From positions 1 to 64,000 of the forward strand of contig CABMCB010000004.1 in NCBI GenBank assembly GCA_902384455.1: a stretch of 64,000 nt of DNA. The letters run 5' to 3'. Position numbers and translations under genes: made by a program. This DNA comes from an uncultured archaeon (GTDB taxonomy: Archaea > Altiarchaeota > Altiarchaeia > IMC4 > SCGC-AAA252-I15). Below are positions 1-64,000 of the stretch, in pieces. How positions within the stretch are numbered: the stretch's first letter is position 1; the number at the start of each line of letters is the position of its first letter. Below the pieces are notes generated by a model, which made no database searches, was not told the origin of the DNA, and saw nothing but the letters and a program-made list of their open reading frames with translations.

Positions 1-131
1 AGGTGGGCCACACCTTCGAATGCCTCGCCGCCTTCCGGTGTGATGGTGCAGGACGTACCCTTGGCACCTTCCTTGGAGTTATGTCGGAACTCCAGGGTGA
101 ACTCTTTGCCGTCGATTTGGATTTTCATGCT

Positions 132-413
132 TCAGCCTCCTGGCTGCAATTGTTTGTCGGGTATCCCACGGTCGATTCGCTTTTTGAGAGCGTCGATGAC
201 CTGCACCAAACTTGGACCCGTTTCCGTGTACTCGGCCTCGTAGAGGTTATCCATAGGCCCCTGTGTGACAGTAGCCTGGGCCTCCCACTCGCCGTTGATG
301 TAGTTTACCACAAGCGAGGCGTTATACTCCGCACAAATAGCGGAAAGTGCCTGCGTTGTGTGGTTTTTGCCCGCCCGCTTAGACGACAGCAGGATGGCTC
401 TCTTCTTCTTCAT
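132..413 (-). CDS. small P-loop-like protein; leaderless start MKKKRAILL
   Basis: ORF 132..467(-). A consensus TTGACA-17-TATAAT promoter on the - strand (449..421) places the TSS at the second ATG (413). SSKRAGKNHTT resembles a degenerate P-loop. Confidence 0.45.
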   Translation of the reverse strand: MKKKRAILLSSKRAGKNHTTQALSAICAEYNASLVVNYINGEWEAQATVTQGPMDNLYEAEYTETGPSLVQVIDALKKRIDRGIPDKQLQPGG

Positions 414-420
414 GGTTGGC

Positions 421-449
421 ATTATATAGGACCGTAGGAATCCTGTCAA
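421..449 (-). promoter_or_regulatory. sigma70-type promoter TTGACA-N17-TATAAT (minus strand)
   Basis: Reverse complement of 444-449 is TTGACA and of 421-426 is TATAAT. Arranged back-to-back with the + promoter at 451..480. Confidence 0.6.
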
Positions 450-450
450 C

Positions 451-480
451 CTTGACGCATTGCACAAATGCCGGTATAAT
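451..480 (+). promoter_or_regulatory. sigma70-type promoter TTGACG-N18-TATAAT
   Basis: TTGACG 451-456 and TATAAT 475-480. The ATG at 488 falls at about +1, implying a leaderless mRNA. Confidence 0.6.
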
Positions 481-487
481 TACTTAC

Positions 488-1234
488 ATGCTAAATATCT
501 CGTGGCTCATACTAACTTTGAACCGATTCGAGAAGTCCAGCATTGTCATCCCCCACAACCGCGAGAATGCAGGGTATCCTGTCAAGGAATTGGTATGGGT
601 GGACAACGGCTCGACTGACGGCATCCGCGACTTTATGGCCTCCCTCAAGCCTAACGTGTCGGTCCTCTATGACCATAACACAGGCGTGGCAAGAGGATAC
701 AACACGGCCATGGTTATGTCAACCGGCGATTGGATGGTCATTACCGGCAATGATATGATTATGCCGGACAACTGGCTTGGGCTATTCGCCAAGTACATTG
801 AGAATATTCCCAATACACATGCTGTTTCTATGTACCACAAGCCTACTGACCAATGTCCTGAGCGCCTTCGAGGCGAAAGGGTTGTGGAGAACGGCTTGGA
901 ACTTATCAACGCTCAAGCTATGGGACGCCGTATCTATTCCCGGGCCCTACTCAAGAAAGCTGGGTATCTACGGGAAGACTTCGGTCTGTACGGGTGGGAG
1001 GATGTTGAATGGGCCCACCGTACCGAACGGGTATGCAGGGAGAATAGCTGGCGCACCTATGTCATTCCAGACCTTGTTCCCAAGACCCTCGAACATTTTC
1101 AGGGTATAGAAACAGACAAATATGATAACACAGTGTATGTAGACTTCAAGAGAAAAGAAGGGGATGACCCCGACAAACGCAAGTTATTTCAGTGGTACTA
1201 TGATAACAACACGCCTTACTTTTCCCCATTTTAG
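488..1234 (+). CDS. glycosyltransferase family 2
   Basis: SIVIPHNREN...WVDNGSTDG motifs typical of GT-A/GT2. Start chosen as the first ATG after the + promoter 451..480 (leaderless); ORF frame 416..1234. Confidence 0.7.
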   Translation: MLNISWLILTLNRFEKSSIVIPHNRENAGYPVKELVWVDNGSTDGIRDFMASLKPNVSVLYDHNTGVARGYNTAMVMSTGDWMVITGNDMIMPDNWLGLFAKYIENIPNTHAVSMYHKPTDQCPERLRGERVVENGLELINAQAMGRRIYSRALLKKAGYLREDFGLYGWEDVEWAHRTERVCRENSWRTYVIPDLVPKTLEHFQGIETDKYDNTVYVDFKRKEGDDPDKRKLFQWYYDNNTPYFSPF

Positions 1235-1236
1235 GG

Positions 1237-1265
1237 TTGACGACTTAATCCTCCTGTGATACTAT
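1237..1265 (+). promoter_or_regulatory. sigma70-type promoter TTGACG-N17-TACTAT
   Basis: Preceded by TTTTAGGG like the other promoters in this block. Followed by about 355 nt with no convincing ORF. Confidence 0.55.
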
Positions 1266-1620
1266 GCTGTCACTGAGGCCGAGCCGGTTCCCCAGTTGAC
1301 CCGTGGGGGATACCATTGCCGGGGATAACGGGTATTCAAATGGCAGTACGGGGCCAAACCGTCGTACATTCCCTGCCTCTTTTCGGCGTGAACATTGGGC
1401 GGCGCTGGCTGAAAAAGACTACCTCGTTTGCACTGGTGGCCAACAGGAGAGGTAGAGAAGCGCGGCGATTGCGGAAGCGCGGAGTTAATCTCCGCCTTGT
1501 GTAAGAAGCACCCCGGTCCCTTCCAAGGACCCAGCTTGCCTGTTTGCGCGGCTGCTTTGGGGAGAACCCTTACTGTCGGTGTGAATCCGACCCCAATGTT
1601 CTTATCTTGCGGGAGAACAC

Positions 1621-1869
1621 GTGAAAACAACCATGAAGAAATTTATGCTCGTGTGGTGTGCGGTGTGTGCCATGCTCAACCTTATCGCCATCATCATCGG
1701 CCTCTTCGAGAGCGACTGGCATACGGTTTGGTTGAACTTCGGCCTGTTACTCCTCAATTCCGCCTGTTTCGTCTACTGGCTCCATGAACTCTGGAAGGAG
1801 GAAAAGCAACGTGTGGCTATTCAACAAGAATCTCTTCAAGCCCGGGACAGCCGTTCGAATCAAGGCTAA
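1621..1869 (+). CDS. small membrane protein (2 TM helices)
   Basis: GTG start after RBS GGGAGAA. Hydrophobic stretches CAVCAMLNLIAIIIGLF and FGLLLLNSACFVYWL. Confidence 0.5.
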   Translation: MKTTMKKFMLVWCAVCAMLNLIAIIIGLFESDWHTVWLNFGLLLLNSACFVYWLHELWKEEKQRVAIQQESLQARDSRSNQG

Positions 1870-2017
1870 CCCCCATAGAGGGCAAGAGGGTGTGGTCCTG
1901 ACCCCCGAATACGGCACGAGGTACGGAGGAATCCCCAAGGGAGCCGTGCCGGTGGGATACGGGAACAGAACGCGCCTGTGGTTTTGGGAGAACGAGCTGG
2001 AAGTCATCAAGCCCTAA
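1811..2017 (+). CDS. hypothetical protein
   Basis: GTG at 1811 with RBS GGAGGAAAA 8 nt upstream. Overlaps the previous gene in another frame. Confidence 0.4.
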   Translation: MWLFNKNLFKPGTAVRIKANPHRGQEGVVLTPEYGTRYGGIPKGAVPVGYGNRTRLWFWENELEVIKP

Positions 2018-2022
2018 GAGGG

Positions 2023-2052
2023 TGGACTTATAAGCTGACCGTGTGATACAAT
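2023..2052 (+). promoter_or_regulatory. candidate promoter (weak -35 TGGACT, -10 TACAAT)
   Basis: TACAAT at 2047-2052, 12 nt upstream of tRNA-Ser. Confidence 0.35.
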
Positions 2053-2064
2053 ATCCTCTCAGTG

Positions 2065-2147
2065 GGAGAGGCGGACATGGGTGCGTCAAGCGCTCTCGAA
2101 AAGCGTCGGGTGTAACAGCCTTGCAGGTTCGAGTCCTGCCCTCTCCG
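2065..2147 (+). tRNA. tRNA-Ser(CGA), class II, CCA encoded
   Basis: Acceptor GGAGAGG/CCTCTCC, anticodon loop CTCGAAA, T-arm GCAGG-TTCGAGT-CCTGC, long variable arm, 3' GCCA. Close to E. coli serU. Confidence 0.8.
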
Positions 2148-2167
2148 CCAAATTGAGGAGGAGTAGA

Positions 2168-2902
2168 ATGAAGAACTTAAAGATTTTCACTGTGCTGACT
2201 ATGCTCGTGATGCTATTCCCTCTCGCGGCTTGTAACAAACCAAGCCCAGCCTCCCCCGCCAAAATCACACAACCTCAACTTCCGCAGGTTCAAGCCTGTA
2301 TTGTCGATACCTGGGCCTGCCTCGGAACCAACTGCATGCCGTCAAGTAAGATTGCCATCGCTTACATTGTGGATGGCAACGGAGCCGCAGTAACCAATGC
2401 TGCGGTCACTTTGTCGTGGGATACCTGGACTTTGGAGCTTCCGTGCATAGGTACCGGGTCTTCTTCGGGAATCAATCAGCCCGGTATGACAGCAACGTCC
2501 ATTGATGGTGGTGTGTACCGATATGTTGCACTCGATTCCAGTATTTCAGGTAAAAGTTGTACCCTAAGCGTAGCAACAGGTGGAAGTACATACACCACGA
2601 CATTCACGTGCATTGATGGCTCCCCTTCCATTGTTTCCGGGGCCTCAGGCGTCACCTGTTCCTGGAATCCGGGCGTTGGAAACTTCAACACCATCGCGTA
2701 TAACGACAACGGAGCAACTACAAATTCCCGAATCGGACCTCCTATTCCATCGAATCCCTACATTCTTTCGAGTGGTGTATTCACCTTCCCAGGTAACGGA
2801 AACAGCTCGGTTGGTTTGTATTTATGGCAGGAAGACGGATTTTCAGGTTTAGGCTCGAATTCCTTCATCCTGACAAATAAGACCTTTGTTCAGTATTACT
2901 AA
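2168..2902 (+). CDS. lipoprotein (signal peptide with LAAC lipobox), Thr/Gly/Ser-rich
   Basis: RBS GAGGAGG; N-terminus MKNLKIFTVLTMLVMLFPLAAC. Confidence 0.6.
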   Translation: MKNLKIFTVLTMLVMLFPLAACNKPSPASPAKITQPQLPQVQACIVDTWACLGTNCMPSSKIAIAYIVDGNGAAVTNAAVTLSWDTWTLELPCIGTGSSSGINQPGMTATSIDGGVYRYVALDSSISGKSCTLSVATGGSTYTTTFTCIDGSPSIVSGASGVTCSWNPGVGNFNTIAYNDNGATTNSRIGPPIPSNPYILSSGVFTFPGNGNSSVGLYLWQEDGFSGLGSNSFILTNKTFVQYY

Positions 2903-2908
2903 TCAAGG

Positions 2909-2937
2909 TTGACTAAATCCAGAAATTGAGGTACAAT
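2909..2937 (+). promoter_or_regulatory. sigma70-type promoter TTGACT-N17-TACAAT (tRNA operon)
   Basis: Sits 11 nt upstream of tRNA-Ala. Confidence 0.6.
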
Positions 2938-2948
2938 ACTTATCTACT

Positions 2949-3019
2949 GGGGCTGTAGTTAAACGGGATAACCTCTGCTTTGCAAGCAGATGTTCAGGGT
3001 TCAATTCCCTGCGGCTCCA
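2949..3019 (+). tRNA. tRNA-Ala(TGC), CCA encoded
   Basis: G3-U70 identity pair, anticodon loop TTTGCAA, T-arm CAGGG-TTCAATT-CCCTG. Confidence 0.85.
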
Positions 3020-3027
3020 CCAAATTC

Positions 3028-3099
3028 GCCCTGTAAGCATAGATAGCGATGCGCCGGTTTTGTAAACCGGTGAGCTCGGCGCAAATCCGGGACGGGGCT
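3028..3099 (+). tRNA. tRNA-Thr(TGT), CCA encoded; unusual T-loop CGCAAAT
   Basis: Acceptor GCCCTGT/ACGGGGC, anticodon stem CCGGT/ACCGG, loop TTTGTAA. Confidence 0.7.
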
Positions 3100-3122
3100 C
3101 CAAGTTAAACTTTGAGGAGGTT

Positions 3123-3383
3123 GTGATGTTCACCTGCTGCAAGTGCCAGAAGTCTTCGAAGCCGGGCGAAAAGGGAATCATGGCTATCCTTGAAACCCGT
3201 CCAAAATCCTACACACAAATCGTCAGTGAACGGCATACGCACCGCGAGAAGGGTACCCTCGTCGAAGAGTTCGTCGACGTGGAACGACCCGTGGAAGTCA
3301 ACACTCGCCGGAGACGTACTCCTCGCTCGTTCACCGAGACTGTGCGCGAGGGCCTAGCCCACGCCACCTGCGTCTCCGCTTAA
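3123..3383 (+). CDS. hypothetical small protein between tRNAs
   Basis: RBS GAGGAGG 6 nt before the ATG; 86 aa; Arg-rich C-terminus. Confidence 0.4.
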   Translation: MMFTCCKCQKSSKPGEKGIMAILETRPKSYTQIVSERHTHREKGTLVEEFVDVERPVEVNTRRRRTPRSFTETVREGLAHATCVSA

Positions 3384-3390
3384 CTAACCT

Positions 3391-3464
3391 GCACTCCTAC
3401 CTCAATTGGTTAGAGGACCCGGTTGATAACCGGGCTGTTCGTGGTTCGATTCCACGGGAGTGCA
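3391..3464 (+). tRNA. tRNA-Ile(GAT), CCA encoded
   Basis: Acceptor GCACTCC/GGAGTGC, anticodon loop TTGATAA, T-arm CGTGG-TTCGATT-CCACG. Confidence 0.85.
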
Positions 3465-3470
3465 CCATAC

Positions 3471-3542
3471 AGGTCATTAGTTCAGCGGCTAGAATGTCCG
3501 ACTCCAAATCGGACGACGTTGGTTCGAGTCCAGCATGACCTG
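3471..3542 (+). tRNA. tRNA-Trp(CCA), CCA encoded
   Basis: Acceptor AGGTCAT/ATGACCT, anticodon stem TCCGA/TCGGA, loop CTCCAAA. Confidence 0.85.
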
Positions 3543-3549
3543 CCAATAA

Positions 3550-3623
3550 CCCTGCTTAGCTTAGAGGCCCAAAGCGCTTCCCTGTCACGGAAGAGAACGA
3601 GGGTTCAAATCCCTCAGCAGGGG
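3550..3623 (+). tRNA. tRNA-Asp(GTC), CCA encoded
   Basis: Acceptor CCCTGCT/AGCAGGG, anticodon loop CTGTCAC, T-loop TTCAAAT. Confidence 0.85.
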
Positions 3624-3632
3624 CCATACTTG

Positions 3633-3661
3633 ACACAAGCATGTGCTTATGGTAGAATTAC
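3633..3661 (+). promoter_or_regulatory. sigma70-type promoter TTGACA-N17-TAGAAT (tRNA operon)
   Basis: Sits 9 nt upstream of tRNA-Lys(CTT). Confidence 0.6.
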
Positions 3662-3670
3662 AACTTACAT

Positions 3671-3743
3671 GGGCCGGTAGCTCAATGGTTAGAGCAAGCG
3701 CCTCTTAAGCGCAAGGTTGAGGGTTCGACTCCCTCTTGGCCCA
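3671..3743 (+). tRNA. tRNA-Lys(CTT), CCA encoded
   Basis: Acceptor GGGCCGG/TTGGCCC (two G-U pairs), anticodon loop CTCTTAA, T-arm GAGGG-TTCGACT-CCCTC. Confidence 0.75.
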
Positions 3744-3749
3744 CCATAC

Positions 3750-3821
3750 GGCGTGTTCGTCTATCGGTCAGGACGCCGCCCTTTCAAGGCGGTAAGGTGG
3801 GTTCGATTCCCACACACGCTG
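3750..3821 (+). tRNA. tRNA-Glu(TTC), CCA encoded
   Basis: ACGCCGCCCTTTCAAGGCGG core closely resembles bacterial tRNA-Glu. T-arm GTGGG-TTCGATT-CCCAC. Confidence 0.8.
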
Positions 3822-3829
3822 CCAATTTT

Positions 3830-3914
3830 GGAAGGATGACAGAGCGGTAATGTGTCCCCTTGCTAAGGGGCAGCCAGGGTAAAACCTGCCCAGGTTCGAA
3901 TCCTGGTCCTTCCG
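3830..3914 (+). tRNA. tRNA-Ser(GCT), class II, CCA encoded
   Basis: Acceptor GGAAGGA/TCCTTCC, anticodon loop TTGCTAA, long variable arm, T-arm CCAGG-TTCGAAT-CCTGG. Confidence 0.85.
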
Positions 3915-3924
3915 CCAATTTAGA

Positions 3925-4009
3925 GGAGAGTTGGCAGAGCGGTAATGCACCTGCTTGGAAAGCAGGAGTCAGGGTAAAACCTGCGGGGGTTCAAATCCCT
4001 CACTCTCCG
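3925..4009 (+). tRNA. tRNA-Ser(GGA), class II, CCA encoded
   Basis: Acceptor GGAGAGT/ACTCTCC, anticodon stem CCTGC/GCAGG, loop TTGGAAA, long variable arm. Confidence 0.85.
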
Positions 4010-4099
4010 CCATAAGCATTGCTGAATCCGTAGGGAAAGCTTTACTCCCTCCTGGATGACGACGGTCAACCAGGAATCAGTAGCCACGCCTGAGCGCGG

Positions 4100-4178
4100 G
4101 GCGAAGTTGGAGCGAGAGGCATGGGTGAGTCGGGGAGATAACAAAGCCTCGATGCGAAGGTTCGATTCCTTTACCTCA
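4100..4178 (+). other. tRNA-like fragment (T-arm GAAGG-TTCGATT-CCTTT with no matching 5' acceptor)
   Basis: Canonical T-arm at 4156-4175, but no acceptor or anticodon arm could be folded. Possible tRNA remnant. Confidence 0.3.
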
Positions 4179-4209
4179 AAAGAAAAGCCCTGCGGTGTCA
4201 GAAGTGCTT

Positions 4210-4280
4210 GCGGGTGTAGCTCAACGGTAGAGCTCCAGTCTTCCAAACTGGCCACGGGGGTTCGATTCCCCCCACCCGCT
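4210..4280 (+). tRNA. tRNA-Gly(TCC), CCA encoded
   Basis: Acceptor GCGGGTG/CACCCGC, anticodon stem CCAGT/ACTGG, loop CTTCCAA. Confidence 0.85.
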
Positions 4281-4286
4281 CCATAC

Positions 4287-4382
4287 GCGACTGATGGTGT
4301 ATATCGGTATCCAGCCCGAGCAAAGCCGTCAGAAGGACGGAAGGACTAGGGTGCGAGTCCCTAGCAGTCGCAATCTACTGAT
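4287..4382 (+). tRNA. aberrant tRNA-like element (96 nt; 7-bp acceptor GCGACTG/CAGTCGC, 6-bp T-stem, no CCA, no clean anticodon arm)
   Basis: T-arm CTAGGG-TGCGAGT-CCCTAG and an internal hairpin CCGTC-AGAAG-GACGG. Possibly a pseudo-tRNA or an unusual tRNA such as a Sec-like 13-bp coaxial stack. Confidence 0.3.
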
Positions 4383-4496
4383 TCCAGACCCAGGAAAGAG
4401 GACCAGGGAAACTGGTTAAGGGCTGAACCTCTACCATCCCGTCGGAATCGGGGCATGAGGGTAGAGGGGAGCGATAAACAATAACCTCCTCAGTGA

Positions 4497-4567
4497 CCGA
4501 GCAAGGTGTTACGGTAGCATGCGTGGTTTGGGACCATGCGGCCCAGGTTCGACTCCTGGTGCTCGGA
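4497..4567 (+). tRNA. tRNA-Pro(TGG), CCA encoded
   Basis: Acceptor CCGAGCA/TGCTCGG, anticodon loop TTTGGGA, T-arm CCAGG-TTCGACT-CCTGG. Confidence 0.85.
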
Positions 4568-4577
4568 CCATTTTTAC

Positions 4578-4659
4578 GGGCGAGTGGCGAAATTGGTATA
4601 CGCACCGCACTCAGAATGCGGCGGGTAACACCGTGTGGGTTCGAATCCCTCCTCGCCCA
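4578..4659 (+). tRNA. tRNA-Leu(CAG), class II, CCA encoded
   Basis: Acceptor GGGCGAG/CTCGCCC, anticodon stem CCGCA/TGCGG, loop CTCAGAA, long variable arm. Confidence 0.8.
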
Positions 4660-4667
4660 CCATTTGA

Positions 4668-4738
4668 GGGCTTGAAGCATTAAGGTGATGCAAGCGGCTT
4701 TTAACCGCTAGAAGACGGGTCAGTACCGTCCGGGCCCA
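4668..4738 (+). tRNA. tRNA-Lys(TTT), CCA encoded; non-canonical T-loop GTCAGTA
   Basis: Acceptor GGGCTTG/CGGGCCC (two G-U pairs), anticodon stem AGCGG/CCGCT, loop CTTTTAA. Confidence 0.65.
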
Positions 4739-4752
4739 CCATTAGGAGCTGA

Positions 4753-5265
4753 ATGAAAGTCCTGTTCCTCGACATAGACGGGGTTGTGGTCCACGCGAAA
4801 TCAGGCAAGGACGTTCATCACCTCGCAATCACCTTGTGGGACCCAAAGTGCAACGAACGGGTCAAGAGGATTTGTCAGAAAACAGGGGCTAAAATCGTTT
4901 TACATTCGGTCTGGTCGTACAGGCCAATTGAGGAAATCAAGACCCTCTTCAGGGAGTATGGTTTCCCAGACGACATACTACACCCAGACTTAACGGCCAG
5001 GAAGCCGGGCGAAAGCCAGCGACAAGAAGGGGCAATCGAGATTTTCAAGGAAAAAAGTGACTATGTCAAGGGTTGGCTTAGCCGCCATCCTGAGGCACAA
5101 CAGGTAGTGTTAATTGACGATGAAACCGAAAACTGGCCATGTCCTTGGGTCAAGATACACCATGGATGGTACAGAGGTGGGATTCAAGAAGAACATGTAG
5201 CACGTGCGGTGGATATTCTCGGTTTAGCTGGGCCTGTGGCGGAATTGGCAGACGCGCAGCCTTGA
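4753..5265 (+). CDS. HAD-superfamily phosphatase-like protein (Pnk phosphatase-domain-like)
   Basis: N-terminal FLDIDGVVV (DxDG motif I), KIVLHSVWS, VVLIDDETENW. The last 36 nt overlap tRNA-Leu(GAG). Confidence 0.55.
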   Translation: MKVLFLDIDGVVVHAKSGKDVHHLAITLWDPKCNERVKRICQKTGAKIVLHSVWSYRPIEEIKTLFREYGFPDDILHPDLTARKPGESQRQEGAIEIFKEKSDYVKGWLSRHPEAQQVVLIDDETENWPCPWVKIHHGWYRGGIQEEHVARAVDILGLAGPVAELADAQP

Positions 5266-5313
5266 GGTGGCTGTGTCCGCAAGGACGTGGAGGTTCAACC
5301 CCTCTCGGGCCCA
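5230..5313 (+). tRNA. tRNA-Leu(GAG), class II, CCA encoded
   Basis: Acceptor GGGCCTG/CGGGCCC, anticodon stem CAGCC/GGCTG, loop TTGAGGT, Leu-type D-arm TGGCGGAATTGGCAGACGCGC. Confidence 0.8.
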
Positions 5314-5327
5314 CCATTATTTTTAGG

Positions 5328-5356
5328 TTGACATCCTTACTCCCTCCTGATACAAT
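5328..5356 (+). promoter_or_regulatory. sigma70-type promoter TTGACA-N17-TACAAT
   Basis: Preceded by TTTTTAGG. Drives paralog 1. Confidence 0.65.
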
Positions 5357-5476
5357 GTGTTCATGGGCAATTCAACGATGACAATATCCTTTACCAGAAC
5401 CAACGGTTCTCTTAATACGGGATATTGGACTCAGCATGACCCAGACTTAAATCCTACGAAAGAGAGCCAACCAGCT

Positions 5477-6064
5477 ATGACATCAGCCCCCGCTTCGTCG
5501 ACCACACCCGCTGCGAAGAAGACCCTCAAGCAGCAGTTGGAGGAAGCCGCTTACAAGGCGGACTGCCTCAAGCTCAGGACCGTCCTACTCGACCTCGTCA
5601 TGAAGAACACCCCCGGCCTGAACGGAAAAGCTGTCAAGCAGAAGGACCCAAAGGTGGCTGCCATCGAGGAAGTCATCAAGAACGGTCGCTGGGGTGGGTC
5701 TTCCAGCATGCAGAACGACGTCAAGAACCTCTGCGAGGCCCTTTTGGGCATCCCCCTCGACCTGACCAAGCCATCCTACATGCCGCAGCCGTTCATGTTG
5801 GCGGTCCCTCTCGACAACATCAACAGCCACGATTACACCGTAGGCAACGTGAGCATGTTCTTCTCAAGCGGTGGGTCGCATGCCATCGAAGTCGTAAAGG
5901 GGGTGGCGCGGACCGGAAACAGTCATGACGCCTCCGAGCTGGGAAACCCTAAGCACTACCGTTTCCCTTCCAAGGCCGAGGCCGAGGAGTTCGTCACCAA
6001 GGTCCTCTCAACCCCCAGCAACATCGCGGAAGTCAAGAAGATGGCTGGCAGGCATTTGCCCTGA
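5477..6064 (+). CDS. paralog 1 of tandem 4-member family (unknown function; C-terminal SKAEAEEFVTKV motif)
   Basis: Start chosen by homology with paralog 2 (MTSAPASS...KKTLKQQLEEA). Conserved ATPGL, PKDPKV, QPFML.VP, SHDY.VG, AVEV, R.GN motifs. Confidence 0.6.
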   Translation: MTSAPASSTTPAAKKTLKQQLEEAAYKADCLKLRTVLLDLVMKNTPGLNGKAVKQKDPKVAAIEEVIKNGRWGGSSSMQNDVKNLCEALLGIPLDLTKPSYMPQPFMLAVPLDNINSHDYTVGNVSMFFSSGGSHAIEVVKGVARTGNSHDASELGNPKHYRFPSKAEAEEFVTKVLSTPSNIAEVKKMAGRHLP

Positions 6065-6071
6065 GCCTTGT

Positions 6072-6104
6072 AGAGCGGGGGAGAAATCCCCCGCTCTTTT
6101 CTGT
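6072..6104 (+). terminator. rho-independent terminator
   Basis: AGAGCGGGGG-agaaat-CCCCCGCTCT followed by TTTTCTGTT. Confidence 0.7.
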
Positions 6105-6132
6105 TGACACACAACCCGTCTTGTGGTACAAT
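6104..6132 (+). promoter_or_regulatory. sigma70-type promoter TTGACA-N17-TACAAT
   Basis: Drives paralog 2; RBS AGGGAGG before ATG 6166. Confidence 0.65.
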
Positions 6133-6165
6133 GCTTTTAGTGAAATCAACCAGGGAGGACTTTGG

Positions 6166-6735
6166 ATGACGACAGCGACCAAGAAAACCGCCAAGCAGCT
6201 CTTGGAGGAGGCGGAAGCCCTCAAGATGCAGAAGGAATTGTCCGATTTCAGGGCGCTTCTCCTGTCGAAGGTGCTCAAGGCCACCCCTGGTTTGGACCCC
6301 AAGGCTCCCGTAGCCCCTCCTAAGGACCCCAAGGTCATCGAGTTGGAGAGAATCTTCAACACGGCCTCGTGGGGTAGCAGCAACACCAAGCAGTCCGTCC
6401 AGCAAATCGTCGAGGTCTTGGTGGGAACCAAGCTCAACACGAAGGACACGAAGTCGAAGCAGTTTATGCTGACCATCCCGGTGATTCCGTGCGCTGGCCA
6501 TGACTATACTCCCGGCAACGTGTGTATGTTCCTGTTCAATGGGCACGACCAAGCCGTCGAAGTCAAGAACAAGACCATCCGCATCGGGAACAGCATGCCC
6601 ACCAACCACCTGAACGACCCCAAGGTTTTCAGGTATCCCTCCAAGGCCGAGGCCGAGGAGTTCGTCACCAAGGTCGCGGCTTCCAAGAAGAATATCGAGG
6701 ACTTGAAAGGCTACCTTGGGTCGGGTGTCCTCTGA
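6166..6735 (+). CDS. paralog 2 of tandem family
   Basis: MTTATKKTAKQLLEEA N-terminus; shares the family motifs and C-terminal SKAEAEEFVTKV. Confidence 0.65.
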   Translation: MTTATKKTAKQLLEEAEALKMQKELSDFRALLLSKVLKATPGLDPKAPVAPPKDPKVIELERIFNTASWGSSNTKQSVQQIVEVLVGTKLNTKDTKSKQFMLTIPVIPCAGHDYTPGNVCMFLFNGHDQAVEVKNKTIRIGNSMPTNHLNDPKVFRYPSKAEAEEFVTKVAASKKNIEDLKGYLGSGVL

Positions 6736-6743
6736 AAAAACGG

Positions 6744-6772
6744 TTGACATCACAGTGCAGTTGATGTAAGAT
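6744..6772 (+). promoter_or_regulatory. sigma70-type promoter TTGACA-N17-TAAGAT
   Basis: Drives paralog 3; RBS CAGGAGG before ATG 6810. Confidence 0.6.
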
Positions 6773-6809
6773 GTACACACGTCGGAAAACTACCCAGGAG
6801 GTTTATCGC

Positions 6810-7406
6810 ATGGCTGACACCAAGACGAAAGCACCGAAGGAATCCTTCGAGGACACGGTCCTGAAGGAGGTCAGCCCCGCCGTCCGAGCCGTCTTGCTCG
6901 AACGTGTGATGTTGGCCACCCCGGGATTGGACCCCAACGGGTTCACGCTGCCGGTCGACGCTCCCAAGGACCCCAAGGTGTTGGCCATCGAGAAGGCCAT
7001 CCGCGACAACCAGTTCAACCACAGCTCGGACAACGACGTTCTGGCAACCATCTTGTCGACTGTCCTGGACATGAAGCTGGAGCCCTATCCAAAGTCCAAG
7101 TCGTCCTTCACCCAACCTTTCATGCTGGTCGTGCCTCTGAACAACACCAACAGCCACGACTACGCCGTGGGCGGGGTCTGCATGCTCCGCTCCAAGGGCT
7201 GCAAAGACGCCGTGGAAGTTGTGAGAGGCAAGGTCCGTGTGGGCAACGACCTTCCGACGAGCAAACTGGGCGACGGCGTGGAACTTCGGTTCGCGTCCAA
7301 GGCCGAGGCCGAGGAATTCGTGACCAAGGTCGTCTCCTCCCTGGAGAACATCCAGAAGGTTCGGGGCTGGGTTCCCGAACTGGACGCCTACCTGGACAAG
7401 ATGTAA
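6810..7406 (+). CDS. paralog 3 of tandem family
   Basis: MADTKTKAPKE N-terminus; ATPGLDPN, PKDPKV, QPFMLVVP, SHDYAVGGV, SKAEAEEFVTKV. Confidence 0.65.
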   Translation: MADTKTKAPKESFEDTVLKEVSPAVRAVLLERVMLATPGLDPNGFTLPVDAPKDPKVLAIEKAIRDNQFNHSSDNDVLATILSTVLDMKLEPYPKSKSSFTQPFMLVVPLNNTNSHDYAVGGVCMLRSKGCKDAVEVVRGKVRVGNDLPTSKLGDGVELRFASKAEAEEFVTKVVSSLENIQKVRGWVPELDAYLDKM

Positions 7407-7421
7407 TCGCCTCCGGGTGCA

Positions 7422-7462
7422 GAGGGCGCGGGGCCACAAGCCTCGCGCCCTTTCTGTTTTTA
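7422..7462 (+). terminator. rho-independent terminator
   Basis: GC-rich stem GGGCGCGGGGCC-acaa-GCCTCGCGCCC followed by TTTCTGTTTTT. Confidence 0.65.
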
Positions 7463-7465
7463 GGG

Positions 7466-7494
7466 TTGACAATGAACAAAAACTGTGATAGAAT
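7466..7494 (+). promoter_or_regulatory. sigma70-type promoter TTGACA-N17-TAGAAT
   Basis: Preceded by TTTTAGGG. Drives paralog 4. Confidence 0.65.
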
Positions 7495-7537
7495 GCTTTC
7501 ACGTTGTTAAAAAATCTAAAACCGGAGGTAGTACAGA

Positions 7538-8128
7538 ATGAGCTCGTCGAAGAAGTCGTCGAAGAAGGTGTCGAAGAAGAGCGGCCTGTCCAAGGCTGGG
7601 AAGGCGCTGTTGGAGCTGGCCTTGAAGGCCACCCCGACCCCGACCCTCCCCGCCAAGAAGACCTCGCCCGTGCCCGTGCCTGTGCCCATCAACCCGCAGG
7701 TGAAGGCCGTCGAGGACGTCCTGGCCAAGAGCCCGTGGGGCCCCGGCGACACTCGCACCAAGCTGTTGGCGGACGTGGCCGCTGCCATCCTGGGCAAGCC
7801 GGTGACCGTCCCCTACGCCCCCTCCACCTGCTCCTCGTCCTGTTCCACAAAGCGCGGGATGGTGGTGGTGGTGACGATGGTGGACGTCCCCGGCTACACC
7901 AAGGGCCAGCCCGTCATGTTCAAGTCGACTGGCGGCTCCCACGGCTTGACCGTGAAGGACGGCAAGGTCGTGCGGATGGACTACTCCCTGCCGGTGGGCA
8001 AGCTGGGCGACCCGAGCGTCCTCCGCTACGCCACCAAGAGCGAAATCGAGGGCCTCGTCAAGCGCTTGACGGCCACCCCCTCGCTCGTGCAGGACACGCA
8101 GTCCTGGATGGAGCTGGTCCTGGCCTAA
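7538..8128 (+). CDS. paralog 4 of tandem family (most divergent; Lys/Ser-rich N-terminus)
   Basis: Retains ATPTP, QPVMF, GGSHG, VLRYATKSEIEGLVKRL, which correspond to the family motifs. Confidence 0.55.
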   Translation: MSSSKKSSKKVSKKSGLSKAGKALLELALKATPTPTLPAKKTSPVPVPVPINPQVKAVEDVLAKSPWGPGDTRTKLLADVAAAILGKPVTVPYAPSTCSSSCSTKRGMVVVVTMVDVPGYTKGQPVMFKSTGGSHGLTVKDGKVVRMDYSLPVGKLGDPSVLRYATKSEIEGLVKRLTATPSLVQDTQSWMELVLA

Positions 8129-8146
8129 GCCGGTCCCTGCTGTACC

Positions 8147-8182
8147 GGGCGGGGGACCTAACCAGTCCCCCGCTTTTTTTTG
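8147..8182 (+). terminator. rho-independent terminator
   Basis: GCGGGGGAC-ctaacca-GTCCCCCGC followed by TTTTTTTT. Confidence 0.75.
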
Positions 8183-8198
8183 TTGGTATACTTACGGC

Positions 8199-8282
8199 GG
8201 GCTTGTGGTGAAATTGGCAGACACGCCTGCCTCAAGAGCAGGTGGCCGCAAGGTCGTGAGGGTTCGAGTCCCTCCTTGCCCA
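8199..8282 (+). tRNA. tRNA-Leu(CAA), class II, CCA encoded; two U-U mismatches in acceptor stem
   Basis: Anticodon stem CCTGC/GCAGG, loop CTCAAGA; Leu-type D-arm; T-arm GAGGG-TTCGAGT-CCCTC. Acceptor GGGCTTG/CTTGCCC. Confidence 0.7.
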
Positions 8283-8292
8283 CCAAATAATC

Positions 8293-8378
8293 GGGCTTGT
8301 GGCGAAACTGGCAGACGCGCCCTACTTAAGATGGGGTGCCCCGAGAGGGGCGTGTGGGTTCAAATCCCACCTTGCCCA
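8293..8378 (+). tRNA. tRNA-Leu(TAA), class II, CCA encoded; same mismatched acceptor as Leu(CAA)
   Basis: Anticodon loop CTTAAGA; variable-arm hairpin; T-arm GTGGG-TTCAAAT-CCCAC. Confidence 0.7.
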
Positions 8379-8383
8379 CCAAT

Positions 8384-8455
8384 ACCCTCCTCGTTCAACG
8401 GACAGGACACCTCGCTACGGACGAGGAGACTGGGGTTCGATTCCCTAGGAGGGTA
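8384..8455 (+). tRNA. tRNA-Arg(ACG), CCA encoded
   Basis: Acceptor ACCCTCC/GGAGGGT, anticodon stem CCTCG/CGAGG, loop CTACGGA. Confidence 0.8.
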
Positions 8456-8461
8456 CCATAT

Positions 8462-8534
8462 GTCCCAGTAGCTCAGCCGGAAGAGCAACCGCCTTCTAAG
8501 CGGTCGGTCGCAGGTTCGAGTCCTGCCTGGGATG
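8462..8534 (+). tRNA. tRNA-Arg(TCT), CCA encoded
   Basis: Anticodon stem ACCGC/GCGGT, loop CTTCTAA; T-arm GCAGG-TTCGAGT-CCTGC; G1-U72. Confidence 0.8.
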
Positions 8535-8542
8535 CCATTTAT

Positions 8543-8614
8543 GCCCCGGTAGCTCAGCGGAGGAGCAGCGGTTTCCGAAGCCGAAGGACAGGGGTTCAAA
8601 TCCCTTCCGGGGTA
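8543..8614 (+). tRNA. tRNA-Arg(CCG) (anticodon assignment tentative), CCA encoded
   Basis: D-arm GCTC-AGCGGAG-GAGC, anticodon loop TTCCGAA with a 4-bp stem, T-arm AGGGG-TTCAAAT-CCCTT. Confidence 0.6.
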
Positions 8615-8620
8615 CCATAC

Positions 8621-8693
8621 GCACTCGTAATTCAGTGGCCAGAATGCCGGTCCTACACACCGGACGTCGTAGGTTCGAATCCTACCGAGTGCA
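8621..8693 (+). tRNA. tRNA-Val(TAC), CCA encoded; C at position 33
   Basis: Acceptor GCACTCG/CGAGTGC, anticodon stem CCGGT/ACCGG, loop CCTACAC, T-arm GTAGG-TTCGAAT-CCTAC. Confidence 0.7.
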
Positions 8694-8703
8694 CCATTTT
8701 TAT

Positions 8704-8775
8704 GGCCTTGTAGCTTAACTGGTAAGAGCGCCCGCCTGAAGAGCGGGATATCCGGTTCGACACCCGGCGAGGCCA
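8704..8775 (+). tRNA. tRNA-Phe(GAA), CCA encoded
   Basis: Anticodon stem CCCGC/GCGGG, loop CTGAAGA; T-loop TTCGACA. Confidence 0.8.
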
Positions 8776-8786
8776 CCATTTTTATC

Positions 8787-8814
8787 TTGACATCCTCCCT
8801 GACCCTGGTATAAT
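8787..8814 (+). promoter_or_regulatory. sigma70-type promoter TTGACA-N16-TATAAT
   Basis: Immediately downstream of tRNA-Phe; drives gene 8842. Confidence 0.65.
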
Positions 8815-8841
8815 GGGGTCATCTTGAAAGGGAGGTTGACC

Positions 8842-9165
8842 ATGAACGCAGTTCTGAACAGCTCAAACGTCCAGTGCCCCAAGCCCGAGGTCGGGATGGG
8901 TGCCACCAAGCTGTACTTCACCGACCGCGCTGCCTACACCATCGTGCGCGTCTCCCCTTCCGGCAAGACCTTCTGGATGAAGCGTGACAAGGCCACCCGC
9001 ACCGACACCAACGGCATGTCCGAGTCCCAGACCTACTCCTACGAATCCTTGCCCGACATCATGCCGGAGGAAGCGGTCCGCCTGTGCCAGGATGGCCAGT
9101 GGCGCTCCGTGGGGATGAAGGTCTTAGTGAGTGCCCGCAGGGAGTACCACGACTACAGCTTTTAA
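8842..9165 (+). CDS. hypothetical protein
   Basis: RBS GGAGG 7 nt before ATG 8842; ORF frame 8824..9165. Confidence 0.5.
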   Translation: MNAVLNSSNVQCPKPEVGMGATKLYFTDRAAYTIVRVSPSGKTFWMKRDKATRTDTNGMSESQTYSYESLPDIMPEEAVRLCQDGQWRSVGMKVLVSARREYHDYSF

Positions 9166-9167
9166 GG

Positions 9168-9196
9168 TTGACATCAACCAACTCGTCTTGTAAAAT
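9168..9196 (+). promoter_or_regulatory. sigma70-type promoter TTGACA-N17-TAAAAT
   Basis: Preceded by TTTTAAGG. Confidence 0.65.
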
Positions 9197-9224
9197 GTTC
9201 CCACCTCAAGCATAGGAGACGTCC

Positions 9225-9743
9225 ATGGGCCGCGAAGTGCGAATGGTTCCCCCCGGTTGGCAGCACCCTCAGGAGGCTGATGGCAGATACAAGCCTCTCC
9301 TCGACGGTAGCTTCGAAAAGGCCCTGGCCGAATGGACCGAGGGCAAGAAGAAGTGGGAAGAGGGTTTTCGGGAGAACTGGGGCGCGAAAGAAGGCGAACC
9401 CAAGTGGAAGCCCAAGGAAGCAGATGAGACGTGTTCCTGGGTCGAATGGAATGGTTCCAAGCCCCAGAAACGGGATTACATGCCAACCTTCCCAGAAGGC
9501 ACCGCCACTCACCTCATGATGTACGAGACATGCACGGAAGGTACGCCCATCAGCCCCGCTTTCGCCACGCCCGAAGAACTGGCCCACTGGTTGGCTGATA
9601 ACGGGGCCTCGGCCTTCGGAGACATGACGGCCACCTACGAACAGTGGCTGGCGACCTGCAAGTCCGGCTGGGCTCCCAGCGCCGTCTTCACATCCCAGAC
9701 CGGCCTCACGAGCGGGGTCGCGGCCACCAAAGAGCGCGGTTGA
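9225..9743 (+). CDS. hypothetical protein
   Basis: RBS AGGAGACG; 172 aa, Trp- and Glu-rich. Confidence 0.5.
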   Translation: MGREVRMVPPGWQHPQEADGRYKPLLDGSFEKALAEWTEGKKKWEEGFRENWGAKEGEPKWKPKEADETCSWVEWNGSKPQKRDYMPTFPEGTATHLMMYETCTEGTPISPAFATPEELAHWLADNGASAFGDMTATYEQWLATCKSGWAPSAVFTSQTGLTSGVAATKERG

Positions 9744-9769
9744 CATAAGCCCCCTCACTTTAGTAGAAT
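9740..9769 (+). promoter_or_regulatory. sigma70-type promoter TTGACA-N18-TAGAAT (tRNA-His)
   Basis: Overlaps the stop codon of the previous gene; 14 nt upstream of tRNA-His. Confidence 0.6.
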
Positions 9770-9783
9770 GTGCGTCTTGTGGT

Positions 9784-9857
9784 GTGGGCGTAGCTTAGCT
9801 GGTCTAAAGCACTGGGTCGTGGACCCGGCATCGGGAGTTCGAATCTCCCCGCTCACC
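9784..9857 (+). tRNA. tRNA-His(GTG), CCA encoded; position -1 is T rather than G
   Basis: Acceptor GTGGGCG/CGCTCAC, discriminator C, anticodon loop TCGTGGA, T-arm GGGAG-TTCGAAT-CTCCC. Confidence 0.7.
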
Positions 9858-9888
9858 CCAGAAGGCGTACACCAAAAAGGAAACGACC

Positions 9889-10176
9889 GTGCCTCAAGTA
9901 CATGCCAAAGCCCACCCCCTCGCGGGTAAGACCGTGAAAATCCTCAAGGGGGATTTCAAGGGCGAGGAATATCGCCTGGAAGACTGGTGGGACCGTGTGT
10001 CCGGCGAGTCTTGGATGAACTGCGAAGGTAACCCTGCCTGCATCGAGTACGCCCTGCGCTCCTCTGGGCTCCGCAACAAGGAAGACGCGACCCCCATCGA
10101 CAACAACGTGGTCTACGGGAAAATCGGGGCGTTCGGCAAGCTGATGCACGTCTCGACGCTTGACACGCTGGGCTGA
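9889..10176 (+). CDS. hypothetical protein
   Basis: GTG start with RBS AAAGGAAAC; 95 aa. Confidence 0.45.
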   Translation: MPQVHAKAHPLAGKTVKILKGDFKGEEYRLEDWWDRVSGESWMNCEGNPACIEYALRSSGLRNKEDATPIDNNVVYGKIGAFGKLMHVSTLDTLG

Positions 10177-10207
10177 GTCTGTTAAACTGCGTTCACTGGA
10201 GGACGTC

Positions 10208-10300
10208 ATGGACAAGCTTTTGATGGTAGTCGGCGGCATCTTGTTGGTCGTGGTGTTCATTTCGGTGTTCGCCATCTTCGGCGGAACCCTCGTGTACTAG
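10208..10300 (+). CDS. small hydrophobic peptide (30 aa, single TM helix)
   Basis: RBS GGAGGACGTC before the ATG; MDKLLMVVGGILLVVVFISVFAIFGGTLVY. Confidence 0.35.
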   Translation: MDKLLMVVGGILLVVVFISVFAIFGGTLVY

Positions 10301-10437
10301 CTGTGGCCGTCCACTGCCGTCGCTGTGTTCAACCTGCCCGCGCTGACATGGTGGCAGGCTGTGAAGCTGACATGGCTCTGCTCCCTCCTGTTCAAGAGTT
10401 CGAGCGTGTCGACCAAGAAGGACTGAAAGGAACCGGC

Positions 10438-10632
10438 ATGAAGCTCCTGAAGCTGAAGCACAACGGTGAGGCGGGCATCCAGCCGATGACCCAGCCGTCC
10501 AAGGAAGAGAAGAACCCTGAAATCATCTTCCGCTTGACCATCAAGCGGGGGAGCATCCAGGTCCAGGTCGACCTGACCGTCGACGAGGCCATGGACCTTC
10601 TGGAGCCGGTGCTGCAGTACACCAACAAGTAG
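10438..10632 (+). CDS. hypothetical small protein
   Basis: RBS AAGGAACC before ATG 10438. A longer ORF from 10303 is possible. Confidence 0.35.
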   Translation: MKLLKLKHNGEAGIQPMTQPSKEEKNPEIIFRLTIKRGSIQVQVDLTVDEAMDLLEPVLQYTNK

Positions 10633-10640
10633 GAGCTCCC

Positions 10641-11042
10641 GTGGCCAGCTACAACGACCCGAAGAAGGTGCGGAAGGACAACATCTGGCTGTACGCCCAG
10701 AACAAGCCCTCCCTCATCATCAAGGACCTGGAGAAGTACGGGGTCCCTGCGGAGGACGCGCTTCAAATCCTTCTGGCTCGTGGGGTCTGCAAGTGGTTGG
10801 CAGCACGTCGGGACCTTATCCACACCAAGGACGCCTGGAAAGAGCAAATCCGTCAGTGCCATGAAGAAATCCTCAAGCTCAAGGGAGCTGGTGACTTCAA
10901 GGCCCTCAACAAGGCCCGTGGACGCCTGGAAGCCCTGAACGTCTGCCGTCAGCAGGTCCGGGCCATCTGTAAGAGCGAACGCTGGAGAGTGCCGGACTTC
11001 GACGGTAAAGCTGCCGAGCTTCTCAAGAGGTTGGAGAAATGA
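10641..11042 (+). CDS. hypothetical protein
   Basis: GTG start after RBS GTAGGAG; 133 aa. Confidence 0.5.
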   Translation: MASYNDPKKVRKDNIWLYAQNKPSLIIKDLEKYGVPAEDALQILLARGVCKWLAARRDLIHTKDAWKEQIRQCHEEILKLKGAGDFKALNKARGRLEALNVCRQQVRAICKSERWRVPDFDGKAAELLKRLEK

Positions 11043-11401
11043 AACGAAACACCTTCCTGGTTCTCGCACTCGGATGTCTGGTGTGGCATGCCCAGGCATT
11101 TGACAACACCTGTTCAACAGCCATGAAAGAAGCAGTCAGCTTCTTTAACAGTCTCCCCTCCAATGCAGTGAATGCTCAAATCACGTCCGGGGGAATTGGA
11201 ATCTCTTCTTGCCATGCCTGGGTCGTAACTTGGGGTACGTCCTGCGACGAAAGTTCAGGAACTCAAGCCTCAGCTACTCAAGCCTCAGATACCCAAGCTG
11301 CCGTCTACAAGCCTAAGCCAGACTGGCGGACGTTCCCGACCAAGTATCGGAAGCCCAGCAAGGCTTCAACACCGACGAAGGATGGGATGATACTCAAGTG
11401 A
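11039..11401 (+). CDS. secreted protein (signal peptide), Ser/Thr-rich
   Basis: MKRNTFLVLALGCLVWHAQA N-terminal signal; the ATG overlaps the upstream stop. Confidence 0.55.
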   Translation: MKRNTFLVLALGCLVWHAQAFDNTCSTAMKEAVSFFNSLPSNAVNAQITSGGIGISSCHAWVVTWGTSCDESSGTQASATQASDTQAAVYKPKPDWRTFPTKYRKPSKASTPTKDGMILK

Positions 11402-11637
11402 AAAAGACCAAGAAGGTCAAGAAGACCAAGAAACCCACAACCTACATCAAGAACCTGGGAGAGTTCCTGGACAAGTACTACCCCAGCCTGACTCCAAACG
11501 ACAGGGCCAAGCGCATCCTCATGGCCGAAATTCGTGTGGCCTTGGACAAGTACTTCAAGACCACGAGCGCATTTAGGGATGACGCCGAAAGCATCTTCAT
11601 CGAAATCCTGAGGGACCTACGTGGCTTCTCAATCTGA
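11398..11637 (+). CDS. hypothetical protein, Lys-rich N-terminus
   Basis: GTG start overlapping the upstream stop; 79 aa. Confidence 0.45.
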   Translation: MKKTKKVKKTKKPTTYIKNLGEFLDKYYPSLTPNDRAKRILMAEIRVALDKYFKTTSAFRDDAESIFIEILRDLRGFSI

Positions 11638-11830
11638 CAAACTCGTCGAAGGTGTCAAGAAGCGCATCGGCAACGAGCCGTGGTTCAAAGGTGTGTGCAT
11701 GGACGGTCTGACCGATGACATGACGTTGGCGGAGGCCATCGACCATGCAACAAGTGAAACCATCTACTGGGACAGCCCTTACTTGGCTGGCCCGAAGGAT
11801 GTTTTCCAAACAAGTGAGGAGAAGAAGTAA
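11621..11830 (+). CDS. hypothetical protein
   Basis: GTG start; 69 aa. Confidence 0.4.
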   Translation: MASQSDKLVEGVKKRIGNEPWFKGVCMDGLTDDMTLAEAIDHATSETIYWDSPYLAGPKDVFQTSEEKK

Positions 11831-12094
11831 ATGGGAGAGCTCATCGCCATTTTCGCAGCCGTCATCATCGCCATCGGCGTTGCCGTAGGTATCGTCAAGG
11901 TGATGCAGACCAACACCAAAACCGTGGACGTCAAGAAGACCTTGACCGACACGGAGAAGGCCACATGGTTGGCCGACCACCTTTCTTCGACTTCGGTCAG
12001 CTTTGCTGGGACATGTCTCGTGGAAGACCACACCTATGAGGTGAAGCGTCTCCTCCGCAAGCTTGCCGATTACGAGAAGGGCAAGCGCGTCTGA
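11831..12094 (+). CDS. membrane-anchored hypothetical protein
   Basis: N-terminal TM helix LIAIFAAVIIAIGVAVGIV. Confidence 0.5.
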   Translation: MGELIAIFAAVIIAIGVAVGIVKVMQTNTKTVDVKKTLTDTEKATWLADHLSSTSVSFAGTCLVEDHTYEVKRLLRKLADYEKGKRV

Positions 12095-12255
12095 TGGGTA
12101 GTGGAATCGTACTCGCGTTTATCATCGGGATTCTTTGGGGCATAGGCATAGGTGCCGCATGCACCAAAAAAGACCGTTGTGAATGTTGCGAGTACAACCG
12201 TAGGAAGAATCAGGAGAAGACGCCTCAAGGGCACGGCTGCTGCGGAATTCACTGA
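12094..12255 (+). CDS. small Cys-rich membrane peptide (53 aa)
   Basis: ATG overlaps the upstream TGA. TM helix IVLAFIIGILWGIGIGAA, then CECCEY...GCCG. Confidence 0.35.
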   Translation: MGSGIVLAFIIGILWGIGIGAACTKKDRCECCEYNRRKNQEKTPQGHGCCGIH

Positions 12256-12268
12256 AGGGAGCTGTCTT

Positions 12269-12526
12269 GTGATTGAAGGGCTCACCGCACAAGAGAAGCA
12301 GGCGTTCCAAATCAAGCACTGCATGAACCGCTTAAAAGAGCGGTTTGACTTGGGACCCGAACACTACTACCAAATCCTCAACCGAATTGCTAACGGAGGG
12401 GGTACGATGGTCAAGCCCTCAAAGACCGTCAAAGATACCTATGTGGTCCGACTGAATTACTTGGGTAACCGCTTGAAGGTCGTGGTCGACAGCAAGCACA
12501 GCCACATGCTCACGGTGTACAAGTGA
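12269..12526 (+). CDS. hypothetical protein
   Basis: GTG with RBS AAGGGAGC; C-terminal part of ORF 12152..12526. Confidence 0.45.
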   Translation: MIEGLTAQEKQAFQIKHCMNRLKERFDLGPEHYYQILNRIANGGGTMVKPSKTVKDTYVVRLNYLGNRLKVVVDSKHSHMLTVYK

Positions 12527-12735
12527 AACAAGACAAGGCCATCCGCCAGGACGAAGATGTACCGGCACAGACCAAGAGGGCAGGGTACCGGAAGCTCCGC
12601 AAGCAGGAACTGGAGCGCAAGGGGCTTATCAACTGTGGCCGGTGCCCCTTTAACAAGCACGAAAACGCCAATCGAAAACCGGCCCATTCAAGCTGGAAAA
12701 CAAGCCGAAAGACCCGGTATAAGGGTCAGGGATAG
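12523..12735 (+). CDS. small basic protein with CGRC...H.N (HNH-like remnant?)
   Basis: GTG overlapping the upstream stop; 70 aa, Lys/Arg-rich. Confidence 0.4.
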   Translation: MKQDKAIRQDEDVPAQTKRAGYRKLRKQELERKGLINCGRCPFNKHENANRKPAHSSWKTSRKTRYKGQG

Positions 12736-12787
12736 GTTCCGGCAGGAATCGTCCAAAAAACACCCCTTTAAATGCAAGGGAGAGGCC

Positions 12788-12964
12788 ATGGGCAAGGTAT
12801 ATGCCAAGGGAAAGCACCGTACTTGTGGGGTTTGTAAGCCTCACAAGGTGGGTTGGGAGCCCAAGAAGAAGCTGAAGGTCCGGGTCAAGGAAAAATCCAT
12901 GGCCTTGGATATCCGCGATGTTGACCGGGATTTGATGAACGGCAGGCCGGACCCTGGAGTTTAA
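12788..12964 (+). CDS. small basic protein (CGVC motif)
   Basis: Strong RBS AAGGGAGAGG before ATG 12788. Confidence 0.4.
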   Translation: MGKVYAKGKHRTCGVCKPHKVGWEPKKKLKVRVKEKSMALDIRDVDRDLMNGRPDPGV

Positions 12965-12971
12965 AAAGTAG

Positions 12972-13000
12972 TTGACAGGTCGAAAAGCTTCTGATACACT
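12972..13000 (+). promoter_or_regulatory. sigma70-type promoter TTGACA-N17-TACACT
   Basis: Upstream of paralog A1. Confidence 0.6.
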
Positions 13001-13042
13001 GTGTGAGCGTTGGACATCAAATCCGGGAGGATATTCGAAACC

Positions 13043-13780
13043 ATGGAAATGGCAAGCTGGTTCGAGGACAAGAAGGGCCAAGGGTATATCTTCCTCACGG
13101 ACGAGGACATCATCGCCCACCACGGGGGAGACAAGAACGGCATCAACTGGAACGACTTCGTCGGCCACCACGGACTGATGCAGGTCTTCCACCTCCCCGA
13201 CGCCTACAACCATTACGAGGGCTTCGTCCGCATGCCGGACGTCATCCGCAAGACCATCCTCGCGGGCAAGATGGACATGATGTTCGCCCACGCCGACAAC
13301 CTGTGCGAGGCGACCCCCGAGTTCATCCCCATGATGCACCGGCTGTCCTCCCGCTACAGCAAGGTGGCGTCCGCCCTCTCCTCCAGCCCCTACAGGGACT
13401 GGCACATCGAGAAGGGAAAGCCCACCCTCCACATGCAGATGAAGGTCGGCATCGAGAACGGCTTCAAGGGCTCGACTATCGGGGAAATCCTGCGCCACCC
13501 CCTGTGCGACGAGAAGACCATGTTCCTCGCCTTGGAAGGTGCCCGTGAGCTGATGGACGAGTACCCGGAGCACCACCACTACCGGAACATGGTGGAGAAC
13601 CAGTACGTCACCAAGAAGGTCCTGAACTTCATCCTCAAGAACATCCCCCACGTGGATGTGAAGGAGTGGGCCGAGGCCAGGTTGAAGACCTGCAAGGACC
13701 TGAAGCTTACGAAGGTCACTCTGACCCGTAAGAAGGTCAAAACCGTCCAGATAGACAAAGCCCTGGTAAGGAGCCTGTGA
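13043..13780 (+). CDS. paralog A1 of a duplicated family of unknown function (MEMASWFE...FLTDEDIIAHHG)
   Basis: RBS GGGAGG. Shares its full-length scaffold with 15333..16121 (ASWFE, FLTD.D.IA, W.D.VGH.GLM.VF.LP, MPDVIRK, KMD..FAHA.NL.EATPEF, KGSTIG.ILRHP.C.E.TM.LAL). Confidence 0.6.
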   Translation: MEMASWFEDKKGQGYIFLTDEDIIAHHGGDKNGINWNDFVGHHGLMQVFHLPDAYNHYEGFVRMPDVIRKTILAGKMDMMFAHADNLCEATPEFIPMMHRLSSRYSKVASALSSSPYRDWHIEKGKPTLHMQMKVGIENGFKGSTIGEILRHPLCDEKTMFLALEGARELMDEYPEHHHYRNMVENQYVTKKVLNFILKNIPHVDVKEWAEARLKTCKDLKLTKVTLTRKKVKTVQIDKALVRSL

Positions 13781-15093
13781 TGAAGAAACCACTCAAGGTC
13801 GTCATGCTGGACTTCACCGGCACTATCGACGTCAGCGAATACAAGTACACGCCTTCGAAGACGTCGTACTTCCCCGGCGTCAAGACGAAGGCCGAGAAGG
13901 CGGAGGAAGCCCGCTCGAAGTACCGTGGCGGGTGCAAGTACCCCACCAAGGCGGCACGGAAGGCGGCGCAGGCGGAGCGTAAGGCCGAGCGCAAAGCGGC
14001 CTTATTCCCCAAGACGACGACCGCTCTAGCTCCGACTACCGAGACTTTCGACCGGGACAAGTATCCACGTCGTGCGGCCTTGCTCGACAAGCGTCACGGC
14101 AGCATCATCAACGCCTGGGAGCCCAGCCTGAGCCGATACGTCGACAAGCGCTGGGACGCCGACCTGCAGCGGTACGTCATCATCGAGGGAACGACCCCGT
14201 CAGCCCCTCCGCGCCGCAAGACGTACCTCAAGTGGAACTACGCGCTGAACCGCAACGTCGAGAGCTACTGGGACGATGTCCAGGGTCGGTGGGTTCCGGT
14301 CGAGGAAGAGCTCATCCCGAACAAGCATCATTCCGGACTGTCCGGGGAGCCTCGGTTCCATGGTGAGCAGCCAAAGTACGTGTACGACAGCCTGACGAAC
14401 ATGTGGGTCCCCCGCGAATCTCAGGGCAGCTTCTTCGAGAACGTCGACGACGGCAGCGGTTCGTTCGAGCATCGAGAGAAGGGTGCTCTCCGTACCGGCA
14501 CTTCCCAGTACTACGGCGGAAGCAAGGCCAGCAAGCCCAGCGGAGCCAAGGACTACTTCGGCAAGCTGTACGGGATGGGCAAGGCGTTCCTCGCGTCGAC
14601 GTACTACTACGGTCCCAACAAGGAGTGCGTCAAGTTCCTCCGGAAGTTGCTGGACAAGACCGGCGCGAAAATCGTGTACTCCTCGACCCGTCGCTACGAC
14701 GGCTGGAAGAAGTGCGCGGAGTTCGTGGGCCTTCCCCTTCACTACTCCCTGGGCTACACACACCCAGCTTTCGGCGTGACCCCCGAAATCCCTTACGAGT
14801 ACAAGGGCTGGGGTGGCAAGGGTGGCTGGGGAAATCAAGGCGGCGTCGAGCCCGAAGGCCACTACGTGGAAGAGGAAGGAGCCGGGGACTACAGCTACGC
14901 TGGCTGGAAGCAGCGTGAGAAGGAAATCCGCAAGTGGTTGGATGCCTTCAAGCGCCCCCTGGCCAACTACGTCATCCTCGACGACGACCCCATCAACAGC
15001 CCCGAAATGGCCAAGCATTGGGTCCCGTCCATCAAGGCCAACGGATTCAAGGAAGCGGAATACAAGCAGGCCCTTCGAATCCTGAGCAAGTAA
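13780..15093 (+). CDS. HAD-like phosphatase with large cap insertion
   Basis: N-terminal LKVVMLDFTGTID (DxTGT), C-terminal KIVYSSTRR and YVILDDDP. C-terminus resembles the HAD protein at 4753 and the Pnk phosphatase domain. Gly-rich GWGGKGGWGNQGG. Confidence 0.5.
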   Translation: MKKPLKVVMLDFTGTIDVSEYKYTPSKTSYFPGVKTKAEKAEEARSKYRGGCKYPTKAARKAAQAERKAERKAALFPKTTTALAPTTETFDRDKYPRRAALLDKRHGSIINAWEPSLSRYVDKRWDADLQRYVIIEGTTPSAPPRRKTYLKWNYALNRNVESYWDDVQGRWVPVEEELIPNKHHSGLSGEPRFHGEQPKYVYDSLTNMWVPRESQGSFFENVDDGSGSFEHREKGALRTGTSQYYGGSKASKPSGAKDYFGKLYGMGKAFLASTYYYGPNKECVKFLRKLLDKTGAKIVYSSTRRYDGWKKCAEFVGLPLHYSLGYTHPAFGVTPEIPYEYKGWGGKGGWGNQGGVEPEGHYVEEEGAGDYSYAGWKQREKEIRKWLDAFKRPLANYVILDDDPINSPEMAKHWVPSIKANGFKEAEYKQALRILSK

Positions 15094-15332
15094 TCAATCG
15101 CCCTCCCCTGTGCAACGGGGGAGGGAAGGAGAACTGGGTACAAGGCTAACCCAGTGCCGAGTCTGGAGCGAAAACCTGTCCACGGCCACCCAGAGGCCTA
15201 ACCCTGAGGTCGCGCACTTCAGGGCGACTAGAGGGCAGTACCTAACTGTAGGGTAACTGGCACCCCAGCCTGTCTGGTCCGGGGAACATACAGTCAGATA
15301 AGCGGCTACTTTAACCGAGGAGAAAGACGACC

Positions 15333-16121
15333 TTGTCGGAAATGGCAAGCTGGTTCGAAACCGAGAAGGGATTCTTGTTCTTGACCGATGGCGACGTCAT
15401 CGCCTACAACGAGAACCGTGGGGTGCCCAAGTCGCAAATCGACTGGAACGACTATGTCGGGCACGACGGCCTCATGAAGGTGTTCGGCCTCCCCAACAAG
15501 TGGTCGCACCAGGAAGGTTTCGTCTCCATGCCCGACGTCATCCGGAAGATGCTCTTCGACGGCAAGATGGACTTCCTCTTCGCCCATGCGGGGAATCTCT
15601 CGGAAGCCACTCCGGAGTTCCTCCCCGTCTTCCAGCGCCTGGCTCCTCGTTTCCCCCACGTGAAGAACGAAATGGAGCGGAACCCCTACTTCCAGATGTT
15701 CCTGAAGAGCGGCAGGATTCCCAAGCTCATCAAGAGCCTATCCCTGCACCGGCAGATGCAGGTGGGCATCAAGCACGACTTCAAGGGCTCGACCATCGGC
15801 CAAATCCTCCGGCACCCGCATTGCGAAGAGCGGACCATGCTCTTGGCCCTCTCAACCCGGAAGACCCGCGAGTACATGAACGAGTACTCCGACCTGCACC
15901 ACTACTTCAACATCGTGCACAATCTCTCGACGACCAAGGCGGTCCTGGAGTACATCGTCAAGAACATCAAGCACTCGCGGGTGGTGTCTGCCGCCCAGAC
16001 CCGCCTTGAGGCCATGGTCCCCAAGAAGACGAAGAAGAGTACCTTGAAGTTCAAGAAGACCTCCATCAAGGCCAAGAAGTTCCGCACCGGCAGCAGGGCC
16101 ATCGTCCGAAACCTCGCCTAA
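15333..16121 (+). CDS. paralog A2 (duplicate of A1)
   Basis: TTG start at 15333 or ATG at 15342 (MSEMASWFE / MASWFE). Preceded by a 240-nt structured spacer with no sigma70 consensus. Confidence 0.6.
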   Translation: MSEMASWFETEKGFLFLTDGDVIAYNENRGVPKSQIDWNDYVGHDGLMKVFGLPNKWSHQEGFVSMPDVIRKMLFDGKMDFLFAHAGNLSEATPEFLPVFQRLAPRFPHVKNEMERNPYFQMFLKSGRIPKLIKSLSLHRQMQVGIKHDFKGSTIGQILRHPHCEERTMLLALSTRKTREYMNEYSDLHHYFNIVHNLSTTKAVLEYIVKNIKHSRVVSAAQTRLEAMVPKKTKKSTLKFKKTSIKAKKFRTGSRAIVRNLA

Positions 16122-16131
16122 GGAGGGTGTC

Positions 16132-17211
16132 GTGAAGCTCGAAGACATCGGATTCTACACCCTGAGTGACGGACGCGCCCAAAACGTGTCTGTCACTTCC
16201 CCGCTCCAGCGCTGTGAGCTCATCCTGACCGGCGCTTGCAACTTCCGTTGCGAGTATTGCCGTGGGCTGAGCCAGCATGCAAAGGGGACCCTCTCCCTCG
16301 ACCAGGCCAAGGCTGTCGTGAAGAAGTGGGCCAGCCACGGTCTGGTGAACATCCGATTCAGCGGCGGGGAGCCTACCTTGTGGCCCGGCCTCGTCGAGCT
16401 CGTGAAGTACACCAAGTCCAAGGGTGTCAAGCGGGTGGCCCTGTCCACCAACGGCTCCGCTTCCCCTGAGCTCTACAAGGAACTCTACGGAGCCGGTGTC
16501 AACGACTTCTCTGTGTCCCTGGACGCCTGCTGTGCGGCCACAGGTGATATGATGGCCGGGAAGGGTGGGATGTGGGAGCGGGTGGTCAACAACATCCAAA
16601 TGCTGTCCAAGGTCACCTACGTGACCGTGGGCGTGGTCCTGGACGAGCGGAACGTACCTGAGCTTCCCGGCATCATCCAGTTGGCGAAGGACCTAGGCGT
16701 CAGTGACATCCGAATCATTTCCACTGCCCAGGAAAACAAGCCTCTGCCCGTCGAGGATATCCAGGACGACCCTCGGTATCCGATTCTGAAGTACCGCCTC
16801 AACAACATACGGCACGGTCTGAACGTTCGTGGTCTGAAGCCGACAGACTCCAACCGATGCAGGCTGGTCCTGGACGACATGGCAATTGCCAATGGCATTC
16901 ATTTCCCCTGCATCATCTACATGCGAGAGCATGGGGCTCCTATCGGGTCCGCTGACCAGTCCATGGAAGCGATTCGGGCCGAACGCGAAAGGTGGGCTCT
17001 AACCCATGACACGCATACCGACCCCATCTGCCAAAAGAACTGCCTCGACGTCTGCATCGACTACAACAACCGATGCGCGGCGTTTGCAGCCGACCGCATT
17101 GCCCGAGGAGCTGGACCCGACTCAGTTCACCTTCGAAAGGTGGATGGCGGGGTCCATCAAGGACCTGGGAGTGCCGTGCCGGACCAAGTGGATTCTGTCG
17201 GGGTACGGTAG
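16132..17211 (+). CDS. radical SAM enzyme, MoaA/SPASM-like
   Basis: CNFRCEYC (CxxxCxxC), FSGGEPTL, ALSTNGS, C-terminal Cys cluster CQKNCLDVCIDYNNRC. GTG start after RBS AGGAGGG. The last ~40 codons look like out-of-frame sequence, so the 3' end is uncertain. Confidence 0.7.
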   Translation: MKLEDIGFYTLSDGRAQNVSVTSPLQRCELILTGACNFRCEYCRGLSQHAKGTLSLDQAKAVVKKWASHGLVNIRFSGGEPTLWPGLVELVKYTKSKGVKRVALSTNGSASPELYKELYGAGVNDFSVSLDACCAATGDMMAGKGGMWERVVNNIQMLSKVTYVTVGVVLDERNVPELPGIIQLAKDLGVSDIRIISTAQENKPLPVEDIQDDPRYPILKYRLNNIRHGLNVRGLKPTDSNRCRLVLDDMAIANGIHFPCIIYMREHGAPIGSADQSMEAIRAERERWALTHDTHTDPICQKNCLDVCIDYNNRCAAFAADRIARGAGPDSVHLRKVDGGVHQGPGSAVPDQVDSVGVR

Positions 17212-17371
17212 GGACATCCTCACCAAGGCGATTGTGGGCTGGTGTCCTGGTGAGAGCCTTATGTGCCGCCCCAAGGTCAAGCACGTGGCCGTCATGGTCA
17301 ACGTTGACGACGGTTTCTACTGGTTCCACCTTCGGGAGAACGAGTTCAAGGAATTGTATAATCAGGGTTGA
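17144..17371 (+). CDS. small protein overlapping the 3' end of the radical SAM gene (+1 frame)
   Basis: RBS GAAAGGTGG before ATG 17144; 76 aa; MAGSIKDLGVPCRTKWILSGYG... Could instead be the C-terminus of a frameshifted longer product. Confidence 0.4.
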   Translation: MAGSIKDLGVPCRTKWILSGYGRDILTKAIVGWCPGESLMCRPKVKHVAVMVNVDDGFYWFHLRENEFKELYNQG

Positions 17372-17396
17372 CAAGACCCTCTACCCATGATAAAGT
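17368..17396 (+). promoter_or_regulatory. sigma70-type promoter TTGACA-N17-TAAAGT
   Basis: The -10 ends 7 nt before ATG 17403, implying a leaderless mRNA. Confidence 0.55.
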
Positions 17397-17402
17397 GAGC
17401 AC

Positions 17403-17663
17403 ATGAAAGTCATCTACAAGTACCCCATACCCATCAAGGACATGTTCTCCCTGGAGCTCCCGAAGCACAGGAAGATTCTTTCCGTCCAGTACCAGGGAAC
17501 CACCCCGGTCATGTGGGTACTCGTGGACCCGGAAACCCCCAGGGAGAAGGTGTGGTTCGACATCTTTGGTACGGGGCATCCCATGGACCGCTGGTTCGGG
17601 GAATACATCACCACCATCCAGGACCCAGAGCACCCTCTCGTGTGGCATATCTTCGAAAGGTAG
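17403..17663 (+). CDS. hypothetical protein (86 aa)
   Basis: First ATG after the promoter; MKVIYKYPIPIKDMFSLELPKH. Confidence 0.5.
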   Translation: MKVIYKYPIPIKDMFSLELPKHRKILSVQYQGTTPVMWVLVDPETPREKVWFDIFGTGHPMDRWFGEYITTIQDPEHPLVWHIFER

Positions 17664-17694
17664 CCCATGAAACGCTTCAAAGCCTGGCTCAAGA

Positions 17695-18558
17695 ATGTGT
17701 GGTTCAAAATCTGGTACACCTGCTGAGGTACGTGTGAAACGACCCTTCGAATCCCTAACCTTTGAGGAACAGTTCTTCATCGAGGACTACCGCAGGAAGG
17801 TCCAGTCCGGGGCCTATCCCGTGCAGATGATATGCGCGGACGCCTGTGTCTTCTGGGACAACTTCCGTGAGTTCTTGGCGGCATGTAAGGATGCAGGTAT
17901 CCGGAAGATTTACTTGACCGGCCAGAACATGGACAGCCTTCAGTACCCCCGCCCCCACCTCATGTCCCTCATTCAGTATTTGAAGGACCACGGCTTCTCC
18001 ATCGGCATCAGAACGAACGGACTGCTTGCCCCCGTCCGGATTCCTGAAATCCTCGCGTGTAATGACGAAATCGGATACACCATCAACAGCTTGGACACCG
18101 AGTGTAACGTACAGACTATGGGACCGGCAGCCGCGAAACTGACGAAAGAGCATTGGGAATGGGCACTCAACTTGACCCAGTGCCGGGTGTCCACGGTTGT
18201 CCATCGGTACAACATGAACAAGGTGTTGGACCTCACAAAATTCCTTTCCGAATACCCTACGGTCGCTTACCATCAACTTCGTCGGGTGTCTACAGACCAC
18301 CGCTACCCTCAGTTCCAGGAAGACATTGAAGCCTTCGAAGAACTAGCTTTCTTCATCGAAAGAACCTATCCTATGCTCCGGGAATTCTACGGAGCCCCCA
18401 TCTACAAAATACACGGCAAAGAAGTGTCCTTGTGGCGTACCGTGGAGACGTCCATTAACAGCTTCAACTACTTCACGGACGGAACCTGGAGCAAGGAGTA
18501 TTTCGTAGTTGAGGGGTACGAGAAGGCCAGAGGGTTGACATCCCCTAAGGATGTATGA
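17695..18558 (+). CDS. radical-SAM-like / TIM-barrel protein lacking the canonical Cys triad
   Basis: GIRTNGLL (the TNG motif shared with gene 16132), CADAC. Alternative GTG start at 17734. Confidence 0.45.
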   Translation: MCGSKSGTPAEVRVKRPFESLTFEEQFFIEDYRRKVQSGAYPVQMICADACVFWDNFREFLAACKDAGIRKIYLTGQNMDSLQYPRPHLMSLIQYLKDHGFSIGIRTNGLLAPVRIPEILACNDEIGYTINSLDTECNVQTMGPAAAKLTKEHWEWALNLTQCRVSTVVHRYNMNKVLDLTKFLSEYPTVAYHQLRRVSTDHRYPQFQEDIEAFEELAFFIERTYPMLREFYGAPIYKIHGKEVSLWRTVETSINSFNYFTDGTWSKEYFVVEGYEKARGLTSPKDV

Positions 18559-18799
18559 TACCTTGGTATAGGTGGGTCAGCGTGGAAGGACACGCCTGAA
18601 AGAATGAAAGGGCCCCTCTTGCTAAGGGGACGGGCAGCGATAAGCGGAGAACGCCGCCGCCCAGGCTAGGTACCAACCCGCGAATGTGCGAGTAAACACT
18701 TAAGCGGAGGTCTTTCTGGGTCCTGTTTTACTACAGCGCCCCGTGAAACCTAGAGCCGGAATCAATCCCGGTACCCACCGACTTTTATCAGGAGTCACC

Positions 18800-19507
18800 A
18801 TGAAAACTATCCTAAAAACCCTCGTCGGCAGCCGTGCACACGGGCTCCACACCGAAAAGTCGGATTACGACTATCGGGGCGTGTTCGTCGTACCCACCTC
18901 GGAAATCCTATCCCTGGGGTACAAGGAAAAGGCCACCTCCTGGCTCGAAGGTCAGGGGGAGGACGCTACGGCCTACGAGCTCCACCATTTCCTGAACCTC
19001 GCCACCCATTCGAACCCTTCCATCCTGGAAGTCTTGGTCAGTCCGGTCGTCGAGGAAACCATCGAAGGCCGCGCCCTGCAGGAACTGTTTCCGGCCCTGT
19101 GGAATTCGAAGGACGTTCTCAATGCCTTCGGAGGCTACTCGGCCAACCAGCGCAAGAAGTTCCTCGAAGATAAGGATGGGCGTCCCTGGAAGTTCGCTGC
19201 GGCCTACGTGCGCGTCCTTCTCCTGGGCATCGAGCTCCTGAACACAGGCAAGATGAACGTGAACCTCAACGTACAGGAAGCTGCCCTGGGGAGTGCAGGC
19301 ATCAACCTGGGCAACTTTGCCGGTGGGTTGCGTGACTACATCTACTCCATCAAGACCGGAAACGGCATCAAGAAGGGCGAGGTTGTCGATTGGGCTGAGT
19401 ATCTGAGCGGCCAGCTCAAGGAAGCCTACGAGCGGAACCCCAACAAAGTGACCGATGTGGAGAGAGTCAACGACTTCCTCCTGAAGGCACGAAAGGCGAA
19501 CTGGTAA
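18800..19507 (+). CDS. nucleotidyltransferase (Pol-beta superfamily, PF10127-like)
   Basis: LVGSRAHGLHTEKSDYDYRGVFV, the GS...DxD nucleotidyltransferase signature. Start chosen at MKTILK with RBS CAGGAG. Confidence 0.6.
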   Translation: MKTILKTLVGSRAHGLHTEKSDYDYRGVFVVPTSEILSLGYKEKATSWLEGQGEDATAYELHHFLNLATHSNPSILEVLVSPVVEETIEGRALQELFPALWNSKDVLNAFGGYSANQRKKFLEDKDGRPWKFAAAYVRVLLLGIELLNTGKMNVNLNVQEAALGSAGINLGNFAGGLRDYIYSIKTGNGIKKGEVVDWAEYLSGQLKEAYERNPNKVTDVERVNDFLLKARKANW

Positions 19508-19818
19508 TGCTCTACGTCCGAATTGAGCTCTGGCCAGGGGGTGACCGGGACCGGCGTAAGGTCCTCGGTGAAATGGCCATTGCCAATGACTGCTCGGGCT
19601 CTATGGCTACGGGGAACTACAACGTCTGGCACCGGACCGACCCAAAGCCTGAGAAAATGCTGGACGACCCACAAAAGCCAGGCCAAGGGTTGTTTCTTCG
19701 GAACTGGTTTGGTAAGATGAAGCCTGCTCGGGTGGAGAACCACCCCAGGCAGGCCGTGACGGTTTGGCATTTGATTCGTAAAGCCATTGAAGCCTCCGGG
19801 TTTCGGGAGAAGTCATGA
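19507..19818 (+). CDS. hypothetical protein
   Basis: ATG overlaps the upstream TAA; 103 aa. Confidence 0.45.
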   Translation: MLYVRIELWPGGDRDRRKVLGEMAIANDCSGSMATGNYNVWHRTDPKPEKMLDDPQKPGQGLFLRNWFGKMKPARVENHPRQAVTVWHLIRKAIEASGFREKS

Positions 19819-20036
19819 AGCACCTGGCCGGTGTCTGCCCTACATGCAAGCACCACGCTCGTTTGACCAACGACCGTGAGTGGGAAAGGTCCAACAGGTA
19901 TCGTTGCGCGGGTACCACCATGAGGGACCTCGGTGACGGAAAGCAGTTTGAAGACATCTGTCTCTGCCTTGACCCCTTTCACGCAAACATTTCTGGGTGG
20001 AGACACCCTAACAAAGACATGAGGAGACAAAAATGA
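19815..20036 (+). CDS. small Cys-rich protein (CPTC...C)
   Basis: 73 aa; overlapping start and stop. Confidence 0.45.
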   Translation: MKHLAGVCPTCKHHARLTNDREWERSNRYRCAGTTMRDLGDGKQFEDICLCLDPFHANISGWRHPNKDMRRQK

Positions 20037-20386
20037 TTCCCCTGAGCATCGTCGTTGTCATCGGAGTACTGTGCTTCGCCTTCGGAGGTCTGATTGCCTA
20101 CGCTATCGCTCTCCGGGAACGTGCGCGGCTGGACCACGAAATCCTCGAAGTCGTCAAGGGCACGGACGCCGCCCTGGTCTTCGTGGGGAACTACCTGGGC
20201 CGCATGGACCGTTACATGTCCACCTTGGCCCATGACTGGGAAGAGGCAACCCGCGAGGACTTTGGAAAGGGTGCTACCAACCAACCGCCTCCGGGAGCTC
20301 CTCCAACCACAGCAGTGAACAAAGGAAAGAAGTCAGTTCCGCCTCCACCGCCTCCTCCCGACAAACCAATCACAAAAGGCCTTTAA
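20033..20386 (+). CDS. membrane-anchored protein with Pro-rich C-terminus
   Basis: TM helix IPLSIVVVIGVLCFAFGGLIAYAIAL; PPPPPPPDKP tail. Confidence 0.5.
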   Translation: MIPLSIVVVIGVLCFAFGGLIAYAIALRERARLDHEILEVVKGTDAALVFVGNYLGRMDRYMSTLAHDWEEATREDFGKGATNQPPPGAPPTTAVNKGKKSVPPPPPPPDKPITKGL

Positions 20387-20397
20387 AAAGGAAAACC

Positions 20398-20865
20398 ATG
20401 ACCCCCTACGATTCCACTATCGACACCCTAAAGCACCGTGAGCTTGTGGTGTACTACATCCACCTCATCATCGACGAGCTCATGACCCGGGCGGAGCTTC
20501 ACGACCTGTCCAAGCTATCCCCCGAAGAGAAACCCCTCTTCGACGAGTTTACCCCCAAACTGAAGGCCACGCCTTACGGGAGCCCTGAGTACCACGAGAA
20601 CGTCGCACGTCTCGGGGAGGCTCTCAAGCACCACTACGCCGTCAACCGGCACCACGTCGAGCACTTCCCTGACGGCGTCAAGGGCATGAACCTCGTAGAC
20701 CTCATCGAAATGATTTGTGACTGGAAAGCCAGCACTTACCGGCAACAGGGCGGGAACCTTCTCCGGTCCATCGACCTGAATACCGACAGGCTGCAGCATT
20801 CCGACCAGCTCGTGACCATCTTCGAAAACACCGCCAAAGAGATTCTGGAGAGAAATCCTCAATGA
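20398..20865 (+). CDS. putative HD-domain-like phosphohydrolase
   Basis: His/Asp-rich motifs ELHDLSK, HHYAVNRHHVEH, DLIEMICD. Assignment is tentative. Confidence 0.4.
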   Translation: MTPYDSTIDTLKHRELVVYYIHLIIDELMTRAELHDLSKLSPEEKPLFDEFTPKLKATPYGSPEYHENVARLGEALKHHYAVNRHHVEHFPDGVKGMNLVDLIEMICDWKASTYRQQGGNLLRSIDLNTDRLQHSDQLVTIFENTAKEILERNPQ

Positions 20866-21146
20866 AAACAGCCAGAAATGCCGTCATTGACCTGAATAGG
20901 GCCCTAAACGTCGATTCTGAGGCCATTACGGCCCTCTTCAGCATCCAGGTCCAGTGCAAGAAGGAATTAGGGGAAAAAACCCCCTTTAAATGCAAACCAA
21001 GTGCTACTACGGACGGTAGCGTAAGCTACACCATCAGTATGCTGGACCTTCTCCGTGGCATTTTCGAAGATAAGGGCATCCACTACGATATGAACGCCCG
21101 GCGACAAATCGTCGCTTTTAGGATTGACAACCCTTACGGGTTATGA
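20862..21146 (+). CDS. hypothetical protein
   Basis: 94 aa; overlapping start and stop. Confidence 0.45.
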   Translation: MKTARNAVIDLNRALNVDSEAITALFSIQVQCKKELGEKTPFKCKPSATTDGSVSYTISMLDLLRGIFEDKGIHYDMNARRQIVAFRIDNPYGL

Positions 21147-21152
21147 TACTAT
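21124..21152 (+). promoter_or_regulatory. sigma70-type promoter TTGACA-N17-TACTAT
   Basis: Preceded by TTTTAGGA; lies inside the 3' end of the previous gene. Confidence 0.6.
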
Positions 21153-21170
21153 GGTCTTGAAGGAGGAGAC

Positions 21171-21401
21171 ATGAGCAAGTTACCTTTCCCAGCACCGAAA
21201 CTTCCGAGCCTTCCGCCCATGCCGAAGGTCAGCTCGAAAGACTTCTTGGATGGGCTGGCCGTTTGCATCGTCTTGGCTGTTTTCTTGGCCTTTGTTTGTG
21301 GCGTGGCGTATGTCATCGGATGGAAAGACTTCCTGTGCATAGCCGCAGGAATCTGTGTGCTTGGCTCAATCGCTTGGGCCTGTGACAGGCTGGGTTCGTG
21401 A
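21171..21401 (+). CDS. small membrane protein (2 TM helices)
   Basis: RBS AAGGAGGAG; hydrophobic stretches. Confidence 0.55.
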   Translation: MSKLPFPAPKLPSLPPMPKVSSKDFLDGLAVCIVLAVFLAFVCGVAYVIGWKDFLCIAAGICVLGSIAWACDRLGS

Positions 21402-21751
21402 ACTGCTCCCAGTGTGGCCAACACACCGACGAGGTCTGGGTGGTCCTGTGGGCCAAGGACATGGGCAAACTCTGCCGGTCCTGTTTCGATGAAGTCAGCG
21501 CCTGTCCTCCCAAAACAAAGGAGCGGGTCCCCGAGGCCGAGAAGCAAGCCAAGCGTGTAAAAGCCTTGGAAGCTGCCCGTGTTGCAAGCGTGGCAGCCCG
21601 AAAGCAAAGAGCCGCCGACCGTGCGGCACAAAAGGCTGAGACGGAAGCCCGCAAGCGGGCCGAGAACCCCGAACGATACGACGCTCAGCTTGCCCAGCGT
21701 CGTGAATCAATCAAAAAGGCCCAGACAGCCTTACTCGCAAAAAGGAGTTGA
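21398..21751 (+). CDS. zinc-ribbon plus coiled-coil protein
   Basis: CSQCGQH...CRSC, then an Ala/Lys/Arg-rich helical tail; GTG start. Confidence 0.5.
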   Translation: MNCSQCGQHTDEVWVVLWAKDMGKLCRSCFDEVSACPPKTKERVPEAEKQAKRVKALEAARVASVAARKQRAADRAAQKAETEARKRAENPERYDAQLAQRRESIKKAQTALLAKRS

Positions 21752-21776
21752 CACCCGCCCAGTCTTGATGTACCAT
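21748..21776 (+). promoter_or_regulatory. sigma70-type promoter TTGACA-N17-TACCAT
   Basis: Overlaps the stop of the previous gene. Confidence 0.6.
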
Positions 21777-21802
21777 GTCTAAGCTAAAGGATTACGACGC
21801 TC

Positions 21803-22003
21803 ATGGCAAAGCTAAGGCTCATCTACGACATCTACCTTGTGAAGGGACCTTTCTCCGAGGAAGAGTACATCGAAACCCTGGAGTTTGGAACAACCAAGGC
21901 TCTAGCGGAGTACCTCGACAAGTTACGAGAAACAACCAAACAGGACTACGTAGGGAGAATCTCCCTGCTCCTGGTCAAGGACAAGGAAGGAGTAAAGACG
22001 TGA
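21803..22003 (+). CDS. hypothetical protein
   Basis: RBS AAGGA; 66 aa. Confidence 0.5.
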   Translation: MAKLRLIYDIYLVKGPFSEEEYIETLEFGTTKALAEYLDKLRETTKQDYVGRISLLLVKDKEGVKT

Positions 22004-22221
22004 CGAATCCCGATGAAAAGACATTCTATCTGGACCGCCTTCACATCTTCGAACGTGTGGAAGGTGGAGCCCCTCGCCGTATTTGCATCGTGGCCGGGGA
22101 AACCCTCGAAGACATGCACCAGAACGCCGAGTTCCTCCTGCAGCTCCTGAACGACTACGCCGAGAAGGAAGTCACCCCCGAAGAACTGGAGGCCGCTGCC
22201 AATGCCGACTCTCACCCCTGA
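22000..22221 (+). CDS. hypothetical protein
   Basis: GTG overlapping the upstream TGA; RBS AAGGAAGGAG; 73 aa. Confidence 0.45.
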   Translation: MTNPDEKTFYLDRLHIFERVEGGAPRRICIVAGETLEDMHQNAEFLLQLLNDYAEKEVTPEELEAAANADSHP

Positions 22222-22486
22222 GCAGGCCCGATTAGTCCGACAGACGTTCTACACCCCCTTGAAGGGAAACGGCGACCATGATATGATGCACGTGGTCCAC
22301 GACGTGGCCCGTGGCATCATCTACCGGGTCTACACCGACAACTACTTCACCAAGAACCTGGGCCAGCAGGAACTGCTGGAGAAGCTTCCCAAGGCCGGGG
22401 AGTTCACGACCACCTCGTCCGAGTTCCAAAGCGTCTTGGCGGATGCCGCCAAGCAAGGCATCCTCAACCAGCCGCTCCCAGCCTAA
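22202..22486 (+). CDS. hypothetical protein
   Basis: 94 aa. Confidence 0.45.
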   Translation: MPTLTPEQARLVRQTFYTPLKGNGDHDMMHVVHDVARGIIYRVYTDNYFTKNLGQQELLEKLPKAGEFTTTSSEFQSVLADAAKQGILNQPLPA

Positions 22487-22501
22487 ATCAAGGAGAAGAC
22501 C

Positions 22502-23656
22502 GTGCTCATCTGGACCGCGATGCTGATTCCCGTATTGACGGTGCTCGTCCTTGCCTTCTTCTTCAACAAGAAAATGGCCTGGTGGGAGTACCTCGTGGTC
22601 CTGGGCATCCCGGCCCTCATCATCCTCGGCATCAAGGCTGACGTGGAAGCTTCCCAGGTCCACTGCACTGAATACTGGGGGGCCTACCTGACCAAGGGGG
22701 CGTACTACGAAGAGTGGAACGAGTACATCCACCAGACGTGTACCCGAAGTTACCCCTGCGGAACGGACAGCGAAGGCCATATCGAATGGTGCACGGAAAC
22801 CTATGACTGCTCCTACGTGGCCACCCATCCGGAATACTGGGAGGTCACCAACAGCATCGGGGAAGACTTCTCCGTAAGCAAGCAGTACTTCGAGAACCTC
22901 TGTAAGCTCTGGGGAAGCCGAGTGTTCGTGGACATGAATCGCCACTACTACACCGAAGACGGGGATGCCTACGTCACAACGTTCGACAAGGACTATGAAC
23001 ACACCATCCCCACCACCACGAAGCACTCTTACGAGAACCGTGTCCAGGCCTCCCACAGTGTGTTCAACTTCCGGGAGTTCAAGAAAGGCGAGGCTCAGCA
23101 GCTCGGGCTGTTCGACCACCCTCCCATCAACTCCTTCGACCAGACTTCTGTCTTGGGTACCCTAAGCTCTCACCAGGATAAGAAGTACGTCGACTTCACC
23201 AACGCCTACCTTGGGGCACCTTCCAAGTTCCGCATGTATATCCTGTCCTGGCAGGGCAAGGGCCAGGACATCGCTGTGCAGCAGGAGGCCTATTGGAAGG
23301 GCGGCAACAAGAATGAGATTGTCATCTGCGTTGGGATGGACAGTGCCAACACCAAGGCCGAGTGGTGCAAGGTGTTCGGGTGGTCCAAGAACGAAATCCT
23401 CAAAATCAATATCCGCGACTGTGTCGTGGGCCAGAACACCCTGGACTTGAAGGTGCTGGCCGGTTACGTGAACGAGCAGGTCAAAGGGAAGGTCATTCGT
23501 CGGGACTTCAGGGAATTCTCGTACCTGACGGTCGACCCTCCAACATCCGCAGTGGTATGGACGTTCATCGTGACGGCCCTACTGTGCGGAGGTCTGGCGT
23601 GGTTTTCCGTCGTGAACGAGTTTGACCGGGACTGCCCAAGCGGTTCCAGGTACTAA
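22502..23656 (+). CDS. membrane protein (N- and C-terminal TM segments, Cys-rich ectodomain)
   Basis: GTG start; 384 aa. Confidence 0.5.
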   Translation: MLIWTAMLIPVLTVLVLAFFFNKKMAWWEYLVVLGIPALIILGIKADVEASQVHCTEYWGAYLTKGAYYEEWNEYIHQTCTRSYPCGTDSEGHIEWCTETYDCSYVATHPEYWEVTNSIGEDFSVSKQYFENLCKLWGSRVFVDMNRHYYTEDGDAYVTTFDKDYEHTIPTTTKHSYENRVQASHSVFNFREFKKGEAQQLGLFDHPPINSFDQTSVLGTLSSHQDKKYVDFTNAYLGAPSKFRMYILSWQGKGQDIAVQQEAYWKGGNKNEIVICVGMDSANTKAEWCKVFGWSKNEILKINIRDCVVGQNTLDLKVLAGYVNEQVKGKVIRRDFREFSYLTVDPPTSAVVWTFIVTALLCGGLAWFSVVNEFDRDCPSGSRY

Positions 23657-23672
23657 AAACAAGGAGCATAAG

Positions 23673-24218
23673 ATGAAATACGTCGGATTGGCAGTCGTCG
23701 GAATCGGGCTCTTCCTGGCCCTGATGGCGGGGATGATGTACTTCTCCGTCAGCAACCAGGAAATCACCCTGCGGAATCAGGTCAAGGCCCAGCAGGAGAA
23801 CCTGAAGGTGGTCTTCGACACGACCTGGAAAATCATCCAGCAGCAGGCCGAGGTCGCGGACCAGTACAAGGACGCCTTCGCCAAAATCTATCCGGCCCTC
23901 ATGTCCGGACGATATGGCAACCAGCGCGGCGGGGCCCTCCTGTCCTTCATCAAGGAAAGCAACCCGGAATTCAACATCAATCTGTACGAGAAGCTGGCGA
24001 ATTCCATCGAGGCCCAGCGTATCACCTTCGCGGGTGAGCAGAAGAAGCTCATCGACCTGAAGCGTGAACATGACAACCTCCGCCAGACCTTCCCCAACAA
24101 CCTCATCGTGGGTTCCCGTCCTGAAATCGTCCTCGAAATCGTGACTTCCGACAAGACGAACGAGGCCTTCAAGACAGGCAAGGAAAACGACGTCAAGCTG
24201 TTCGGCAGCAAGAAGTAA
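23673..24218 (+). CDS. membrane-anchored protein (LemA-like?)
   Basis: RBS AAGGAGC; N-terminal TM helix, then a helical domain. Confidence 0.45.
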   Translation: MKYVGLAVVGIGLFLALMAGMMYFSVSNQEITLRNQVKAQQENLKVVFDTTWKIIQQQAEVADQYKDAFAKIYPALMSGRYGNQRGGALLSFIKESNPEFNINLYEKLANSIEAQRITFAGEQKKLIDLKREHDNLRQTFPNNLIVGSRPEIVLEIVTSDKTNEAFKTGKENDVKLFGSKK

Positions 24219-24225
24219 GCTGTAC

Positions 24226-24300
24226 GAGGTAGGTAGCTCAACAGGTAGAGCCGCAGGATGGTATCTGCGAGATTGAGGGTTCGAGTCCTTCACGACCTCG
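24226..24300 (+). tRNA. aberrant tRNA-like element (8-nt anticodon loop GATGGTAT, no CCA, imperfect acceptor)
   Basis: D-arm GCTC-AACAGGTA-GAGC, stem CGCAG/CTGCG, T-arm GAGGG-TTCGAGT-CCTTC. Possible pseudo-tRNA, frameshift-suppressor-like tRNA or att-site remnant. Confidence 0.3.
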
Positions 24301-24326
24301 CCTAAAAAATTCAAGGAGAAGAAAGT

Positions 24327-25229
24327 ATGGCCACGTCGCAAAAGCAGGAATACGAGTCGTTCGGTGATTGGGCAGCGGCCAACCTGAAGAAGGTGGTGCT
24401 CCTGGTCCTGTTGGTGGTGGGCGGCATCTTCGCTCTGACGGCGGTCTTCAAATCGTTCTACACCGTCCCTGCGGGTAACCGTGGGCTGGTGTTCAACTGG
24501 GGCGCCTTGGACAAGACCCCCATCGAGCCGGGGCTGCACATGAAGGTTCCATACAAGCAGCACGTCGAACTGTTCAACGTCCAGATGCGCGAGTCCCGTT
24601 TCGAGAAGCTCGGTGCGGCTTCGTCCGATGCTCAGCAGGTCATTTCGGACATCGCCGTGAACTTCGAAATCATCCCCTCGATGATTGGGGATGTGCGGGA
24701 AACCTACGGCGGCTGGGAAGGCTTTGCGGGCGGTATCTTGCACAACGCCATCCAGCAAACGTACAAGGACATCACGGCTCAGTACAAGGCGAACGCCATC
24801 TTGGCGAACCGGGAAAAAATCAGCCAGCAGCTCCACGAACAGCTCGTCGAGAAGCTGAAGGATTTCCGCTTCGTCAACATCGTGATGACCACGGTGAACA
24901 ACATCGACTTCTCGCCCGAGTATGCGAAGGCCATCGAAGAGAAGCAGGTGGCCGAGCAGGAGGCCCAGAAGGCCGTCTATCAGGCGCAGCAGGCGAAGAA
25001 CATGGCCGAAGCGCAAATCAACGAGGCCCGAGGCCGTGCGGAAGCCGCCAAGCTCCTGCGTATCCAGACGGACAAGACGGTCTTGGCCCGTATGTGGATT
25101 GACAAGTGGGACGGCAGCTTGCCCCAGGTGCTGACTGGCAGCAACCAGGGTATGATGCTTAACCTTCAAAACCTCGGCACGAAGACCGCCCCGGCCAAGA
25201 AGGATGAGAAGTCCAAGGACGACGAGTAA
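24327..25229 (+). CDS. SPFH/band-7 (prohibitin/HflK-like) membrane protein
   Basis: TM helix followed by YTVPAGNRGLVFNWGAL...GLHMKVP...VELFNVQ; coiled-coil Ala/Gln-rich C-terminus. Confidence 0.65.
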   Translation: MATSQKQEYESFGDWAAANLKKVVLLVLLVVGGIFALTAVFKSFYTVPAGNRGLVFNWGALDKTPIEPGLHMKVPYKQHVELFNVQMRESRFEKLGAASSDAQQVISDIAVNFEIIPSMIGDVRETYGGWEGFAGGILHNAIQQTYKDITAQYKANAILANREKISQQLHEQLVEKLKDFRFVNIVMTTVNNIDFSPEYAKAIEEKQVAEQEAQKAVYQAQQAKNMAEAQINEARGRAEAAKLLRIQTDKTVLARMWIDKWDGSLPQVLTGSNQGMMLNLQNLGTKTAPAKKDEKSKDDE

Positions 25230-25263
25230 CCCCTTCCAACGGTAGGCTCCCGCCAAGAGCTTT

Positions 25264-25297
25264 AGCCCTCCTCGCCCCAGTGGGGAGGGCTTTTTAT
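25264..25297 (+). terminator. rho-independent terminator
   Basis: GCCCTCCTCGCCCC-agt-GGGGAGGGC followed by TTTTTATT. Confidence 0.7.
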
Positions 25298-25301
25298 TAG
25301 G

Positions 25302-25330
25302 TTGACAGAGGTCCCCGTAAATGGTAAACT
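25302..25330 (+). promoter_or_regulatory. sigma70-type promoter TTGACA-N17-TAAACT
   Basis: The -10 ends 7 nt before ATG 25337, implying a leaderless mRNA. Confidence 0.55.
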
Positions 25331-25336
25331 GTATAC

Positions 25337-25507
25337 ATGGAACCAAAGAAACCCAAGCTCCCACTTCCGACCGACGTCATCAAGGCGATGTACGAAGAGC
25401 GCCTTAAGGTCCAGGAAGACAAAGAAAAGCAGCTTGCCAGCATGTTTCCTCCAGGGAAGAAAGCCCCTTATATGAAGTCCCTTTTCGACCTGATTGGGCT
25501 AAACTGA
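25337..25507 (+). CDS. small hypothetical protein (56 aa)
   Basis: First ATG after the promoter; its stop overlaps the start of the next gene. Confidence 0.4.
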   Translation: MEPKKPKLPLPTDVIKAMYEERLKVQEDKEKQLASMFPPGKKAPYMKSLFDLIGLN

Positions 25508-25710
25508 TGAACCGAGTTTGCCCCTCTCTCACCAAGAAGGCAAACAAGGTTTTAAAGGGCTCTACCGTTTGTGTAAATCCTCAGCAGGGATACATCCTGG
25601 AGTATCGTCTGGAAGGTCAGCAGGCCATCGTTCCCCTCGGAAGAACCCTCAAAGAAGCCGAAAAGAAGCTTATCTGGATTAAGAAGCGACTCCCCACAAA
25701 TAAAGCTTGA
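25507..25710 (+). CDS. hypothetical protein
   Basis: 67 aa; translationally coupled to the previous ORF. Confidence 0.45.
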   Translation: MNRVCPSLTKKANKVLKGSTVCVNPQQGYILEYRLEGQQAIVPLGRTLKEAEKKLIWIKKRLPTNKA

Positions 25711-25735
25711 CAGCACCCCTCCCCTGCAGTATACT
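25707..25735 (+). promoter_or_regulatory. sigma70-type promoter TTGACA-N17-TATACT
   Basis: RBS AAGGGAGG follows before ATG 25764. Confidence 0.6.
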
Positions 25736-25763
25736 GGCCTCAGACTAAGAAAGGGAGGACGCC

Positions 25764-26291
25764 ATGACCACCGCAACACGCAAAAGCCCGGTCACCAAAA
25801 AGGCCAAGGCCTTGGTTCTGGTACCCTTCAAGACCCCCCTCAAGACTTCTGGCTGCATGGGCTGCGGAGCCCCTGTGGCACACCGCTGGGTGGACCCGGA
25901 TACAGGCCGTAAGTTCGAGGCCTGCGACAACCAGCGCTGCCAAGCATTCGTCTGGAATTCCATCCCCCAGAGCACCAAGGAGCTGCTGGAGCAGCGTCTC
26001 TGGGCCAAGCTGGGGGCGGTCTACGCCTCCGAAATCGAAATCACTCGGGATTCCAAGACCAAGCCAACCATTAAGGGACGTCCAGCCACCAAGTGCTGGG
26101 CCGTCTGGAACAACCTGGACGGGGACACTGCCGACGCTATGAAACTTTATGAGCTCTACAAGTTCAAGCCAAAGGAACGTTACATGGTCTTCACGGACAA
26201 GGGCAGGTTCGTTGCCCTGGTCAAGACGAAAGCTCATGCCGAGTCCCTGGCCAAGGACACGCAGGTGGTGGTCTTCTGGGGAGGTTTCTAA
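25764..26291 (+). CDS. hypothetical protein with CxxC...C..C zinc-ribbon-like N-terminus
   Basis: CMGCGAP...CDNQRC. Confidence 0.5.
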   Translation: MTTATRKSPVTKKAKALVLVPFKTPLKTSGCMGCGAPVAHRWVDPDTGRKFEACDNQRCQAFVWNSIPQSTKELLEQRLWAKLGAVYASEIEITRDSKTKPTIKGRPATKCWAVWNNLDGDTADAMKLYELYKFKPKERYMVFTDKGRFVALVKTKAHAESLAKDTQVVVFWGGF

Positions 26292-26833
26292 TGAAAATCG
26301 ACCCGAGAAACTTCAACATCACTCCGGAATCCGTCTCCGAATTGGAGGCGAATTACGACACTCGGGTGGTCCTCGAAGACTACTTCATCGACTACACGGT
26401 GTACAACGGCCCCATCAACAAGAGATTCTTCACCACGTTCCTGTATCGCCTAAAGAAGAGCGTGGACCGGGACGAGATTTGGAAGAAGAGATATCTGGGT
26501 AAGGATGTGGATAGCTGGGAGCACTTGGAACAGAAGCTCTACCGGGGACCCGACCCTCCGGAGTACGCTCAACCCCACGAGCTTCATTGGAAAATCGACA
26601 TCTACTTCCGACCGCGCAAGAAGAAGCTCACCGAAAGGGAGTTTGTCGCTCAGCCTCTTGGACTCCTCTCCAAGATACTGGCAAGCCTGATTGCCGTCAT
26701 CACTCTGGACACTTTCTTTCCCGCCAAGGATGGGGAAAGCAATGTGGGCCGGAATGCCCTCGGAGCCTTCGTGTTTGTGGAATATCTGAACGCCAAGCAC
26801 GAGGAAGACCAACGAAGAGAAGCGCAGGAATAA
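26291..26833 (+). CDS. hypothetical protein
   Basis: 180 aa; ATG overlaps the upstream TAA. Confidence 0.5.
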   Translation: MKIDPRNFNITPESVSELEANYDTRVVLEDYFIDYTVYNGPINKRFFTTFLYRLKKSVDRDEIWKKRYLGKDVDSWEHLEQKLYRGPDPPEYAQPHELHWKIDIYFRPRKKKLTEREFVAQPLGLLSKILASLIAVITLDTFFPAKDGESNVGRNALGAFVFVEYLNAKHEEDQRREAQE

Positions 26834-26844
26834 AGGAGAACAAC

Positions 26845-27036
26845 GTGGACCAAAGCAACTACATGACGGACCAGGAGCTGGCCGACTGGAACTACATCCT
26901 GAACCACTGGGTGACTTATGGCCCGGTCGTCAAGGAGTACATCATCCGCCAGACCCTGCTGCAGGGTAAGCCAATAACGGCCAAGGACATCAAGGCCTTC
27001 GAAACGATGATGGACCTCAACGCTCCTCAAGATTGA
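26845..27036 (+). CDS. hypothetical small protein
   Basis: GTG with RBS AAAGGAG; C-terminal portion of ORF 26587..27036. Confidence 0.4.
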   Translation: MDQSNYMTDQELADWNYILNHWVTYGPVVKEYIIRQTLLQGKPITAKDIKAFETMMDLNAPQD

Positions 27037-27061
27037 CAAACATCCTCGATTCAGGTACAAT
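27033..27061 (+). promoter_or_regulatory. sigma70-type promoter TTGACA-N17-TACAAT
   Basis: The -10 ends 7 nt before ATG 27068, implying a leaderless mRNA. Confidence 0.6.
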
Positions 27062-27067
27062 GCACCT

Positions 27068-28210
27068 ATGAACGACTCTGTCCTGGAAATCCAAAAACTT
27101 CTCCGTAGCGGCCAGACTCCCGAGCAAATCTGTGAGCCTCTGGGCATCGAGGTGCGTCGTAAGGACGGCAAAGTGCTGTTCTCCTACGACCAAATCGAAA
27201 GCCACAAGTTCAAGGCTCATCCGGTGGTCAAGGAGTGCCGGGGACTCATCCTCTACGAGGACAACTGGGACATCTGTTCCATGGCCTTCTCGCGCTTCCT
27301 CAACTATGGGGAAGACGGGGCAGACCCCCTTCCCGAGGACCTGAGCGGCTGCTACGTGCTGGAGAAGGTTGACGGCACGATGGTGTCCATGTACTGGGAC
27401 CGCAACGACAAGAACTGGCACTGCGCGACCCGGTCCATGATTGACGCCGAGGGTACGGTCAACAACCTGGACCTGGGAACCTTTGCGGCCCTCTTCTGGA
27501 ATGCGCTGAGCACCACGAAGTTTGACGACGTCAAGGGAACCCTGAAGTGGGGGCGTACCTACGTGTTCGAGCTCACGTCCCCCTACAACCGGGTGGTTAC
27601 GTACTACCCAGAGACTTCGGCAACCCTCCTCATGGTTCGCCACAATGCAGACGCTATGGAGTGTGCTCGGGGAGAGGTCGAAAAGATTGCCGAATACCTC
27701 GGATGTGCTGTGGTGAAAGCTGTCAAGGCCACAGATTTTGCTGCCCTACTCAAGATGCAGAAGGAGGACGGGTCCCAGCTCGACCCTGAGTTCGAGGGGT
27801 ATGTCATCGTCAAGGAAGACGTCCCCTCCCACAAGCGGAACAAGCTGAAGAACCCGGCCTATCTCGCCCTCCACAGGGTGGCCACCAGCGTCAGTGAACG
27901 CAACCTCCTGGAGCTGGTCAAGATGGGAGTCCACGACGATTTCCTGGGGCGTTTCCCTGAGTGGAAGCCTTCCATCGACAAGATGGTCCAGGGCCTTGTG
28001 AATATGGACCGCATCATCCGGCTGGACTGGCAGCGCCTGTGCCACATTGAGGACCGGAAGACATTCGCCATCGAGGCTTGCAAGTGCCGGTTTCCGTCCT
28101 TCCTCTTTGCGCTGAAGAACAACAAGGTATGCCTCTACACCCTCAAGCAGTCCATCATCGACATGCGGACCGATGCGCTGCTGGATTCCATCGAGAAGGC
28201 GAATAAGTGA
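27068..28210 (+). CDS. rnlA: RNA ligase (T4 RnlA/Rnl1-like)
   Basis: Nucleotidyltransferase motif I LEKVDGTMV (KxDG), 380 aa, immediately upstream of a Pnk homolog. Confidence 0.65.
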   Translation: MNDSVLEIQKLLRSGQTPEQICEPLGIEVRRKDGKVLFSYDQIESHKFKAHPVVKECRGLILYEDNWDICSMAFSRFLNYGEDGADPLPEDLSGCYVLEKVDGTMVSMYWDRNDKNWHCATRSMIDAEGTVNNLDLGTFAALFWNALSTTKFDDVKGTLKWGRTYVFELTSPYNRVVTYYPETSATLLMVRHNADAMECARGEVEKIAEYLGCAVVKAVKATDFAALLKMQKEDGSQLDPEFEGYVIVKEDVPSHKRNKLKNPAYLALHRVATSVSERNLLELVKMGVHDDFLGRFPEWKPSIDKMVQGLVNMDRIIRLDWQRLCHIEDRKTFAIEACKCRFPSFLFALKNNKVCLYTLKQSIIDMRTDALLDSIEKANK

Positions 28211-28437
28211 GTGAGTGCCAGCATGCCTACACTGTCAGGAATACAGTCCACTTCCTGGAGTGTGAGTATTGCGGGCACAAACTCCCTACAGGCTTCAAGC
28301 ACACCTGCGAAACATGTCTCGACGTTGGATGGATATGGGTGGACAAGCTAACTGACCGACGCAAGGAATGCCCTGACTGTAAACGTGGGGTAGACCCTGA
28401 AATCAAGAGGAGATACGGAACATGGGTAACCCCTTAA
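28207..28437 (+). CDS. zinc-finger protein (multiple CxxC)
   Basis: CEYCGH...CETC...CPDC; GTG start. Confidence 0.45.
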   Translation: MSECQHAYTVRNTVHFLECEYCGHKLPTGFKHTCETCLDVGWIWVDKLTDRRKECPDCKRGVDPEIKRRYGTWVTP

Positions 28438-28460
28438 GATTCTGCCCGGACTGCAAGTAC

Positions 28461-28598
28461 TATGCACCTGAGTGTCCATAACAAGGACGGCTTGTGCAGG
28501 GCTTGGCGTGAAAAAGACAAAGAGACGGTGGTCGAAAAGCCTCCTGTCAAGGACTGGAGCTACTGGCTCAACTGGGTCATCGGAAGGAAAAGTAAGTG
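28461..28598 (+). CDS. small ORF (45 aa), possibly the 3' part of a frameshifted zinc-ribbon gene beginning at 28421
   Basis: The ORF 28421..28480 (MGNPLRFCPDCKYYAPECP) and this ORF overlap in different frames. Confidence 0.25.
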
Positions 28599-29477
28599 AG
28601 ACTCTACCAAATGTATGGCTTGCCTGGCTCCGGCAAGAGCACTCTCGCGGCCAAGATGTGCCGGGAGAACGGGCACCTCGTGCGGGTCAACAAGGACCTG
28701 CTGCGGGAAATGCTCCTGTGCAATCACTGGGTCCCCAAGAAGGAGAAGACCATCGGGCGTACTGCCCTGGAGCTGGTCCGCTACCTCCTCAAGGAAGGCC
28801 ACGACGTCATCGTTGACGAGACGTCCCTCAACCCTATCCACGAGCAGAACTACCGCCGTATCGCGGACGAATACAAGGCTTCCTATGAGCTCATCAAGAT
28901 GGACACCCCTGTGTCCGTTTGCGTACACCGGGATGCCGAGCGCATCAAGAGAGGGGAGCGTGGTGTTGGCCGTGACGTCATCCTGAACATGGCGTTCCAG
29001 TACAACATCTTCCGTTCCCCCAACACCTGTGTGGTCTTCGACATGGACGGAACCCTGGCCGACTGCAGCCCCCGCAGGCACTTCGTCCGGAACCTCAACG
29101 GTGACCCCAACTGGAAGAAGGACTGGAAGTCGTTCTTCGACCACATCATGGACGATACGCCCCGGCCTACGGTGGTGGCTGAGCTCATGAAGGCTCGTGA
29201 GGAAGGCCATGACGTCATCATCGTGTCTGCCCGTCCCGAGGACCGCCGAAAGGTCACCGAGGACTGGCTGATGAAACATTCAATCCCCCACGACCGTATC
29301 ATCATGCGGCGTAGCGGTGATTCCCGCGACGATACCATCGTCAAGCAGGAAATCATCGACACCTACATGGACAAGTCCAAAATCGTCCGGTGGTTCGACG
29401 ACCGGCCCAGCGTCATCCGTCAGGTGAGGACCAACGGGATTCAGGTCATCGACGTCGGACAGGGAGAGGAATTCTGA
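28596..29477 (+). CDS. pnk: polynucleotide 5'-kinase/3'-phosphatase (T4 Pnk-like)
   Basis: N-terminal P-loop YGLPGSGKST; C-terminal HAD phosphatase motifs VVFDMDGTL, IVSARPE, WFDDRP. Confidence 0.75.
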   Translation: MRLYQMYGLPGSGKSTLAAKMCRENGHLVRVNKDLLREMLLCNHWVPKKEKTIGRTALELVRYLLKEGHDVIVDETSLNPIHEQNYRRIADEYKASYELIKMDTPVSVCVHRDAERIKRGERGVGRDVILNMAFQYNIFRSPNTCVVFDMDGTLADCSPRRHFVRNLNGDPNWKKDWKSFFDHIMDDTPRPTVVAELMKAREEGHDVIIVSARPEDRRKVTEDWLMKHSIPHDRIIMRRSGDSRDDTIVKQEIIDTYMDKSKIVRWFDDRPSVIRQVRTNGIQVIDVGQGEEF

Positions 29478-29707
29478 TGAAACTCAAGCCGACACAGCGT
29501 GGATTCCAACGCAGTGAATTCATCGACCGCTATGGTCAGTTCTGCTCCCTGCAGGAGAGCTCCTTGGCTACGGAGGGGTGTATCTGGCTTGGGGTGGATA
29601 CAAACGTAGAGGGCAAGGAAATCCTAGGGCGTATGCACCTGACCCAGAAGATGGTCAAGGACCTACTGCCCCACCTCAAGAAGTTCGCCAGGACAGGGCA
29701 TCTTTAG
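29477..29707 (+). CDS. hypothetical protein
   Basis: ATG overlaps the Pnk stop; 76 aa; last gene of the + block. Confidence 0.45.
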   Translation: MKLKPTQRGFQRSEFIDRYGQFCSLQESSLATEGCIWLGVDTNVEGKEILGRMHLTQKMVKDLLPHLKKFARTGHL

Positions 29708-30483
29708 GATTCCAGAAGCTTCTTGATATTCTCTGGACGGTCCAAGGCTTGGAGAGCCAGGTAGACGTCGAAGTCAAAACTCTTGGCCTCGCTCTCCAAC
29801 GCTTTGGGAACAAACCGGAAGCTTTTCGACAGGGTCACGTTCTTGAATCCAGCCCGAGCATTCGACCGGGCTTCCAAGAAGTTCCTCGTAAGCCCTTCCT
29901 GATACTTTGATTCGATGTTCTTGAAGACGATACCCTTCGACCCGTCCTCATCCAAGGAGTTAAAGAAGTCCCTCTTGTATTGGCTGACTGATTCAATGAG
30001 CTTTACAAAGGGCGAGTTTATCTTCCGGAACGAATCCTCCAGGTAAACGCGCCTAATCTTCCACGGCTCGTCCTTCAGAATAACACCCTTGAACTTCATG
30101 ATATCCACTAGGACGAGCTTAAACATGCCGTGGGAGAAGTTCAGGTTCTCCGCTCCAAGGGGTCCCAAATCAAACAGAGGCTCCATGGACTGCTTCTGGT
30201 CGGATACAATCACACAATCAAACACACAATCCCCCAGAAGCTTGTGGATAGGGATGTTCTTGATGTGCAGGAAGTTATTCGTGAGGTTCTTTCCAAGGCT
30301 CGTGCCGTTACAGCACTTCTTGGACACGAACAAGGAATTGCCGTCAGCCATCGAGCTCAAAACAGCCCGGTAGCCGCTCAGTAGTTCCTCGGCCACCCAC
30401 TCAGGGTCCTGCCAAAGGTCGTTCACAAGCTGGATAGGATAGGCGTATTGCAACGCACTGTCACTAACGTAAAGGTAAGACAA
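29704..30483 (-). CDS. hypothetical protein in a low-GC segment (weak ligase-like motifs)
   Basis: GC about 48% against about 58% in the surroundings; EGIVFK and GDCVFDCVIV are reminiscent of ligase motifs IV and III but no KxDG. Confidence 0.4.
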   Translation of the reverse strand: MSYLYVSDSALQYAYPIQLVNDLWQDPEWVAEELLSGYRAVLSSMADGNSLFVSKKCCNGTSLGKNLTNNFLHIKNIPIHKLLGDCVFDCVIVSDQKQSMEPLFDLGPLGAENLNFSHGMFKLVLVDIMKFKGVILKDEPWKIRRVYLEDSFRKINSPFVKLIESVSQYKRDFFNSLDEDGSKGIVFKNIESKYQEGLTRNFLEARSNARAGFKNVTLSKSFRFVPKALESEAKSFDFDVYLALQALDRPENIKKLLES

Positions 30484-30503
30484 TTTGTACCTACACCCTA
30501 GTT

Positions 30504-31775
30504 TTAATTCCGAATAACCAGACGAGGAATGCTGTTGACCTTCTTAGCAAGACGGTCAAGGTTCTTGATGACATTGTAAATGTCAGCATCCGCACTGGAA
30601 CAGGCCGACGAGTTTTCCCTAGTTACGACAGGGTTACGGTTCTTCCTTGTAGACCTGTCGTATAAATCCAAAGTATCCTTACGCAAGTATCCGCAGCTCT
30701 CTAACTGTGTGTGTTTGAGTAGCTTTTTATTGGCCTTCTTGATTCGGTTGATGAAGTATTCCCAGGAGACTTCCCGGATGTTCTTGAAGAACCTTGAGGG
30801 CATTGAACCACAGAAGGCCTTCTGGGCCTCCCTCATGCTGTCGAAGCCAATCATGTACTTCTCTTCGGGCTCCAGGTTATTCTGGGAGATATCCCACGGA
30901 GTTGGCCGCTGCAAGAGAAGGTACACAAGCTTTGAGGATTTATTCGGACCTACGTAAACATCCAGCTCTTCGCCATCCGCTGTGATAGTATCTGGAATGT
31001 ACCCGTAGGAAGCCTTCATCAGCTTCCCATCCTTCATAACCCCATCTTCCTTGTAACGACGAACGGCTCCTTTGGGCCATTCAATGCAACATTCAATTCC
31101 GTGCATCGTGATAGTGCCCTTCACAGGGTCACTCTTCTTAAGGCTGAGGTGTGGCTGTCTCTTGACGGCTTGGTGAAGGTCCCAAGCCAAACGAATACGG
31201 TCCATGTTATAGGATTTGGATACTGTAGGGCTTACAGCACCATCTTCTTCGAATCCGTAGGCGGGCCCCTTCTTCTTACGAACTTGCTCAGCGGTGACAC
31301 TGGGCATGCTCCCAAGATATTTCTTCAGTTCTGCCTGGGTGCTATGGAATCTTGCACTTGAAGAACTACTGCCGTCTGACTCTACAGACTTATCAATAAA
31401 TCCAGAAGCTTCTACCCCAGGAGGTGACATCCCCAAGGTTTCATTTCGAACGTTATCGTGGGACGGACCAGTGTCAGGGAGAGCTTTCCCAAAACCTTGA
31501 CCCCCCACACCACCATAACCTGTCCGGGCTGCCGAAGGGTCATGTCCAGTACCCTGCTTGAGTGCCTCTTTCTGAGCCATCTTCCACTCGCGGGTCTTTA
31601 CAGCGGAGCCCATGGAAGCAAAGCTGGCTCCGCTTTTCTCCATATCTTCTTTGGGGGTCTTGTGGGGCTTACGTGCGTCAAGATTCGCATTGGCTGTCTT
31701 GACGAGCTTCGTCTTTCGAAAGCTGTCAATCCAACGTTCGTAGCTCGGGGTTCCCTTTTTGTGCTTACCGGACAT
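30504..31775 (-). CDS. hypothetical protein (423 aa); C-terminal region with a pyrophosphatase-like SYGYIPDT...DGEELDVYV segment
   Basis: Motif resemblance only. Confidence 0.4.
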   Translation of the reverse strand: MSGKHKKGTPSYERWIDSFRKTKLVKTANANLDARKPHKTPKEDMEKSGASFASMGSAVKTREWKMAQKEALKQGTGHDPSAARTGYGGVGGQGFGKALPDTGPSHDNVRNETLGMSPPGVEASGFIDKSVESDGSSSSSARFHSTQAELKKYLGSMPSVTAEQVRKKKGPAYGFEEDGAVSPTVSKSYNMDRIRLAWDLHQAVKRQPHLSLKKSDPVKGTITMHGIECCIEWPKGAVRRYKEDGVMKDGKLMKASYGYIPDTITADGEELDVYVGPNKSSKLVYLLLQRPTPWDISQNNLEPEEKYMIGFDSMREAQKAFCGSMPSRFFKNIREVSWEYFINRIKKANKKLLKHTQLESCGYLRKDTLDLYDRSTRKNRNPVVTRENSSACSSADADIYNVIKNLDRLAKKVNSIPRLVIRN

Positions 31776-31776
31776 G

Positions 31777-32166
31777 TTACTTCTTTCCTTGAACCCCGCT
31801 CTTTAAACAAACAACGACGCAGAGATTGCCCGCTTCTGGAGAAGTCATGAGTTTTGAAATCGCATTTCTCGTAGACTTTGCAAGAAGCATCGAAGTCTCG
31901 AAATCAACATCAGCATTCTTTAACATGAAGTCAGACACAGTACCGTTGGAATGCTTGACGAAGTCCATGATTTTCGCGTAGCCTTTGAATTCAGGACTTT
32001 CCACGAAAATCAAATCATCCAGTTCAATCTGACTGGCTTCGACAAGATGCAGATAGACCTTCAGATTCTCTTTGGAGTTCTGACGCCAGACACAAAAAAG
32101 AGACTTCCTTTGTGGTGGAAGGTCTGTGTTACCGACATGCTCGAATTTAGGAGGTGTATTGTCCAT
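31777..32166 (-). CDS. hypothetical protein
   Basis: ATG at 32166 with RBS AGGGAGC; late motif 20 nt upstream. Confidence 0.45.
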   Translation of the reverse strand: MDNTPPKFEHVGNTDLPPQRKSLFCVWRQNSKENLKVYLHLVEASQIELDDLIFVESPEFKGYAKIMDFVKHSNGTVSDFMLKNADVDFETSMLLAKSTRNAISKLMTSPEAGNLCVVVCLKSGVQGKK

Positions 32167-32185
32167 CGTAAGCTCCCTAATATAA

Positions 32186-32199
32186 CCCAAAATTTAGGG
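32186..32199 (-). promoter_or_regulatory. late-gene motif CCCTAAATTTTGGG (copy 1)
   Basis: One of six copies of a near-palindromic motif upstream of - strand genes. Confidence 0.5.
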
Positions 32200-32211
32200 A
32201 TGAAATACCCT

Positions 32212-32282
32212 TTTCTCATAAATAAAAACGCCCCAATTTGAGCGTTGCCGAACCAAGTGGGCAAGAGGCTTGGGGCGTGTGC
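32212..32282 (-). terminator. rho-independent terminator (minus strand)
   Basis: On the - strand: ACGCCCCAAGCC...GGGGCGT long hairpin followed by TTTTTATTTATG. Confidence 0.55.
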
Positions 32283-32340
32283 TGCTTACGAGAAACGCTA
32301 AGCGTCTCCGCAACTCCTCCTACACTAGGTAGGTGAGCTA

Positions 32341-32745
32341 TTAGACCTGGGAAGAACTGTTGAGGGACTTCCCGAGCTTGTCGAAGGCGTCCTTGAACGA
32401 CTTCGCAAGGTTGGCATCACCAGGGTGTGACTTGATTTCCTGGTGAATCTTCAAGGCTTCCCGAATCTGGTCACCCATTTCCGACTGGGCGATACTCTTC
32501 AGAAACTGCTCCTGGTCGGCAGGAGACGCAGCCGCAAGAACTTCCAGGCTGGTCATCATGTCTTCGTAATTCATCGACGGGTTAATCGAGCTCATGCTTT
32601 TCTCCAGTTTTGATTTCTTCATCCGCTTGAAGTATTCGATTTGCTGAAGGCGTTTGACGGCTGCCTTCTTGGACGAGGGTTTCGAAAGCCGCTTGCTTCC
32701 GTCTTTGCTGAAAACTGAGTATCCGCTTCCCTCTTTGCGAATCAT
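32341..32745 (-). CDS. hypothetical protein (Lys/Ser-rich)
   Basis: 134 aa. Confidence 0.45.
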   Translation of the reverse strand: MIRKEGSGYSVFSKDGSKRLSKPSSKKAAVKRLQQIEYFKRMKKSKLEKSMSSINPSMNYEDMMTSLEVLAAASPADQEQFLKSIAQSEMGDQIREALKIHQEIKSHPGDANLAKSFKDAFDKLGKSLNSSSQV

Positions 32746-32746
32746 C

Positions 32747-33364
32747 TTAGCCCTTCTTGGCCTTCTTCACGAACTTACCGTACTTGCTGTCCTCACTATC
32801 CTCGCCATCACCCGGCTTGACAGGGAGAGGCTTAGTAGGCTTCTTCGCCTTGGCAGGTGGAGGAGCCCCTGGCTTCTTCGTAGCCGCTTGAGTGATGGAA
32901 GCCTTCGCTGCACGAGTAGCAGCAAGACGTTGCTTCCACTGGAAGTACCCGGCAGTCCCTTTGACAGGACCCCGGACACCCTTCTCAAGTCCCGGAGGAA
33001 CTTCACCCTCAGTGCGGGCATAGGCCTCGGGGGTCTTTCCTGCGAGAGAGTTCAGTCGGTTCAAGACAATCCCAATGACCGGCCCGGGGAGAATTGCGAA
33101 GATGATTTCGCGCTGCTCAGGAGAGGCGTCCTGGAGCTTCTGGACCATCTTCTCGATTTCTTCTCGGTCCCACTCGCGCTTGTCCCCAAGACCTTCAGAA
33201 GGAGATTTGTCGTTCTCAGCCGTAAGCTCAATCCCCTTCAGGATAGCCTGGCCCTCCGCAGACTTGTAGAACTCGTGTCTGACAGTCGGAGGCATTGAAA
33301 GGATAGCCTGAATAGCTCCTCGAAAGTCCTCGTTGCCTTGTTCTTTGGTATAGTCGATTTTCAT
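32747..33364 (-). CDS. hypothetical protein with Lys/Pro/Ala-rich basic C-terminus (scaffold-like?)
   Basis: RBS AAGAGGAAC; late motif 35 nt upstream. Confidence 0.45.
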   Translation of the reverse strand: MKIDYTKEQGNEDFRGAIQAILSMPPTVRHEFYKSAEGQAILKGIELTAENDKSPSEGLGDKREWDREEIEKMVQKLQDASPEQREIIFAILPGPVIGIVLNRLNSLAGKTPEAYARTEGEVPPGLEKGVRGPVKGTAGYFQWKQRLAATRAAKASITQAATKKPGAPPPAKAKKPTKPLPVKPGDGEDSEDSKYGKFVKKAKKG

Positions 33365-33400
33365 GGGTTCCTCTTAAGCAGTGTTTCTCCGTCTAATTAA

Positions 33401-33417
33401 CCCAAAATTTAACGGGG
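33401..33417 (-). promoter_or_regulatory. late-gene motif CCCCGTTAAATTTTGGG (copy 2)
   Basis: Lies between the GT9 gene end and the 33364 start. Confidence 0.5.
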
Positions 33418-33419
33418 TT

Positions 33420-34529
33420 TTACTTGCAAGCGACGTCTACGATGCCCTTGAGTTTTGATGCTATTTCAGCGTAAAGAGGGTCTTTGGGACTACAATAGGC
33501 CTCTTTAAGTGCCACCGCTTCCCTATCATTCGCTCGTTTAATCAAGGTATCTAAGGCCTTGGCGATGTCCGACAGGAACATTTCCTGAGAACACTCGGGG
33601 TATTTTACAGCCACAGGTACCTTAGTCTTAGGGCAAACATTCATCCAATCGTGTGTTCTCCACCAGCAGGGAGAGCAAGCCTTGCTTCTCAGGTTTATGT
33701 TATTGGGATACCCGAAGACAGAGGGTGGGGTGGAGCTAAACAGTACCAAGGAATCTGTACCTACCGCCTTAGCCAGGTGGGCAATCCCACCTTCAATAGA
33801 CACGTTGAACTGGGCACCCTTCAAGAGCTTGGCTGTCTTGAATACATTGTCGCAGTCCATGACCAGTACAGTGTCTGAAATCCGGGTATCTGTCGGAAGA
33901 CCTACTTGAATCGGAATGAATCCCTTGGTTTGTAGGTACAATGCTACAAGAGTCCAGACACTCCCGGGGAAACACTTTGTCTGTTTATCACCCCAGGCAG
34001 CATTACACAAGGTGACGTACTTGGCGTTCTTGTACGGGTTATCCCACCCATCCGCCAGGGACACGTTAACGAACATGTCCTCAATACTACCTTGGAGAGC
34101 AGCACTATCATAGAAGATTTCCCAGAAAGGCTTCTTAAGCTTCTCCATAGCAGGAATATCTTCAAGGAATTTGTGGAAGAGGTATCCGTACTTACGAAAC
34201 TTCTTATCAGTCTCCTCTTTGTAATCTCGCACACTCTTCAGCTCAAGAGCCTTATCAGAGAAATGCACCTTTGCCGCATAGTGGATTTCGTAAAAGATGT
34301 CGAACTTAGAGGCGTACTTCGAGGCGTAGTTCTCAATCCGGCTTACGCTTTCACGAACTACCTCGTTAACACAGGGGCACCCGTCGAACACATCGAAAGC
34401 TCTGCAGACAGCAAGGGTAATCCTACTGTTTGGGAACTTTCTTTTAATCGCGGCGCAGTAAGCAGAGACGTTGAGGTTGTCCCCGAGGCCCCCACCTTTA
34501 GATACGCCGATGTTCAGTACCTTATCCAT
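33420..34529 (-). CDS. glycosyltransferase family 9 (heptosyltransferase-like)
   Basis: N-terminal GVSKGGGLGDNLNVSAYCAAIKRKFPNSRITL matches the GT9 GLGD.L / ALK..YP motif; low-GC gene. Confidence 0.6.
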   Translation of the reverse strand: MDKVLNIGVSKGGGLGDNLNVSAYCAAIKRKFPNSRITLAVCRAFDVFDGCPCVNEVVRESVSRIENYASKYASKFDIFYEIHYAAKVHFSDKALELKSVRDYKEETDKKFRKYGYLFHKFLEDIPAMEKLKKPFWEIFYDSAALQGSIEDMFVNVSLADGWDNPYKNAKYVTLCNAAWGDKQTKCFPGSVWTLVALYLQTKGFIPIQVGLPTDTRISDTVLVMDCDNVFKTAKLLKGAQFNVSIEGGIAHLAKAVGTDSLVLFSSTPPSVFGYPNNINLRSKACSPCWWRTHDWMNVCPKTKVPVAVKYPECSQEMFLSDIAKALDTLIKRANDREAVALKEAYCSPKDPLYAEIASKLKGIVDVACK

Positions 34530-34536
34530 TTGACCC

Positions 34537-36825
34537 TCAGGGCTTCTGCCACACGTAGATGTAAGACACCTTCAGTGGCGCAATCCCCATTCGCTTGAAA
34601 AAGGCATTCACGAAGTTATGTTTTCCTGAAGTTTCATTAGCGCAGTCGTCCACGGCAATCAAACAACCGGACGGAAGCCTCTCGTAGCAAACCGCCAGCT
34701 CCCCTACTACATGAAGCTCAGACAACCCATAGGGGGGATTGTGGTCGTAGCTATCAAGGAACAGGAGAGAGGTGTTACTCAGGTCCATCTTGAGAAGTTC
34801 AGTGATTGAATCCCCCTGAATAATCTCAGCCCCTCGACTGAACGAACGGGCCAGTTTCACGTGACCTGGGTCAATGTCAATCGACTTCACGGACCCTCCC
34901 AGGTTAGCGACAAGCCACTCCCAAACACGGGTAGAACATCCCTGGCCGTGCCAATCCTCTGTCCAAGTACTCCCTGTCTCAACCACCTGGACAGAAGCCC
35001 CAGCATCAATCAGCTTCTGAGCAATCAAGCTGAAAGCTTCCCACCTGTGAGATTTCCCCAACTTAGGTCCGAATTCAATATTGAACTCGTCTGTAAGCAT
35101 TTGAGAATCCTTTACTATGGGGTTTTTTGAAAGCAGAGTCAGCATTTCACTGAACACCATTCCATTACCTACTCTCATTTCGTAAGTAAGCTCGTGGTCA
35201 CCTGTGTCAATGAAACTGACATTGGAATCCTCGTCCACGAGTGTATTCCAGGGTCTAAAATCTTCGTACCTGTTGGGGTTTGAAGTATACTTGAAGAAGA
35301 TTTCCTTCTGCATCTTGGACATATCGTAAAAAGGAAGCATGCCCCACCGAAAAATGTCACTCAAAAGCATCCCGTCCTTCTTAGGCTCTGGCGGAAACCA
35401 CCCTCTGTCTTTCCTGTACTTAAGGAAGTAGTCTTTACCATCTTCTCCAACAGCGTAGTAGTAGGCTCCCAAAGGACGTCGGTGCTGTACACCGATAAAC
35501 GAAATGTCCCAAGTGTCATACGCTCTGTATTTCTTTCCGTCGACTTCAAGCTCGATGTCTACCTTCTTCTTCAGTTGATAGATAGGTCTTACAGTATTAA
35601 GACGCTCGTTTCGGTCTACTCCAATCAGGCGGACACTGAACAGGCCGTGGGTAACCTTCTCCAGCTCCCTCTTGAAGTGGAGATACACGTTCCCAGAGCA
35701 GCGAAGCTTAGCAGCCCAGGGTAGGAATTCCAGGTGGGTGGCTTGTTCTACGTAAATGGTGTGGGCTCCAGAAGCAATTACCCTATCGAAGGTATCCTGC
35801 ATGCCTGAATACGTCGAGTCTGTCATGTTGTGATGGGACACCGACAGAAACAGGTAGGCTTCCGCTTCAACAAAATCCCGAGTAAACGTGCACTTGGAAC
35901 CTACCGACTTGGCAATGTGATTTGAAGCGTCCACCCAAGATTGGCCACACTCCACTCCGGTTACCTTGCCTGAACAGCCTGCAGCTTCCAAGGACATCGA
36001 GAAGTGGCCTAGGTTGGAGCCGAAATCACAAACACTGCTCTTGAGCAGAGCGGACCCATTGTAAACTCTGTCTGCAGACAGGATAGTTTCAATCCGTGAA
36101 TCGGATAAACGTCCCACAGGGTGAAGGTGTTCCAATCCGAATACGGGCTGATAAATCTCAGGAAGGTCGAACTCCTTCCCATAAATCGGACCGTACTTGG
36201 ACTTCTCAAGGAAGGCTTCAATCGCAGGAATCATACAGGTAAAGTCTCCTGCGTGTACCATACCGTCACTTTTAGGGGCAGGTACCAGGAACCCGTCGGG
36301 GGTACTGTGTTCACTGAACACATCAAAGAAAGTGTAGCCCCGTCGAGAACAAGCTTCCTTAAGAAGCATGTTCATTCTCGAAATGTAGGTCTGCCTCTGA
36401 GCATCAGAGCCGAGGAAAGGGAAGTCAGGGTTATTAAACTTCTGTGACTTGGAAATCTCTACCGTAGGTAAGACACCCTCGACTGCAACTCTCAAGCTTC
36501 GGTCGCCCACAACCTCCGCAATAGCTTCCATGTAGCGGAGAACTAAATCCTTGATTGTTTTCTCGTAGGTATCATGAAACTTGTTAATGTGACACCGGCA
36601 GTCAATCTCCCCAAAACAAAAAACGACAGCGTCCCCAGGCTTGACATTGTATTGGTTTAAGTCAATGAGAGAGGTCTTCTTATTTCCGAAAGTGTGCATC
36701 AAGAAAGGACCAAGGTGATGTACCTCAATGGGTACACTCAGCGCATTAGTCACTTTGAGGGAATTCCACCCGTGATGGCTATGACTATCCCCGAATGTAT
36801 GCAAGGTCATATCAGAGTTATACAC
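34537..36825 (-). CDS. multidomain enzyme: SGNH/GDSL hydrolase plus two class-I SAM methyltransferase-like domains
   Basis: HTFGDSHS (GDSx), VCDFGSNLGHFS (MTase motif I-like), VVETGSTWTEDWHGQG, LFLDSYDHNPPYG; 762 aa; low GC. Confidence 0.55.
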   Translation of the reverse strand: MYNSDMTLHTFGDSHSHHGWNSLKVTNALSVPIEVHHLGPFLMHTFGNKKTSLIDLNQYNVKPGDAVVFCFGEIDCRCHINKFHDTYEKTIKDLVLRYMEAIAEVVGDRSLRVAVEGVLPTVEISKSQKFNNPDFPFLGSDAQRQTYISRMNMLLKEACSRRGYTFFDVFSEHSTPDGFLVPAPKSDGMVHAGDFTCMIPAIEAFLEKSKYGPIYGKEFDLPEIYQPVFGLEHLHPVGRLSDSRIETILSADRVYNGSALLKSSVCDFGSNLGHFSMSLEAAGCSGKVTGVECGQSWVDASNHIAKSVGSKCTFTRDFVEAEAYLFLSVSHHNMTDSTYSGMQDTFDRVIASGAHTIYVEQATHLEFLPWAAKLRCSGNVYLHFKRELEKVTHGLFSVRLIGVDRNERLNTVRPIYQLKKKVDIELEVDGKKYRAYDTWDISFIGVQHRRPLGAYYYAVGEDGKDYFLKYRKDRGWFPPEPKKDGMLLSDIFRWGMLPFYDMSKMQKEIFFKYTSNPNRYEDFRPWNTLVDEDSNVSFIDTGDHELTYEMRVGNGMVFSEMLTLLSKNPIVKDSQMLTDEFNIEFGPKLGKSHRWEAFSLIAQKLIDAGASVQVVETGSTWTEDWHGQGCSTRVWEWLVANLGGSVKSIDIDPGHVKLARSFSRGAEIIQGDSITELLKMDLSNTSLLFLDSYDHNPPYGLSELHVVGELAVCYERLPSGCLIAVDDCANETSGKHNFVNAFFKRMGIAPLKVSYIYVWQKP

Positions 36826-36844
36826 CCCAAAGTAGCGGGTTGTA

Positions 36845-36885
36845 AAATAAAAAAGGCCGGAGCCCGAAGGCCCCGGCCTGTAAAA
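36845..36885 (-). terminator. strong rho-independent terminator (minus strand)
   Basis: On the - strand: AGGCCGGGGCC-ttcg-GGCTCCGGCCT followed by TTTTTTATTTT. Confidence 0.8.
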
Positions 36886-36895
36886 GACCCTTCGC

Positions 36896-37345
36896 TTAGA
36901 TTGCGAAGTGCTTGTCGTTCGGAGTGACCGCCACCTGTACCGTTGTAGGACCAGTGATTGTGGTCACCAGCACGGAGAGGACGTCCCCGGCTTCGAACTG
37001 AGTGAGTGCCTGACCGCCAGAAACGGCGGGAGCGAAGTTGAAAGGAACTCCGGTGTCAGCCACCAAGTTGGTCACTGCAGCATCGCAGGTGGCCAGCGTA
37101 GTGCTCCGGGTCACGTTCTTGACTTCGACAGTCCCTGAAGTTTCAGCCCCGGGAGCCGCAACAATGACCTGTTCCACGAAGCCGGAGAAGGGAGCTACGA
37201 AGAAAATCAGCTCCGCCCCAGTAGTGGCGTTGACCGTAACGCGCTTACGGTTCAGTTCCTTCAGAGCGCCTGCAATCTGCTCCAGGTTGGCGACACGAAC
37301 GTTCTTCTTGTGCAGGATGTTCGAAAACAACTCGGTAAATCCCAT
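36896..37345 (-). CDS. abundant late protein (Ala/Thr/Val-rich; structural candidate)
   Basis: 149 aa, followed by the strongest terminator in the window; late motif upstream. Confidence 0.5.
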   Translation of the reverse strand: MGFTELFSNILHKKNVRVANLEQIAGALKELNRKRVTVNATTGAELIFFVAPFSGFVEQVIVAAPGAETSGTVEVKNVTRSTTLATCDAAVTNLVADTGVPFNFAPAVSGGQALTQFEAGDVLSVLVTTITGPTTVQVAVTPNDKHFAI

Positions 37346-37430
37346 GCTGATTTCCTCTTCTGCTTTCGCAGGTAGTCTCCGGCTTTGCCGGGTCAGCGCC
37401 GCCCAAGGCGGGTATTCGCTGCTTAAACTA

Positions 37431-37446
37431 CCCCAAAATTTAGGGG
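37431..37446 (-). promoter_or_regulatory. late-gene motif CCCCTAAATTTTGGGG (copy 3)
   Basis: Upstream of gene 36896..37345. Confidence 0.5.
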
Positions 37447-37449
37447 ATT

Positions 37450-37842
37450 TTAGCTGACCATCAGGTAAATGTCGTAGGCACCAGAAGTGCCAGAAGTCCC
37501 GAATTTAAGGCCACGATACCGAGTAGTAATCCGAACAATCCCGTCAGCCCCGGTAGTGGTAATTGCCGTAACCCAGGTACTCCCGTCAAGGGTCCCCTTA
37601 ATCACAGGGGTGGCTGTACCTACAACCTGGAGGGATACCTCGTTGAAAGGTCCGCACCAGAGAGGTACGTTGGTAGTGGCATCAACATCCTTGTTCCCAG
37701 TAGCTGCCTTGTAGAGGTACCCGTGAAGAACGAAACTGCGGGCGTAGAAATCGTAGGCAGCGTCGGTCTGGGAAATAACCCGGCCATTGAGCTTGGCGAG
37801 GTCCAGGATGGTACCTGGCTTAGAGTTCTTAATTCCGAGCAT
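37450..37842 (-). CDS. hypothetical late protein (Thr/Gly-rich; structural candidate)
   Basis: 130 aa; RBS AAGGAGCC. Confidence 0.45.
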   Translation of the reverse strand: MLGIKNSKPGTILDLAKLNGRVISQTDAAYDFYARSFVLHGYLYKAATGNKDVDATTNVPLWCGPFNEVSLQVVGTATPVIKGTLDGSTWVTAITTTGADGIVRITTRYRGLKFGTSGTSGAYDIYLMVS

Positions 37843-37869
37843 TGTGGAAGGCTCCTTGGTTTGGCTAAT

Positions 37870-38424
37870 TTAGCCCAAAATTTTGGCTTGTTTACGGCGT
37901 CTTTTGTAGGCCAGGTTTGTTTCTTTAATCTTTTTACGGTATTTTGGGTCTTTACGGTACCTGTTCCTCATGTACTTAAGGTTAGCCAGGTATCGACGTT
38001 CTTTAAAGCACTTCCGGCAAAGCTTGGCACAGGAGGGCTTCGGAAGGATTACTTGCTCATCACAATCTTCACACCGAATCCCGAAGGGGATGTTAAACTC
38101 TACGATAAGGGCCTGAATGTCAGCATCCCGAACTCTGAGTTTGGCAGCCATTCGGCGGACTTTCCAACCACAAAGTCGAAGGTTAAAGATTTTGGCCCTC
38201 AACCCCTCCAAGACACGCGGGGACAAGTCCGTAACACAAGATAGCTTTCTGAGAACCTTTCCTTTTCGAACAATGCTAAGAATGGTTTCTTCGCCCAGTT
38301 CGAAAGTCTCGGAAATATCCTCAATCTTGTCTCCACGCTTGAAACACCGACGAATCTCCTCATCCCTGTAGTGGATGTAGTCGAGCTCTTTCGGGTCTTC
38401 AACAGCGTGGATTTCAAGAGCCAT
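37870..38424 (-). CDS. putative DNA-binding protein (HTH plus C-terminal Cys pairs)
   Basis: EETILSIVRKGKVLRKL; CEDCDE...CRKC; basic tail. Confidence 0.45.
   Translation of the reverse strand: MALEIHAVEDPKELDYIHYRDEEIRRCFKRGDKIEDISETFELGEETILSIVRKGKVLRKLSCVTDLSPRVLEGLRAKIFNLRLCGWKVRRMAAKLRVRDADIQALIVEFNIPFGIRCEDCDEQVILPKPSCAKLCRKCFKERRYLANLKYMRNRYRKDPKYRKKIKETNLAYKRRRKQAKILG
37873..37887 (-). promoter_or_regulatory. late-gene motif GCCAAAATTTTGGGC (copy 4)
   Basis: 25 nt upstream of start 37842. Confidence 0.45.
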
Positions 38425-39707
38425 TAGAACTCAAGACCTCGAAAAGGTACGATGATTTGGTCCAGAGACTTGTCCGTCAGTACTCCGGTCATGTCAATGA
38501 ATCGAGCGTCCCCTACTGCGTATCGTGGGGTGATTTCAAACATGGCCTGGCACTGAGGAGACTCGTGGATGTCCAGGGTATTGACGTAAGCGTCCGGAGT
38601 GACGCCACCGCCGTTGACAACAAGGTTACATCCGTTGTTCATCCGCATAAACAAGCCGGTATGGACGTGCGCTGAAATGAAGACCTTGTACTCGTCTCGG
38701 TCGCGGAGGGAGGCGTTGATTTTGTTCATCTTGGTTTCAATGACCGAAGTGTTGATGGACTTCCCAGGGTTACCGATGCTGAAGTTGGTATCCCCGTGAG
38801 ACGCCCAGATACGGTGTCCCAGGATGGTTGTGTCAATCCATGGGGTCTTAGGCTGGTGCCACAAGACGTTCTTGATGTCACGGACGCGCTGATGGATACC
38901 GTAGTAGATGGTCGTACCCAGAGCATTGTACTTCTGAGCGATAGCCCGCCCCGGATGGATAGCGGTATCCCGGTCATGATTACCTGGGATACAGTACACG
39001 TGAACAACCTTGAAGTTCTTGGCAAGCTGGGCAATCATCTGGCCAAGAATCCACATAGCCCTGCAGGTCTGGATGTGGAGAAGGGCTGAACCGTTAGGAC
39101 CGTGGAGGATGTTTTCGATGAGGTCGCCCAGAAGGAAAAGGTGGAGCTCGGTATCGTCTCGATAGCCCCTCTTGTACTCACAGGCTGTACGTACAATGTG
39201 GGCAACAGTGCGGGCTTCTTCAATCACCCCATACCGATGATTCGTTTCGTCCGGGTCCACATCATGTCCAATGTGGAGGTCGGATACCACCAGGGCCAAA
39301 CCGCGTTGAGTCTTAGCGTGTGTCTTCGCCTTATAGGGGGTAACACGAAGACTCTTCATGCCACCCATTACCCGCTCAAGGTCTTCCAGGAACAGGTCAT
39401 AGTTACCGATGGCCTTAACGGCCTTCCGGTGGGTAGCCTTCATGCCGTCCATTGTAACCTTGTAGGACGGGCTGAGGATTGGAGGGAAGTAGGTGCTCAC
39501 AAGCTGACGGTAACCGCCAAGCTTTGTGAGAGCACAGTGCTGCCCGAGCTGGTACTGGCCTCCGTTGTGGATGTACACGTTGTGGCTCATAAAGTGAGGA
39601 GGCATGCCCACCTGGGTGGCGACCCTCTGAATGTCCTGGGCAATCAAGTCAGAAGTGGTGGATTGGGTGGCCTGAGACTTGAAATCCGGCTTAGTCGCTG
39701 TTGCCAT
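38424..39707 (-). CDS. calcineurin-like metallophosphoesterase
   Basis: VVSDLHIGH, GDLIEN, GNHD, SHGD, AHVH motifs. Confidence 0.7.
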   Translation of the reverse strand: MATATKPDFKSQATQSTTSDLIAQDIQRVATQVGMPPHFMSHNVYIHNGGQYQLGQHCALTKLGGYRQLVSTYFPPILSPSYKVTMDGMKATHRKAVKAIGNYDLFLEDLERVMGGMKSLRVTPYKAKTHAKTQRGLALVVSDLHIGHDVDPDETNHRYGVIEEARTVAHIVRTACEYKRGYRDDTELHLFLLGDLIENILHGPNGSALLHIQTCRAMWILGQMIAQLAKNFKVVHVYCIPGNHDRDTAIHPGRAIAQKYNALGTTIYYGIHQRVRDIKNVLWHQPKTPWIDTTILGHRIWASHGDTNFSIGNPGKSINTSVIETKMNKINASLRDRDEYKVFISAHVHTGLFMRMNNGCNLVVNGGGVTPDAYVNTLDIHESPQCQAMFEITPRYAVGDARFIDMTGVLTDKSLDQIIVPFRGLEF

Positions 39708-40422
39708 TCTCTTCTCTCTTCTTTCGGTCTTTCTTGATTCGAACCGTGATGTCTGAATCGTAAACAGGGTCCCGCATCACCAAGTTTCCTGCCCGGTCTA
39801 CTCCCACATTCCGTCTATTAAACTCGAAAGTAAGTCCCGGACGCCCCTGTTCAATGATACCGTGGTAGAGGTGTTCAAGAGCTTCTACCAAGGCAGGATT
39901 CTTCTTAATCAGCTTTTCTTTAGCCAGTTCAACGGTCATCTTAGCTGCTTCATTACCTAAGAAGGTCATGCTTGGGGACCCGTTAGTCTCTGCCCGGTAC
40001 CTGTCGTAAACCATACGCATACCATCAGCACGAAGCTTATGCAAGATTTTCATGTCCACCCAGGCTCTATGGTCAGACTGACGAAGGTCCCTGTAGTGTG
40101 GCATCTTATAGATTTTGCAGGTCTTGTTAAGCTCGGGCCCACTCACGTAGCAGGATTCGAGGAATTCAATGCGGGGAAGGTAGGGGTTGTTTGGAGCATG
40201 TTCATAGGCAACAACCAAGGTATCTTTGGCAGTGTCTTCACCCTCGGAACCATCCAAGAAAACCAGACGGGGGATGAAAGCATATACCAAACTTTCCTTG
40301 CCGACCTCAGAAAAAGCAAGGACAGTAGCCCCACCCCCTACGAAGCACATATCAATCTCTTCGTAGATTCCCTTCGAGGCCACGTCACTGAGAATGATGC
40401 GTACTTTATCGCCCTTGAACAT
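39691..40422 (-). CDS. hypothetical protein
   Basis: 243 aa. Confidence 0.45.
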   Translation of the reverse strand: MFKGDKVRIILSDVASKGIYEEIDMCFVGGGATVLAFSEVGKESLVYAFIPRLVFLDGSEGEDTAKDTLVVAYEHAPNNPYLPRIEFLESCYVSGPELNKTCKIYKMPHYRDLRQSDHRAWVDMKILHKLRADGMRMVYDRYRAETNGSPSMTFLGNEAAKMTVELAKEKLIKKNPALVEALEHLYHGIIEQGRPGLTFEFNRRNVGVDRAGNLVMRDPVYDSDITVRIKKDRKKREENGNSD

Positions 40423-41122
40423 GTCCAGTCCCTACTTGGGTAGGTGGGTAGATAGAGAGGTAGTAGTTGAGTATCCGGGCCTGGGTAATGATGTTGGAGT
40501 AGTAGTTCAAGGAGTAGAACTCCCTGAAACTCATACCGAGCTTGCTGCACTCGGCAAGGGTAATGTCTTCCAACTTCTTACCGCTTTTAAGGTACTTTGA
40601 AATGCCCACATGATACTTCTGCCAGCTACCAGGACCGCAGTTGTAGGTGATTAAGGTCACCACTCGGTTCTGGTACTCACTCTTAAACCCCCACTTGGTT
40701 GCTTTGATTTGGTTCGCCATATCAAGCCGGTAAGCGGCTTCAATAGAGAACCTGAAATCGTGCAGAAGTCTCCACTTGATTACAGAAAGCGGAATCTTCG
40801 GGTACATACCTGCAACAACATCAGCCTGCAGGCATTCAATACCGTAGCACGGTTCGTTGTTGTAGCGTCTACCAGCAATGGTAAACTCAGTACCAATCTC
40901 AGGCTTATAGCCGGATTCATGGCCAGTCTTGGCCATGTGCCAAAACATGCTCTGATGGTACTTCTTGCTGAACTCTCGGTTGGCGGCGATAATCTCTGCA
41001 ATTTGCCCAGGCTTCAACCTTGGGTTCCGTTTTTGGATGTAGATGTAGTACGGGTCGTAGGCCAGAACTGACTGAAAGAGGCCTACAAACAGCACCACAG
41101 CTAACAGCAGGGATTTCTTCAC
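40406..41122 (-). CDS. secreted protein (signal peptide)
   Basis: MKKSLLLAVVLFVGLFQSVLA signal; 238 aa. Confidence 0.5.
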   Translation of the reverse strand: MKKSLLLAVVLFVGLFQSVLAYDPYYIYIQKRNPRLKPGQIAEIIAANREFSKKYHQSMFWHMAKTGHESGYKPEIGTEFTIAGRRYNNEPCYGIECLQADVVAGMYPKIPLSVIKWRLLHDFRFSIEAAYRLDMANQIKATKWGFKSEYQNRVVTLITYNCGPGSWQKYHVGISKYLKSGKKLEDITLAECSKLGMSFREFYSLNYYSNIITQARILNYYLSIYPPTQVGTGHVQGR

Positions 41123-41200
41123 TTGTCCCCCGTTCTACGGGTTGTTTATTCTCACCTCAGTATACACCGTTTACCGAGGATTCTCACACCCCAAAACTCT

Positions 41201-41452
41201 TTATTTTCCCCACCCCACCAGGATAACAAACTCGACAAACTTACATCCCGGGTCGCAACAGGTGACTTTCTGGTGAACTGTGCCTACCAGACGTGGCGTA
41301 GTTGAAATGTGGTATGGAGGGCAGTTGATGGTGTTCAAATGCCCGTGGGGGCACCGGAAGAACACCGAGCTACGGGTCTTGGGACCATAGTAATCCCAAA
41401 CCAGAGGCTCTTTATCTTGCCTTGTCCTGGGTGAGAAGCGGAGCTTTTCCAC
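41201..41452 (-). CDS. small Cys/His-rich protein (83 aa)
   Basis: FFRCPHGH...CPPYH...CCDPGC; weak RBS. Confidence 0.3.
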   Translation of the reverse strand: MEKLRFSPRTRQDKEPLVWDYYGPKTRSSVFFRCPHGHLNTINCPPYHISTTPRLVGTVHQKVTCCDPGCKFVEFVILVGWGK

Positions 41453-41457
41453 GGAGC

Positions 41458-43404
41458 TTACTCAGATTCCACGGTTACCGTAAAGGGAGGGCTATCCTTA
41501 TAGCCTTTGAGAGCCTTCTCGAACTCTCCCGTCACGATACCCTTTTGAATCTCAGCAGCGAAGTCCTCGAAGTTATCAAACGCCCCAAAGTCCCAGGCGT
41601 CAACACCCTTCTTGACTTCCTTCTTGGCAGGCTTCGATTCCGCTTTCTTCTTCGGAGGAGCCTTCTCGGCAGCAGGAGGAACCGCTGCCGCTTCTTGAGC
41701 TTGCTGTTCGGCCAACTGCTCGGCCTGCTTGTCAGCCTGCTCAACCTGGAAGTCCTGACCCTGTTTCGTCTGCTCTTCAGTGAACTTCTGGGTCATTTCC
41801 AGGTTTTCCTTCTGACTCTTCGTCATCTGCTCAGCCACCTGAATTTGAGCGTAGACGCTGTTCAGAAGGATGTCCCCACCGTCAATGGGCGGCAGGTCGT
41901 TCTCAGCACGAACTTCATTAACCGTCTTGAAGTTCTTGAGCTCCTTCTCGTGGAGCTCAACTTGGTCCATTTCCGTCCCACCATCCAAGCCGACAAACAC
42001 CAGCTCATAGTTGGGGTCGAGATACCGCATAATCTCACGATTCATGCCGTTCTCGAAGAAAGTCAACAGGGGGACCAATCCCTTGTCACGGGAGGCCTTC
42101 AAACGCATTTCAGACTTGGATTCGAACACGGCTCCCTGGCCGTTATTCGACATCTGGGAGGAGAAGTTGATTTCTTCCGGAGCAATCTGGTAGACCGCGC
42201 AGGCCACCTTAATCAAGAAGTCATTGTACTTCGAGAACTCCATTTCACGGTTCGTCTGCTGCATGTTGATGAATTCAAGGCCACCTTCAGCAGCAACGAT
42301 AGGAGTACGCCACGCCCCAGTAATCCCAGCAAGCTGGGCCAGCCAGGCCTTCTTAAAGGCATCCATCTGCGTCTGGCTCATATTGGCCTTGACGTTCAGA
42401 ACACCCTTAGGGCTGGAGCCGCTGGAGAAGAATCGACGGTTGTATTCAGCAGCAAAGAGGATGGCCGTAACTGTCTGAATAAGCTGTTCCACCTCAGAAT
42501 AGCCATACCCAGCCACGTTGATTTCAGTACGAGGCCAAGCGACCATGAAGGCCATTTCGTCCTTGGTGTACTCACACACAATCTGGCCATTCATGACCTG
42601 GACGAACGCCTTCTCGTTGAGGGGTACATTCACCCGAGCCCACCCCTTACCACGGTCGTTGACCATTTGGGTATCAATGGAGTTCTTGATGGGGTTGGTG
42701 TCGTCGAAGAACTTACGGAGGGCAATACGAATAGTGGCGGAATCTACGGCTACGAACTCGTGGAGCTGCCCACCACGAGTGAACACACGTTCAAAGTTAC
42801 CCTGGTCAACAATCAGACGGTCGCGGGTTTCCTTACGGATGAACTGTTCAAAGTAATCCCGAGTATGGGCGGCATCGCCCTCCCCACAGTTAAGGATGAA
42901 TTCCTCATACCGCTGAGCTTTCTTACGCTCAGACTCCGACATTGCCTTGGTCTTGGAGGCACCCTTCTTCTGGACACGGAAACCGAGGGAATGCTTAGTC
43001 CGTGGAACCCGGCAGAAAGAGGACACTTGGTTGACACGAGTATTGACAATAGCAGAGAGAATCTGGCTCTGCTTCACCATTTCATGAAGGGTCTGGTAGG
43101 TCACCCCAGAAATCATCTGCTTATGGGTAAGGGTGTCCGTAAAGGTGAAGGGGTTGAAAAGGAAAGACTTTGGCTTGCCGTCGTGGACTGTCTCGGTCTG
43201 ACCGTCAACGGACTTCTGGAGGTTCTTAAGGGACTCCAAGAGCTCTGGTTCGGACAACCGGGGAATCTCGGTCGGAAGGTCATTTACGGCCTTTAAAAGC
43301 CGCTCTTGTTCTTCGGGTTTCTTAAATACCTGAGGAATCACCTCATTGGCGATTTCCTCAATGCGCTTTTTAGGAATCCCGGGATTCTCAAAGCTGGGAG
43401 GCAT
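41458..43404 (-). CDS. portal protein (putative)
   Basis: 648 aa, immediately downstream of the terminase large subunit, with a Lys/Glu-rich C-terminus; late motif upstream. Confidence 0.55.
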   Translation of the reverse strand: MPPSFENPGIPKKRIEEIANEVIPQVFKKPEEQERLLKAVNDLPTEIPRLSEPELLESLKNLQKSVDGQTETVHDGKPKSFLFNPFTFTDTLTHKQMISGVTYQTLHEMVKQSQILSAIVNTRVNQVSSFCRVPRTKHSLGFRVQKKGASKTKAMSESERKKAQRYEEFILNCGEGDAAHTRDYFEQFIRKETRDRLIVDQGNFERVFTRGGQLHEFVAVDSATIRIALRKFFDDTNPIKNSIDTQMVNDRGKGWARVNVPLNEKAFVQVMNGQIVCEYTKDEMAFMVAWPRTEINVAGYGYSEVEQLIQTVTAILFAAEYNRRFFSSGSSPKGVLNVKANMSQTQMDAFKKAWLAQLAGITGAWRTPIVAAEGGLEFINMQQTNREMEFSKYNDFLIKVACAVYQIAPEEINFSSQMSNNGQGAVFESKSEMRLKASRDKGLVPLLTFFENGMNREIMRYLDPNYELVFVGLDGGTEMDQVELHEKELKNFKTVNEVRAENDLPPIDGGDILLNSVYAQIQVAEQMTKSQKENLEMTQKFTEEQTKQGQDFQVEQADKQAEQLAEQQAQEAAAVPPAAEKAPPKKKAESKPAKKEVKKGVDAWDFGAFDNFEDFAAEIQKGIVTGEFEKALKGYKDSPPFTVTVESE

Positions 43405-43437
43405 TTCGTTTATCCTGGACTTGTTTTCTTCCTAAAA

Positions 43438-43455
43438 GCCCAAAATTTAGTGGGG
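43438..43455 (-). promoter_or_regulatory. late-gene motif CCCCACTAAATTTTGGGC (copy 5)
   Basis: 35 nt upstream of the portal start. Confidence 0.5.
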
Positions 43456-43460
43456 TTTCA

Positions 43461-45329
43461 TTAAAGAAACCAGGAAATATCCTGTGGAGGGGCTTCATCG
43501 GGGTTCTCCAGAGGGACGTAAGTATGACCTAAAACCTCGGGCGGGAACACAGGGAAATTCACCTTATTATCGTTGGGGTCAATCCCCGTAAAGATTCTAT
43601 CATCCATGAAGGTATAAATCATGTTCTCTTGGGCCTTTGCCAAACCCTCTGCAATGGCCCGGGTAATACCAATAGCTGAGTCTACCACGTCCTTGCTGTA
43701 GATGGGAAGGTGGTCAGGCTTCTTTCCATCCCAGACAATGCGCTCTGTCTCAAAGAGGAGCTTGGTGTGCTTAGGGTACCTTACAGCCCCCGCCCAAAGC
43801 ATGTTACGGTAAAGGACATAGTCCTTGGTATTGATGTTGTGCTTCTCAGAGTCCATGCCGTTACGAACGGCCTTTTCCAGGACATACTGAGACTGGTACT
43901 GGTCGTAGGAGATATAACGGCACCCCGTCATCCCTACCAAGCTTTCGATGACTTCGTCAACGTTCATATGGCTGACGACAGCTTGGTGTTTGAGGTCAGG
44001 CTCCCAAACCAGAATCTGGTCAATTACGATGATGTTTTTAATAGTCGTATTGACCGTTTTCCCCGTATCATCAACGAAAGTGGAGGCAATGTTACAGGGC
44101 TCCCCGTGTCCAATAACCACGGTTGTTGAGTCTCCTGAGATACTCAAGTCAACGTGGATAGCCCAAGCCCGTGTACGGTCAACTCGGGAAATGTTAGAGG
44201 CCAGAATACGCTTGATGACAAACTTCACCTTCTTGCCAGAAGCGTCCGTAATCTCCTGGATTTCATCCACTGTAGTGAGGAGCGGTTCAATGCTGTTATC
44301 AATAGCCGACTGAATGCGCTCGTCGTTGTAGAAGAATCGGTTGAGGATGATAGGAGGTACAGTACAGAACTTCATCCTCGAATTGAGAGGGTCCGTCTCG
44401 AAGTGGGTCTTGAACGAAATAGGGACGTCCCACTGCTCAAACCTGAACGTAGGCTCTCCGTTGTACCGAGGATTAAACTCCCAGGTACAGCCACGAACGC
44501 CCAACAGGATACCACCATCCCCCTTCTGGGAGTTCTCATACATGCGGATAGTGAAGTCGTCGACACGCCGAGGGAAGGAAATGATGACTCCCAGCCATGG
44601 GAGTTTACGGGATACGGCGGAGGTCAATAGGGTATTGTAGATGATTTCAGCCTTACCCACGTTGATGATTTCGTCTCCACTACGTACTGTTTCGAACTTG
44701 TCCTCGAACTCGGAAGCTTCGTCCATGCAGAAGAACAAGACATTGTAACCTTCGAAGTTACCAGCCTCGCTATGCAAGCTGTTGCAGCGGATGTTATTGG
44801 CTGTTTCAACGGCTGCGTCCGTAATACGCACTTCCATACGGGAACCACAAGAGCGGCGAAGAGGGGCCCCCCGGAAGCTGACTTTGAAGTTGTCGAGAAG
44901 CCACTTCCAGTTCTTGATACGGGAAGTGAACTTACTGAAGAAGATTTTACGGGCCTGTTGAGCTGTCGGGGCCACGTTCATGATGTCGATGTTTTCTTCT
45001 TGAGGGAAGTCGAAGTAGGCGTGGGGGTCCTTCATACACAGAAGAATGTAGAAGAGGTAGGCCTGAAGGACGGAGGTAACATAGTCCTTTCCAGAGCCCT
45101 TGCCCCACAGGAACACACCTACGCGCTTGACCCGGTCCATAGAAAAGACCTTGACAGGGTCATCCCCAATTAGTTGGAAAATAGCGTCGTATTGCCGAGG
45201 CGAAAGACCAGCCTGATGCAAATGTTCCTTAGACGTGACGAATTCTCGGAAGTGTACTGGTTTACACCAGTAATCCGCCCGCCACGTCTCAGTATCAGTG
45301 AATAGGATTTGGTCGATTAAGCCTGGCAC
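43461..45329 (-). CDS. terminase large subunit
   Basis: Walker A FLWGKGSGKDY, Walker B VLFFCMDEASE, C-terminal RNase-H-like nuclease region. Confidence 0.75.
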   Translation of the reverse strand: MPGLIDQILFTDTETWRADYWCKPVHFREFVTSKEHLHQAGLSPRQYDAIFQLIGDDPVKVFSMDRVKRVGVFLWGKGSGKDYVTSVLQAYLFYILLCMKDPHAYFDFPQEENIDIMNVAPTAQQARKIFFSKFTSRIKNWKWLLDNFKVSFRGAPLRRSCGSRMEVRITDAAVETANNIRCNSLHSEAGNFEGYNVLFFCMDEASEFEDKFETVRSGDEIINVGKAEIIYNTLLTSAVSRKLPWLGVIISFPRRVDDFTIRMYENSQKGDGGILLGVRGCTWEFNPRYNGEPTFRFEQWDVPISFKTHFETDPLNSRMKFCTVPPIILNRFFYNDERIQSAIDNSIEPLLTTVDEIQEITDASGKKVKFVIKRILASNISRVDRTRAWAIHVDLSISGDSTTVVIGHGEPCNIASTFVDDTGKTVNTTIKNIIVIDQILVWEPDLKHQAVVSHMNVDEVIESLVGMTGCRYISYDQYQSQYVLEKAVRNGMDSEKHNINTKDYVLYRNMLWAGAVRYPKHTKLLFETERIVWDGKKPDHLPIYSKDVVDSAIGITRAIAEGLAKAQENMIYTFMDDRIFTGIDPNDNKVNFPVFPPEVLGHTYVPLENPDEAPPQDISWFL

Positions 45330-45556
45330 TTTTTGGTCGCCGCCTTTTTCACCTTGGCTACAATCTTAGGACAGGCTACGGTAAGAACGAGTTTCGGCAC
45401 TTTACCTGCCTCAACTTCGAACTCTGCCTTCATTACGTTATGGATTTCAGTCTTGACCCCGTTCTCACTCACGTTGTAGACGTGGGTATTCAGGGAAGAC
45501 CCGTCGCACTCAACAACGACGTAGGGAGGTACGAACTTACCTTCTTTGAAGCTCAT
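45317..45556 (-). CDS. hypothetical small protein
   Basis: RBS AAAGGA before ATG 45556. Confidence 0.4.
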   Translation of the reverse strand: MSFKEGKFVPPYVVVECDGSSLNTHVYNVSENGVKTEIHNVMKAEFEVEAGKVPKLVLTVACPKIVAKVKKAATKKCQA

Positions 45557-45557
45557 G

Positions 45558-46247
45558 TTACTTATCCTTTTCACTCTCGAAGATATCTCGGAGAGTTACA
45601 GATTTACGAATGAGCTTGGCCAGCTCGGTGAAAAGAGCTTCCTTCAAGGAAGTATCCACGAGGATGTTATCCGCTGCTTGGCGGAACAGGACAAGGAATT
45701 CAGTGATGCGGTCAGCTCCGTCACCTGTACCCTTGATGTTGACAGACACTTCAGGTACACCGAGGCTCTTACTGAGTTCGATGAACTGAGCAAGACTCTG
45801 ACGCATTTTATCACGAGCCATGAGCATCATAGCCCGGTCTTTTGCGGAGTAGGAACTAGCAAGGTACTCGTCAGAGAGCGAGAGGTCGTCTGTGGCACTC
45901 TCGACAATAAGGTCCAGCATTTCCCGGTTCTTTTTTACGGTCCCAAGGAAACTGTCAAACCCCTCGCTACGAACAAGCGAAGTGGACTCGGTGGAACCTT
46001 GAGGAACAGAAAGGTCGGGAATCTGTAGGAGAGCTGAAGGAACTGCCCGCTGAAGGTGACGCCGATGGGAGAACAAAGCCATCGGCGTCAGGGGAAACGC
46101 CTTCTCTGCAAAGTGCCCACTGTACTTCGACAGGACATCAGCAAGCGGCATCTGTTCGAGAAGGTCTTTGTCGATTTCAGCGACAACCTTATCGTCCCGA
46201 TGCTGGCAAATGCGACATCTTGGAAGTTTCAGGTAGGAGTAGGCCAT
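45558..46247 (-). CDS. possible terminase small subunit (CxxC N-terminus)
   Basis: Position upstream of TerL; 229 aa. Assigned by position only. Confidence 0.35.
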   Translation of the reverse strand: MAYSYLKLPRCRICQHRDDKVVAEIDKDLLEQMPLADVLSKYSGHFAEKAFPLTPMALFSHRRHLQRAVPSALLQIPDLSVPQGSTESTSLVRSEGFDSFLGTVKKNREMLDLIVESATDDLSLSDEYLASSYSAKDRAMMLMARDKMRQSLAQFIELSKSLGVPEVSVNIKGTGDGADRITEFLVLFRQAADNILVDTSLKEALFTELAKLIRKSVTLRDIFESEKDK

Positions 46248-46249
46248 GC

Positions 46250-46720
46250 TTACTTCCTCTTGGGGAATACCGAGGTGATGTTCTTACAGATTTCCGCATA
46301 TACGGAAAACCTGTAAACCACCTTGTTTCTCCACCAGTACCCGAGCTTATACTTTGCCGAAACGTAGGGACAGGACATCACAGCTTTGTAAAGTATTTCC
46401 CTGTGCTCGAAGGTGGAGTCATTCTCAACCAGCTTGCTAGTAAGGTATAAGTCATCCATGCCTGTAAATTCCAAGTAGGTGCTCTTCTTACCAAAGTCCC
46501 ACATTCGCCAGCGTTGCTGGGACACCCTATAAGGGTGGGTTACTCGGAACCACCATTGCCCAACAACACTCTTCTGGAAAGACCGACGAATCCTCCAGGG
46601 GATTGCAAAAAAGTAGGCTTTAGTCCCTTCCCAAGCAGACTTAAAACTTACTTTAATCTGTAACCACTTAGCCCCAATGTAGTCCGAGGCAACCTTAAGA
46701 CACGCTTTAATCTTCTTCAT
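46250..46720 (-). CDS. hypothetical protein (Trp/Arg-rich)
   Basis: 156 aa. Confidence 0.45.
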   Translation of the reverse strand: MKKIKACLKVASDYIGAKWLQIKVSFKSAWEGTKAYFFAIPWRIRRSFQKSVVGQWWFRVTHPYRVSQQRWRMWDFGKKSTYLEFTGMDDLYLTSKLVENDSTFEHREILYKAVMSCPYVSAKYKLGYWWRNKVVYRFSVYAEICKNITSVFPKRK

Positions 46721-46723
46721 GGG

Positions 46724-47521
46724 TTACTCCTTGGGCGGTTTGGGCTTGTTCTTGGAACCTGCAGGACGTCCCCGACCGCGCTTCACAGCAACCCCAGTGA
46801 CTGGAGCCACAGGCTGTCCATCAACAGAAGCTTGGGCTTCCTTGCCCTTTGCTTCAGGAGCAGACTTCTCGACAGTCTCAACAGGCCGTTCAGGAACAGC
46901 GATGCCCTTCTTCCGCATGTTGAGAGCCGTAGCATCATCAACCATGATGATGTGGCCTTCCTTGTTACGCATAGCGACACGCCGCACGGTCTTGTGCTGG
47001 ACGAATTCCTTGACATCGTTGGGGTCCTGAGCTTCCCCAGGATGAGAGAACTTCGGGGTCAAAGCCTTCACCATATCCTTACCAAGAAGACCCTGCTCTG
47101 CAGAGGTGAATACGCCCAGGGTGTACTTACCTGCAGTGACACCATCATGAGCCTTGGCTTGGCTACGAACTTCGCTCAGGTTCTTCTTCGCCCTATCGAA
47201 TTCTACGGTGCGCTGCATGTCGTTCTGGATGTACTGCTCGGGCCGCTTCTTACCAGGCCACAATTCGCGGACTCCCTTGTAAACCATGACGAAGTTTCCG
47301 TCTTTGTCCTGGCTGGCAACGTAGGGAACGCACGGGCAGATGAGAGGGACTTGGTAAACGACGCCGTTGATGGACTTGGGGGCCACACTCTTGTACCCCG
47401 ACTTGCACTTCATGCAAGTGGTATCGCGTTCCTCAAAGATGAACCTGGAAAGTTCAATGAGGCTGCTGGTACCTACTGGCATTGCGTATCTTTTCTCGGA
47501 AGCTGGGTTTTGCTGAGTCAT
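46724..47521 (-). CDS. hypothetical protein with AT-hook-like basic tail
   Basis: C-terminus KRGRGRPAGSKNKPK. Confidence 0.45.
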   Translation of the reverse strand: MTQQNPASEKRYAMPVGTSSLIELSRFIFEERDTTCMKCKSGYKSVAPKSINGVVYQVPLICPCVPYVASQDKDGNFVMVYKGVRELWPGKKRPEQYIQNDMQRTVEFDRAKKNLSEVRSQAKAHDGVTAGKYTLGVFTSAEQGLLGKDMVKALTPKFSHPGEAQDPNDVKEFVQHKTVRRVAMRNKEGHIIMVDDATALNMRKKGIAVPERPVETVEKSAPEAKGKEAQASVDGQPVAPVTGVAVKRGRGRPAGSKNKPKPPKE

Positions 47522-47904
47522 TTGGTACTACCTTTCTTCGCGTTACGGCCCGTCAGGAGCCGCTTAATGTCTTGAAAAAACCACTTAAAACTGAGAAGGG
47601 TCTTACGGAACCACGAGGGCTCTTTCCAGATACGGAACCTATTCTTGTAATCAATAAGCTCCATATCCCTGTGGTTTACAAGGTCCTTGTCGTCAACGTC
47701 GATATAGGCAACCTTGTCCAAACAGATAATCCCGCTCATCTTCTTATCTGGTCCGTCGTACCAGAGCGTAAAGGTACGGTCCCTGACAGAGTTCAGCGCC
47801 AAAGACAGGTTAAGAATCTCAGCTTGGCTCAGAAGTAAATCTTTTTGAGAGCCACTCACCAAGTGTATTCTCACCAACCTGTAGGCGGTTAAGTCTTCTG
47901 GCAT
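47518..47904 (-). CDS. hypothetical protein
   Basis: Overlaps the 3' end of 47819..48409 by 86 nt, so the start is uncertain. Confidence 0.35.
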   Translation of the reverse strand: MPEDLTAYRLVRIHLVSGSQKDLLLSQAEILNLSLALNSVRDRTFTLWYDGPDKKMSGIICLDKVAYIDVDDKDLVNHRDMELIDYKNRFRIWKEPSWFRKTLLSFKWFFQDIKRLLTGRNAKKGSTK

Positions 47905-48409
47905 CTTCCTTACTCCTCCGAATGCTCTTGATATTCAGGTACGGAATATCCTCAAAAGCTTTCAGGTACGGTCGAAGTTTCGACTTCGGCCCCATTGCCT
48001 CGTCCAGCGTGATTTTGGACGACTGCAACCACCTTTGCGCGGTGGATGGCTGGATTCCAAACTCGGTGGCGATGTCCTTCAAGGCTTTAAGCTCCACGTA
48101 GTGTAGGAGCAAGCACTTGAACTTGTCTGGCGTGAGAACCTTTACAGCGAACCTTAAAAACTCAACGTAGTTCATCTTGTAATGGTAGGTGTAGACTGCC
48201 CGAATCTTACGGGAAATCACCTTCCGACGCCTTACGACTTCGCACGGAGGGAGCTCAAGGAGTTCTGCGATTTCCTTAGTACGACGGCGCTTTAGCGCCA
48301 GGGAAATAAAGTCACTCTCCAACGGGGTCAGATAGCTACTGGAAATAGCTAAGAGAACTTCGTGGGAGACTTCCCTCACATCGTCGGAAATCTCAAGCAG
48401 GGTGCTCAT
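47819..48409 (-). CDS. sigma-factor region-4-like HTH protein (transcription regulator)
   Basis: LKDIATEFGIQPSTAQRWL and TKEIAELLELPPCEVVRRR resemble sigma70 region 4; late motif upstream. Confidence 0.5.
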   Translation of the reverse strand: MSTLLEISDDVREVSHEVLLAISSSYLTPLESDFISLALKRRRTKEIAELLELPPCEVVRRRKVISRKIRAVYTYHYKMNYVEFLRFAVKVLTPDKFKCLLLHYVELKALKDIATEFGIQPSTAQRWLQSSKITLDEAMGPKSKLRPYLKAFEDIPYLNIKSIRRSKEDARRLNRLQVGENTLGEWLSKRFTSEPS

Positions 48410-48477
48410 TAGAGCCCAGCTCGTTTAGGTTGTAAAAGTCTTTCCCTGGTACTGAAGCGCACTGTGCACTCTCCTAA

Positions 48478-48493
48478 CCCCAAAATTTAGGGG
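48478..48493 (-). promoter_or_regulatory. late-gene motif CCCCTAAATTTTGGGG (copy 6)
   Basis: Perfect match to copy 3; upstream of gene 47819..48409. Confidence 0.5.
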
Positions 48494-49002
48494 TTATCAC
48501 GAGAACTGGTCGAAAGGTGCGGAATAGCAACCCAGCGCTTCACCACCCGGTTGGGAAGCTGTACTGCAATCTGGGCCATAAGAGCCTTCTTTCGAAGCAC
48601 CTTTCCGGAAAAGCCTCCAAGGATTCCTTCGGTCACACGAACCGCCTGTCCGACTGAAATCCTGCTCTTCTTGAGAAGAACCTTCTTCCTGAAAGCTTTA
48701 ACTTGAGAGTCAGGAATAGAAGGAGGAAGGCCTTTCTGGTTTACGTTGAAGAATTCTCCAACCCGCCTTGACTTAATCAACTTGACAATTTCGACCAGCT
48801 TCTTGTCATTCACTCTGATAAGTACATACCCTTCAAGGAGTGAATCTTCCTTTTCGTCGATGTCCAAGTTGTCTTTCTTGAACTCGAAGATAAGGACTTC
48901 TTTTAAATCGCCCGACTTCGGGTTGTATCCGCCCTTCTTAAGTTCCGCCATAAAGGCGTCTTTGGAAGAGACAGAGCTTTGAATTGCGTACCACTTGTAC
49001 AT
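48487..49002 (-). CDS. NusG-like transcription factor (NGN plus KOW)
   Basis: N-terminal KWYAIQSSVS (compare NusG RWYVVQ) and KOW motif GQAVRVTEGILGGFSGKV. Confidence 0.6.
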   Translation of the reverse strand: MYKWYAIQSSVSSKDAFMAELKKGGYNPKSGDLKEVLIFEFKKDNLDIDEKEDSLLEGYVLIRVNDKKLVEIVKLIKSRRVGEFFNVNQKGLPPSIPDSQVKAFRKKVLLKKSRISVGQAVRVTEGILGGFSGKVLRKKALMAQIAVQLPNRVVKRWVAIPHLSTSSRDNP

Positions 49003-49017
49003 AGAAAACCTCGGGTG

Positions 49018-49629
49018 TTAAATCAGCTTCTTAAACTCCGTACCCTTTGCAGTTTTCACAAGAGAATATCCGTTGGTAGCTACTTCCAAGAAGGCGTGTT
49101 GGTGGGTTACAAGGAGGAATCTCATGTTCAACTGTTCGGACAAAGACTTTAACAACATTGCCACCTTAGGCACGTACTCAGAAGACACGTGCGAAAAGGA
49201 CTCGTCCAAGAACATGATGGGCTCACGTTGAGGCCTGATAGAAGCCAGCATCAGAGCCTTCAAAACGAACGCCACAACGTCAACCACCCCTCCACCACAA
49301 CTTGTCATGATGTCCAGCTCAAGACCGTCGTTCTGCAGGAGCTTGAACTTGGTGAGTACCTTCTTCTCGGCAGACACCTCGATGACAAACTTGTAGTCGA
49401 ACCCAAACACTTCCTTCACAGCCATCGTAACGACCCTTTCGAACATTTCGATGGTTGCTTTCTTCTTCTGTTCCCCAATCCGTTTCAGTGTCTCCCCGGC
49501 CTGCTCCAAGACCTTCATCTGTTCCTGCAAACCCTGCAACTCAGTTCGAGACTTATCCAACAAAGCCTTGTTGGCCTTGACGTCGTAAGCCATAGACTGG
49601 ATTTTAGCTTCAAGCTCAGCGAGGGGCAT
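49018..49629 (-). CDS. Rad50/SbcC-like ATPase, C-terminal lobe (split gene product)
   Basis: Signature-like TSCGGG, Walker B IMFLDES, H-loop LLVTHQ. Confidence 0.65.
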   Translation of the reverse strand: MPLAELEAKIQSMAYDVKANKALLDKSRTELQGLQEQMKVLEQAGETLKRIGEQKKKATIEMFERVVTMAVKEVFGFDYKFVIEVSAEKKVLTKFKLLQNDGLELDIMTSCGGGVVDVVAFVLKALMLASIRPQREPIMFLDESFSHVSSEYVPKVAMLLKSLSEQLNMRFLLVTHQHAFLEVATNGYSLVKTAKGTEFKKLI

Positions 49630-49961
49630 TAAAGTTCGTCCACCATACCTTTAGGGGGTTCTTGAGCAACTTCAATGGGAGGTAGAGCCGAGGCTGCTTT
49701 CCCATTCAGTTTGTCCTCGACCAACTTAGCAGCAATCTCTGCAGCGGCGATGGATTTGTCCAAACGCTCACTTGCAGACTTAATGTTCAGTTCCATCTTT
49801 TCGATAGAGGCTTTAAGGTCCCCTACGTTGGCCAGTCCTAAAGACTTGAGCTCGGCCAGGAACCGCTCTCTCTTCGTCTCGTTGTCTGCCTTTTGTGACT
49901 TAAAGAATTCCATCTTACCCTTCAGAGTGACAAGTTTGCTGGCAATCTCTTGATTATCCAT
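49629..49961 (-). CDS. coiled-coil protein (possible Rad50 return coiled-coil segment)
   Basis: 110 aa heptad-rich; TAATG overlap with the downstream ATPase lobe. Confidence 0.45.
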   Translation of the reverse strand: MDNQEIASKLVTLKGKMEFFKSQKADNETKRERFLAELKSLGLANVGDLKASIEKMELNIKSASERLDKSIAAAEIAAKLVEDKLNGKAASALPPIEVAQEPPKGMVDEL

Positions 49962-50766
49962 GGCTTGAAGAACTCCCGAACGAAGTAACTTTTGGACCTA
50001 CACGGAGCATTGCATCCGAGCACATGTTCCGAAAAATACACTCCCTGCAGACCTTCTCTTTTGGGTTGGCGTAGAAGATGCCTTTATTGATGTGGTCGTT
50101 AGTATCCTTAAGGATTTCCAAAGCCGCCGAACGTTGCATTTCAGACAACTGTACCGGAACCTTAGCTCCAGACCGAAGCATCAAAAAGAACGCCTCTCCG
50201 ACCTTCTTACCCATCTTTTTTTCAAGGGCCATGACGTAGAGAAGCAACTGCATTCCCTTGATGTATGTCATGTCCTTGGAGGTCTTGAAGTCCCCAACCC
50301 AAAGAACCTCACCCGTATCCTTCACCCAGTCCACAGACCCTTGAATCCACAGACCCTTCTCCAACTCAAACGGGTTAAAGTATGTGCCTACCGAATACTC
50401 ATTGTATACGTCTCCCAAGTCCATGCCCAGCTTCTTAACCGTAGAGATAGAAAGCTTAAGAAGCTCTCTCGTCTTATCTCGGATAGTCTCTTTTGTTTCC
50501 CCAGTCATGAAGAGGATGACACCACGGGAGCGCTGTTCGGAGAACACTCTATCGAACACAGAATCAAAGATGGAAAGAATGTATTCCTCGTTCAGGGGTT
50601 TGGAATGCAGGAATCCAGCCTTCAAGCAGTCGTGAACCACCGCGCCTTCCAAAAACCAGCGGTTGTTCTGGGGAATAGTCGACTTACGCTTTTCGATGTA
50701 CTTGTATCGAAAAAACTTGGGGCAGGACCTGTAAGCGCTTAGAGAAGTGTAGCTTAGAGCAATCAC
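49954..50766 (-). CDS. PD-(D/E)xK nuclease, Cas4/RecB-like
   Basis: N-terminal SYTSLSAYRSCPKFFRYKYI and C-terminal Cys cluster CRECIFRNMC. Confidence 0.6.
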   Translation of the reverse strand: MIALSYTSLSAYRSCPKFFRYKYIEKRKSTIPQNNRWFLEGAVVHDCLKAGFLHSKPLNEEYILSIFDSVFDRVFSEQRSRGVILFMTGETKETIRDKTRELLKLSISTVKKLGMDLGDVYNEYSVGTYFNPFELEKGLWIQGSVDWVKDTGEVLWVGDFKTSKDMTYIKGMQLLLYVMALEKKMGKKVGEAFFLMLRSGAKVPVQLSEMQRSAALEILKDTNDHINKGIFYANPKEKVCRECIFRNMCSDAMLRVGPKVTSFGSSSSHG

Positions 50767-51752
50767 ACGCTTTCCTCAGCCTTGTCGAGAAGGTTAAAAA
50801 TCATGGTTCTTACCGGCTCTCGAATGGTCTTTAATTCTCTGACCAAGTGCCGGATGCTTTCAGGTCCACTCAGCTCAACGTTACCTGATTCAAACTTGAT
50901 GAGTTCCCCGAGACGATTGATTTCAGCCTCTGCTTGCTTCGTCTCCCGAACCTTGTCAAGGTCGAAAATCTTGTTGGCGGGTAGAGCACTCTTCAGCTCT
51001 CTGTAGTATAAAGCCCTTTTCTCCGTATCTAAAAGGGTAATTGTAACTTTTCTGTTCAGGTTTGACTCGACCAAGGACCCCCTGGTAAGGCTTCCACGGT
51101 TAATAATCGTTGTTTTTCCTACCTTTACCTCGCCCAGGTCATCGTGGACATGTCCATTGAAATGGAAGTCAACAGGGCTTCCAACAAGCTGGGAGTACAA
51201 GGTATAGGGCTCGTAAACAGGTCGCTTGACGTACAGGTCCCCATGGCTCATGTGAATGTGAACGCCGTTAAACGGGCGTCCTTCGATAAGATTGTCATGA
51301 TGCTTTGTCATGTCCGGCATGTAGTTCTTGATGTCGGCTTCGTAGTTGTCTGTCTTCGGAGCCCCCGTAATCCACACTTTATTCCAGCTATTGAACATAC
51401 TTCCTGCTGAAAGAAGCGTTAGACACCCCGAGCTCACCAATGTTCCCAATGGTTGCCGGTCAACACTGCTCTCATTGCGGTCCGGCACGTCGTGGTCCCC
51501 GATGATTCCGTATACTGGGCAGGGCAAAGACTTGAAGTACCCAATGAGCTTGTTGACAAGAGAATATGGATTACGCATCCAGTTCTTGAGGTGGAAGAAG
51601 TCACCCGAACACAGGATGAGCTCAGCACCCTCAGCCTTGGCAATATCCCGAATCTCGTCAAGCTTACGGAAGCACGTCTCTTCGTAGTTGTCGATTCTGG
51701 CGATTGGGCCTACAGCAGAGAGGTGAGGGTCAGTGAAGTGCAGGATTTTCAT
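50763..51752 (-). CDS. Mre11/SbcD nuclease (T4 gp47-like)
   Basis: ILHFTDPHL, GDFFH, GDHD, GHVH phosphoesterase motifs. Confidence 0.75.
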   Translation of the reverse strand: MKILHFTDPHLSAVGPIARIDNYEETCFRKLDEIRDIAKAEGAELILCSGDFFHLKNWMRNPYSLVNKLIGYFKSLPCPVYGIIGDHDVPDRNESSVDRQPLGTLVSSGCLTLLSAGSMFNSWNKVWITGAPKTDNYEADIKNYMPDMTKHHDNLIEGRPFNGVHIHMSHGDLYVKRPVYEPYTLYSQLVGSPVDFHFNGHVHDDLGEVKVGKTTIINRGSLTRGSLVESNLNRKVTITLLDTEKRALYYRELKSALPANKIFDLDKVRETKQAEAEINRLGELIKFESGNVELSGPESIRHLVRELKTIREPVRTMIFNLLDKAEESV

Positions 51753-52213
51753 GAACTTCCCTTTAAGTAGTTTAAAGCCTTAAAAAGTAATTGATTACCC
51801 CGAGTATCTGATTTAAAAAAACCCAATCCGCTGTTGCACTGTCTACAAAGAAGCCCCCTAACCTTTCCTGTAGTGTGGTCATGGTCTATACTAAGAATAC
51901 CAGACTTACAGACCTCTCCGCATATAGCACAGACCCCTCTCTGAATACTCATCATGTTCTCAAAAGCTTCTTTAGTAAGACCATAAGATTCGACTAACTT
52001 ACTACGATGATATTTATACCTAACATCCTTATGTACAGTAGACTTAGGATTACTTAACCTTTTTACTCGGGAACACGTCATACAAAACTTACATACAGAT
52101 TTCCCAATCTCGTCTCCAGGAAATCTTTTCTCAAAATGAGTCAATGGTAGGAACCCAGATTTTGATTTTCTGGGGTTAACACATTTGGGATTACTACAAG
52201 TTTTAGCAATCAT
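51749..52213 (-). CDS. HNH homing endonuclease
   Basis: IDHDHTTGKVRGLLCRQCNSGLG HNH motif; AT-rich relative to its neighbours. Confidence 0.7.
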   Translation of the reverse strand: MIAKTCSNPKCVNPRKSKSGFLPLTHFEKRFPGDEIGKSVCKFCMTCSRVKRLSNPKSTVHKDVRYKYHRSKLVESYGLTKEAFENMMSIQRGVCAICGEVCKSGILSIDHDHTTGKVRGLLCRQCNSGLGFFKSDTRGNQLLFKALNYLKGSS

Positions 52214-52388
52214 CTAAACTCCTAACAACTTTAAACTTATTCTTTTTAGGGCGTCCTCCCAAAAGCCCATTATCTCTTGAGGCTCTGGACTTTCTTTCGG
52301 TTTTGGTAAGGGCTGCTTTCTGCATCCTCTTCCGAACTGTAGGGTCAACAGGACCCTCGTAGGTGTATTTGATGGATTTCCTGGACAT
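52203..52388 (-). CDS. small basic protein
   Basis: ATG overlaps the Rad50-N stop (TAATG); 61 aa. Confidence 0.35.
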   Translation of the reverse strand: MSRKSIKYTYEGPVDPTVRKRMQKAALTKTERKSRASRDNGLLGGRPKKNKFKVVRSLDDC

Positions 52389-53455
52389 TAGAGGGGCCTC
52401 TGGCAGGTAGGGCAAATCTTAACCTGCTCCTCAAGGGATTTAATCTGTCCTTGGTAATCGAACAGACGGGATTCCAGCTCGGCTTGCCTACTATCAATGT
52501 CAACAAACCCAGCAAAGAGAACCTTGCTCTTACTCAAAAGAGTACTTTCGGTCTTCAAAAGCTCAAAAGACTCTACAAGAGAACCCAAGGAGGTTTCCAA
52601 GACTGCGATATCCTTGGGCAGTTCGTCAGACAGTGAATAGGGGTGAACCCCCTGCATTCTATCCAACAAAACTTCCAAGGAGCTTTTCTTTGTCTGGAGG
52701 CCCTGACCATCTTTCCAAAGAGATAAAACTTCCTGAAGCTTAAACTCAAAAGGAGCCAGGTCAGCTTCCCGAGCCTGGAGGCTTTCCATCCCGTCGAGCA
52801 ATGTCTTGTAGTAAATGACCCTCTTCTTTTCATCCTCGATGGAGGACTGAAGAGCTTTGATTTCCCTGACAGTCTCTAAAAGAGCATCTACTTCCTTGGA
52901 AAGAGTTTCGTACTTCAAAAGGTCAGAGACGTTACCCTGAAGTACTTCAGCCTTGGTCTTAGACTTCTGGTACTCCGAGTTCCCTTCACGAATAGCTGCA
53001 TAGACAATGTTAATCCCAGAAAGGCTACTGACAGCCTTCGTGATTACAGTGGTTGAATCCGACAGGAGGAAGGGAGTGTCGAATTGTCTGCAGAAGTTGA
53101 GGTCTAAAGACTGGTCTTTGTCAAGAACCAGCTCAGGAGTTCTGAGGTTTCGAGAAACCTCATCAGGGACATCACGTCCAACCTTGCAATAGGTGCTACT
53201 TCCGGAGAAGTAATTGTTTACACCCTTGCCTTTAGTGATGGCCACCCGTAGTCCGCTATCCAGGTACTGCGTAACCTCAAGCTTGGACTTACCGTGCTTG
53301 ACAAGCTCTAAGCCCCCCTGGTTTCGATGAAGCAGGTACAGGGCTCGGATGACTGCACTCTTCCCAACGTCAGATTGGCCCACCAACACAGTCAGTGGGC
53401 CAATCTCGACTTCAGCATCGCTAATGGACTGGAAGTTCTTAAGTGTGAGCTTCAA
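52388..53455 (-). CDS. Rad50/SbcC-like ATPase, N-terminal lobe plus coiled coil ending in a CxxC zinc hook
   Basis: Walker A VLVGQSDVGKSAV; long coiled coil; terminal KICPTCQRPL. Confidence 0.65.
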   Translation of the reverse strand: MKLTLKNFQSISDAEVEIGPLTVLVGQSDVGKSAVIRALYLLHRNQGGLELVKHGKSKLEVTQYLDSGLRVAITKGKGVNNYFSGSSTYCKVGRDVPDEVSRNLRTPELVLDKDQSLDLNFCRQFDTPFLLSDSTTVITKAVSSLSGINIVYAAIREGNSEYQKSKTKAEVLQGNVSDLLKYETLSKEVDALLETVREIKALQSSIEDEKKRVIYYKTLLDGMESLQAREADLAPFEFKLQEVLSLWKDGQGLQTKKSSLEVLLDRMQGVHPYSLSDELPKDIAVLETSLGSLVESFELLKTESTLLSKSKVLFAGFVDIDSRQAELESRLFDYQGQIKSLEEQVKICPTCQRPL

Positions 53456-53457
53456 GA

Positions 53458-54648
53458 TTACCCCGTGATTTCGTCCTTGGAAAAGCTCCCTGTCTTAGGA
53501 GCGACCTCCACGACGTCTTCTTCAGAAGCCCCAATCTCAGAGGCCGTCACGTCACGGCTCTCAACAGTTAGGTCGAATTCCGAAGGGTCATACTTCACAG
53601 CCTTCCCGTTCAGCTTCGACAAGAGAACCTGAAGGAGCTTGGGATTGACAGCAAACAGGTTCCAGAAGTTGTTGTAGGAAGACGCCTTGATGGTAGGGTC
53701 GTCCTTCAGGCGGTGCTCACCCTTGGACTCCCGGACAACAACTCCGGAATCAATCCCGCGCTTGATAGCGCTGGTAATGACATCGAAGCCCTTACCATTC
53801 CGAAGGGTCATCGTAGCTTCACCAAAAGGTTCCCCAACACGGTTCTTGATGAACTTCAGGCGCACATTGCGCCCAATCTTCACGTTGACCTTCTTCTTGG
53901 GGTCCTTGTCAGAAGCTACCTGCTTGGTGACGTAGTCCAAGGGCTTCAAGTAAATACGCATGTCGCAGTGGTGCTTGAATGCGTTCCCACCCGGAGTTTC
54001 CTCGGGGTCGCCAAGATTAACGTAAGGGCCAGACTGAGGCTTCGACATGATGTGGTTGATGAAGATGATGGAAGCCCCCGTAGCCCGAAGGTCCGGACCC
54101 TTCACACGAAGGGCCTTGGTAAGAAGCTTGGCCTTGAGCATCATGTCGTTGCCTTCAAGACCCTTCTCGTCCACACTTTCAAGCTCAGCCTTCGTGGTCA
54201 TAACGGCCACGGAGTCCAGGATACACCCACAGAACGCACCCGTAGCCAGGAGCTTCTCCATGAATTCGAAGTTCATCTCGACGGTGTGCTCCTCCAGCTC
54301 AGGGATGTAGATTTGCTCTACAGGAACCCCGAGGGCAATCAGGTAAGTCTTGGAGGTGGATTCCTCATTGTCCATGAGGAGGATTTTCTTTCCCGTGATT
54401 CGAGCAATCTGGGCCAGGATTTGCCACGCCAGGGTGGTCTTACCGCTCGAAGGAGGGCCTGAAATCTCAATGAGCTTACCCATCGGGAAACCCCCGCAGT
54501 TCGAGGCCTGGTTGAATTCATAGAAGTCCGTAGGGTAAATCACGCACTCCGGCATCTGGTCGAATGTACGTACAGCGTTCTTCCCGTGCAGAGCGGTAAG
54601 CTCGTTGATAGCTTCTCTCAGCGCGGCGTTCGTTTCAGTCTTCTTCAT
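53458..54648 (-). CDS. RecA/UvsX-like recombinase
   Basis: GGFPMGKLIEISGPPSSGKTTLA RecA-type P-loop; 396 aa. Confidence 0.75.
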   Translation of the reverse strand: MKKTETNAALREAINELTALHGKNAVRTFDQMPECVIYPTDFYEFNQASNCGGFPMGKLIEISGPPSSGKTTLAWQILAQIARITGKKILLMDNEESTSKTYLIALGVPVEQIYIPELEEHTVEMNFEFMEKLLATGAFCGCILDSVAVMTTKAELESVDEKGLEGNDMMLKAKLLTKALRVKGPDLRATGASIIFINHIMSKPQSGPYVNLGDPEETPGGNAFKHHCDMRIYLKPLDYVTKQVASDKDPKKKVNVKIGRNVRLKFIKNRVGEPFGEATMTLRNGKGFDVITSAIKRGIDSGVVVRESKGEHRLKDDPTIKASSYNNFWNLFAVNPKLLQVLLSKLNGKAVKYDPSEFDLTVESRDVTASEIGASEEDVVEVAPKTGSFSKDEITG

Positions 54649-54649
54649 G

Positions 54650-54928
54650 TTAACTCTTCTTTCCGAGGTCTATTCCACCATCAGCGTCTGGTTTTTTATC
54701 TCCGTTAGTCCCTGTCGGCTGCCCCCCGTCATCGTCGTCCATACCCTCATGGACAGAACCATCGGGGCACAAGGCAACTAAGTCGTGTCCCTCAAACGAA
54801 GGAAAAGCCGCTTTCAGCATCCCCTCAAACCCCACTACCGCATCCATGAAGTCGACCCTTTCTTGTTCCGGGTCATCCTCAATATGATACGAATACGATT
54901 CTCCATCAACAGTCAGGGTGATGTCCAT
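54650..54928 (-). CDS. acidic hypothetical protein
   Basis: 92 aa; Asp/Glu/Gly-rich tail. Confidence 0.4.
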   Translation of the reverse strand: MDITLTVDGESYSYHIEDDPEQERVDFMDAVVGFEGMLKAAFPSFEGHDLVALCPDGSVHEGMDDDDGGQPTGTNGDKKPDADGGIDLGKKS

Positions 54929-55626
54929 TAAGCTCTCTTCTTGATGTAGAAATCGTCCAGCCGATTACAGATTCCAAACAACTTGGGGGCGGCGCTCTTA
55001 TTCTTCTTTTTAACGACCTCTTCGCTCCACAGAATACGCTGCTGGTTAGGAGTAAGCTCCCCCTTTACTGAATCAATTCCGTGTGTGAGGACTCTCCAGG
55101 CGTTCAACCCGACTTCCGCAATCCCAATAGCGTCCACTTCATCCCACATGCGCTTGCGGTCTTCTGCGTTCTTCCCCTCGTACTTCTTAGCCATAGACTC
55201 TACAAGAGAATACTTTGGAAGAATGATAGCAGCCATGTCTTCCTTCTCGGCACTACCGTCGTCAGTCCAGTAGGACTTGAGCTTCTTCGGACTTACAACT
55301 ACAAGGTCAGCATTCTTGGTGGCGTGAAGTGTGTAGACTGCAAAGATGCCGCCCCTTGCGGTTGCCTGACCCACCGCCCCGATTGCCACACCTTCAATAG
55401 CAATCGTGGGTGTTTCCCCTAACTTCTTCACCTTTGAAACCAGAGTCTTGATAAAACTCATGTGTTCCAGGAAGGTGAGAGCATCAGAAGCACTGCCCAT
55501 CTTAAGGGTCGAGTTAAACACGCCGGAATCGACAAACTCCGTCTTCTTGGTTTCAGCATCCCACGACAGGATGGCATACCCACTGTGACGGAAAGCTTGG
55601 TCGACTCCGACGTGAAAGGTTTTCAC
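54928..55626 (-). CDS. RuvC-like Holliday junction resolvase
   Basis: VGVDQAFRHSGYAIL...IAIEGV RNase-H-fold signature. Confidence 0.55.
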   Translation of the reverse strand: MKTFHVGVDQAFRHSGYAILSWDAETKKTEFVDSGVFNSTLKMGSASDALTFLEHMSFIKTLVSKVKKLGETPTIAIEGVAIGAVGQATARGGIFAVYTLHATKNADLVVVSPKKLKSYWTDDGSAEKEDMAAIILPKYSLVESMAKKYEGKNAEDRKRMWDEVDAIGIAEVGLNAWRVLTHGIDSVKGELTPNQQRILWSEEVVKKKNKSAAPKLFGICNRLDDFYIKKRA

Positions 55627-56103
55627 TTATTCGGCCTTCTTTTCCTCGGCTTCAGGAGCCTTCTCGGCCTCTTTCTTGAGAACCGTATCAGCAGCCTTCA
55701 CAAGGTCTTCCTCGGCCTTCTTCTTAAACTCCTCGAACTTCACCAGGAAGTCGTCAGAAAGAATACCCTGGGTTCCAAGGAAGTTCAGGAACGTACCGAA
55801 GTTCCAATGTACTTCCGTAAACCGGAGGTCAACTTCAGTGCCGAACCTCTTGAAGGTGTCTTCCATCTTGGAGTTCAAGGAAGCATTTGCCTTGTTCACC
55901 TCGATGCCAAAGGCCAGGAGGTCTGCCAAAGTGGCATTCCGAAGGTTCTTCTGGCTGTCCGGGTGAATCTCGTTCCCCCGGCCATCCTTCCCAGACTTCG
56001 CCATAGCCCTGCGCTCTTCGCGGTTGGGCATGTCCAGGATAGGAACTTCGATTTTTCCAGGCTCTGGAGCCTGGGGTGCTGTCTCGGGCATGTGCCCCTC
56101 CAA
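55627..56103 (-). CDS. hypothetical protein
   Basis: 158 aa. Confidence 0.45.
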   Translation of the reverse strand: MEGHMPETAPQAPEPGKIEVPILDMPNREERRAMAKSGKDGRGNEIHPDSQKNLRNATLADLLAFGIEVNKANASLNSKMEDTFKRFGTEVDLRFTEVHWNFGTFLNFLGTQGILSDDFLVKFEEFKKKAEEDLVKAADTVLKKEAEKAPEAEEKKAE

Positions 56104-56853
56104 TTACTTCTGGTCCTCGCTTTTTGCCAACAGGTCCTGAACAGCGTAGTCCTCTTTCAAGAACGCTCCGCCTGTATCTCCACAGGCATACGCTACATCT
56201 ACACCTTTGTCAACCACACGGCTCACGAAATTGTTGACGGCGCGAGTAGCATAGACGGAGTTGCATCCAGAGTACCCACTGTATCCGGAAATCCCGGATA
56301 CCCCAGAATACCCAGAGAACCCTGCGAGAGACAAGCTGTTGTTTGCCATGAATCCATATCGACTTCCAGACGCGATAGCGTCTTGGTTGGCTCCCAAGAA
56401 GAGGAACGCCCACTTGTAGACGTCAGTCTGGTGCTTAATCATGTCAAACACCTGCTGATTAGTATACTTGCGGCTTGAATTCTCTTCTCCATCAGTCATG
56501 ACGGCAAAGATGACGTTCGCAGGACGTTCATCTTCCGGCATGTCTCCGAGGCGCTTGCCCGTCTCAAGAATAGCCTGAGCCATTGCGTCGATGAGGGCAG
56601 TACCACCACGGGGCTTGTAGGACGATTTATCCAGAAGGGCAACAGTGTTGATGTCCTGACCTTCGCAGTTTTTCAGGTACCAGTCCTCACAGTCAGCATC
56701 GAACTGAACCAGAGTAAAGCACACCTTCTTACCTTCTTTACCCTGCTGTTCCTTGATGAACTCGTTGATTCCCCCGATGGTATCGTTGGCTGTATGGCCC
56801 ATTGAACCAGACCTGTCCAACACCAAAGTCACATCTGTGTAATTAGGATTCAT
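56104..56853 (-). CDS. von Willebrand factor A domain protein
   Basis: MIDAS motif LVLDRSGSM; 249 aa. Confidence 0.65.
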   Translation of the reverse strand: MNPNYTDVTLVLDRSGSMGHTANDTIGGINEFIKEQQGKEGKKVCFTLVQFDADCEDWYLKNCEGQDINTVALLDKSSYKPRGGTALIDAMAQAILETGKRLGDMPEDERPANVIFAVMTDGEENSSRKYTNQQVFDMIKHQTDVYKWAFLFLGANQDAIASGSRYGFMANNSLSLAGFSGYSGVSGISGYSGYSGCNSVYATRAVNNFVSRVVDKGVDVAYACGDTGGAFLKEDYAVQDLLAKSEDQK

Positions 56854-56950
56854 TCGTTCAACTCCTTAAAAGTTCTCCCGATTTTCCCACCGCTCGGGAG
56901 CACACGGCTGATAACACCCCAGGCTAAGTAACCCCAGGGCTCGGGCTGTC

Positions 56951-57742
56951 TTAGAGGTCCGCCGACAGGTCGTCCATCATCTTGCGCTGGGTGTCATCCT
57001 TAGGAGCCGCAGCGGCAGTAGCTACTGCAGGAGCTGCCGTAGGAGCACCGCTACCGAAAGACGTCTGGCCTGTAGCTGGAGCAGGTTGTGCAGCAGCACC
57101 CGCAGCAGCTTGCTGAGGGTTCTTGGTGGAGCGGCGAACAATCTCACCGTCAACCACCTTCTGCATGATTTCCACAGTGACCACGGGAGCCACGACCTTC
57201 AGGATGTCCATGTCAGACATCTTCTTGACGTAGTCCGCCTTGACCTCTGCGAAATCGTTGGGACGAGCCTGCTTCATTTCAGCAAGGAAGCAGCTTTCCA
57301 GCGGAAGGAACGTCATCTGCTGGAACTTGGGGTTGGAGCAAGAGACGATGAAGTCTCGAACATACATCTTCTCCCCGAGCTGCTTGAAGATGCCGTTGAG
57401 GACGCAGAACGTCCCGTTACCCTTGCCATTGCCGAACACGAAGGCCTTCACGGTGTAACCGAAAGGCTTCGAGACGTTTCCGTCCAAGTCGGTGTAATAC
57501 TCCAGCACCTTAGTGCCGTAGCGGTCGCTGCTCGACATGCCAGCCGCGCAAGCGGGGCAGTGGTCGGGCTGAAGGCACCGCATGTAGCCATACCCGTCCT
57601 TGTAGTGGACGCGGTCCCGAAGAAGGGTCTTGTCAATGAAGACAATGCGCTTCTTCTTGTTTTGTTCGTCTTCCCCGAACTTGAACCGCTCGAACCGTGG
57701 TCCGAGTGAACTGTCATCCCCGAAATTCGTTTCCGTTGCCAT
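56951..57742 (-). CDS. single-stranded DNA-binding protein-like (gp32-like?)
   Basis: Cys/His cluster RCLQPDHCPACAAG, Ala/Gly/Pro-rich linker and acidic tail MMDDLSADL. Confidence 0.45.
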   Translation of the reverse strand: MATETNFGDDSSLGPRFERFKFGEDEQNKKKRIVFIDKTLLRDRVHYKDGYGYMRCLQPDHCPACAAGMSSSDRYGTKVLEYYTDLDGNVSKPFGYTVKAFVFGNGKGNGTFCVLNGIFKQLGEKMYVRDFIVSCSNPKFQQMTFLPLESCFLAEMKQARPNDFAEVKADYVKKMSDMDILKVVAPVVTVEIMQKVVDGEIVRRSTKNPQQAAAGAAAQPAPATGQTSFGSGAPTAAPAVATAAAAPKDDTQRKMMDDLSADL

Positions 57743-57790
57743 TGAACTACTCCCTTGAGTCTAAAAGTTTAAGTGCCCTGTTACAGGCTC

Positions 57791-58429
57791 TTAGAGTTCG
57801 CTACCGAAAGAGGTCTGCCCACGTTCCTGGTTCTTAATGGAAGCCTTATCAACGGCATCCATAGCATTCTCCGTGATGAGCCCCTTAGCCGTGAATCCAT
57901 CCACCTGAATCTTGATTTCACCGTTCAGGATTTGGCTGCGGATGACGTTGACCTGGGAGGCGATAGCCATTGCCCCACGGCTGAGGTCATCGTACACCAA
58001 CTGGACAGCCTGCTTGAAAGACGTTACTGTCTCAAGAGTCTGCTCCCATTCTTCCTTCTCACGGATGCAGGGGAGTTTCTCTCGGAGGCGGAGTAGCTTC
58101 TCTTCGAAAGACTTGGCCTTCTCAATGATGTCTGCGTGGGTAGTGAAGGCCTTTCCAAGTTCGTCCTTGTACTTGATTTCAGCCAAGGCCAAAAGGCGCT
58201 TGACCTCAAGTTCCATTGCGATAGCCTGGACGAGGCAAGTCTTCACCCATTCCTGGTAGTTGCGGGCACCCGCAATAGCAGTATGGAGTTGGTTGAGGTT
58301 GTCAGTTGGGTTAGGAACCGTGAAGGATTTGAGTTCCTTCAGGGACTTGAGCATCGAGACGATTTCAGGCTGGCGCTTCTCCGCCCACTCTACCGGCGTC
58401 GGCAACTTCACTTCCATGTCGTTTCCCAT
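57791..58429 (-). CDS. coiled-coil hypothetical protein
   Basis: Start chosen at MGNDMEV; ORF frame 57791..58450. Confidence 0.45.
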   Translation of the reverse strand: MGNDMEVKLPTPVEWAEKRQPEIVSMLKSLKELKSFTVPNPTDNLNQLHTAIAGARNYQEWVKTCLVQAIAMELEVKRLLALAEIKYKDELGKAFTTHADIIEKAKSFEEKLLRLREKLPCIREKEEWEQTLETVTSFKQAVQLVYDDLSRGAMAIASQVNVIRSQILNGEIKIQVDGFTAKGLITENAMDAVDKASIKNQERGQTSFGSEL

Positions 58430-58697
58430 GCTTTTCCCGCTCCCGTACATACTGTTCCATGCTCTGAACGTCGCTCAGAGCTTCTTCCGCTGTTTTCTTC
58501 CCATCCAAGGCTTCCCAGTGGGAAATCATCCGGGTAATCCGAAGCTGTAATTCCGCAGTCCTCTGTCCAACCAGCTCTTCAGGTACATCTTTTTCCGTAA
58601 GCGAATAGCTGTATTCCGTAGGTTGGTAAAACCCCTGGTCATCCCTACGGCAAATTTTATCGCTTTTGGAGACGGTTAAGTCAAAGGTCCGAGTCAT
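58365..58697 (-). CDS. hypothetical protein
   Basis: 110 aa; its 3' end overlaps the downstream gene. Confidence 0.4.
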   Translation of the reverse strand: MTRTFDLTVSKSDKICRRDDQGFYQPTEYSYSLTEKDVPEELVGQRTAELQLRITRMISHWEALDGKKTAEEALSDVQSMEQYVREREKHGKRHGSEVADAGRVGGEAPA

Positions 58698-59064
58698 TTT
58701 TAATTACTCCGACCGGAATCTGCTGTGCCTTAAGGAGTTCAATCTGCTCTTTAGTAAGAGCCGGGATTTTAATCGAAGAGGGGCCGTATTTCATTACTTC
58801 AAGAAGAGAGTACCCGGCAATGTCACCCCAAGGATTCTCGCCCAAAAGGTCGACCTTGTTCGTGGAGATTCGATTGAGTTTGTCGATGACGCGAACAACG
58901 GTGAGGGCAGACCCCATCATGTCTGGGCTGATTCCGTTGGGGTAGAGAACAGCCATGATAGCAGGAGCCTTGGAGAATGAGTCCCCGTAGGCCTTCTGCT
59001 TCTCCTCTACCAGCTTGCCGATAGACTCCCCTAGTTTTGCGTATCCCGAGTAATCAAATTCCAT
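58681..59064 (-). CDS. hypothetical protein
   Basis: 127 aa. Confidence 0.45.
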   Translation of the reverse strand: MEFDYSGYAKLGESIGKLVEEKQKAYGDSFSKAPAIMAVLYPNGISPDMMGSALTVVRVIDKLNRISTNKVDLLGENPWGDIAGYSLLEVMKYGPSSIKIPALTKEQIELLKAQQIPVGVIKNDSDL

Positions 59065-59093
59065 GTTGTCCTCTCCCCCCTGCTTATAAACAC

Positions 59094-61328
59094 CTAAATC
59101 TGTACTGTCAACCCCAAACTTTCGATTTCTTTAATCTGTCGCTTGGAGCCGAGAATGCGAAGTTCGGTAACCTCGCCTGTTTCCTTGTCAGTATTCGAAG
59201 GCTCAACAAAGTTCCCACCAACATTCAGGAGAACCTCGCTCTTGCCAGGATACTTCTTGAAGATTTCCTTGAGTTCTGGTCCTCGGCCTACGAGGTCCTT
59301 AGGGTCCCCTATAACAATGAGCTTGTTGTGGTAGGGGATGTCCTCCAGCTCCAAACCGTCGACGTAGTCCACCGAGTTACCCCAAGAATACCCAACCGAG
59401 GCGTCAGCCACGATAGGAACGAAGTCCTGGAGCCGAGGTTCTACACAGGCGGTCGGGGTCCTCAGCTCCATGCACTTCTTGACAAGTGCCACCGACTCAC
59501 TTACAGGGATACTCTCATGCACCAGAAAGACAAGTTCGTCGTGCACCTGCATGAGCATGTGCATGTCCCAGTTACGCTTCTTGATTGCCATATCCAGTCG
59601 AATCATGGACATCTTCAAGATGTCGGCAGCGGTACCCTGTACCCGGTGGTTAACAGCCTCACGCAAGGCTTTTGAGATTCGAGACTTCGTGTCTTCAGTG
59701 TAGGGAAGGAGAGCGTCGGGAAGCATGCGCTTGCGACCGTAAATAGTCTCCGCATACCCGCAGGTACGGGCCCGGTCCTTCTCATTGCTAATCCACGGCT
59801 GAACGGTAGGCATCATCCGGAAGTATGTGTCCAAGAGCTTCTGGGCTTCTTCCTCAGAGCAACGAAGCTGCTGGCTCAGACCGTAGGCCTGCATACCGAA
59901 CAACAGACCAAAGTTGATGGTCTTACCCTTCTGTCGGTCAGCGTCTGACACTTTATCCAGAGGTACCCCGAACATGGTCGAGGCTGTCTGCAAGTGGAAG
60001 TCTACTCCGTTCAAGAAGGCGCTCTTGAGGTTGGGGTCACCACACAAGGAAGCGAAAATACGATACTCAATCTGTCCGTAGTCCACGTCCAAGAGATAGT
60101 AGCCCTCGTCAGCCACAAAGGCCTTTCGAAGCACTGCACTGTTGGAAGTATCGTCCTTGGCCTTAGGAATCTGCTGGATGTTGGGAGAGGTGGAGGTAAA
60201 ACGACCGGATACCGCCCCGTAGGAGTTGAGGTTCGAATGCAGGTGATGCTCAGGGTCCAAGGCTCTCGGGAGCTTCTTGAGGAACGTAGTGAGAAGCTTG
60301 TCATTGGCCTTATAGGTCAAAATAGGCTTGACAATGGGGTGGTCTAACTTCTTAAGAGCCGCTTTGTCCGTGCTTGGTGTCTTAGAGTCTTCGGATGTGT
60401 AAGAAGACACAGGAAGCTTCAGTTCACCATAGAGCAGTTCCGACAACTGCTGGGGACTTCCGATATTGAACTTCCGACCAGCCATGGCGAAAATCTCTTC
60501 GGCAAGCTCCCGGTTCTCTTTCGTGAAAGTCTCCGTGGCCTTTCGAAGGCTGTCATCATCAATCTTGATGCCCCGATACTCCATGTTTGCAACGATAGGG
60601 AGTAGCTGGGTTTCGAGACTGTAAATGAACCCCATGTCCGTAAGGTCAAGAAGCTTGTGATAGAGAAGAACAGTAGCATAGGCGTCCGTCGCAGCGTACA
60701 TCTTTCCCAACTCAAGGGAGGCAAGGGCAAAGTTGTAGACACCTTTACCCAAAGCATCTTCAAGATTGAGCATATCCAACCCGAAGTGCTTTTTGTAGAG
60801 CTCTTTAAGAGAAGTGTCTCCAGCGGCTTCAAAGTGACCGTGGTCCAGCCCAGCCTTGGGAAGGAGCTTCATCAAGGACACATCAGCAAGCAATCCAGCC
60901 TCAATCCCTACAGCCTTCAAGAACTTGTAGTCGAACTTGAAGTTGTACCAAATCAGCTTTGTTTCCAGTAGAGGTTTCAGGATGGAAAGAGTTACAAGAG
61001 GGTCTATCTTGACTGTGTCAACATCGGACAGGAGGGGAACATAAAAAGAAACAGGGTGACCATCATCTTCTACCCAAGCCACGGAGATACCAACGAGCTT
61101 ATCCTCACGAGGACGAAGCCCTGTAGTTTCCGTGTCGGCAGCCTTTGGGTTTGGAGACGCCAGAGCCCGCTCGACAAACTGTCTGAGGGTAGCTTCGTCG
61201 TTCACACAATGAAGACGGGCTGACTCAAGCCAGGAGACGTTCTTGGTCTTCTTGGCATGTTCAAGCCGTTGTGAGACGAGGCTACTCTGAAACAGGTCAG
61301 CCTGTTCCGGATTGACGGCGTTTTTCAA
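59094..61328 (-). CDS. polA: DNA polymerase I (family A) with 3'-5' exonuclease domain
   Basis: Motif A LLDVDYGQIEYRI, motif B KTINFGLLFGMQAYGL, motif C QVHDELVF, N-terminal exonuclease region; 744 aa. Confidence 0.85.
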   Translation of the reverse strand: MKNAVNPEQADLFQSSLVSQRLEHAKKTKNVSWLESARLHCVNDEATLRQFVERALASPNPKAADTETTGLRPREDKLVGISVAWVEDDGHPVSFYVPLLSDVDTVKIDPLVTLSILKPLLETKLIWYNFKFDYKFLKAVGIEAGLLADVSLMKLLPKAGLDHGHFEAAGDTSLKELYKKHFGLDMLNLEDALGKGVYNFALASLELGKMYAATDAYATVLLYHKLLDLTDMGFIYSLETQLLPIVANMEYRGIKIDDDSLRKATETFTKENRELAEEIFAMAGRKFNIGSPQQLSELLYGELKLPVSSYTSEDSKTPSTDKAALKKLDHPIVKPILTYKANDKLLTTFLKKLPRALDPEHHLHSNLNSYGAVSGRFTSTSPNIQQIPKAKDDTSNSAVLRKAFVADEGYYLLDVDYGQIEYRIFASLCGDPNLKSAFLNGVDFHLQTASTMFGVPLDKVSDADRQKGKTINFGLLFGMQAYGLSQQLRCSEEEAQKLLDTYFRMMPTVQPWISNEKDRARTCGYAETIYGRKRMLPDALLPYTEDTKSRISKALREAVNHRVQGTAADILKMSMIRLDMAIKKRNWDMHMLMQVHDELVFLVHESIPVSESVALVKKCMELRTPTACVEPRLQDFVPIVADASVGYSWGNSVDYVDGLELEDIPYHNKLIVIGDPKDLVGRGPELKEIFKKYPGKSEVLLNVGGNFVEPSNTDKETGEVTELRILGSKRQIKEIESLGLTVQI

Positions 61329-61346
61329 ATGTAACTGTCCCTGGGA

Positions 61347-61556
61347 TTAGGCGTTCTTCTTGAGCTTCAGCGCCTTGAGGTCCCTCTTGTACTGCTTCTT
61401 ACCGATGCAGTACGTTCCCTGTTTCCTACTGTCCCAAACAAGCACAGGAGCGAGGTGGTCTTCCTTCACGTTCCCTGTCTTGGTCTTTACCTTGCGATTC
61501 GCTGGATGCCAAGGGTCCGTAGAGATTACAACTTCCTTATCCTTCGATTCCTTCAT
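61347..61556 (-). CDS. small basic protein
   Basis: RBS AAGGGAG before MKESKDKEVV. Confidence 0.4.
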   Translation of the reverse strand: MKESKDKEVVISTDPWHPANRKVKTKTGNVKEDHLAPVLVWDSRKQGTYCIGKKQYKRDLKALKLKKNA

Positions 61557-61567
61557 GCCTGGCTCCC

Positions 61568-61738
61568 TTACTTTTTGTCCGTAGGCACACAGTTGTGTGC
61601 AGACATGCGACCACCAATCGTCCGTACCTTCTTGCTGCAGACAGGGCAAACGGCAGCCGAGATTTCCTCACCCTTCGGCTCCTTCGACTTCTGCAACGGC
61701 ATAGACTCTTGGCTCCAGTCTTCTTGATACGCCTTCAT
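61568..61738 (-). CDS. small zinc-ribbon protein
   Basis: RBS GAGGAG; CPVC...C. Confidence 0.4.
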   Translation of the reverse strand: MKAYQEDWSQESMPLQKSKEPKGEEISAAVCPVCSKKVRTIGGRMSAHNCVPTDKK

Positions 61739-61742
61739 GTGA

Positions 61743-62165
61743 CTACTCCTCTTCCTCTTGCTTGTGCCCCTTATCGTAGCCGTCGTAACTGTCTTCCTTC
61801 GGCTTACTCGGGCCGTTCTTGTTGCTCCAATGGGTGTACTTGTTAATCTTGACCGCGTCAGCGGCTCGTTTCTGTTCCTCAACAAAAGGCTCGACCATGA
61901 CGTCGAAGGCAGGAGTATCATCCTCTTCCACCTTTTCGAAATCGCTACAACGGTCCATCAAGCCAGTGTGTTGATGTAGGAGTTTGCACCAGGAGTTCAA
62001 CTTGTCGTTGTGTACGCACAAACTGCAAAAACCGATTGAGTCAATCAGTTTCTTGAACAGCGCAATGCGAAGCTCTGAATCTGTCCGGTAGCCTCCGAAG
62101 TCAAATGTTTCGAGGGCTTCCCAGATTTTTGAGTCTTCGTCATTAAACGTCTGGATGTTCTTCAT
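61743..62165 (-). CDS. hypothetical protein with acidic tail
   Basis: 140 aa. Confidence 0.45.
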   Translation of the reverse strand: MKNIQTFNDEDSKIWEALETFDFGGYRTDSELRIALFKKLIDSIGFCSLCVHNDKLNSWCKLLHQHTGLMDRCSDFEKVEEDDTPAFDVMVEPFVEEQKRAADAVKINKYTHWSNKNGPSKPKEDSYDGYDKGHKQEEEE

Positions 62166-62436
62166 TTGGTCTGAGTTGTGAGAGTTTATGGCCGACCAAG
62201 TCCTTCAGGTTGGCCATGTAGTGCTTAGCGAAGATGATGGTGTTCGAGTTCTTACTCTCGTTAGCTTTGACCAGGACGTTCTTTGACCAAGAAGTCAGGA
62301 TGTCAATCAGCTCCGAGAAAGTCCCTACGAACTCCTTGGTAACGTGTTCGTAAGTCTCCAATTTGACGTACCCCAATTCTACCAACTCTTCGGGGCTAAG
62401 GGCATCCAGAGAAGCCTTTAATTCTGCGCGTTCCAT
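62143..62436 (-). CDS. hypothetical protein
   Basis: 97 aa. Confidence 0.45.
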   Translation of the reverse strand: MERAELKASLDALSPEELVELGYVKLETYEHVTKEFVGTFSELIDILTSWSKNVLVKANESKNSNTIIFAKHYMANLKDLVGHKLSQLRPNEEHPDV

Positions 62437-63084
62437 CTAAGCACCTACCGCTTCGTAGTATTCCTTCACTGCAGGGATTCGCTTCAGAAACATCAGGCTC
62501 TTCTTGACTGTATCGGGATGAGCCCCGATGCTTCCTGCGATGTCTTTCAAAGAATGCCCCTGGAAGGCGAGAAGAACCACGCTCTTGAGGGAGATACTGC
62601 CAATTCTTCCCTGAATCTCTCGATGGTTCTTGGGTAGCTCAAGCTCCCGTACTATGTCCTCAACGAACGCCACTCTTTCGATTTCAGGAAGCTCGTCGAA
62701 AGCCCTGAAGTACGTCAGGAACAGGTTGGAGCGGTCAAGGTCTTCGATGCGGTCGAAGTAGAAGACGTTCCTCACAGGCATGTACTTCTTGCGGTGGTAC
62801 TTCCGCATTTCGTTTGCAATCAAGCTGTGGACGATGGTGTACAGGTAGGTCGAAAAGCTCCGTGCTCGTTCCGGGTCGAACTTACTACAAAGGTCCCTTC
62901 GCACCATGCTCAGGTAGATTTCGCTCTTGATGTCGTCCACAGACTCTGAAGGAATCCCCGCCATGAGAATGGTTTTTGCAATCTTGGAATCCCAATCCCT
63001 GTAAACATCTTCCATGGTCACTTTGGTCACAGTACCCTCCGTAGTTCCACAACCCTGTATAAGCACCGGCTCCCTGAATGTCAA
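62437..63084 (-). CDS. phage sigma factor (sigma70 family regions 2 and 4 / ECF-like)
   Basis: Region-4 HTH LKDIAGSIGAHPDTVKKSL and a region-2-like segment DLCSKFDPERARSFSTYLYTIVHSLIAN. Confidence 0.6.
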   Translation of the reverse strand: MTFREPVLIQGCGTTEGTVTKVTMEDVYRDWDSKIAKTILMAGIPSESVDDIKSEIYLSMVRRDLCSKFDPERARSFSTYLYTIVHSLIANEMRKYHRKKYMPVRNVFYFDRIEDLDRSNLFLTYFRAFDELPEIERVAFVEDIVRELELPKNHREIQGRIGSISLKSVVLLAFQGHSLKDIAGSIGAHPDTVKKSLMFLKRIPAVKEYYEAVGA

Positions 63085-63090
63085 CCGTGG

Positions 63091-63282
63091 TTATTCGTCA
63101 TCATCCTCTGGGAAGCTGGAAACATTCTCATCGTCCCCAGGGTCGTAGTCTTCCGCATCCTCAGCATCCTCGACCTCAACTATTCGGCCCTTGTTAATGG
63201 TCTTTCCGTACAGCTCGTCGAAGAGGTCCTCGACGTCTCTTATAGACTTGTCCTTGATGATGAGGGTCACTCGGTAGTACAC
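63091..63282 (-). CDS. small acidic protein
   Basis: 63 aa; Asp/Glu-rich. Confidence 0.4.
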   Translation of the reverse strand: MYYRVTLIIKDKSIRDVEDLFDELYGKTINKGRIVEVEDAEDAEDYDPGDDENVSSFPEDDDE

Positions 63283-63956
63283 TACAACCTCCCGTGGTAG
63301 TTGAGGTTCTGGTTTACTCGTTCGTTTAGGGGGTTCCCAACAACTAGATTATCGGGGTTTAACCCGTTCAGAACCGCCTGGGCACCACCCTCAACCCAGA
63401 CGTCGTTCCAGTCCTGACCTTCCTTCTTGGGATAGAAAGCCGGTAAGGAGTGCATTCTGCCTGAGACGTCATTATCCCCGGCAAGAGATAAACAAACTCC
63501 AGGGTATTTCTCTTTCAGGGCATTATACACAAGTCCCAGGTTGCAGGACGTAAAACTAATGAATGTAGTGCACCCCGTAGCCATGTACACGCTGGCCCCT
63601 GTCGAATAACCTTCCGCCAAAAATACCCGGAAGTCAGGACCAATGTTGTCTTCTGCACCGATGCGGAATAGGCACCCCTTGCGTCTTCCGTCTTTCTTAA
63701 ACAGCTTCCTGCCGTCTGGGTAGATGTATTGAAGATTCCAAAGGTTGTCCTCAATGTCCATGACAGGAACAACCAGTAGATTTCCCTTAGACCTTGTCCC
63801 AAAGTGGTTCACCGACTTGTTGACCATGTAGGGGGTTAGGGCCTGTTCAGAAAGATTTGAGAACTCCCGAGAACATTCAAGAGCTACCTTCAACTCAAGA
63901 CACACTTCGGGGGTCTTTGGTTCCTTGGGTTTAAGGATGGCATCAAGGGAATTCAC
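63282..63956 (-). CDS. Toprim-domain protein (DnaG-type primase C-terminal part; gene may continue beyond the window edge)
   Basis: RVFLAEGYSTGASV and LAGDNDVSGR (DxD) Toprim motifs; GTG start at 63956 may not be the true start. Confidence 0.5.
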   Translation of the reverse strand: MNSLDAILKPKEPKTPEVCLELKVALECSREFSNLSEQALTPYMVNKSVNHFGTRSKGNLLVVPVMDIEDNLWNLQYIYPDGRKLFKKDGRRKGCLFRIGAEDNIGPDFRVFLAEGYSTGASVYMATGCTTFISFTSCNLGLVYNALKEKYPGVCLSLAGDNDVSGRMHSLPAFYPKKEGQDWNDVWVEGGAQAVLNGLNPDNLVVGNPLNERVNQNLNYHGRL

Positions 63957-64000
63957 GATGTGGTTGGAGTACTCCCTAGTTTTTACGTCGATGTTGAACT

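Follow-up and report, generated by a model that had tools for sequence, protein, structure and literature searches.

Why would a phage carry, in the midst of its tRNA genes, four consecutive related genes that belong to no described protein family, and what might their products do? The window analyzed here, a stretch of 64,000 nucleotides, comes from a metagenomic contig of 69,214 bp. It encodes a portal protein 40-42% identical to those of SPO1-like (Herelleviridae) phages, as well as a terminase, a DNA polymerase, a UvsX-like recombinase and an RNA ligase, and by its gene content the array comes from an uncultured phage that is SPO1-like (Herelleviridae-related). It belongs to a plus-strand block of about 5.4-29.5 kb, opposite a block of replication and structural genes, and is located within a 22-gene tRNA array as identified by ARAGORN. 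Third codon positions are GC-rich in the array (GC3 of 0.80-0.95), compared with 0.64-0.90 in the rest of the plus-strand block from about 8.8 kb and 0.55-0.69 in the replication and structural genes of the other strand. All four close phages have the array inside or directly beside a tRNA array, and in one of them (L007) a tRNA-Leu(gag) gene is also directly ahead of it.

Table 1. Features of the four-gene array and its flanks (window coordinates).
Feature	Start	End	Strand	Details
tRNA-Leu(gag)	5230	5316	+	last tRNA gene ahead of the array (ARAGORN)
Promoter P1	5328	5356	+	TTGACA-N17-TACAAT, extended -10 TG, 11/12 matches
Leader before copy 1	5357	5476	+	about 120 nt, non-coding by composition
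Copy 1, type A	5477	6064	+	195 aa, pI 9.15
36-nt block, copy 1	5969	6004	+	encodes SKAEAEEFVTKV; identical to 6640-6675
Intrinsic terminator after copy 1	6072	6097	+	11-bp stem, 8 GC pairs, T run
Promoter P2	6104	6132	+	TTGACA-N17-TACAAT, extended -10 TG
Copy 2, type B	6166	6735	+	189 aa, pI 9.34
36-nt block, copy 2	6640	6675	+	identical to copy 1 block
Promoter P3	6744	6772	+	TTGACA-N17-TAAGAT, 10/12 matches
Copy 3, type C	6810	7406	+	198 aa, pI 5.79; protein chosen for modelling
36-nt block, copy 3	7296	7331	+	34/36 nt same
Intrinsic terminator after copy 3	7421	7453	+	14-bp stem, 10 GC pairs
Promoter P4	7466	7494	+	TTGACA-N17-TAGAAT, extended -10 TG
Copy 4, type D	7538	8128	+	196 aa, pI 9.91, GC3 0.95
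Intrinsic terminator after copy 4	8147	8175	+	11-bp stem, 8 GC pairs, T8
tRNA-Leu(caa)	8199	8285	+	first tRNA gene past the array

The four plus-strand open reading frames lie exactly where the initial annotation of this DNA had placed them (Table 1). The database annotation of copy 1 also includes an in-frame upstream stretch (5363-5476, for a total of 233 aa), but GC3 there is 0.42 as against 0.80-0.95 in the array genes, and we therefore consider this stretch to be leader and 5477 the right start. The RNA fold of the roughly 120-nt leader is insignificant (z -0.98), and the leader has no match in Rfam. None of the array proteins has a hydrophobic N-terminus. Three antisense open reading frames on the minus strand (5956-6780, 6750-7502 and 7499-7942) were taken to arise from the high GC3 of the sense frame; their apparent homologs in other loci mirror the conservation of the sense strand.

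Each gene had been described as having its own consensus promoter, and three as being followed by strong intrinsic terminators, and we find both to be so. A sigma-70/sigma-A-type TTGACA-N17-TAnnAT element precedes each of the four copies, matching the consensus at 10-11 of 12 positions and carrying an extended -10 TG in three of the four cases, while copies 1, 3 and 4 are followed by stems of 11-14 bp with 8-10 GC pairs and a T run. The array region contains 7 promoter-like sites where 1.2 are expected, and the whole window has 19 TTGACA-N16-18-TAnnnT sites (0.96 expected), 17 of them on the plus strand between 3.6 and 27 kb. No terminator was found after copy 2, whose stop codon is 9 nt ahead of the next -35 element, and transcripts are therefore predicted to read through into copy 3. 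Good Shine-Dalgarno sites precede copies 2-4. The one-promoter-per-gene layout recurs in three related loci (L001, L006 and L007), where again the gene ahead of type C lacks a terminator and terminators follow types C and D. Taken with the GC-richer third positions and the 17 promoters of the plus-strand block, these signals give the genes the look of highly expressed early genes, as had been suggested.

The four genes had also been called paralogs, a claim upheld by BLASTP, by an independent HMM, by orthologs in other phages, and by a confident structure model. The other copies are 46, 44 and 31% identical to copy 1; even the weakest pair (copy 2 and copy 4) gives a BLASTP E of 1e-13, and an HMM built from distant relatives only matches all four at 1e-21 to 1e-33. 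In a neighbor-joining tree, the window's copies cluster with orthologs from other phages and not with their neighbors. Copy 1 (type A, bootstrap 92) groups with L1a, to which it is 46-47% identical; copy 2 (type B, 73) with L7a and L10a; copy 3 (type C, 77) with P0005 (70% identical), L6a, L10b and L1b; and copy 4 (type D, 96) with L6b (57-58% identical), L1c, L10c and P0012-14. At least three further metagenomic phages keep the order A-B-C-D, and all four arrays contain both C and D. Type A is absent or truncated in some lineages, and in one sample it has a nonsense change at codon 30; there, at least, it may be dispensable. By this pattern the four copies are ancient orthologous types.

This bears on the earlier view of the fourth gene as highly remodelled, which we would replace: copy 4 is a representative of the conserved type D and has motifs of its own, PGY and MFKSxGGSHG, in place of the family's near-invariant His and Gly-Asn. 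Accordingly, the shared motifs first listed for all four genes are present with small variations in copies 1-3 and are mostly missing in copy 4. The same division holds for the near-identical nucleotide block originally reported at the C-terminus of every copy. This 36-nt block is common to copies 1-3, is found neither in copy 4 nor anywhere else in the window, and is not terminal, as 20-30 residues remain after it; it looks like a short gene-conversion tract. The proposal of diversifying selection, on the other hand, is not supported by our sequence comparisons. Orthologs are 35-54% identical in the array and 46-79% in neighboring genes, so the array is only modestly more diverged. Where residues are identical, the codon is also shared in about 50% of cases, just as codon usage alone predicts, and dN/dS among the copies is uninformative because synonymous sites are saturated.

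The protein family is undescribed, in agreement with the initial failure to recognize it. Searches of Pfam-A, PHROGs v4, NCBIfam 20 and PADLOC 2, including one-by-one scans of 148 members, returned nothing consistent; none of the 148 matched the KOW, SH3 or Tudor models of Pfam, and the PDB yielded no full-length relative. An exhaustive profile search recovered 163 cluster representatives (at 50% identity), all metagenomic and mostly of 135-250 aa, similar in size to the array proteins. Their common core comprises an S-x-K-A helix, FG, L-x-S-x-x-L-G-E, VVPxxNxNxHxYxxG, GN, and RxATxxEIxxF, with V, H, Y, G, N, R and E near-invariant across 133 distant members. The window's clade (13 representatives at E<=1e-30) differs from the wider family in adding an ATPGLDP / PKDPKV linker, and only in this clade is the four-type array adjoining tRNA genes seen. 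No enzymatic or known effector domain was found fused to any member, although two members have an N-terminal Cys-rich segment that by eye resembles a zinc ribbon, and one has a weak extra Pfam match to DUF4926.

Neither tblastn of copy 3, P0017 and P0029 against 50,697 GenBank phages nor a comparison of the array DNA with GenBank phages gave any match. A close-family profile found no further arrays in IMG/VR, and the JGI metagenomes held none beyond the already known locus. A search with a degenerate DNA motif did turn up a true member on one phage contig of IMG/VR; in 185,579 species genomes this strict motif gave no convincing member, and thus no sign of prophage copies.

The AlphaFold model of copy 3 (pLDDT 94.7), which we use as a stand-in for all four copies, has helices surrounding a putative SH3/KOW-like barrel. 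From the N- to the C-terminus, it consists of a long helix, an extended Pro/Lys-rich linker, a helical hairpin, the five-stranded barrel, and three C-terminal helices. In this model the family-wide conserved residues map to the barrel and the beginning of the helix after it: V-V-P-x-x-N-x-N-x-H-x-Y-x-x-G forms the loop joining strands 1 and 2, G-N falls at the end of strand 4, and R-x-A-T-x-x-E-I-x-x-F spans strand 5 and the next helix. KOW domains and the barrels of ribosomal eL21/eL27 are among the best fold matches. Identity to SH3-like small beta-barrels (KOW of NusG/RfaH/Spt5, SH3, Tudor of PcrA/UvrD, PsaE/NdhS, eL21/eL27, FeoA) is 4-20%, and in contrast to these the barrel here is preceded by about 100 residues of helical N-terminal sequence and followed by the three C-terminal helices, an arrangement with no PDB counterpart; no solved structure in the PDB matches the whole protein. 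A fold search of BFVD gave nothing at E<=0.001, the best hit being an unnamed 414-aa protein (E 0.06, prob 0.97, 87 aligned columns).

We propose, with a probability of roughly 45%, that the array consists of immediate-early genes of an SPO1-like phage whose products would bind a host macromolecule and redirect or disarm it. Transcription of each copy by host RNA polymerase would start at a separate near-consensus promoter, letting four related proteins of the cytoplasm, each about 21 kDa, build up quickly after infection. The conserved barrel residues would form a ligand-binding pocket docking the proteins onto their target, which may be protein or nucleic acid; type D, in which the pocket residues are replaced, would bind something else or act as a partner subunit. 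Large amounts of the proteins are probably produced as infection begins, to bind some target in the host or an RNA, and it is reasonable to regard them as putative host-takeover or anti-defence factors.

The closest precedent is the host-takeover module of SPO1, whose genes are described as small and early, and as having the kind of promoters and ribosome-binding sites expected of genes with high expression (PMC6873191). The array shares this character, being a cluster of small genes of an SPO1-like myovirus with strong host-type promoters of predicted early activity, ribosome-binding sites, and several short transcription units. At 189-198 aa, the products are rather large for a module of this kind. 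The SPO1 module is made up of unrelated genes. The present array differs in that its genes are four ancient paralogs, and also in being placed within a tRNA array. No homology to SPO1 gp37-gp60 was detected by tblastn of copy 3 (E<=1) against the 50,697 phage records, SPO1-like phages among them.

The tight and conserved placement at tRNA arrays could instead indicate an RNA-related role. The proteins might be RNA- or tRNA-binding accessory factors acting with the phage tRNA set and RNA-repair genes, perhaps to chaperone or process phage tRNAs or to shield them from host anticodon nucleases. Besides the placement itself, shared by all the close phages, this would suit the basic character of three of the four copies (pI 9.2-9.9), the KOW and eL21/eL27 barrels among the top fold matches, and the presence in the window of two HAD_SAK_2 RNA-repair domains, a T4-type RNA ligase and a nucleotidyltransferase. 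However, copy 3 is acidic (pI 5.8), no member matches any RNA-binding family, and distant members are not beside tRNA genes (L014 and L019-L022 have none; 9 kb off in L011). Since tRNA genes and early promoters share the region, adjacency may just reflect a common transcription zone, and we consider such a role unlikely.

Catalysis, in place of binding, is an equally possible role for the conserved His, Tyr, Asn, Arg and Glu. Were they to form an active site, as could be predicted from their near-invariance over more than 130 diverged members, the proteins would be small enzymes or enzyme subunits, possibly for nucleotide or DNA-base modification, with type D as a catalytically dead partner; type D has lost the His and Gly-Asn and yet is itself conserved, as are pseudo-enzyme partners. 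Members of one distant subclade belong to long operons, where they follow glutamine amidotransferase genes, and not to obvious early modules, a setting that speaks against the early-gene proposal. Two members (P0107 and P0154) are just downstream of Peptidase_C26/GATase genes, and the P0154 contigs add a faint match to a COOH-NH2 (carboxylate-amine) ligase and a RuvB-like gene. Genes of the GATase/ligase type are found in gene clusters for DNA hypermodification in phages, and thymine is modified in SPO1-like phages. These surroundings are nonetheless limited to the one subclade, no genes of this kind were noticed in the scanned open reading frames of the window, no enzyme family was found by sequence or by fold search, and a small SH3-like barrel usually binds and does not catalyze. 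We consider an enzymatic function doubtful.

To a similarly low degree we credit the suggestion that the four paralogs are subunits of one hetero-oligomer, making the array a single machine and not four independent effectors. The fixed gene order and the constant pairing of types C and D would be explained in this way, as would the predicted co-transcription into type C, in every case, of the gene upstream of it, with no terminator between; the charges are complementary (C acidic; A, B and D basic), and P0153 and P0113 have two barrel modules within one chain. Against this, each gene has its own promoter and mostly its own terminator, which fits independent dosage, many distant members appear as single copies, and type A is not always retained. 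A still more specific combination, an Sm/LSm-like hetero-oligomer of SH3-like barrels made in bulk at the start of infection from amid the tRNA genes and acting on RNA, for example shielding or handling phage tRNAs against tRNA-cleaving defences, seems improbable to us; the fold searches gave no structural match to a ring-forming Sm/Hfq-like barrel.

It is scarcely credible that the shared features are an artefact of composition or annotation, or that the family is a known repeat family, since the E of 2.8e-14 that a four-copy profile obtained against TAL effector chains in a PDB sequence search is a summation artefact (16 repeats of at most 3.5 bits each, all aligned to a single 28-residue stretch and none significant) that falls to 7e-5 with a 10-sequence profile and is gone with a 133-sequence profile, and since the paralogy has the separate support described above.

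Early phage genes with strong host-type promoters have been a repeated source of host-takeover and anti-defence factors, and here such genes belong to a family of at least 163 diverged metagenomic clusters with a confidently predicted compact fold and a clear conserved site, and without a match in Pfam, PHROGs, NCBIfam or PADLOC. Should an RNA-acting hetero-oligomer prove true, it would represent a class of phage complex not described before, directed at RNA and serving anti-defence or takeover, with at least 160 unannotated clusters; should the function be an ordinary one (for instance, another host-protein binder), the value would lie mainly in the annotation of viral dark matter. The array is a tractable target in either case, offering four small soluble proteins with a predicted pocket (His, Tyr, Gly-Asn, Arg; in copy 3, His116, Tyr118, Gly145-Asn146 and Arg160) and, in type D, a natural contrast without it. 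The conserved order of the four types and the two-module relatives raise the question of whether the copies act jointly; the distant contig L009 also has two adjacent members.

The four genes of the array (Table) are paralogs, as the initial annotation had proposed: copies 2, 3 and 4 are 46, 44 and 31% identical to copy 1, and copies 2 and 4 are the least similar pair, yet BLASTP still relates them at E=1e-13. Their products are about 21 kDa, three of them basic and one acidic. The family was earlier described as an unfamiliar one, and we agree; it is new to the databases searched. No member has a consistent match in Pfam, PHROGs, NCBIfam or PADLOC, tblastn with three members found nothing in 50,697 GenBank phages, and a strict motif scan recovered a single IMG/VR contig, while among 185,579 species genomes it gave no convincing copy. 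A similarity to TAL effectors (E=2.8e-14) was discarded: it adds up 16 repeats, none scoring above 3.5 bits, and vanished with deeper profiles. On the minus strand, opposite the array, lie long ORFs (147-274 aa; 5956-6780, 6750-7502 and 7499-7942) that likewise look "conserved" in other loci, but they most likely mirror the GC3-rich sense frame rather than being real genes.

Table. Features of the array, layout of related contigs, and elements of the copy 3 model
Feature	Position	Strand	Size or layout
Promoter of copy 1, TTGACA-N17-TAnnAT	5328	+	
Copy 1 ORF	5477-6064	+	195 aa
Strong hairpin terminator after copy 1	6072-6097	+	
Promoter of copy 2, TTGACA-N17-TAnnAT	6104	+	
Copy 2 ORF	6166-6735	+	189 aa
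Promoter of copy 3, TTGACA-N17-TAnnAT	6744	+	
Copy 3 ORF	6810-7406	+	198 aa
Strong hairpin terminator after copy 3	7421-7453	+	
Promoter of copy 4, TTGACA-N17-TAnnAT	7466	+	
Copy 4 ORF	7538-8128	+	196 aa
Strong hairpin terminator after copy 4	8147-8175	+	
Contig L001			11 tRNA genes, 100-aa ORF, then three copies
Contigs L007 and L006			tRNA-Leu(gag), then three copies
Contig L010			C-terminal part of one copy, three complete copies, then tRNA-Arg, Arg, Arg, Phe (also the window order)
Copy 3 model, helices before barrel	residues 13-36, 55-66, 72-86, 97-100		extended linker after 13-36; 97-100 short
Copy 3 model, barrel	residues 106-161		five-stranded
Copy 3 model, helices after barrel	residues 164-174, 178-185, 190-196		

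The window is phage DNA. Its portal is 40-42% identical to those of SPO1-like Herelleviridae phages, and it also encodes a terminase, a DNA polymerase, a UvsX-like recombinase, a T4-type RNA ligase, HAD_SAK_2 domains and a radical SAM protein. Although the source proteins (VVB50617.1 and VVB50619.1, from a 69,214-bp contig) were deposited as "uncultured archaeon", the sigma-70/sigma-A-type promoters with extended -10, the Shine-Dalgarno sites, the intrinsic terminators and the SPO1-like portal are all signs of a bacterial host, probably Firmicutes-like. ARAGORN places 22 tRNA genes in a plus-strand run (2065-9860) that the array breaks up between tRNA-Leu(gag) and tRNA-Leu(caa). Other protein genes within this run encode a HAD_SAK_2 phosphatase-like protein (4753-5265) and small ORFs (8824-9165 and 9225-9743), and every protein gene interrupting the run has a consensus promoter.

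Individual promotion of the copies, claimed from the first reading, is real. Seven promoter-like sites occur in the array region against 1.2 expected, three of the four array promoters carry an extended -10 TG, and copies 2-4 have GGAGG-type ribosome-binding sites. In the whole window there are 19 TTGACA-N16-18-TAnnnT sites against 0.96 expected, 17 of them spread over the plus strand from 3.6 to 27 kb; individual promotion is the style of the entire early block. The three strong terminators originally noted are found after copies 1, 3 and 4. Copy 2 lacks one, and with its stop codon 9 nt upstream of the following -35, transcription is expected to continue from it into copy 3. Promoter 1 is separated from the ATG at 5477 by 120 nt whose GC3 is 0.42, against 0.80-0.95 in the array genes. 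This stretch is therefore a leader, and the database entry for copy 1 (233 aa) starts too far upstream; neither a significant RNA fold nor an Rfam match was found for the leader.

A word-indexed search of 5.8 billion proteins returned only six non-self relatives, on contigs of other metagenomic loci that repeat the arrangement, again with a TTGACA-N17 promoter for each copy. In L001, L006 and L007 no terminator comes after the gene preceding the third type, and each of the last two types has one. The identity matrix and a neighbor-joining tree resolve four orthologous types, A to D (bootstrap 92, 73, 77 and 96%), represented in the window by copies 1 to 4; the order is A-B-C-D in the window and L010, A-C-D in L001 and B-C-D in L006 and L007. 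Since several phages share these types, the duplications must be older than the divergence of the phages. Copy 4, which had been taken for a highly remodelled paralog, is instead a member of the conserved type D, with motifs of its own (PGY where the others have HDY, and MFKSxGGSHG). Nor do we find grounds for the diversifying selection suggested at first: paralogs use the same codon for identical residues about half the time, as codon usage predicts, so that synonymous sites are saturated and dN/dS is uninformative. Between phages, identity is 35-54% for orthologs of the family and 46-79% for neighboring genes; the family is evolving somewhat faster than the genes around it, not strikingly so. 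In L003, type A codon 30 (Glu) is a stop through a single G-to-T difference (about position 928, L001 2188) from an otherwise identical contig of another sample, and type A is seemingly missing beside tRNA-Leu(gag) in L007; type A may be dispensable, or the stop may be an assembly error.

Near-identical nucleotide blocks had been reported in all four copies. A 36-nt run encoding SKAEAEEFVTKV is indeed identical in copies 1 and 2, and copy 3 matches it at 34 of 36 positions, but the longest run that copy 4 has in common with any other copy is at most 11 nt. Given the residues and the codon usage of these genes, twelve identical codons would arise by chance with a probability of about 3-4e-4. 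Across the whole family this segment is the most conserved part of the protein (RxATxxEIxxF); orthologs in other phages have different residues and codons there, and the 36-nt block was not found in any fetched locus. It is best read as the trace of gene conversion over a short tract in this lineage, superimposed on strong protein constraint, and might possibly have a function at the nucleotide level.

Exhaustive HMMER searching of 1.84 billion cluster representatives gave 163 at E<=1e-3, of which 13 are close (E<=1e-30); the remainder, mostly of 135-250 aa, cover profile positions ~50-175. The distant members have the consensus S-x-K-A...FG...L-x-S-x-x-L-G-E...VVPxxNxNxHxYxxGxP...GxxGNxL...RxATxxEIxxF, with V, H, Y, G, N, R and E near-invariant, and an HMM built from them alone matches all four window copies (1e-21 to 1e-33). 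Their long contigs, where present, look like phage. One such contig (L009) has two members side by side, the metagenomic members P0153 and P0113 have two barrel modules per chain, and P0078 and P0050 have an additional N-terminal Cys-rich segment, zinc-ribbon-like by eye only.

An AlphaFold2 model of copy 3 (148-sequence alignment; pLDDT 94.7, pTM 0.84) places the conserved residues at three sites, the long loop that joins strands 1 and 2, the turn ending strand 4, and strand 5 together with the beginning of the helix that follows; a BFVD fold search gave no match at E<=0.001. In our reading, the strand 1-2 loop of the model occupies the place of the SH3 RT loop. In SH3-like domains ligands usually bind at these three places, and by analogy the conserved sites may serve that purpose here.

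With a probability of roughly 45%, and at the level of a class only, we interpret the array as an immediate-early module docking on a host macromolecule through the pocket of an SH3-like barrel. The host polymerase would transcribe each gene from its near-consensus promoter, the products would be abundant, soluble ~21-kDa proteins, and the conserved pocket would dock onto the host target. The four types would be specialized, with type D, lacking the pocket residues, binding something else or partnering the other types. Early and high expression, inferred initially, still seems a fair reading of the sequence. The SPO1 host-takeover module is the closest arrangement on record: its genes are small and early, and their promoters and ribosome-binding sites are of the kind seen in highly expressed genes (PMC6873191). 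Early accessory gene modules are already known from large virulent phages, and nothing so far points to an unexpected mechanism; the array is clean, tractable viral dark matter with an unusual and conserved four-paralog layout. It is unlikely, though worth considering, that these proteins are RNA- or tRNA-binding accessory factors, as their conserved position in tRNA arrays and basic charge might suggest, but distant members lie far from any tRNA gene. Rather less probable is that they are small enzymes or enzyme subunits, an idea consistent with the invariant polar residues and with one subclade in which the family gene lies downstream of a glutamine amidotransferase gene. A single hetero-oligomeric complex, compatible with either of these alternatives, seems equally doubtful.

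In the conserved operons that end with P0107 and P0154 (L011/L012 ~5900-10600; L019/L020 ~500-6700), a RuvB-like winged-helix AAA protein occurs with a Peptidase_C26/GATase, and L019/L020 have a faint carboxylate-amine ligase match, a neighborhood reminiscent of phage DNA-base hypermodification clusters.

GC3 is 0.64-0.95 in the promoter-rich plus-strand block (5400-29500) and 0.55-0.69 in the minus-strand replication and structural genes (30000-64000), and near 30 kb overall GC falls to 0.47-0.52 from about 0.56-0.60. The codon usage of early genes may be adapted to that of the host, and that of later genes to the 22 tRNAs of the phage itself. Rfam adds a tRNA at 3028-3099 that ARAGORN missed and lacks those at 2065-2150 and 5230-5316. 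A tRNA-like element at 24226-24302 (ARAGORN "tRNA-???", anticodon "gg", abnormal anticodon loop) scores 29.9 bits in Rfam, barely at the threshold of 29, and L010 has a similarly odd tRNA with a four-base anticodon "gtac" (3457-3538). Genes of RNA-repair type, at 4753-5265, 13777-15093, 18743-19507 and 27068-28210, encode two HAD_SAK_2 domains ("Swiss Army Knife" RNA repair), a nucleotidyltransferase and a T4 Rnl1-type RNA ligase; together they are a possible tRNA/RNA repair kit, which would suggest that the phage faces tRNA-cleaving defenses of its host. The sole perfect 12/12 promoter in the region (TTGACA-N16-TATAAT with TG) drives a 113-aa ORF, the two together spanning 8787-9165. This ORF matches phrog_33370, of unknown function, and with 79% identity to its L010 counterpart it is better conserved than any other gene of the neighborhood.

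Follow-up and report, generated by a model that had tools for sequence, protein, structure and literature searches.

We found that the 5.6 kb between positions 12972 and 18558 of the window, meaning the whole 64,000-nucleotide stretch of DNA that was analysed, can be read, with a probability of roughly one half, as three independent accessory modules, chance neighbours within an RNA-repair/tRNA island in the genome of a large uncultured phage. These modules are largely undescribed and consist of a conserved pair of an unknown protein and a phosphatase, a radical SAM enzyme restricted to phages together with its small partner, and a gene fusion that is broken. All open reading frames listed in an earlier note on this DNA exist on the plus strand at the positions given there, and the features of the 5.6 kb are given below.

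12972-13000 (+): promoter-like site upstream of A1, TTGACA-17-TACACT with TG (consensus match only)
13043-13780 (+): A1, member of an undescribed family
13777-15093 (+): HAD_SAK_2 phosphatase-like protein (PF18143)
15101-15125 (+): GC-rich 11-bp hairpin directly 3' of the HAD stop, in the 239-nt spacer before A2
15333-16121 (+): A2, divergent A1 paralog without a HAD partner (orphan copy)
16132-17211 (+): rSAM-1, radical SAM enzyme (PF04055, 2.6e-23)
17099-17371 (+): Cdom, conserved ~90-aa rSAM-1 partner, in the overlapping ORF 17006-17371
17368-17396 (+): promoter-like site, TTGACA-17-TAAAGT with TG (consensus match only)
17403-17663 (+): DUF7352 protein, 86 aa (3e-26)
17695-18558 (+): chimeric Nudix/rSAM-2 ORF (from sequence alignment)

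Gene A and HAD_SAK_2 form a conserved two-gene unit

A1 and A2 align over their full length with 131 of 263 residues identical (50%, E 2e-84), as the earlier note had estimated, and all the shared motifs it quoted are present. The TTG start of A2 gives the family N-terminus MSEMASWF. Family A has no match in Pfam, PHROG, NCBIfam or PDB, and 18 members were found among 5.8 billion proteins searched. The family is real and previously undescribed. The same note took the whole cassette to be duplicated. However, DNA similarity (70-88% in blocks) does not extend beyond the coding sequence of A (13045-13645 against 15338-15968), and the duplication covers gene A alone. A1 pairs as sister with the A gene from a syntenic contig (L010), and A2 lies on a long branch beside a second orphan copy (L164b). 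Since copies from the same phage do not group as sisters, the paralogs are old.

Gene A and HAD_SAK_2 make up a conserved, translationally coupled unit. The HAD start overlaps the A1 stop (GTGA), and the protein scores 46.6 bits against PF18143, above the gathering cut-off of 27.5. It has the large insertion already noticed from the sequence, a variable, low-complexity segment of ~260 aa that separates motif I (residues 12-19) from the remaining fold (residues 282-427). The association holds in related contigs, where HAD_SAK_2 comes directly after A in 13 of 16 cases and the partner genes are likewise annotated PF18143. A 4-nt [A/G]TGA stop/start overlap was detected by script in 11 of these 13 pairs, and gene calls add a twelfth (L164). 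The other three A genes precede rSAM-1 (in the window), an unknown 252-aa protein (L001) and small ORFs (L164).

Motif I of the A1-linked HAD is LDFTGTID, which retains the nucleophile Asp and has Thr at Asp+2; the ILDDD of motif IV is retained as well. All 12 recovered A-linked HADs share the form [LV]DF[TNS]GT[IM]D, with Thr, Asn or Ser at Asp+2. The second HAD_SAK_2 of the window, which stands alone, carries the canonical LDIDGVV with Asp at this position. Downstream of the A1-linked HAD, the hairpin at 15101-15125, which no U-tract follows, marks the boundary between the first and second modules.

In the predicted model, A1 has a novel alpha/beta domain at its N-terminus, followed by helical repeats of LRV/HEAT-like type and a tail that is basic and disordered. 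No structural match was found for the N-terminal domain, and the family passed no LRV or HEAT Pfam threshold. The conserved N-terminal domain and the basic tail distinguish A from LRV/HEAT helical-repeat proteins, and remote homologs of this domain are fused to LRV, HEAT or MORN repeats. We suggest that A1 and HAD_SAK_2 may form a two-subunit phosphoesterase in which A, with the conserved His/Glu/Asp of its N-terminal domain, would recognise the substrate and serve as an external 'cap' on a HAD core in which another residue stands in place of the general-acid Asp+2. Its likely job would be to dephosphorylate damaged RNA/tRNA ends or a phosphorylated repair by-product, alongside Pnkp, Rnl1 and RlaP of the same island; the RNA-repair role of HAD_SAK_2 is predicted from the family name.

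It is also possible, if doubtful, that A itself is an enzyme, metal-dependent and with a new fold, rather than an adaptor, and that the HAD is its accessory partner. Despite an overall identity of just ~50%, the family is dense in invariant His, Glu, Asp and Cys positions: H59, E61, N88, E91, R102, S153, T154, C164 and Y191 are invariant polar residues, and H44, D80, H85, H189 and H190 are nearly so. Such a number of invariant polar residues means that A may be an enzyme or ligand binder instead of a passive adaptor. The motifs GH.G, H.EGF and GKMD, common to A and the remote N-domain homologs, and the N-terminal domain without a structural match fit the same idea. However, most of the protein is helical repeat and disordered basic tail, the domain partners in the remote homologs are further repeats and HTH but no catalytic domains, and the N-terminal Cys of these homologs is not kept in A.

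The radical SAM family rSAM-1 and its partner Cdom

The radical SAM assignment of the gene behind A2 stands, and CNFRCEYC, GGEP and TNG are all present. CNFRCEYC (residues 36-43) is invariant in the family. The C-terminal Cys cluster described earlier also exists, but its spacing is Cx3Cx3C (CQKNCLDVC) and not CxxCxxxC; the family has five invariant C-terminal Cys (C243, C260, C300, C304, C308). We found 162 relatives in IMG/VR, about 60% identical, and the 3411 matches at E<=1e-10 take in more distant radical SAM proteins. In the genome collection searched, 24 of 24 matches lie on MAG contigs of scattered phyla with no isolate genome, and the neighbours of the family are phage genes. rSAM-1 is a large family found on phage/MAG contigs only.

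Homology of rSAM-1 to its relatives stops near 17092, and the final ~39 codons extend as read-through into the next gene. The 'small overlapping ORF' of the earlier note is present at 17006-17371 and is a conserved ~90-aa partner domain of the family, which we call Cdom. Its probable TTG start at 17099 matches the position of the ATG in split relatives. In 24 of 80 loci Cdom is fused to rSAM-1 or encoded immediately downstream or upstream of it, the fused form being that of the 412-aa relatives. Cdom is predicted as a confidently folded domain (pLDDT 90), for which no known fold was found. rSAM-1 and Cdom would make up a two-part radical SAM enzyme. A small (~90-aa) partner encoded before, after or fused resembles the PqqE/PqqD-type arrangement; a Pfam search gave no match to a PqqD domain.

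Comparison with characterised families placed rSAM-1 outside each of them. CxxxCxxC is common to the whole radical SAM superfamily and therefore does not discriminate MoaA. A MoaA identity was rejected at 94.9 bits against a cut-off of 284 (TIGR02666); scores for TIGR02668 (82.4 against 325) and NF001199 (74.8 against 231) were also under their cut-offs, and the alignments are limited to residues ~30-200. A viperin identity was rejected at 48 bits against 180 (NF038283), and the PADLOC pVip models matched weakly (62 bits) in the N-terminal core only. SPASM/twitch maturases (PqqE, AlbA, SkfB and others), although among the best NCBIfam matches, all scored far under their cut-offs, and the seven-Cys SPASM motif was not found in rSAM-1.

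The best solved-structure match was MoaA (1tv7/2fb2), with 62 bits for rSAM-1 and 47 bits for rSAM-2, the family represented at 17695-18558. For rSAM-1, SkfB and then viperins followed. Both MoaA and viperins act on nucleoside triphosphates, MoaA as GTP 3',8-cyclase and viperins on CTP, UTP or GTP. They have the N-terminal CxxxCxxC core in common with rSAM-1, but just ~160-200 core residues align with the rSAM families, whereas the C-terminal half of rSAM-1, its Cx3Cx3C and its Cdom partner are family-specific. Unlike MoaA, rSAM-1 has no moa context, and a housekeeping MoaA of host type, which the earlier note had considered, is excluded.

RtcB, a GTP-dependent RNA ligase, lies within 6 kb of rSAM-1 in 14 of 80 viral loci and directly abuts it in 9 (~11%), as it also does in L006. 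The same probe found no RtcB near rSAM-2 (0/37 loci), and RtcB is absent from the window. Rnl-type ligase (6-7/80) and RlaP (4-6/80) also occur near rSAM-1. We propose that rSAM-1 may catalyse a nucleotide- or RNA-directed radical step supporting RNA ligation.

A Nudix/rSAM-2 deletion chimera

The promoter and 86-aa protein noted behind the radical SAM gene were recovered as the site at 17368-17396 and a DUF7352 protein. DUF7352 is not linked to rSAM-1 or rSAM-2: it was found near rSAM-1 in 0 of 80 loci and near rSAM-2 in 1 of 37, 4 kb away.

The ORF at 17695-18558 is a deletion chimera of a Nudix N-terminus and a 5'-truncated rSAM-2 gene. Codons ~24-54 (17764-17856) encode 31 residues of a Nudix N-terminus, 80% identical to the L010 Nudix protein, and from 17854 on the sequence corresponds to the 3'-terminal four-fifths of a gene of the rSAM-2 family. 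The junction is a Trp codon common to both (17854-17856), and rSAM-2 homology always begins at residue 54. Only the pre-box Nudix N-terminus is present: the Nudix box GX5EX7REUXEEXGU is absent from the ORF, which has no Nudix Pfam match, and no further Nudix sequence was found in the window. In L016 and L017 a Nudix gene lies directly 5' of rSAM-2.

As the earlier note had observed, the protein retains the TNG motif (IRTNG) without the Cys triad. Since the ORF holds only the 3' four-fifths of the gene, the CxxxCxxC segment is missing; the ~50 N-terminal residues that carry CNxxCxFC in homologs are replaced, and the match to PF04055 (18.0 bits) is below the gathering score of 29.5. This structure does not agree with its proposed place as a second pathway enzyme. 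A deletion would have placed the truncated rSAM-2 gene behind a Nudix 5' end, and the product is probably inactive because the [4Fe-4S] Cys triad is lost, most likely an inactive remnant. The reading frame is open across 287 codons, so the ORF may retain some function.

The RNA-repair island and competing readings

Genes of the surrounding 13–30 kb region, together with a HAD_SAK_2 gene further upstream, include the following.

4753-5265 (+): stand-alone HAD_SAK_2, second copy, inside the tRNA array (PF18143, 72 bits)
18743-19507 (+): RlaP nucleotidyltransferase (PF10127, 2.5e-26)
20398-20865 (+): DUF5662 protein (1.1e-34)
24227-24299 (+): tRNA-like element, 5' of the Band-7 gene
24327-25229 (+): SPFH/Band-7 gene (Band_7), an RNA-repair scaffold pair with the tRNA-like element
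27068-28210 (+): T4 Rnl1-type RNA ligase (PF09511)
28596-29477 (+): Pnkp kinase/HAD-phosphatase (AAA_33 + HAD_PNKP)

The neighbouring 13–30 kb genes suggest a function in RNA repair or in a related conflict, the mechanism being one we infer. The tRNA-rich context and the kinase/phosphatase/ligase set reported before were both recovered, with 22 tRNAs and one tRNA-like element in the window. The RNA/tRNA-related role proposed there fits the HAD_SAK_2 name, RlaP, Rnl1, Pnkp, the Band-7/tRNA-like pair and the RtcB linkage. In the RNA-repair 'syntax' reportedly set out by Burroughs & Aravind in 2016, a ligase, a nucleotidyltransferase, an end-modifying enzyme and a scaffold are combined, and Swiss-Army-Knife proteins with HAD_SAK domains and RlaP are said to belong to it. 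Like phage and bacterial systems of this kind (T4 Pnkp/Rnl1), the window has these components, with two HAD_SAK_2 genes beside its 22-tRNA array, and in other phages RtcB is an immediate neighbour of rSAM-1. The literature searched contained no description of family A or of its obligatory coupling to a DF[T/N/S]GT HAD_SAK_2, and no radical SAM component of RNA-repair systems. RlaP biochemistry has been reported (PMC12776372). tRNA genes are equally frequent near rSAM-2 and near rSAM-1, so tRNA proximity is not specific.

An unlikely alternative is that the modules act in counter-defence metabolism, on free nucleotides or NAD/ADP-ribose-derived metabolites and not on RNA ends. The HAD would then dephosphorylate nucleotides or ADP-ribose phosphates, and NTPs or NAD-related nucleotides would be the substrates of the radical SAM enzymes, consistent with MoaA as the nearest solved relative of both families and viperins close by. 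rSAM-2 sits within an isochorismatase-NAPRTase-Nudix-NAD synthase cluster, and rSAM-1 in L008 is 1 kb from the same gene set; this proximity to NAD-salvage genes points to free nucleotides rather than RNA. GGDEF-like genes adjoin rSAM-1 in 11 of 80 loci, and genes for NADAR, cREC_REC or YAcAr, domains tied to NAD/ADP-ribose processing (Iyer et al. 2021, PMC7824862), occur near A-HAD loci. However, NAD-salvage genes are absent from the window, RtcB is a direct neighbour of rSAM-1 elsewhere, the HAD family is named for RNA-repair proteins, and the repeats and basic tail of A suit a protein that binds macromolecules.

We consider it quite improbable that A1 to 17695-18558 form one duplicated-cassette pathway for a new nucleoside, tRNA or DNA modification, with the A paralogs as subunits common to a phosphatase and two radical SAM enzymes. 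All genes lie on the same strand, promoter-like sites are found at 12972 and 17368, the stretch adjoins the tRNA and RNA-repair genes, and A occurs with differing downstream partners. However, the modules never co-occur: A, HAD, DUF7352 or the 17695 family was found at 0 of 80 viral rSAM-1 loci, A, HAD or rSAM-1 at 0 of 37 rSAM-2 loci, and no A locus outside the window has a radical SAM gene. The second radical SAM gene is a chimera without its cluster site, and the hairpin and 239-nt spacer separate the two A units. Of the duplicated-cassette reading, the conserved A-HAD unit remains, while the A2–rSAM-1 pairing and the single pathway do not. The earlier note had named lack of the association in any related genome as refuting its reading; this lack was observed for A2 with rSAM-1, whereas A with HAD recurs. 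In the three-module reading, A2 would be an old, divergent orphan copy and rSAM-1 behind it a one-off juxtaposition, the adjacency being unique to the window among the loci compared. Because A has a non-HAD partner in 3 of 16 cases, this pairing could be functional instead of accidental.

A RiPP-like system, also raised earlier, in which the small ORF product or the 86-aa protein would be the substrate of the radical SAM enzyme, is hardly credible: small ORFs do adjoin an enzyme that NCBI annotates as PqqE and that has SPASM maturases among its best NCBIfam matches, but those scores fall short, the small ORF encodes a folded domain that relatives carry as part of the enzyme, DUF7352 is not found with rSAM-1, the C-terminal conserved Cys number five, not the SPASM pattern, and a search for a protease, transporter or RRE found none.

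Three equally good promoter-like sites (12972, 17368 and 21124), each a consensus match only, bracket gene groups in this part of the window.

Anatomy of an RNA-repair region

Judged from its gene content, the source record, a 69-kb NCBI contig labelled 'uncultured archaeon', is a phage. All ORFs that an earlier note had listed from the sequence were recovered on the + strand with the same coordinates. The region holds the following features.

13043-13780, + strand, A1, first paralog of the undescribed A family
13777-15093, + strand, HAD, a HAD_SAK_2 protein
15333-16121, + strand, A2, second paralog of the A family
16132-17211, + strand, rSAM-1, a radical SAM enzyme
17099 (TTG start), + strand, Cdom, the overlapping ~90-aa partner of rSAM-1
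17695-18558, + strand, chimera of a Nudix N-terminus and part of rSAM-2, a second radical SAM family
18743-19507, RlaP, downstream of the chimera
downstream, DUF5662 gene
24227-25229, downstream, tRNA-like element, then Band-7
27068-28210, downstream, Rnl1
28596-29477, downstream, Pnkp

We rate the region as an RNA-repair/conflict island with undescribed components. Our confidence is high in its anatomy (mosaic structure, A-HAD coupling, split gene, chimera) and moderate to low in the biochemical functions.

RNA repair and tRNA protection are a main phage counter-measure to bacterial anticodon nucleases, and the known enzymes are ligases, kinases, phosphatases, nucleotidyltransferases and methylases. 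The tRNA-rich context claimed for the window stood, with 22 tRNAs and one tRNA-like element found instead of about 25 tRNAs. The tRNA-like element (24227-24299) lies 28 nt upstream of the SPFH/Band-7 gene (24327-25229); ARAGORN gave it an undefined 2-base anticodon, and it scored 29.9 bits with the Rfam tRNA model (gathering score 29). We take this arrangement to match the pairing of Band-7 with a tRNA-like scaffold in RNA-repair systems. Surveys of jumbo phages connected genes of the downstream set listed above, and arrays of tRNA genes, with protection from the anticodon nucleases of the host (PMC7824862). Damaged 3' ends of RNA are extended by RlaP with one or two nucleotides, and tRNA function is not restored without this enzyme (PMC12776372).

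Gene A and its HAD partner

A1 and A2 align over their full length (131/263 identical, E 2e-84), confirming them as paralogs, and the motifs quoted for them are present. The proposed duplication of a whole cassette did not hold, since only gene A is doubled and DNA similarity (70-88% in blocks) is limited to the A coding sequence. Two copies of A occur together in each of five contigs (the window, L001, L004, L163 and L164). In a rough NJ tree, the copies of one phage are not sisters, indicating that the duplication is old. In the same tree, A1 clusters with the A gene from L010, a syntenic contig, and A2 has a long branch next to a second orphan copy.

We found only 18 A proteins among 5.8 billion searched, and about seven full-length clusters among 1.84 billion cluster representatives. 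There was no match to A in Pfam, PHROG, NCBIfam, PADLOC or, by sequence-profile search, PDB, and none by tblastn of A2 against 50,697 GenBank phages. Foldseek of the A model against BFVD gave nothing below E 0.3. In the AlphaFold model (pLDDT 84), a small alpha/beta domain at the N-terminus is followed by a helical solenoid, and the tail, rich in Lys and Arg, is disordered. The N-terminal domain (~110 aa) is more widespread: a profile search found it fused to genuine LRV/HEAT repeats and an HTH, or to MORN repeats, and the motifs GH.G, H.EGF and GKMD are kept across remote relatives. The domain and its conserved motifs appear to mark a family that has not been described. Proteins P0143-P0170 (e.g. 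P0150, locus L137 712-2193) carry this domain, starting MC..PSW, followed by LRV/HEAT (with or without HTH) or MORN repeats. A could be an adaptor or cap subunit, which is the reading we prefer, or it could be a small metal-dependent enzyme.

A HAD_SAK_2 gene directly follows A in 13 of the 16 A genes in related contigs. By script, 11 of these 13 pairs show a stop/start overlap of the form [A/G]TGA; the gene calls add a twelfth. The three exceptions are A2, followed by the radical SAM gene, one L164 copy followed by small ORFs, and one L001 copy followed by a 252-aa protein, which is an alternative partner of A. On L001, a 152-kb contig, this A copy overlaps the gene for the 252-aa protein (10759-11517) by 4 nt, and an additional 258-aa ORF (11587-12363) lies downstream. 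Neither the 252-aa nor the 258-aa protein has a Pfam match.

The HAD-like phosphatase with a large insertion was borne out (PF18143, 46.6 bits against 27.5). Between motif I (residues 12-19) and the remaining fold (residues 282-427) lies an insert of ~260 aa. Inserts of relatives range from about 0 to 300 aa and are wholly different in sequence and length. The window's insert (13835-14620) is of low complexity, with repeated short Trp/Arg motifs such as RWDADLQRYV, YWDDVQGRWVPVEE and NMWVPRE. Motif I of the A-linked HADs always reads [LV]DF[TNS]GT[IM]D; it retains the nucleophile Asp and has another residue in place of the general acid at Asp+2. In contrast to the DF[T/N/S]GT of every A-linked copy, a second, stand-alone HAD_SAK_2 in the window (4753-5265, inside the tRNA array) has the canonical DIDGV. 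A sequence-profile search of PDB with HAD gave no match. The tightly coupled A/HAD_SAK_2 pair, with its systematically altered catalytic motif, is one of three uncharacterised components of the region, each marked by a clear genomic signature.

Two radical SAM families

The radical SAM assignment of rSAM-1 was confirmed (PF04055, 2.6e-23), and its C-terminal cluster, described earlier as CxxCxxxC, is actually Cx3Cx3C. It is not MoaA (TIGR02666, 94.9 bits against a cut-off of 284), and it aligns to MoaA, SkfB or viperins over a ~160-residue core only. The family is large; a threshold of E<=1e-10 gave 3411 hits, more distant radical SAM proteins among them, and the closest members are about 60% identical. 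IMG/VR holds 162 relatives. All 24 matches in the genome collection lie on MAG contigs of unrelated phyla and 0 in isolate genomes. Among phage records, rSAM-1 matched only three, all of them unannotated huge phages.

The rSAM-1 family has two forms, of ~320 and ~412 aa, and the extra ~90 residues of the longer form match the small overlapping ORF noticed after rSAM-1, here called Cdom. In 24 of 80 viral rSAM-1 loci, Cdom is fused to rSAM-1 or lies immediately downstream or upstream of it. In split relatives, Cdom begins at an ATG immediately before (I/L)P(K/E)(L/I)D, and the window has TTG at the same position (17099). The window's genes look like an ordinary split pair, with the upstream ORF reading through 39 more codons. 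A frameshift or sequencing error was rejected because Cdom has a start codon of its own at the matching place in split relatives and because neighbouring genes often overlap. The RiPP-like reading of a radical SAM enzyme acting on a small peptide was unsupported; the 86-aa protein is present and is DUF7352.

RtcB lies within 6 kb of rSAM-1 in 14/80 viral loci and abuts it in nine; it also abuts rSAM-1 in locus L006. The same probe found RtcB at 0/37 rSAM-2 loci. A PHA02142/Rnl-type ligase was found near rSAM-1 in 6-7 and RlaP in 4-6 of the 80 loci. In 11/80 loci, a short GGDEF-like gene (~140 aa) is no more than 6 kb away, and in nine no more than 1.4 kb; it is often directly adjacent (loci L083, L089, L088, L095, L065, L092, L099 and others). 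This gene, RtcB and the MoaA-like core together hint at a GTP-centred theme. Genes for tRNA are nearby at 18/80 rSAM-1 and 10/37 rSAM-2 loci; this similar frequency makes tRNA proximity unspecific, and we dropped it as a sign of a tRNA substrate.

None of the 80 viral rSAM-1 loci carries A, HAD, DUF7352 or the 17695-18558 family, leaving the single-pathway reading of all these genes unsupported. The expected association of A2 with a radical SAM gene in related genomes was likewise absent, and the A2-rSAM-1 adjacency is therefore unique to the window. Between A1-HAD and A2-rSAM-1 lie a 239-nt spacer and a strong hairpin. A riboswitch or ncRNA in this spacer was rejected (nothing in Rfam; fold z-score -1.7).

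The two further uncharacterised components are a widespread, highly conserved radical SAM family, restricted to phage and MAG contigs and recurrently abutting RtcB, and its new ~90-aa partner domain.

The ORF at 17695-18558, previously called a second radical-SAM-like gene, does lack the Cys triad, but it is a Nudix/rSAM-2 fusion. Residues ~24-54 are 80% identical to the Nudix N-terminus of L010, and residues 54-287 are 41-49% identical to rSAM-2 proteins (270-290 aa), whose CNxxCxFC lies in the ~50 residues absent here. The switch from one homology to the other falls on a single Trp codon (17854-17856). Nudix directly precedes rSAM-2 in L016/L017, within an isochorismatase-NAPRTase-Nudix-rSAM-2-NAD synthase cluster, and in L121, L122 and L135 the distance from an L010-like Nudix to rSAM-2 downstream of it is 2.3-2.6 kb. 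The simplest history would be a deletion fusing two neighbouring genes. The ORF is still open; its product has no Nudix box and no Fe-S site, and is most likely inactive.

The L016 cluster (5335-16314) comprises isochorismatase, NAPRTase, Nudix, rSAM-2, NAD synthase, NMNAT-like, CinA, NrtR and NAD kinase genes. It adjoins a TraG/T4SS gene. Such a setting suggests that mobile elements carry a radical SAM reaction of NAD-related metabolism that has not been described. In the ~237-kb viral contigs L018/L019 (7165-10283), rSAM-2 lies between a NadR-like AAA_28 kinase and an RNA ligase, again linking a MoaA/viperin-like radical SAM protein to RNA ligation genes.

Proposed roles and genomic setting

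Because of the RNA-repair context (RlaP, Band-7, Rnl1, Pnkp, tRNA array), we infer that A-HAD may be a two-subunit phosphoesterase for RNA ends or a repair by-product, and that rSAM-1/Cdom may perform a nucleotide- or RNA-directed radical step supporting ligation. We give a probability of about 15% to a more specific reading, in which A is an interchangeable subunit targeting various catalytic partners (usually the Asp+2-less HAD, here rSAM-1/Cdom) to damaged tRNA or RNA, and rSAM-1/Cdom contributes a radical step to RNA repair in phages, next to ligation of the RtcB type. At the break, this step could restore or remove a modification of the base or ribose, or it could make a GTP-derived cofactor.

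The main rival holds that the targets are free nucleotides or NAD/ADP-ribose metabolites. Both radical SAM families have NTP-acting enzymes among their closest relatives, NAD-salvage genes lie beside rSAM-2 and beside one rSAM-1 locus, and NADAR, cREC_REC or YAcAr genes occur near A-HAD pairs.

To our knowledge, RNA repair includes no radical-chemistry step, and a radical SAM enzyme acting there would bring new chemistry to that field. The literature searched, outside which the key 2016 review (Burroughs & Aravind) lies, contained no mention of HAD_SAK_2, of radical SAM in phage RNA repair, or of radical SAM linked to RtcB, RNA repair or NAPRTase. As seen here, what looks like a 'pathway cassette' in the accessory region of a phage can owe its appearance to chance juxtaposition and to scars left by deletions.

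Megablast of the region against the 50,697 GenBank phages gave no match. The promoter reported at 17368-17396 was found as a promoter-like site, one of three equally strong sites on the + strand (with 12972-13000 and 21124-21152) that bracket gene groups. Each has TTGACA, a 17-nt spacer and TAnnnT with TG upstream, and the three may be a phage promoter class. Coding strand and composition change at ~29.5-30.5 kb, from a + strand region with GC 0.55-0.60 (6-30 kb) to - strand genes with GC 0.47-0.54 (from ~29.7 kb on).
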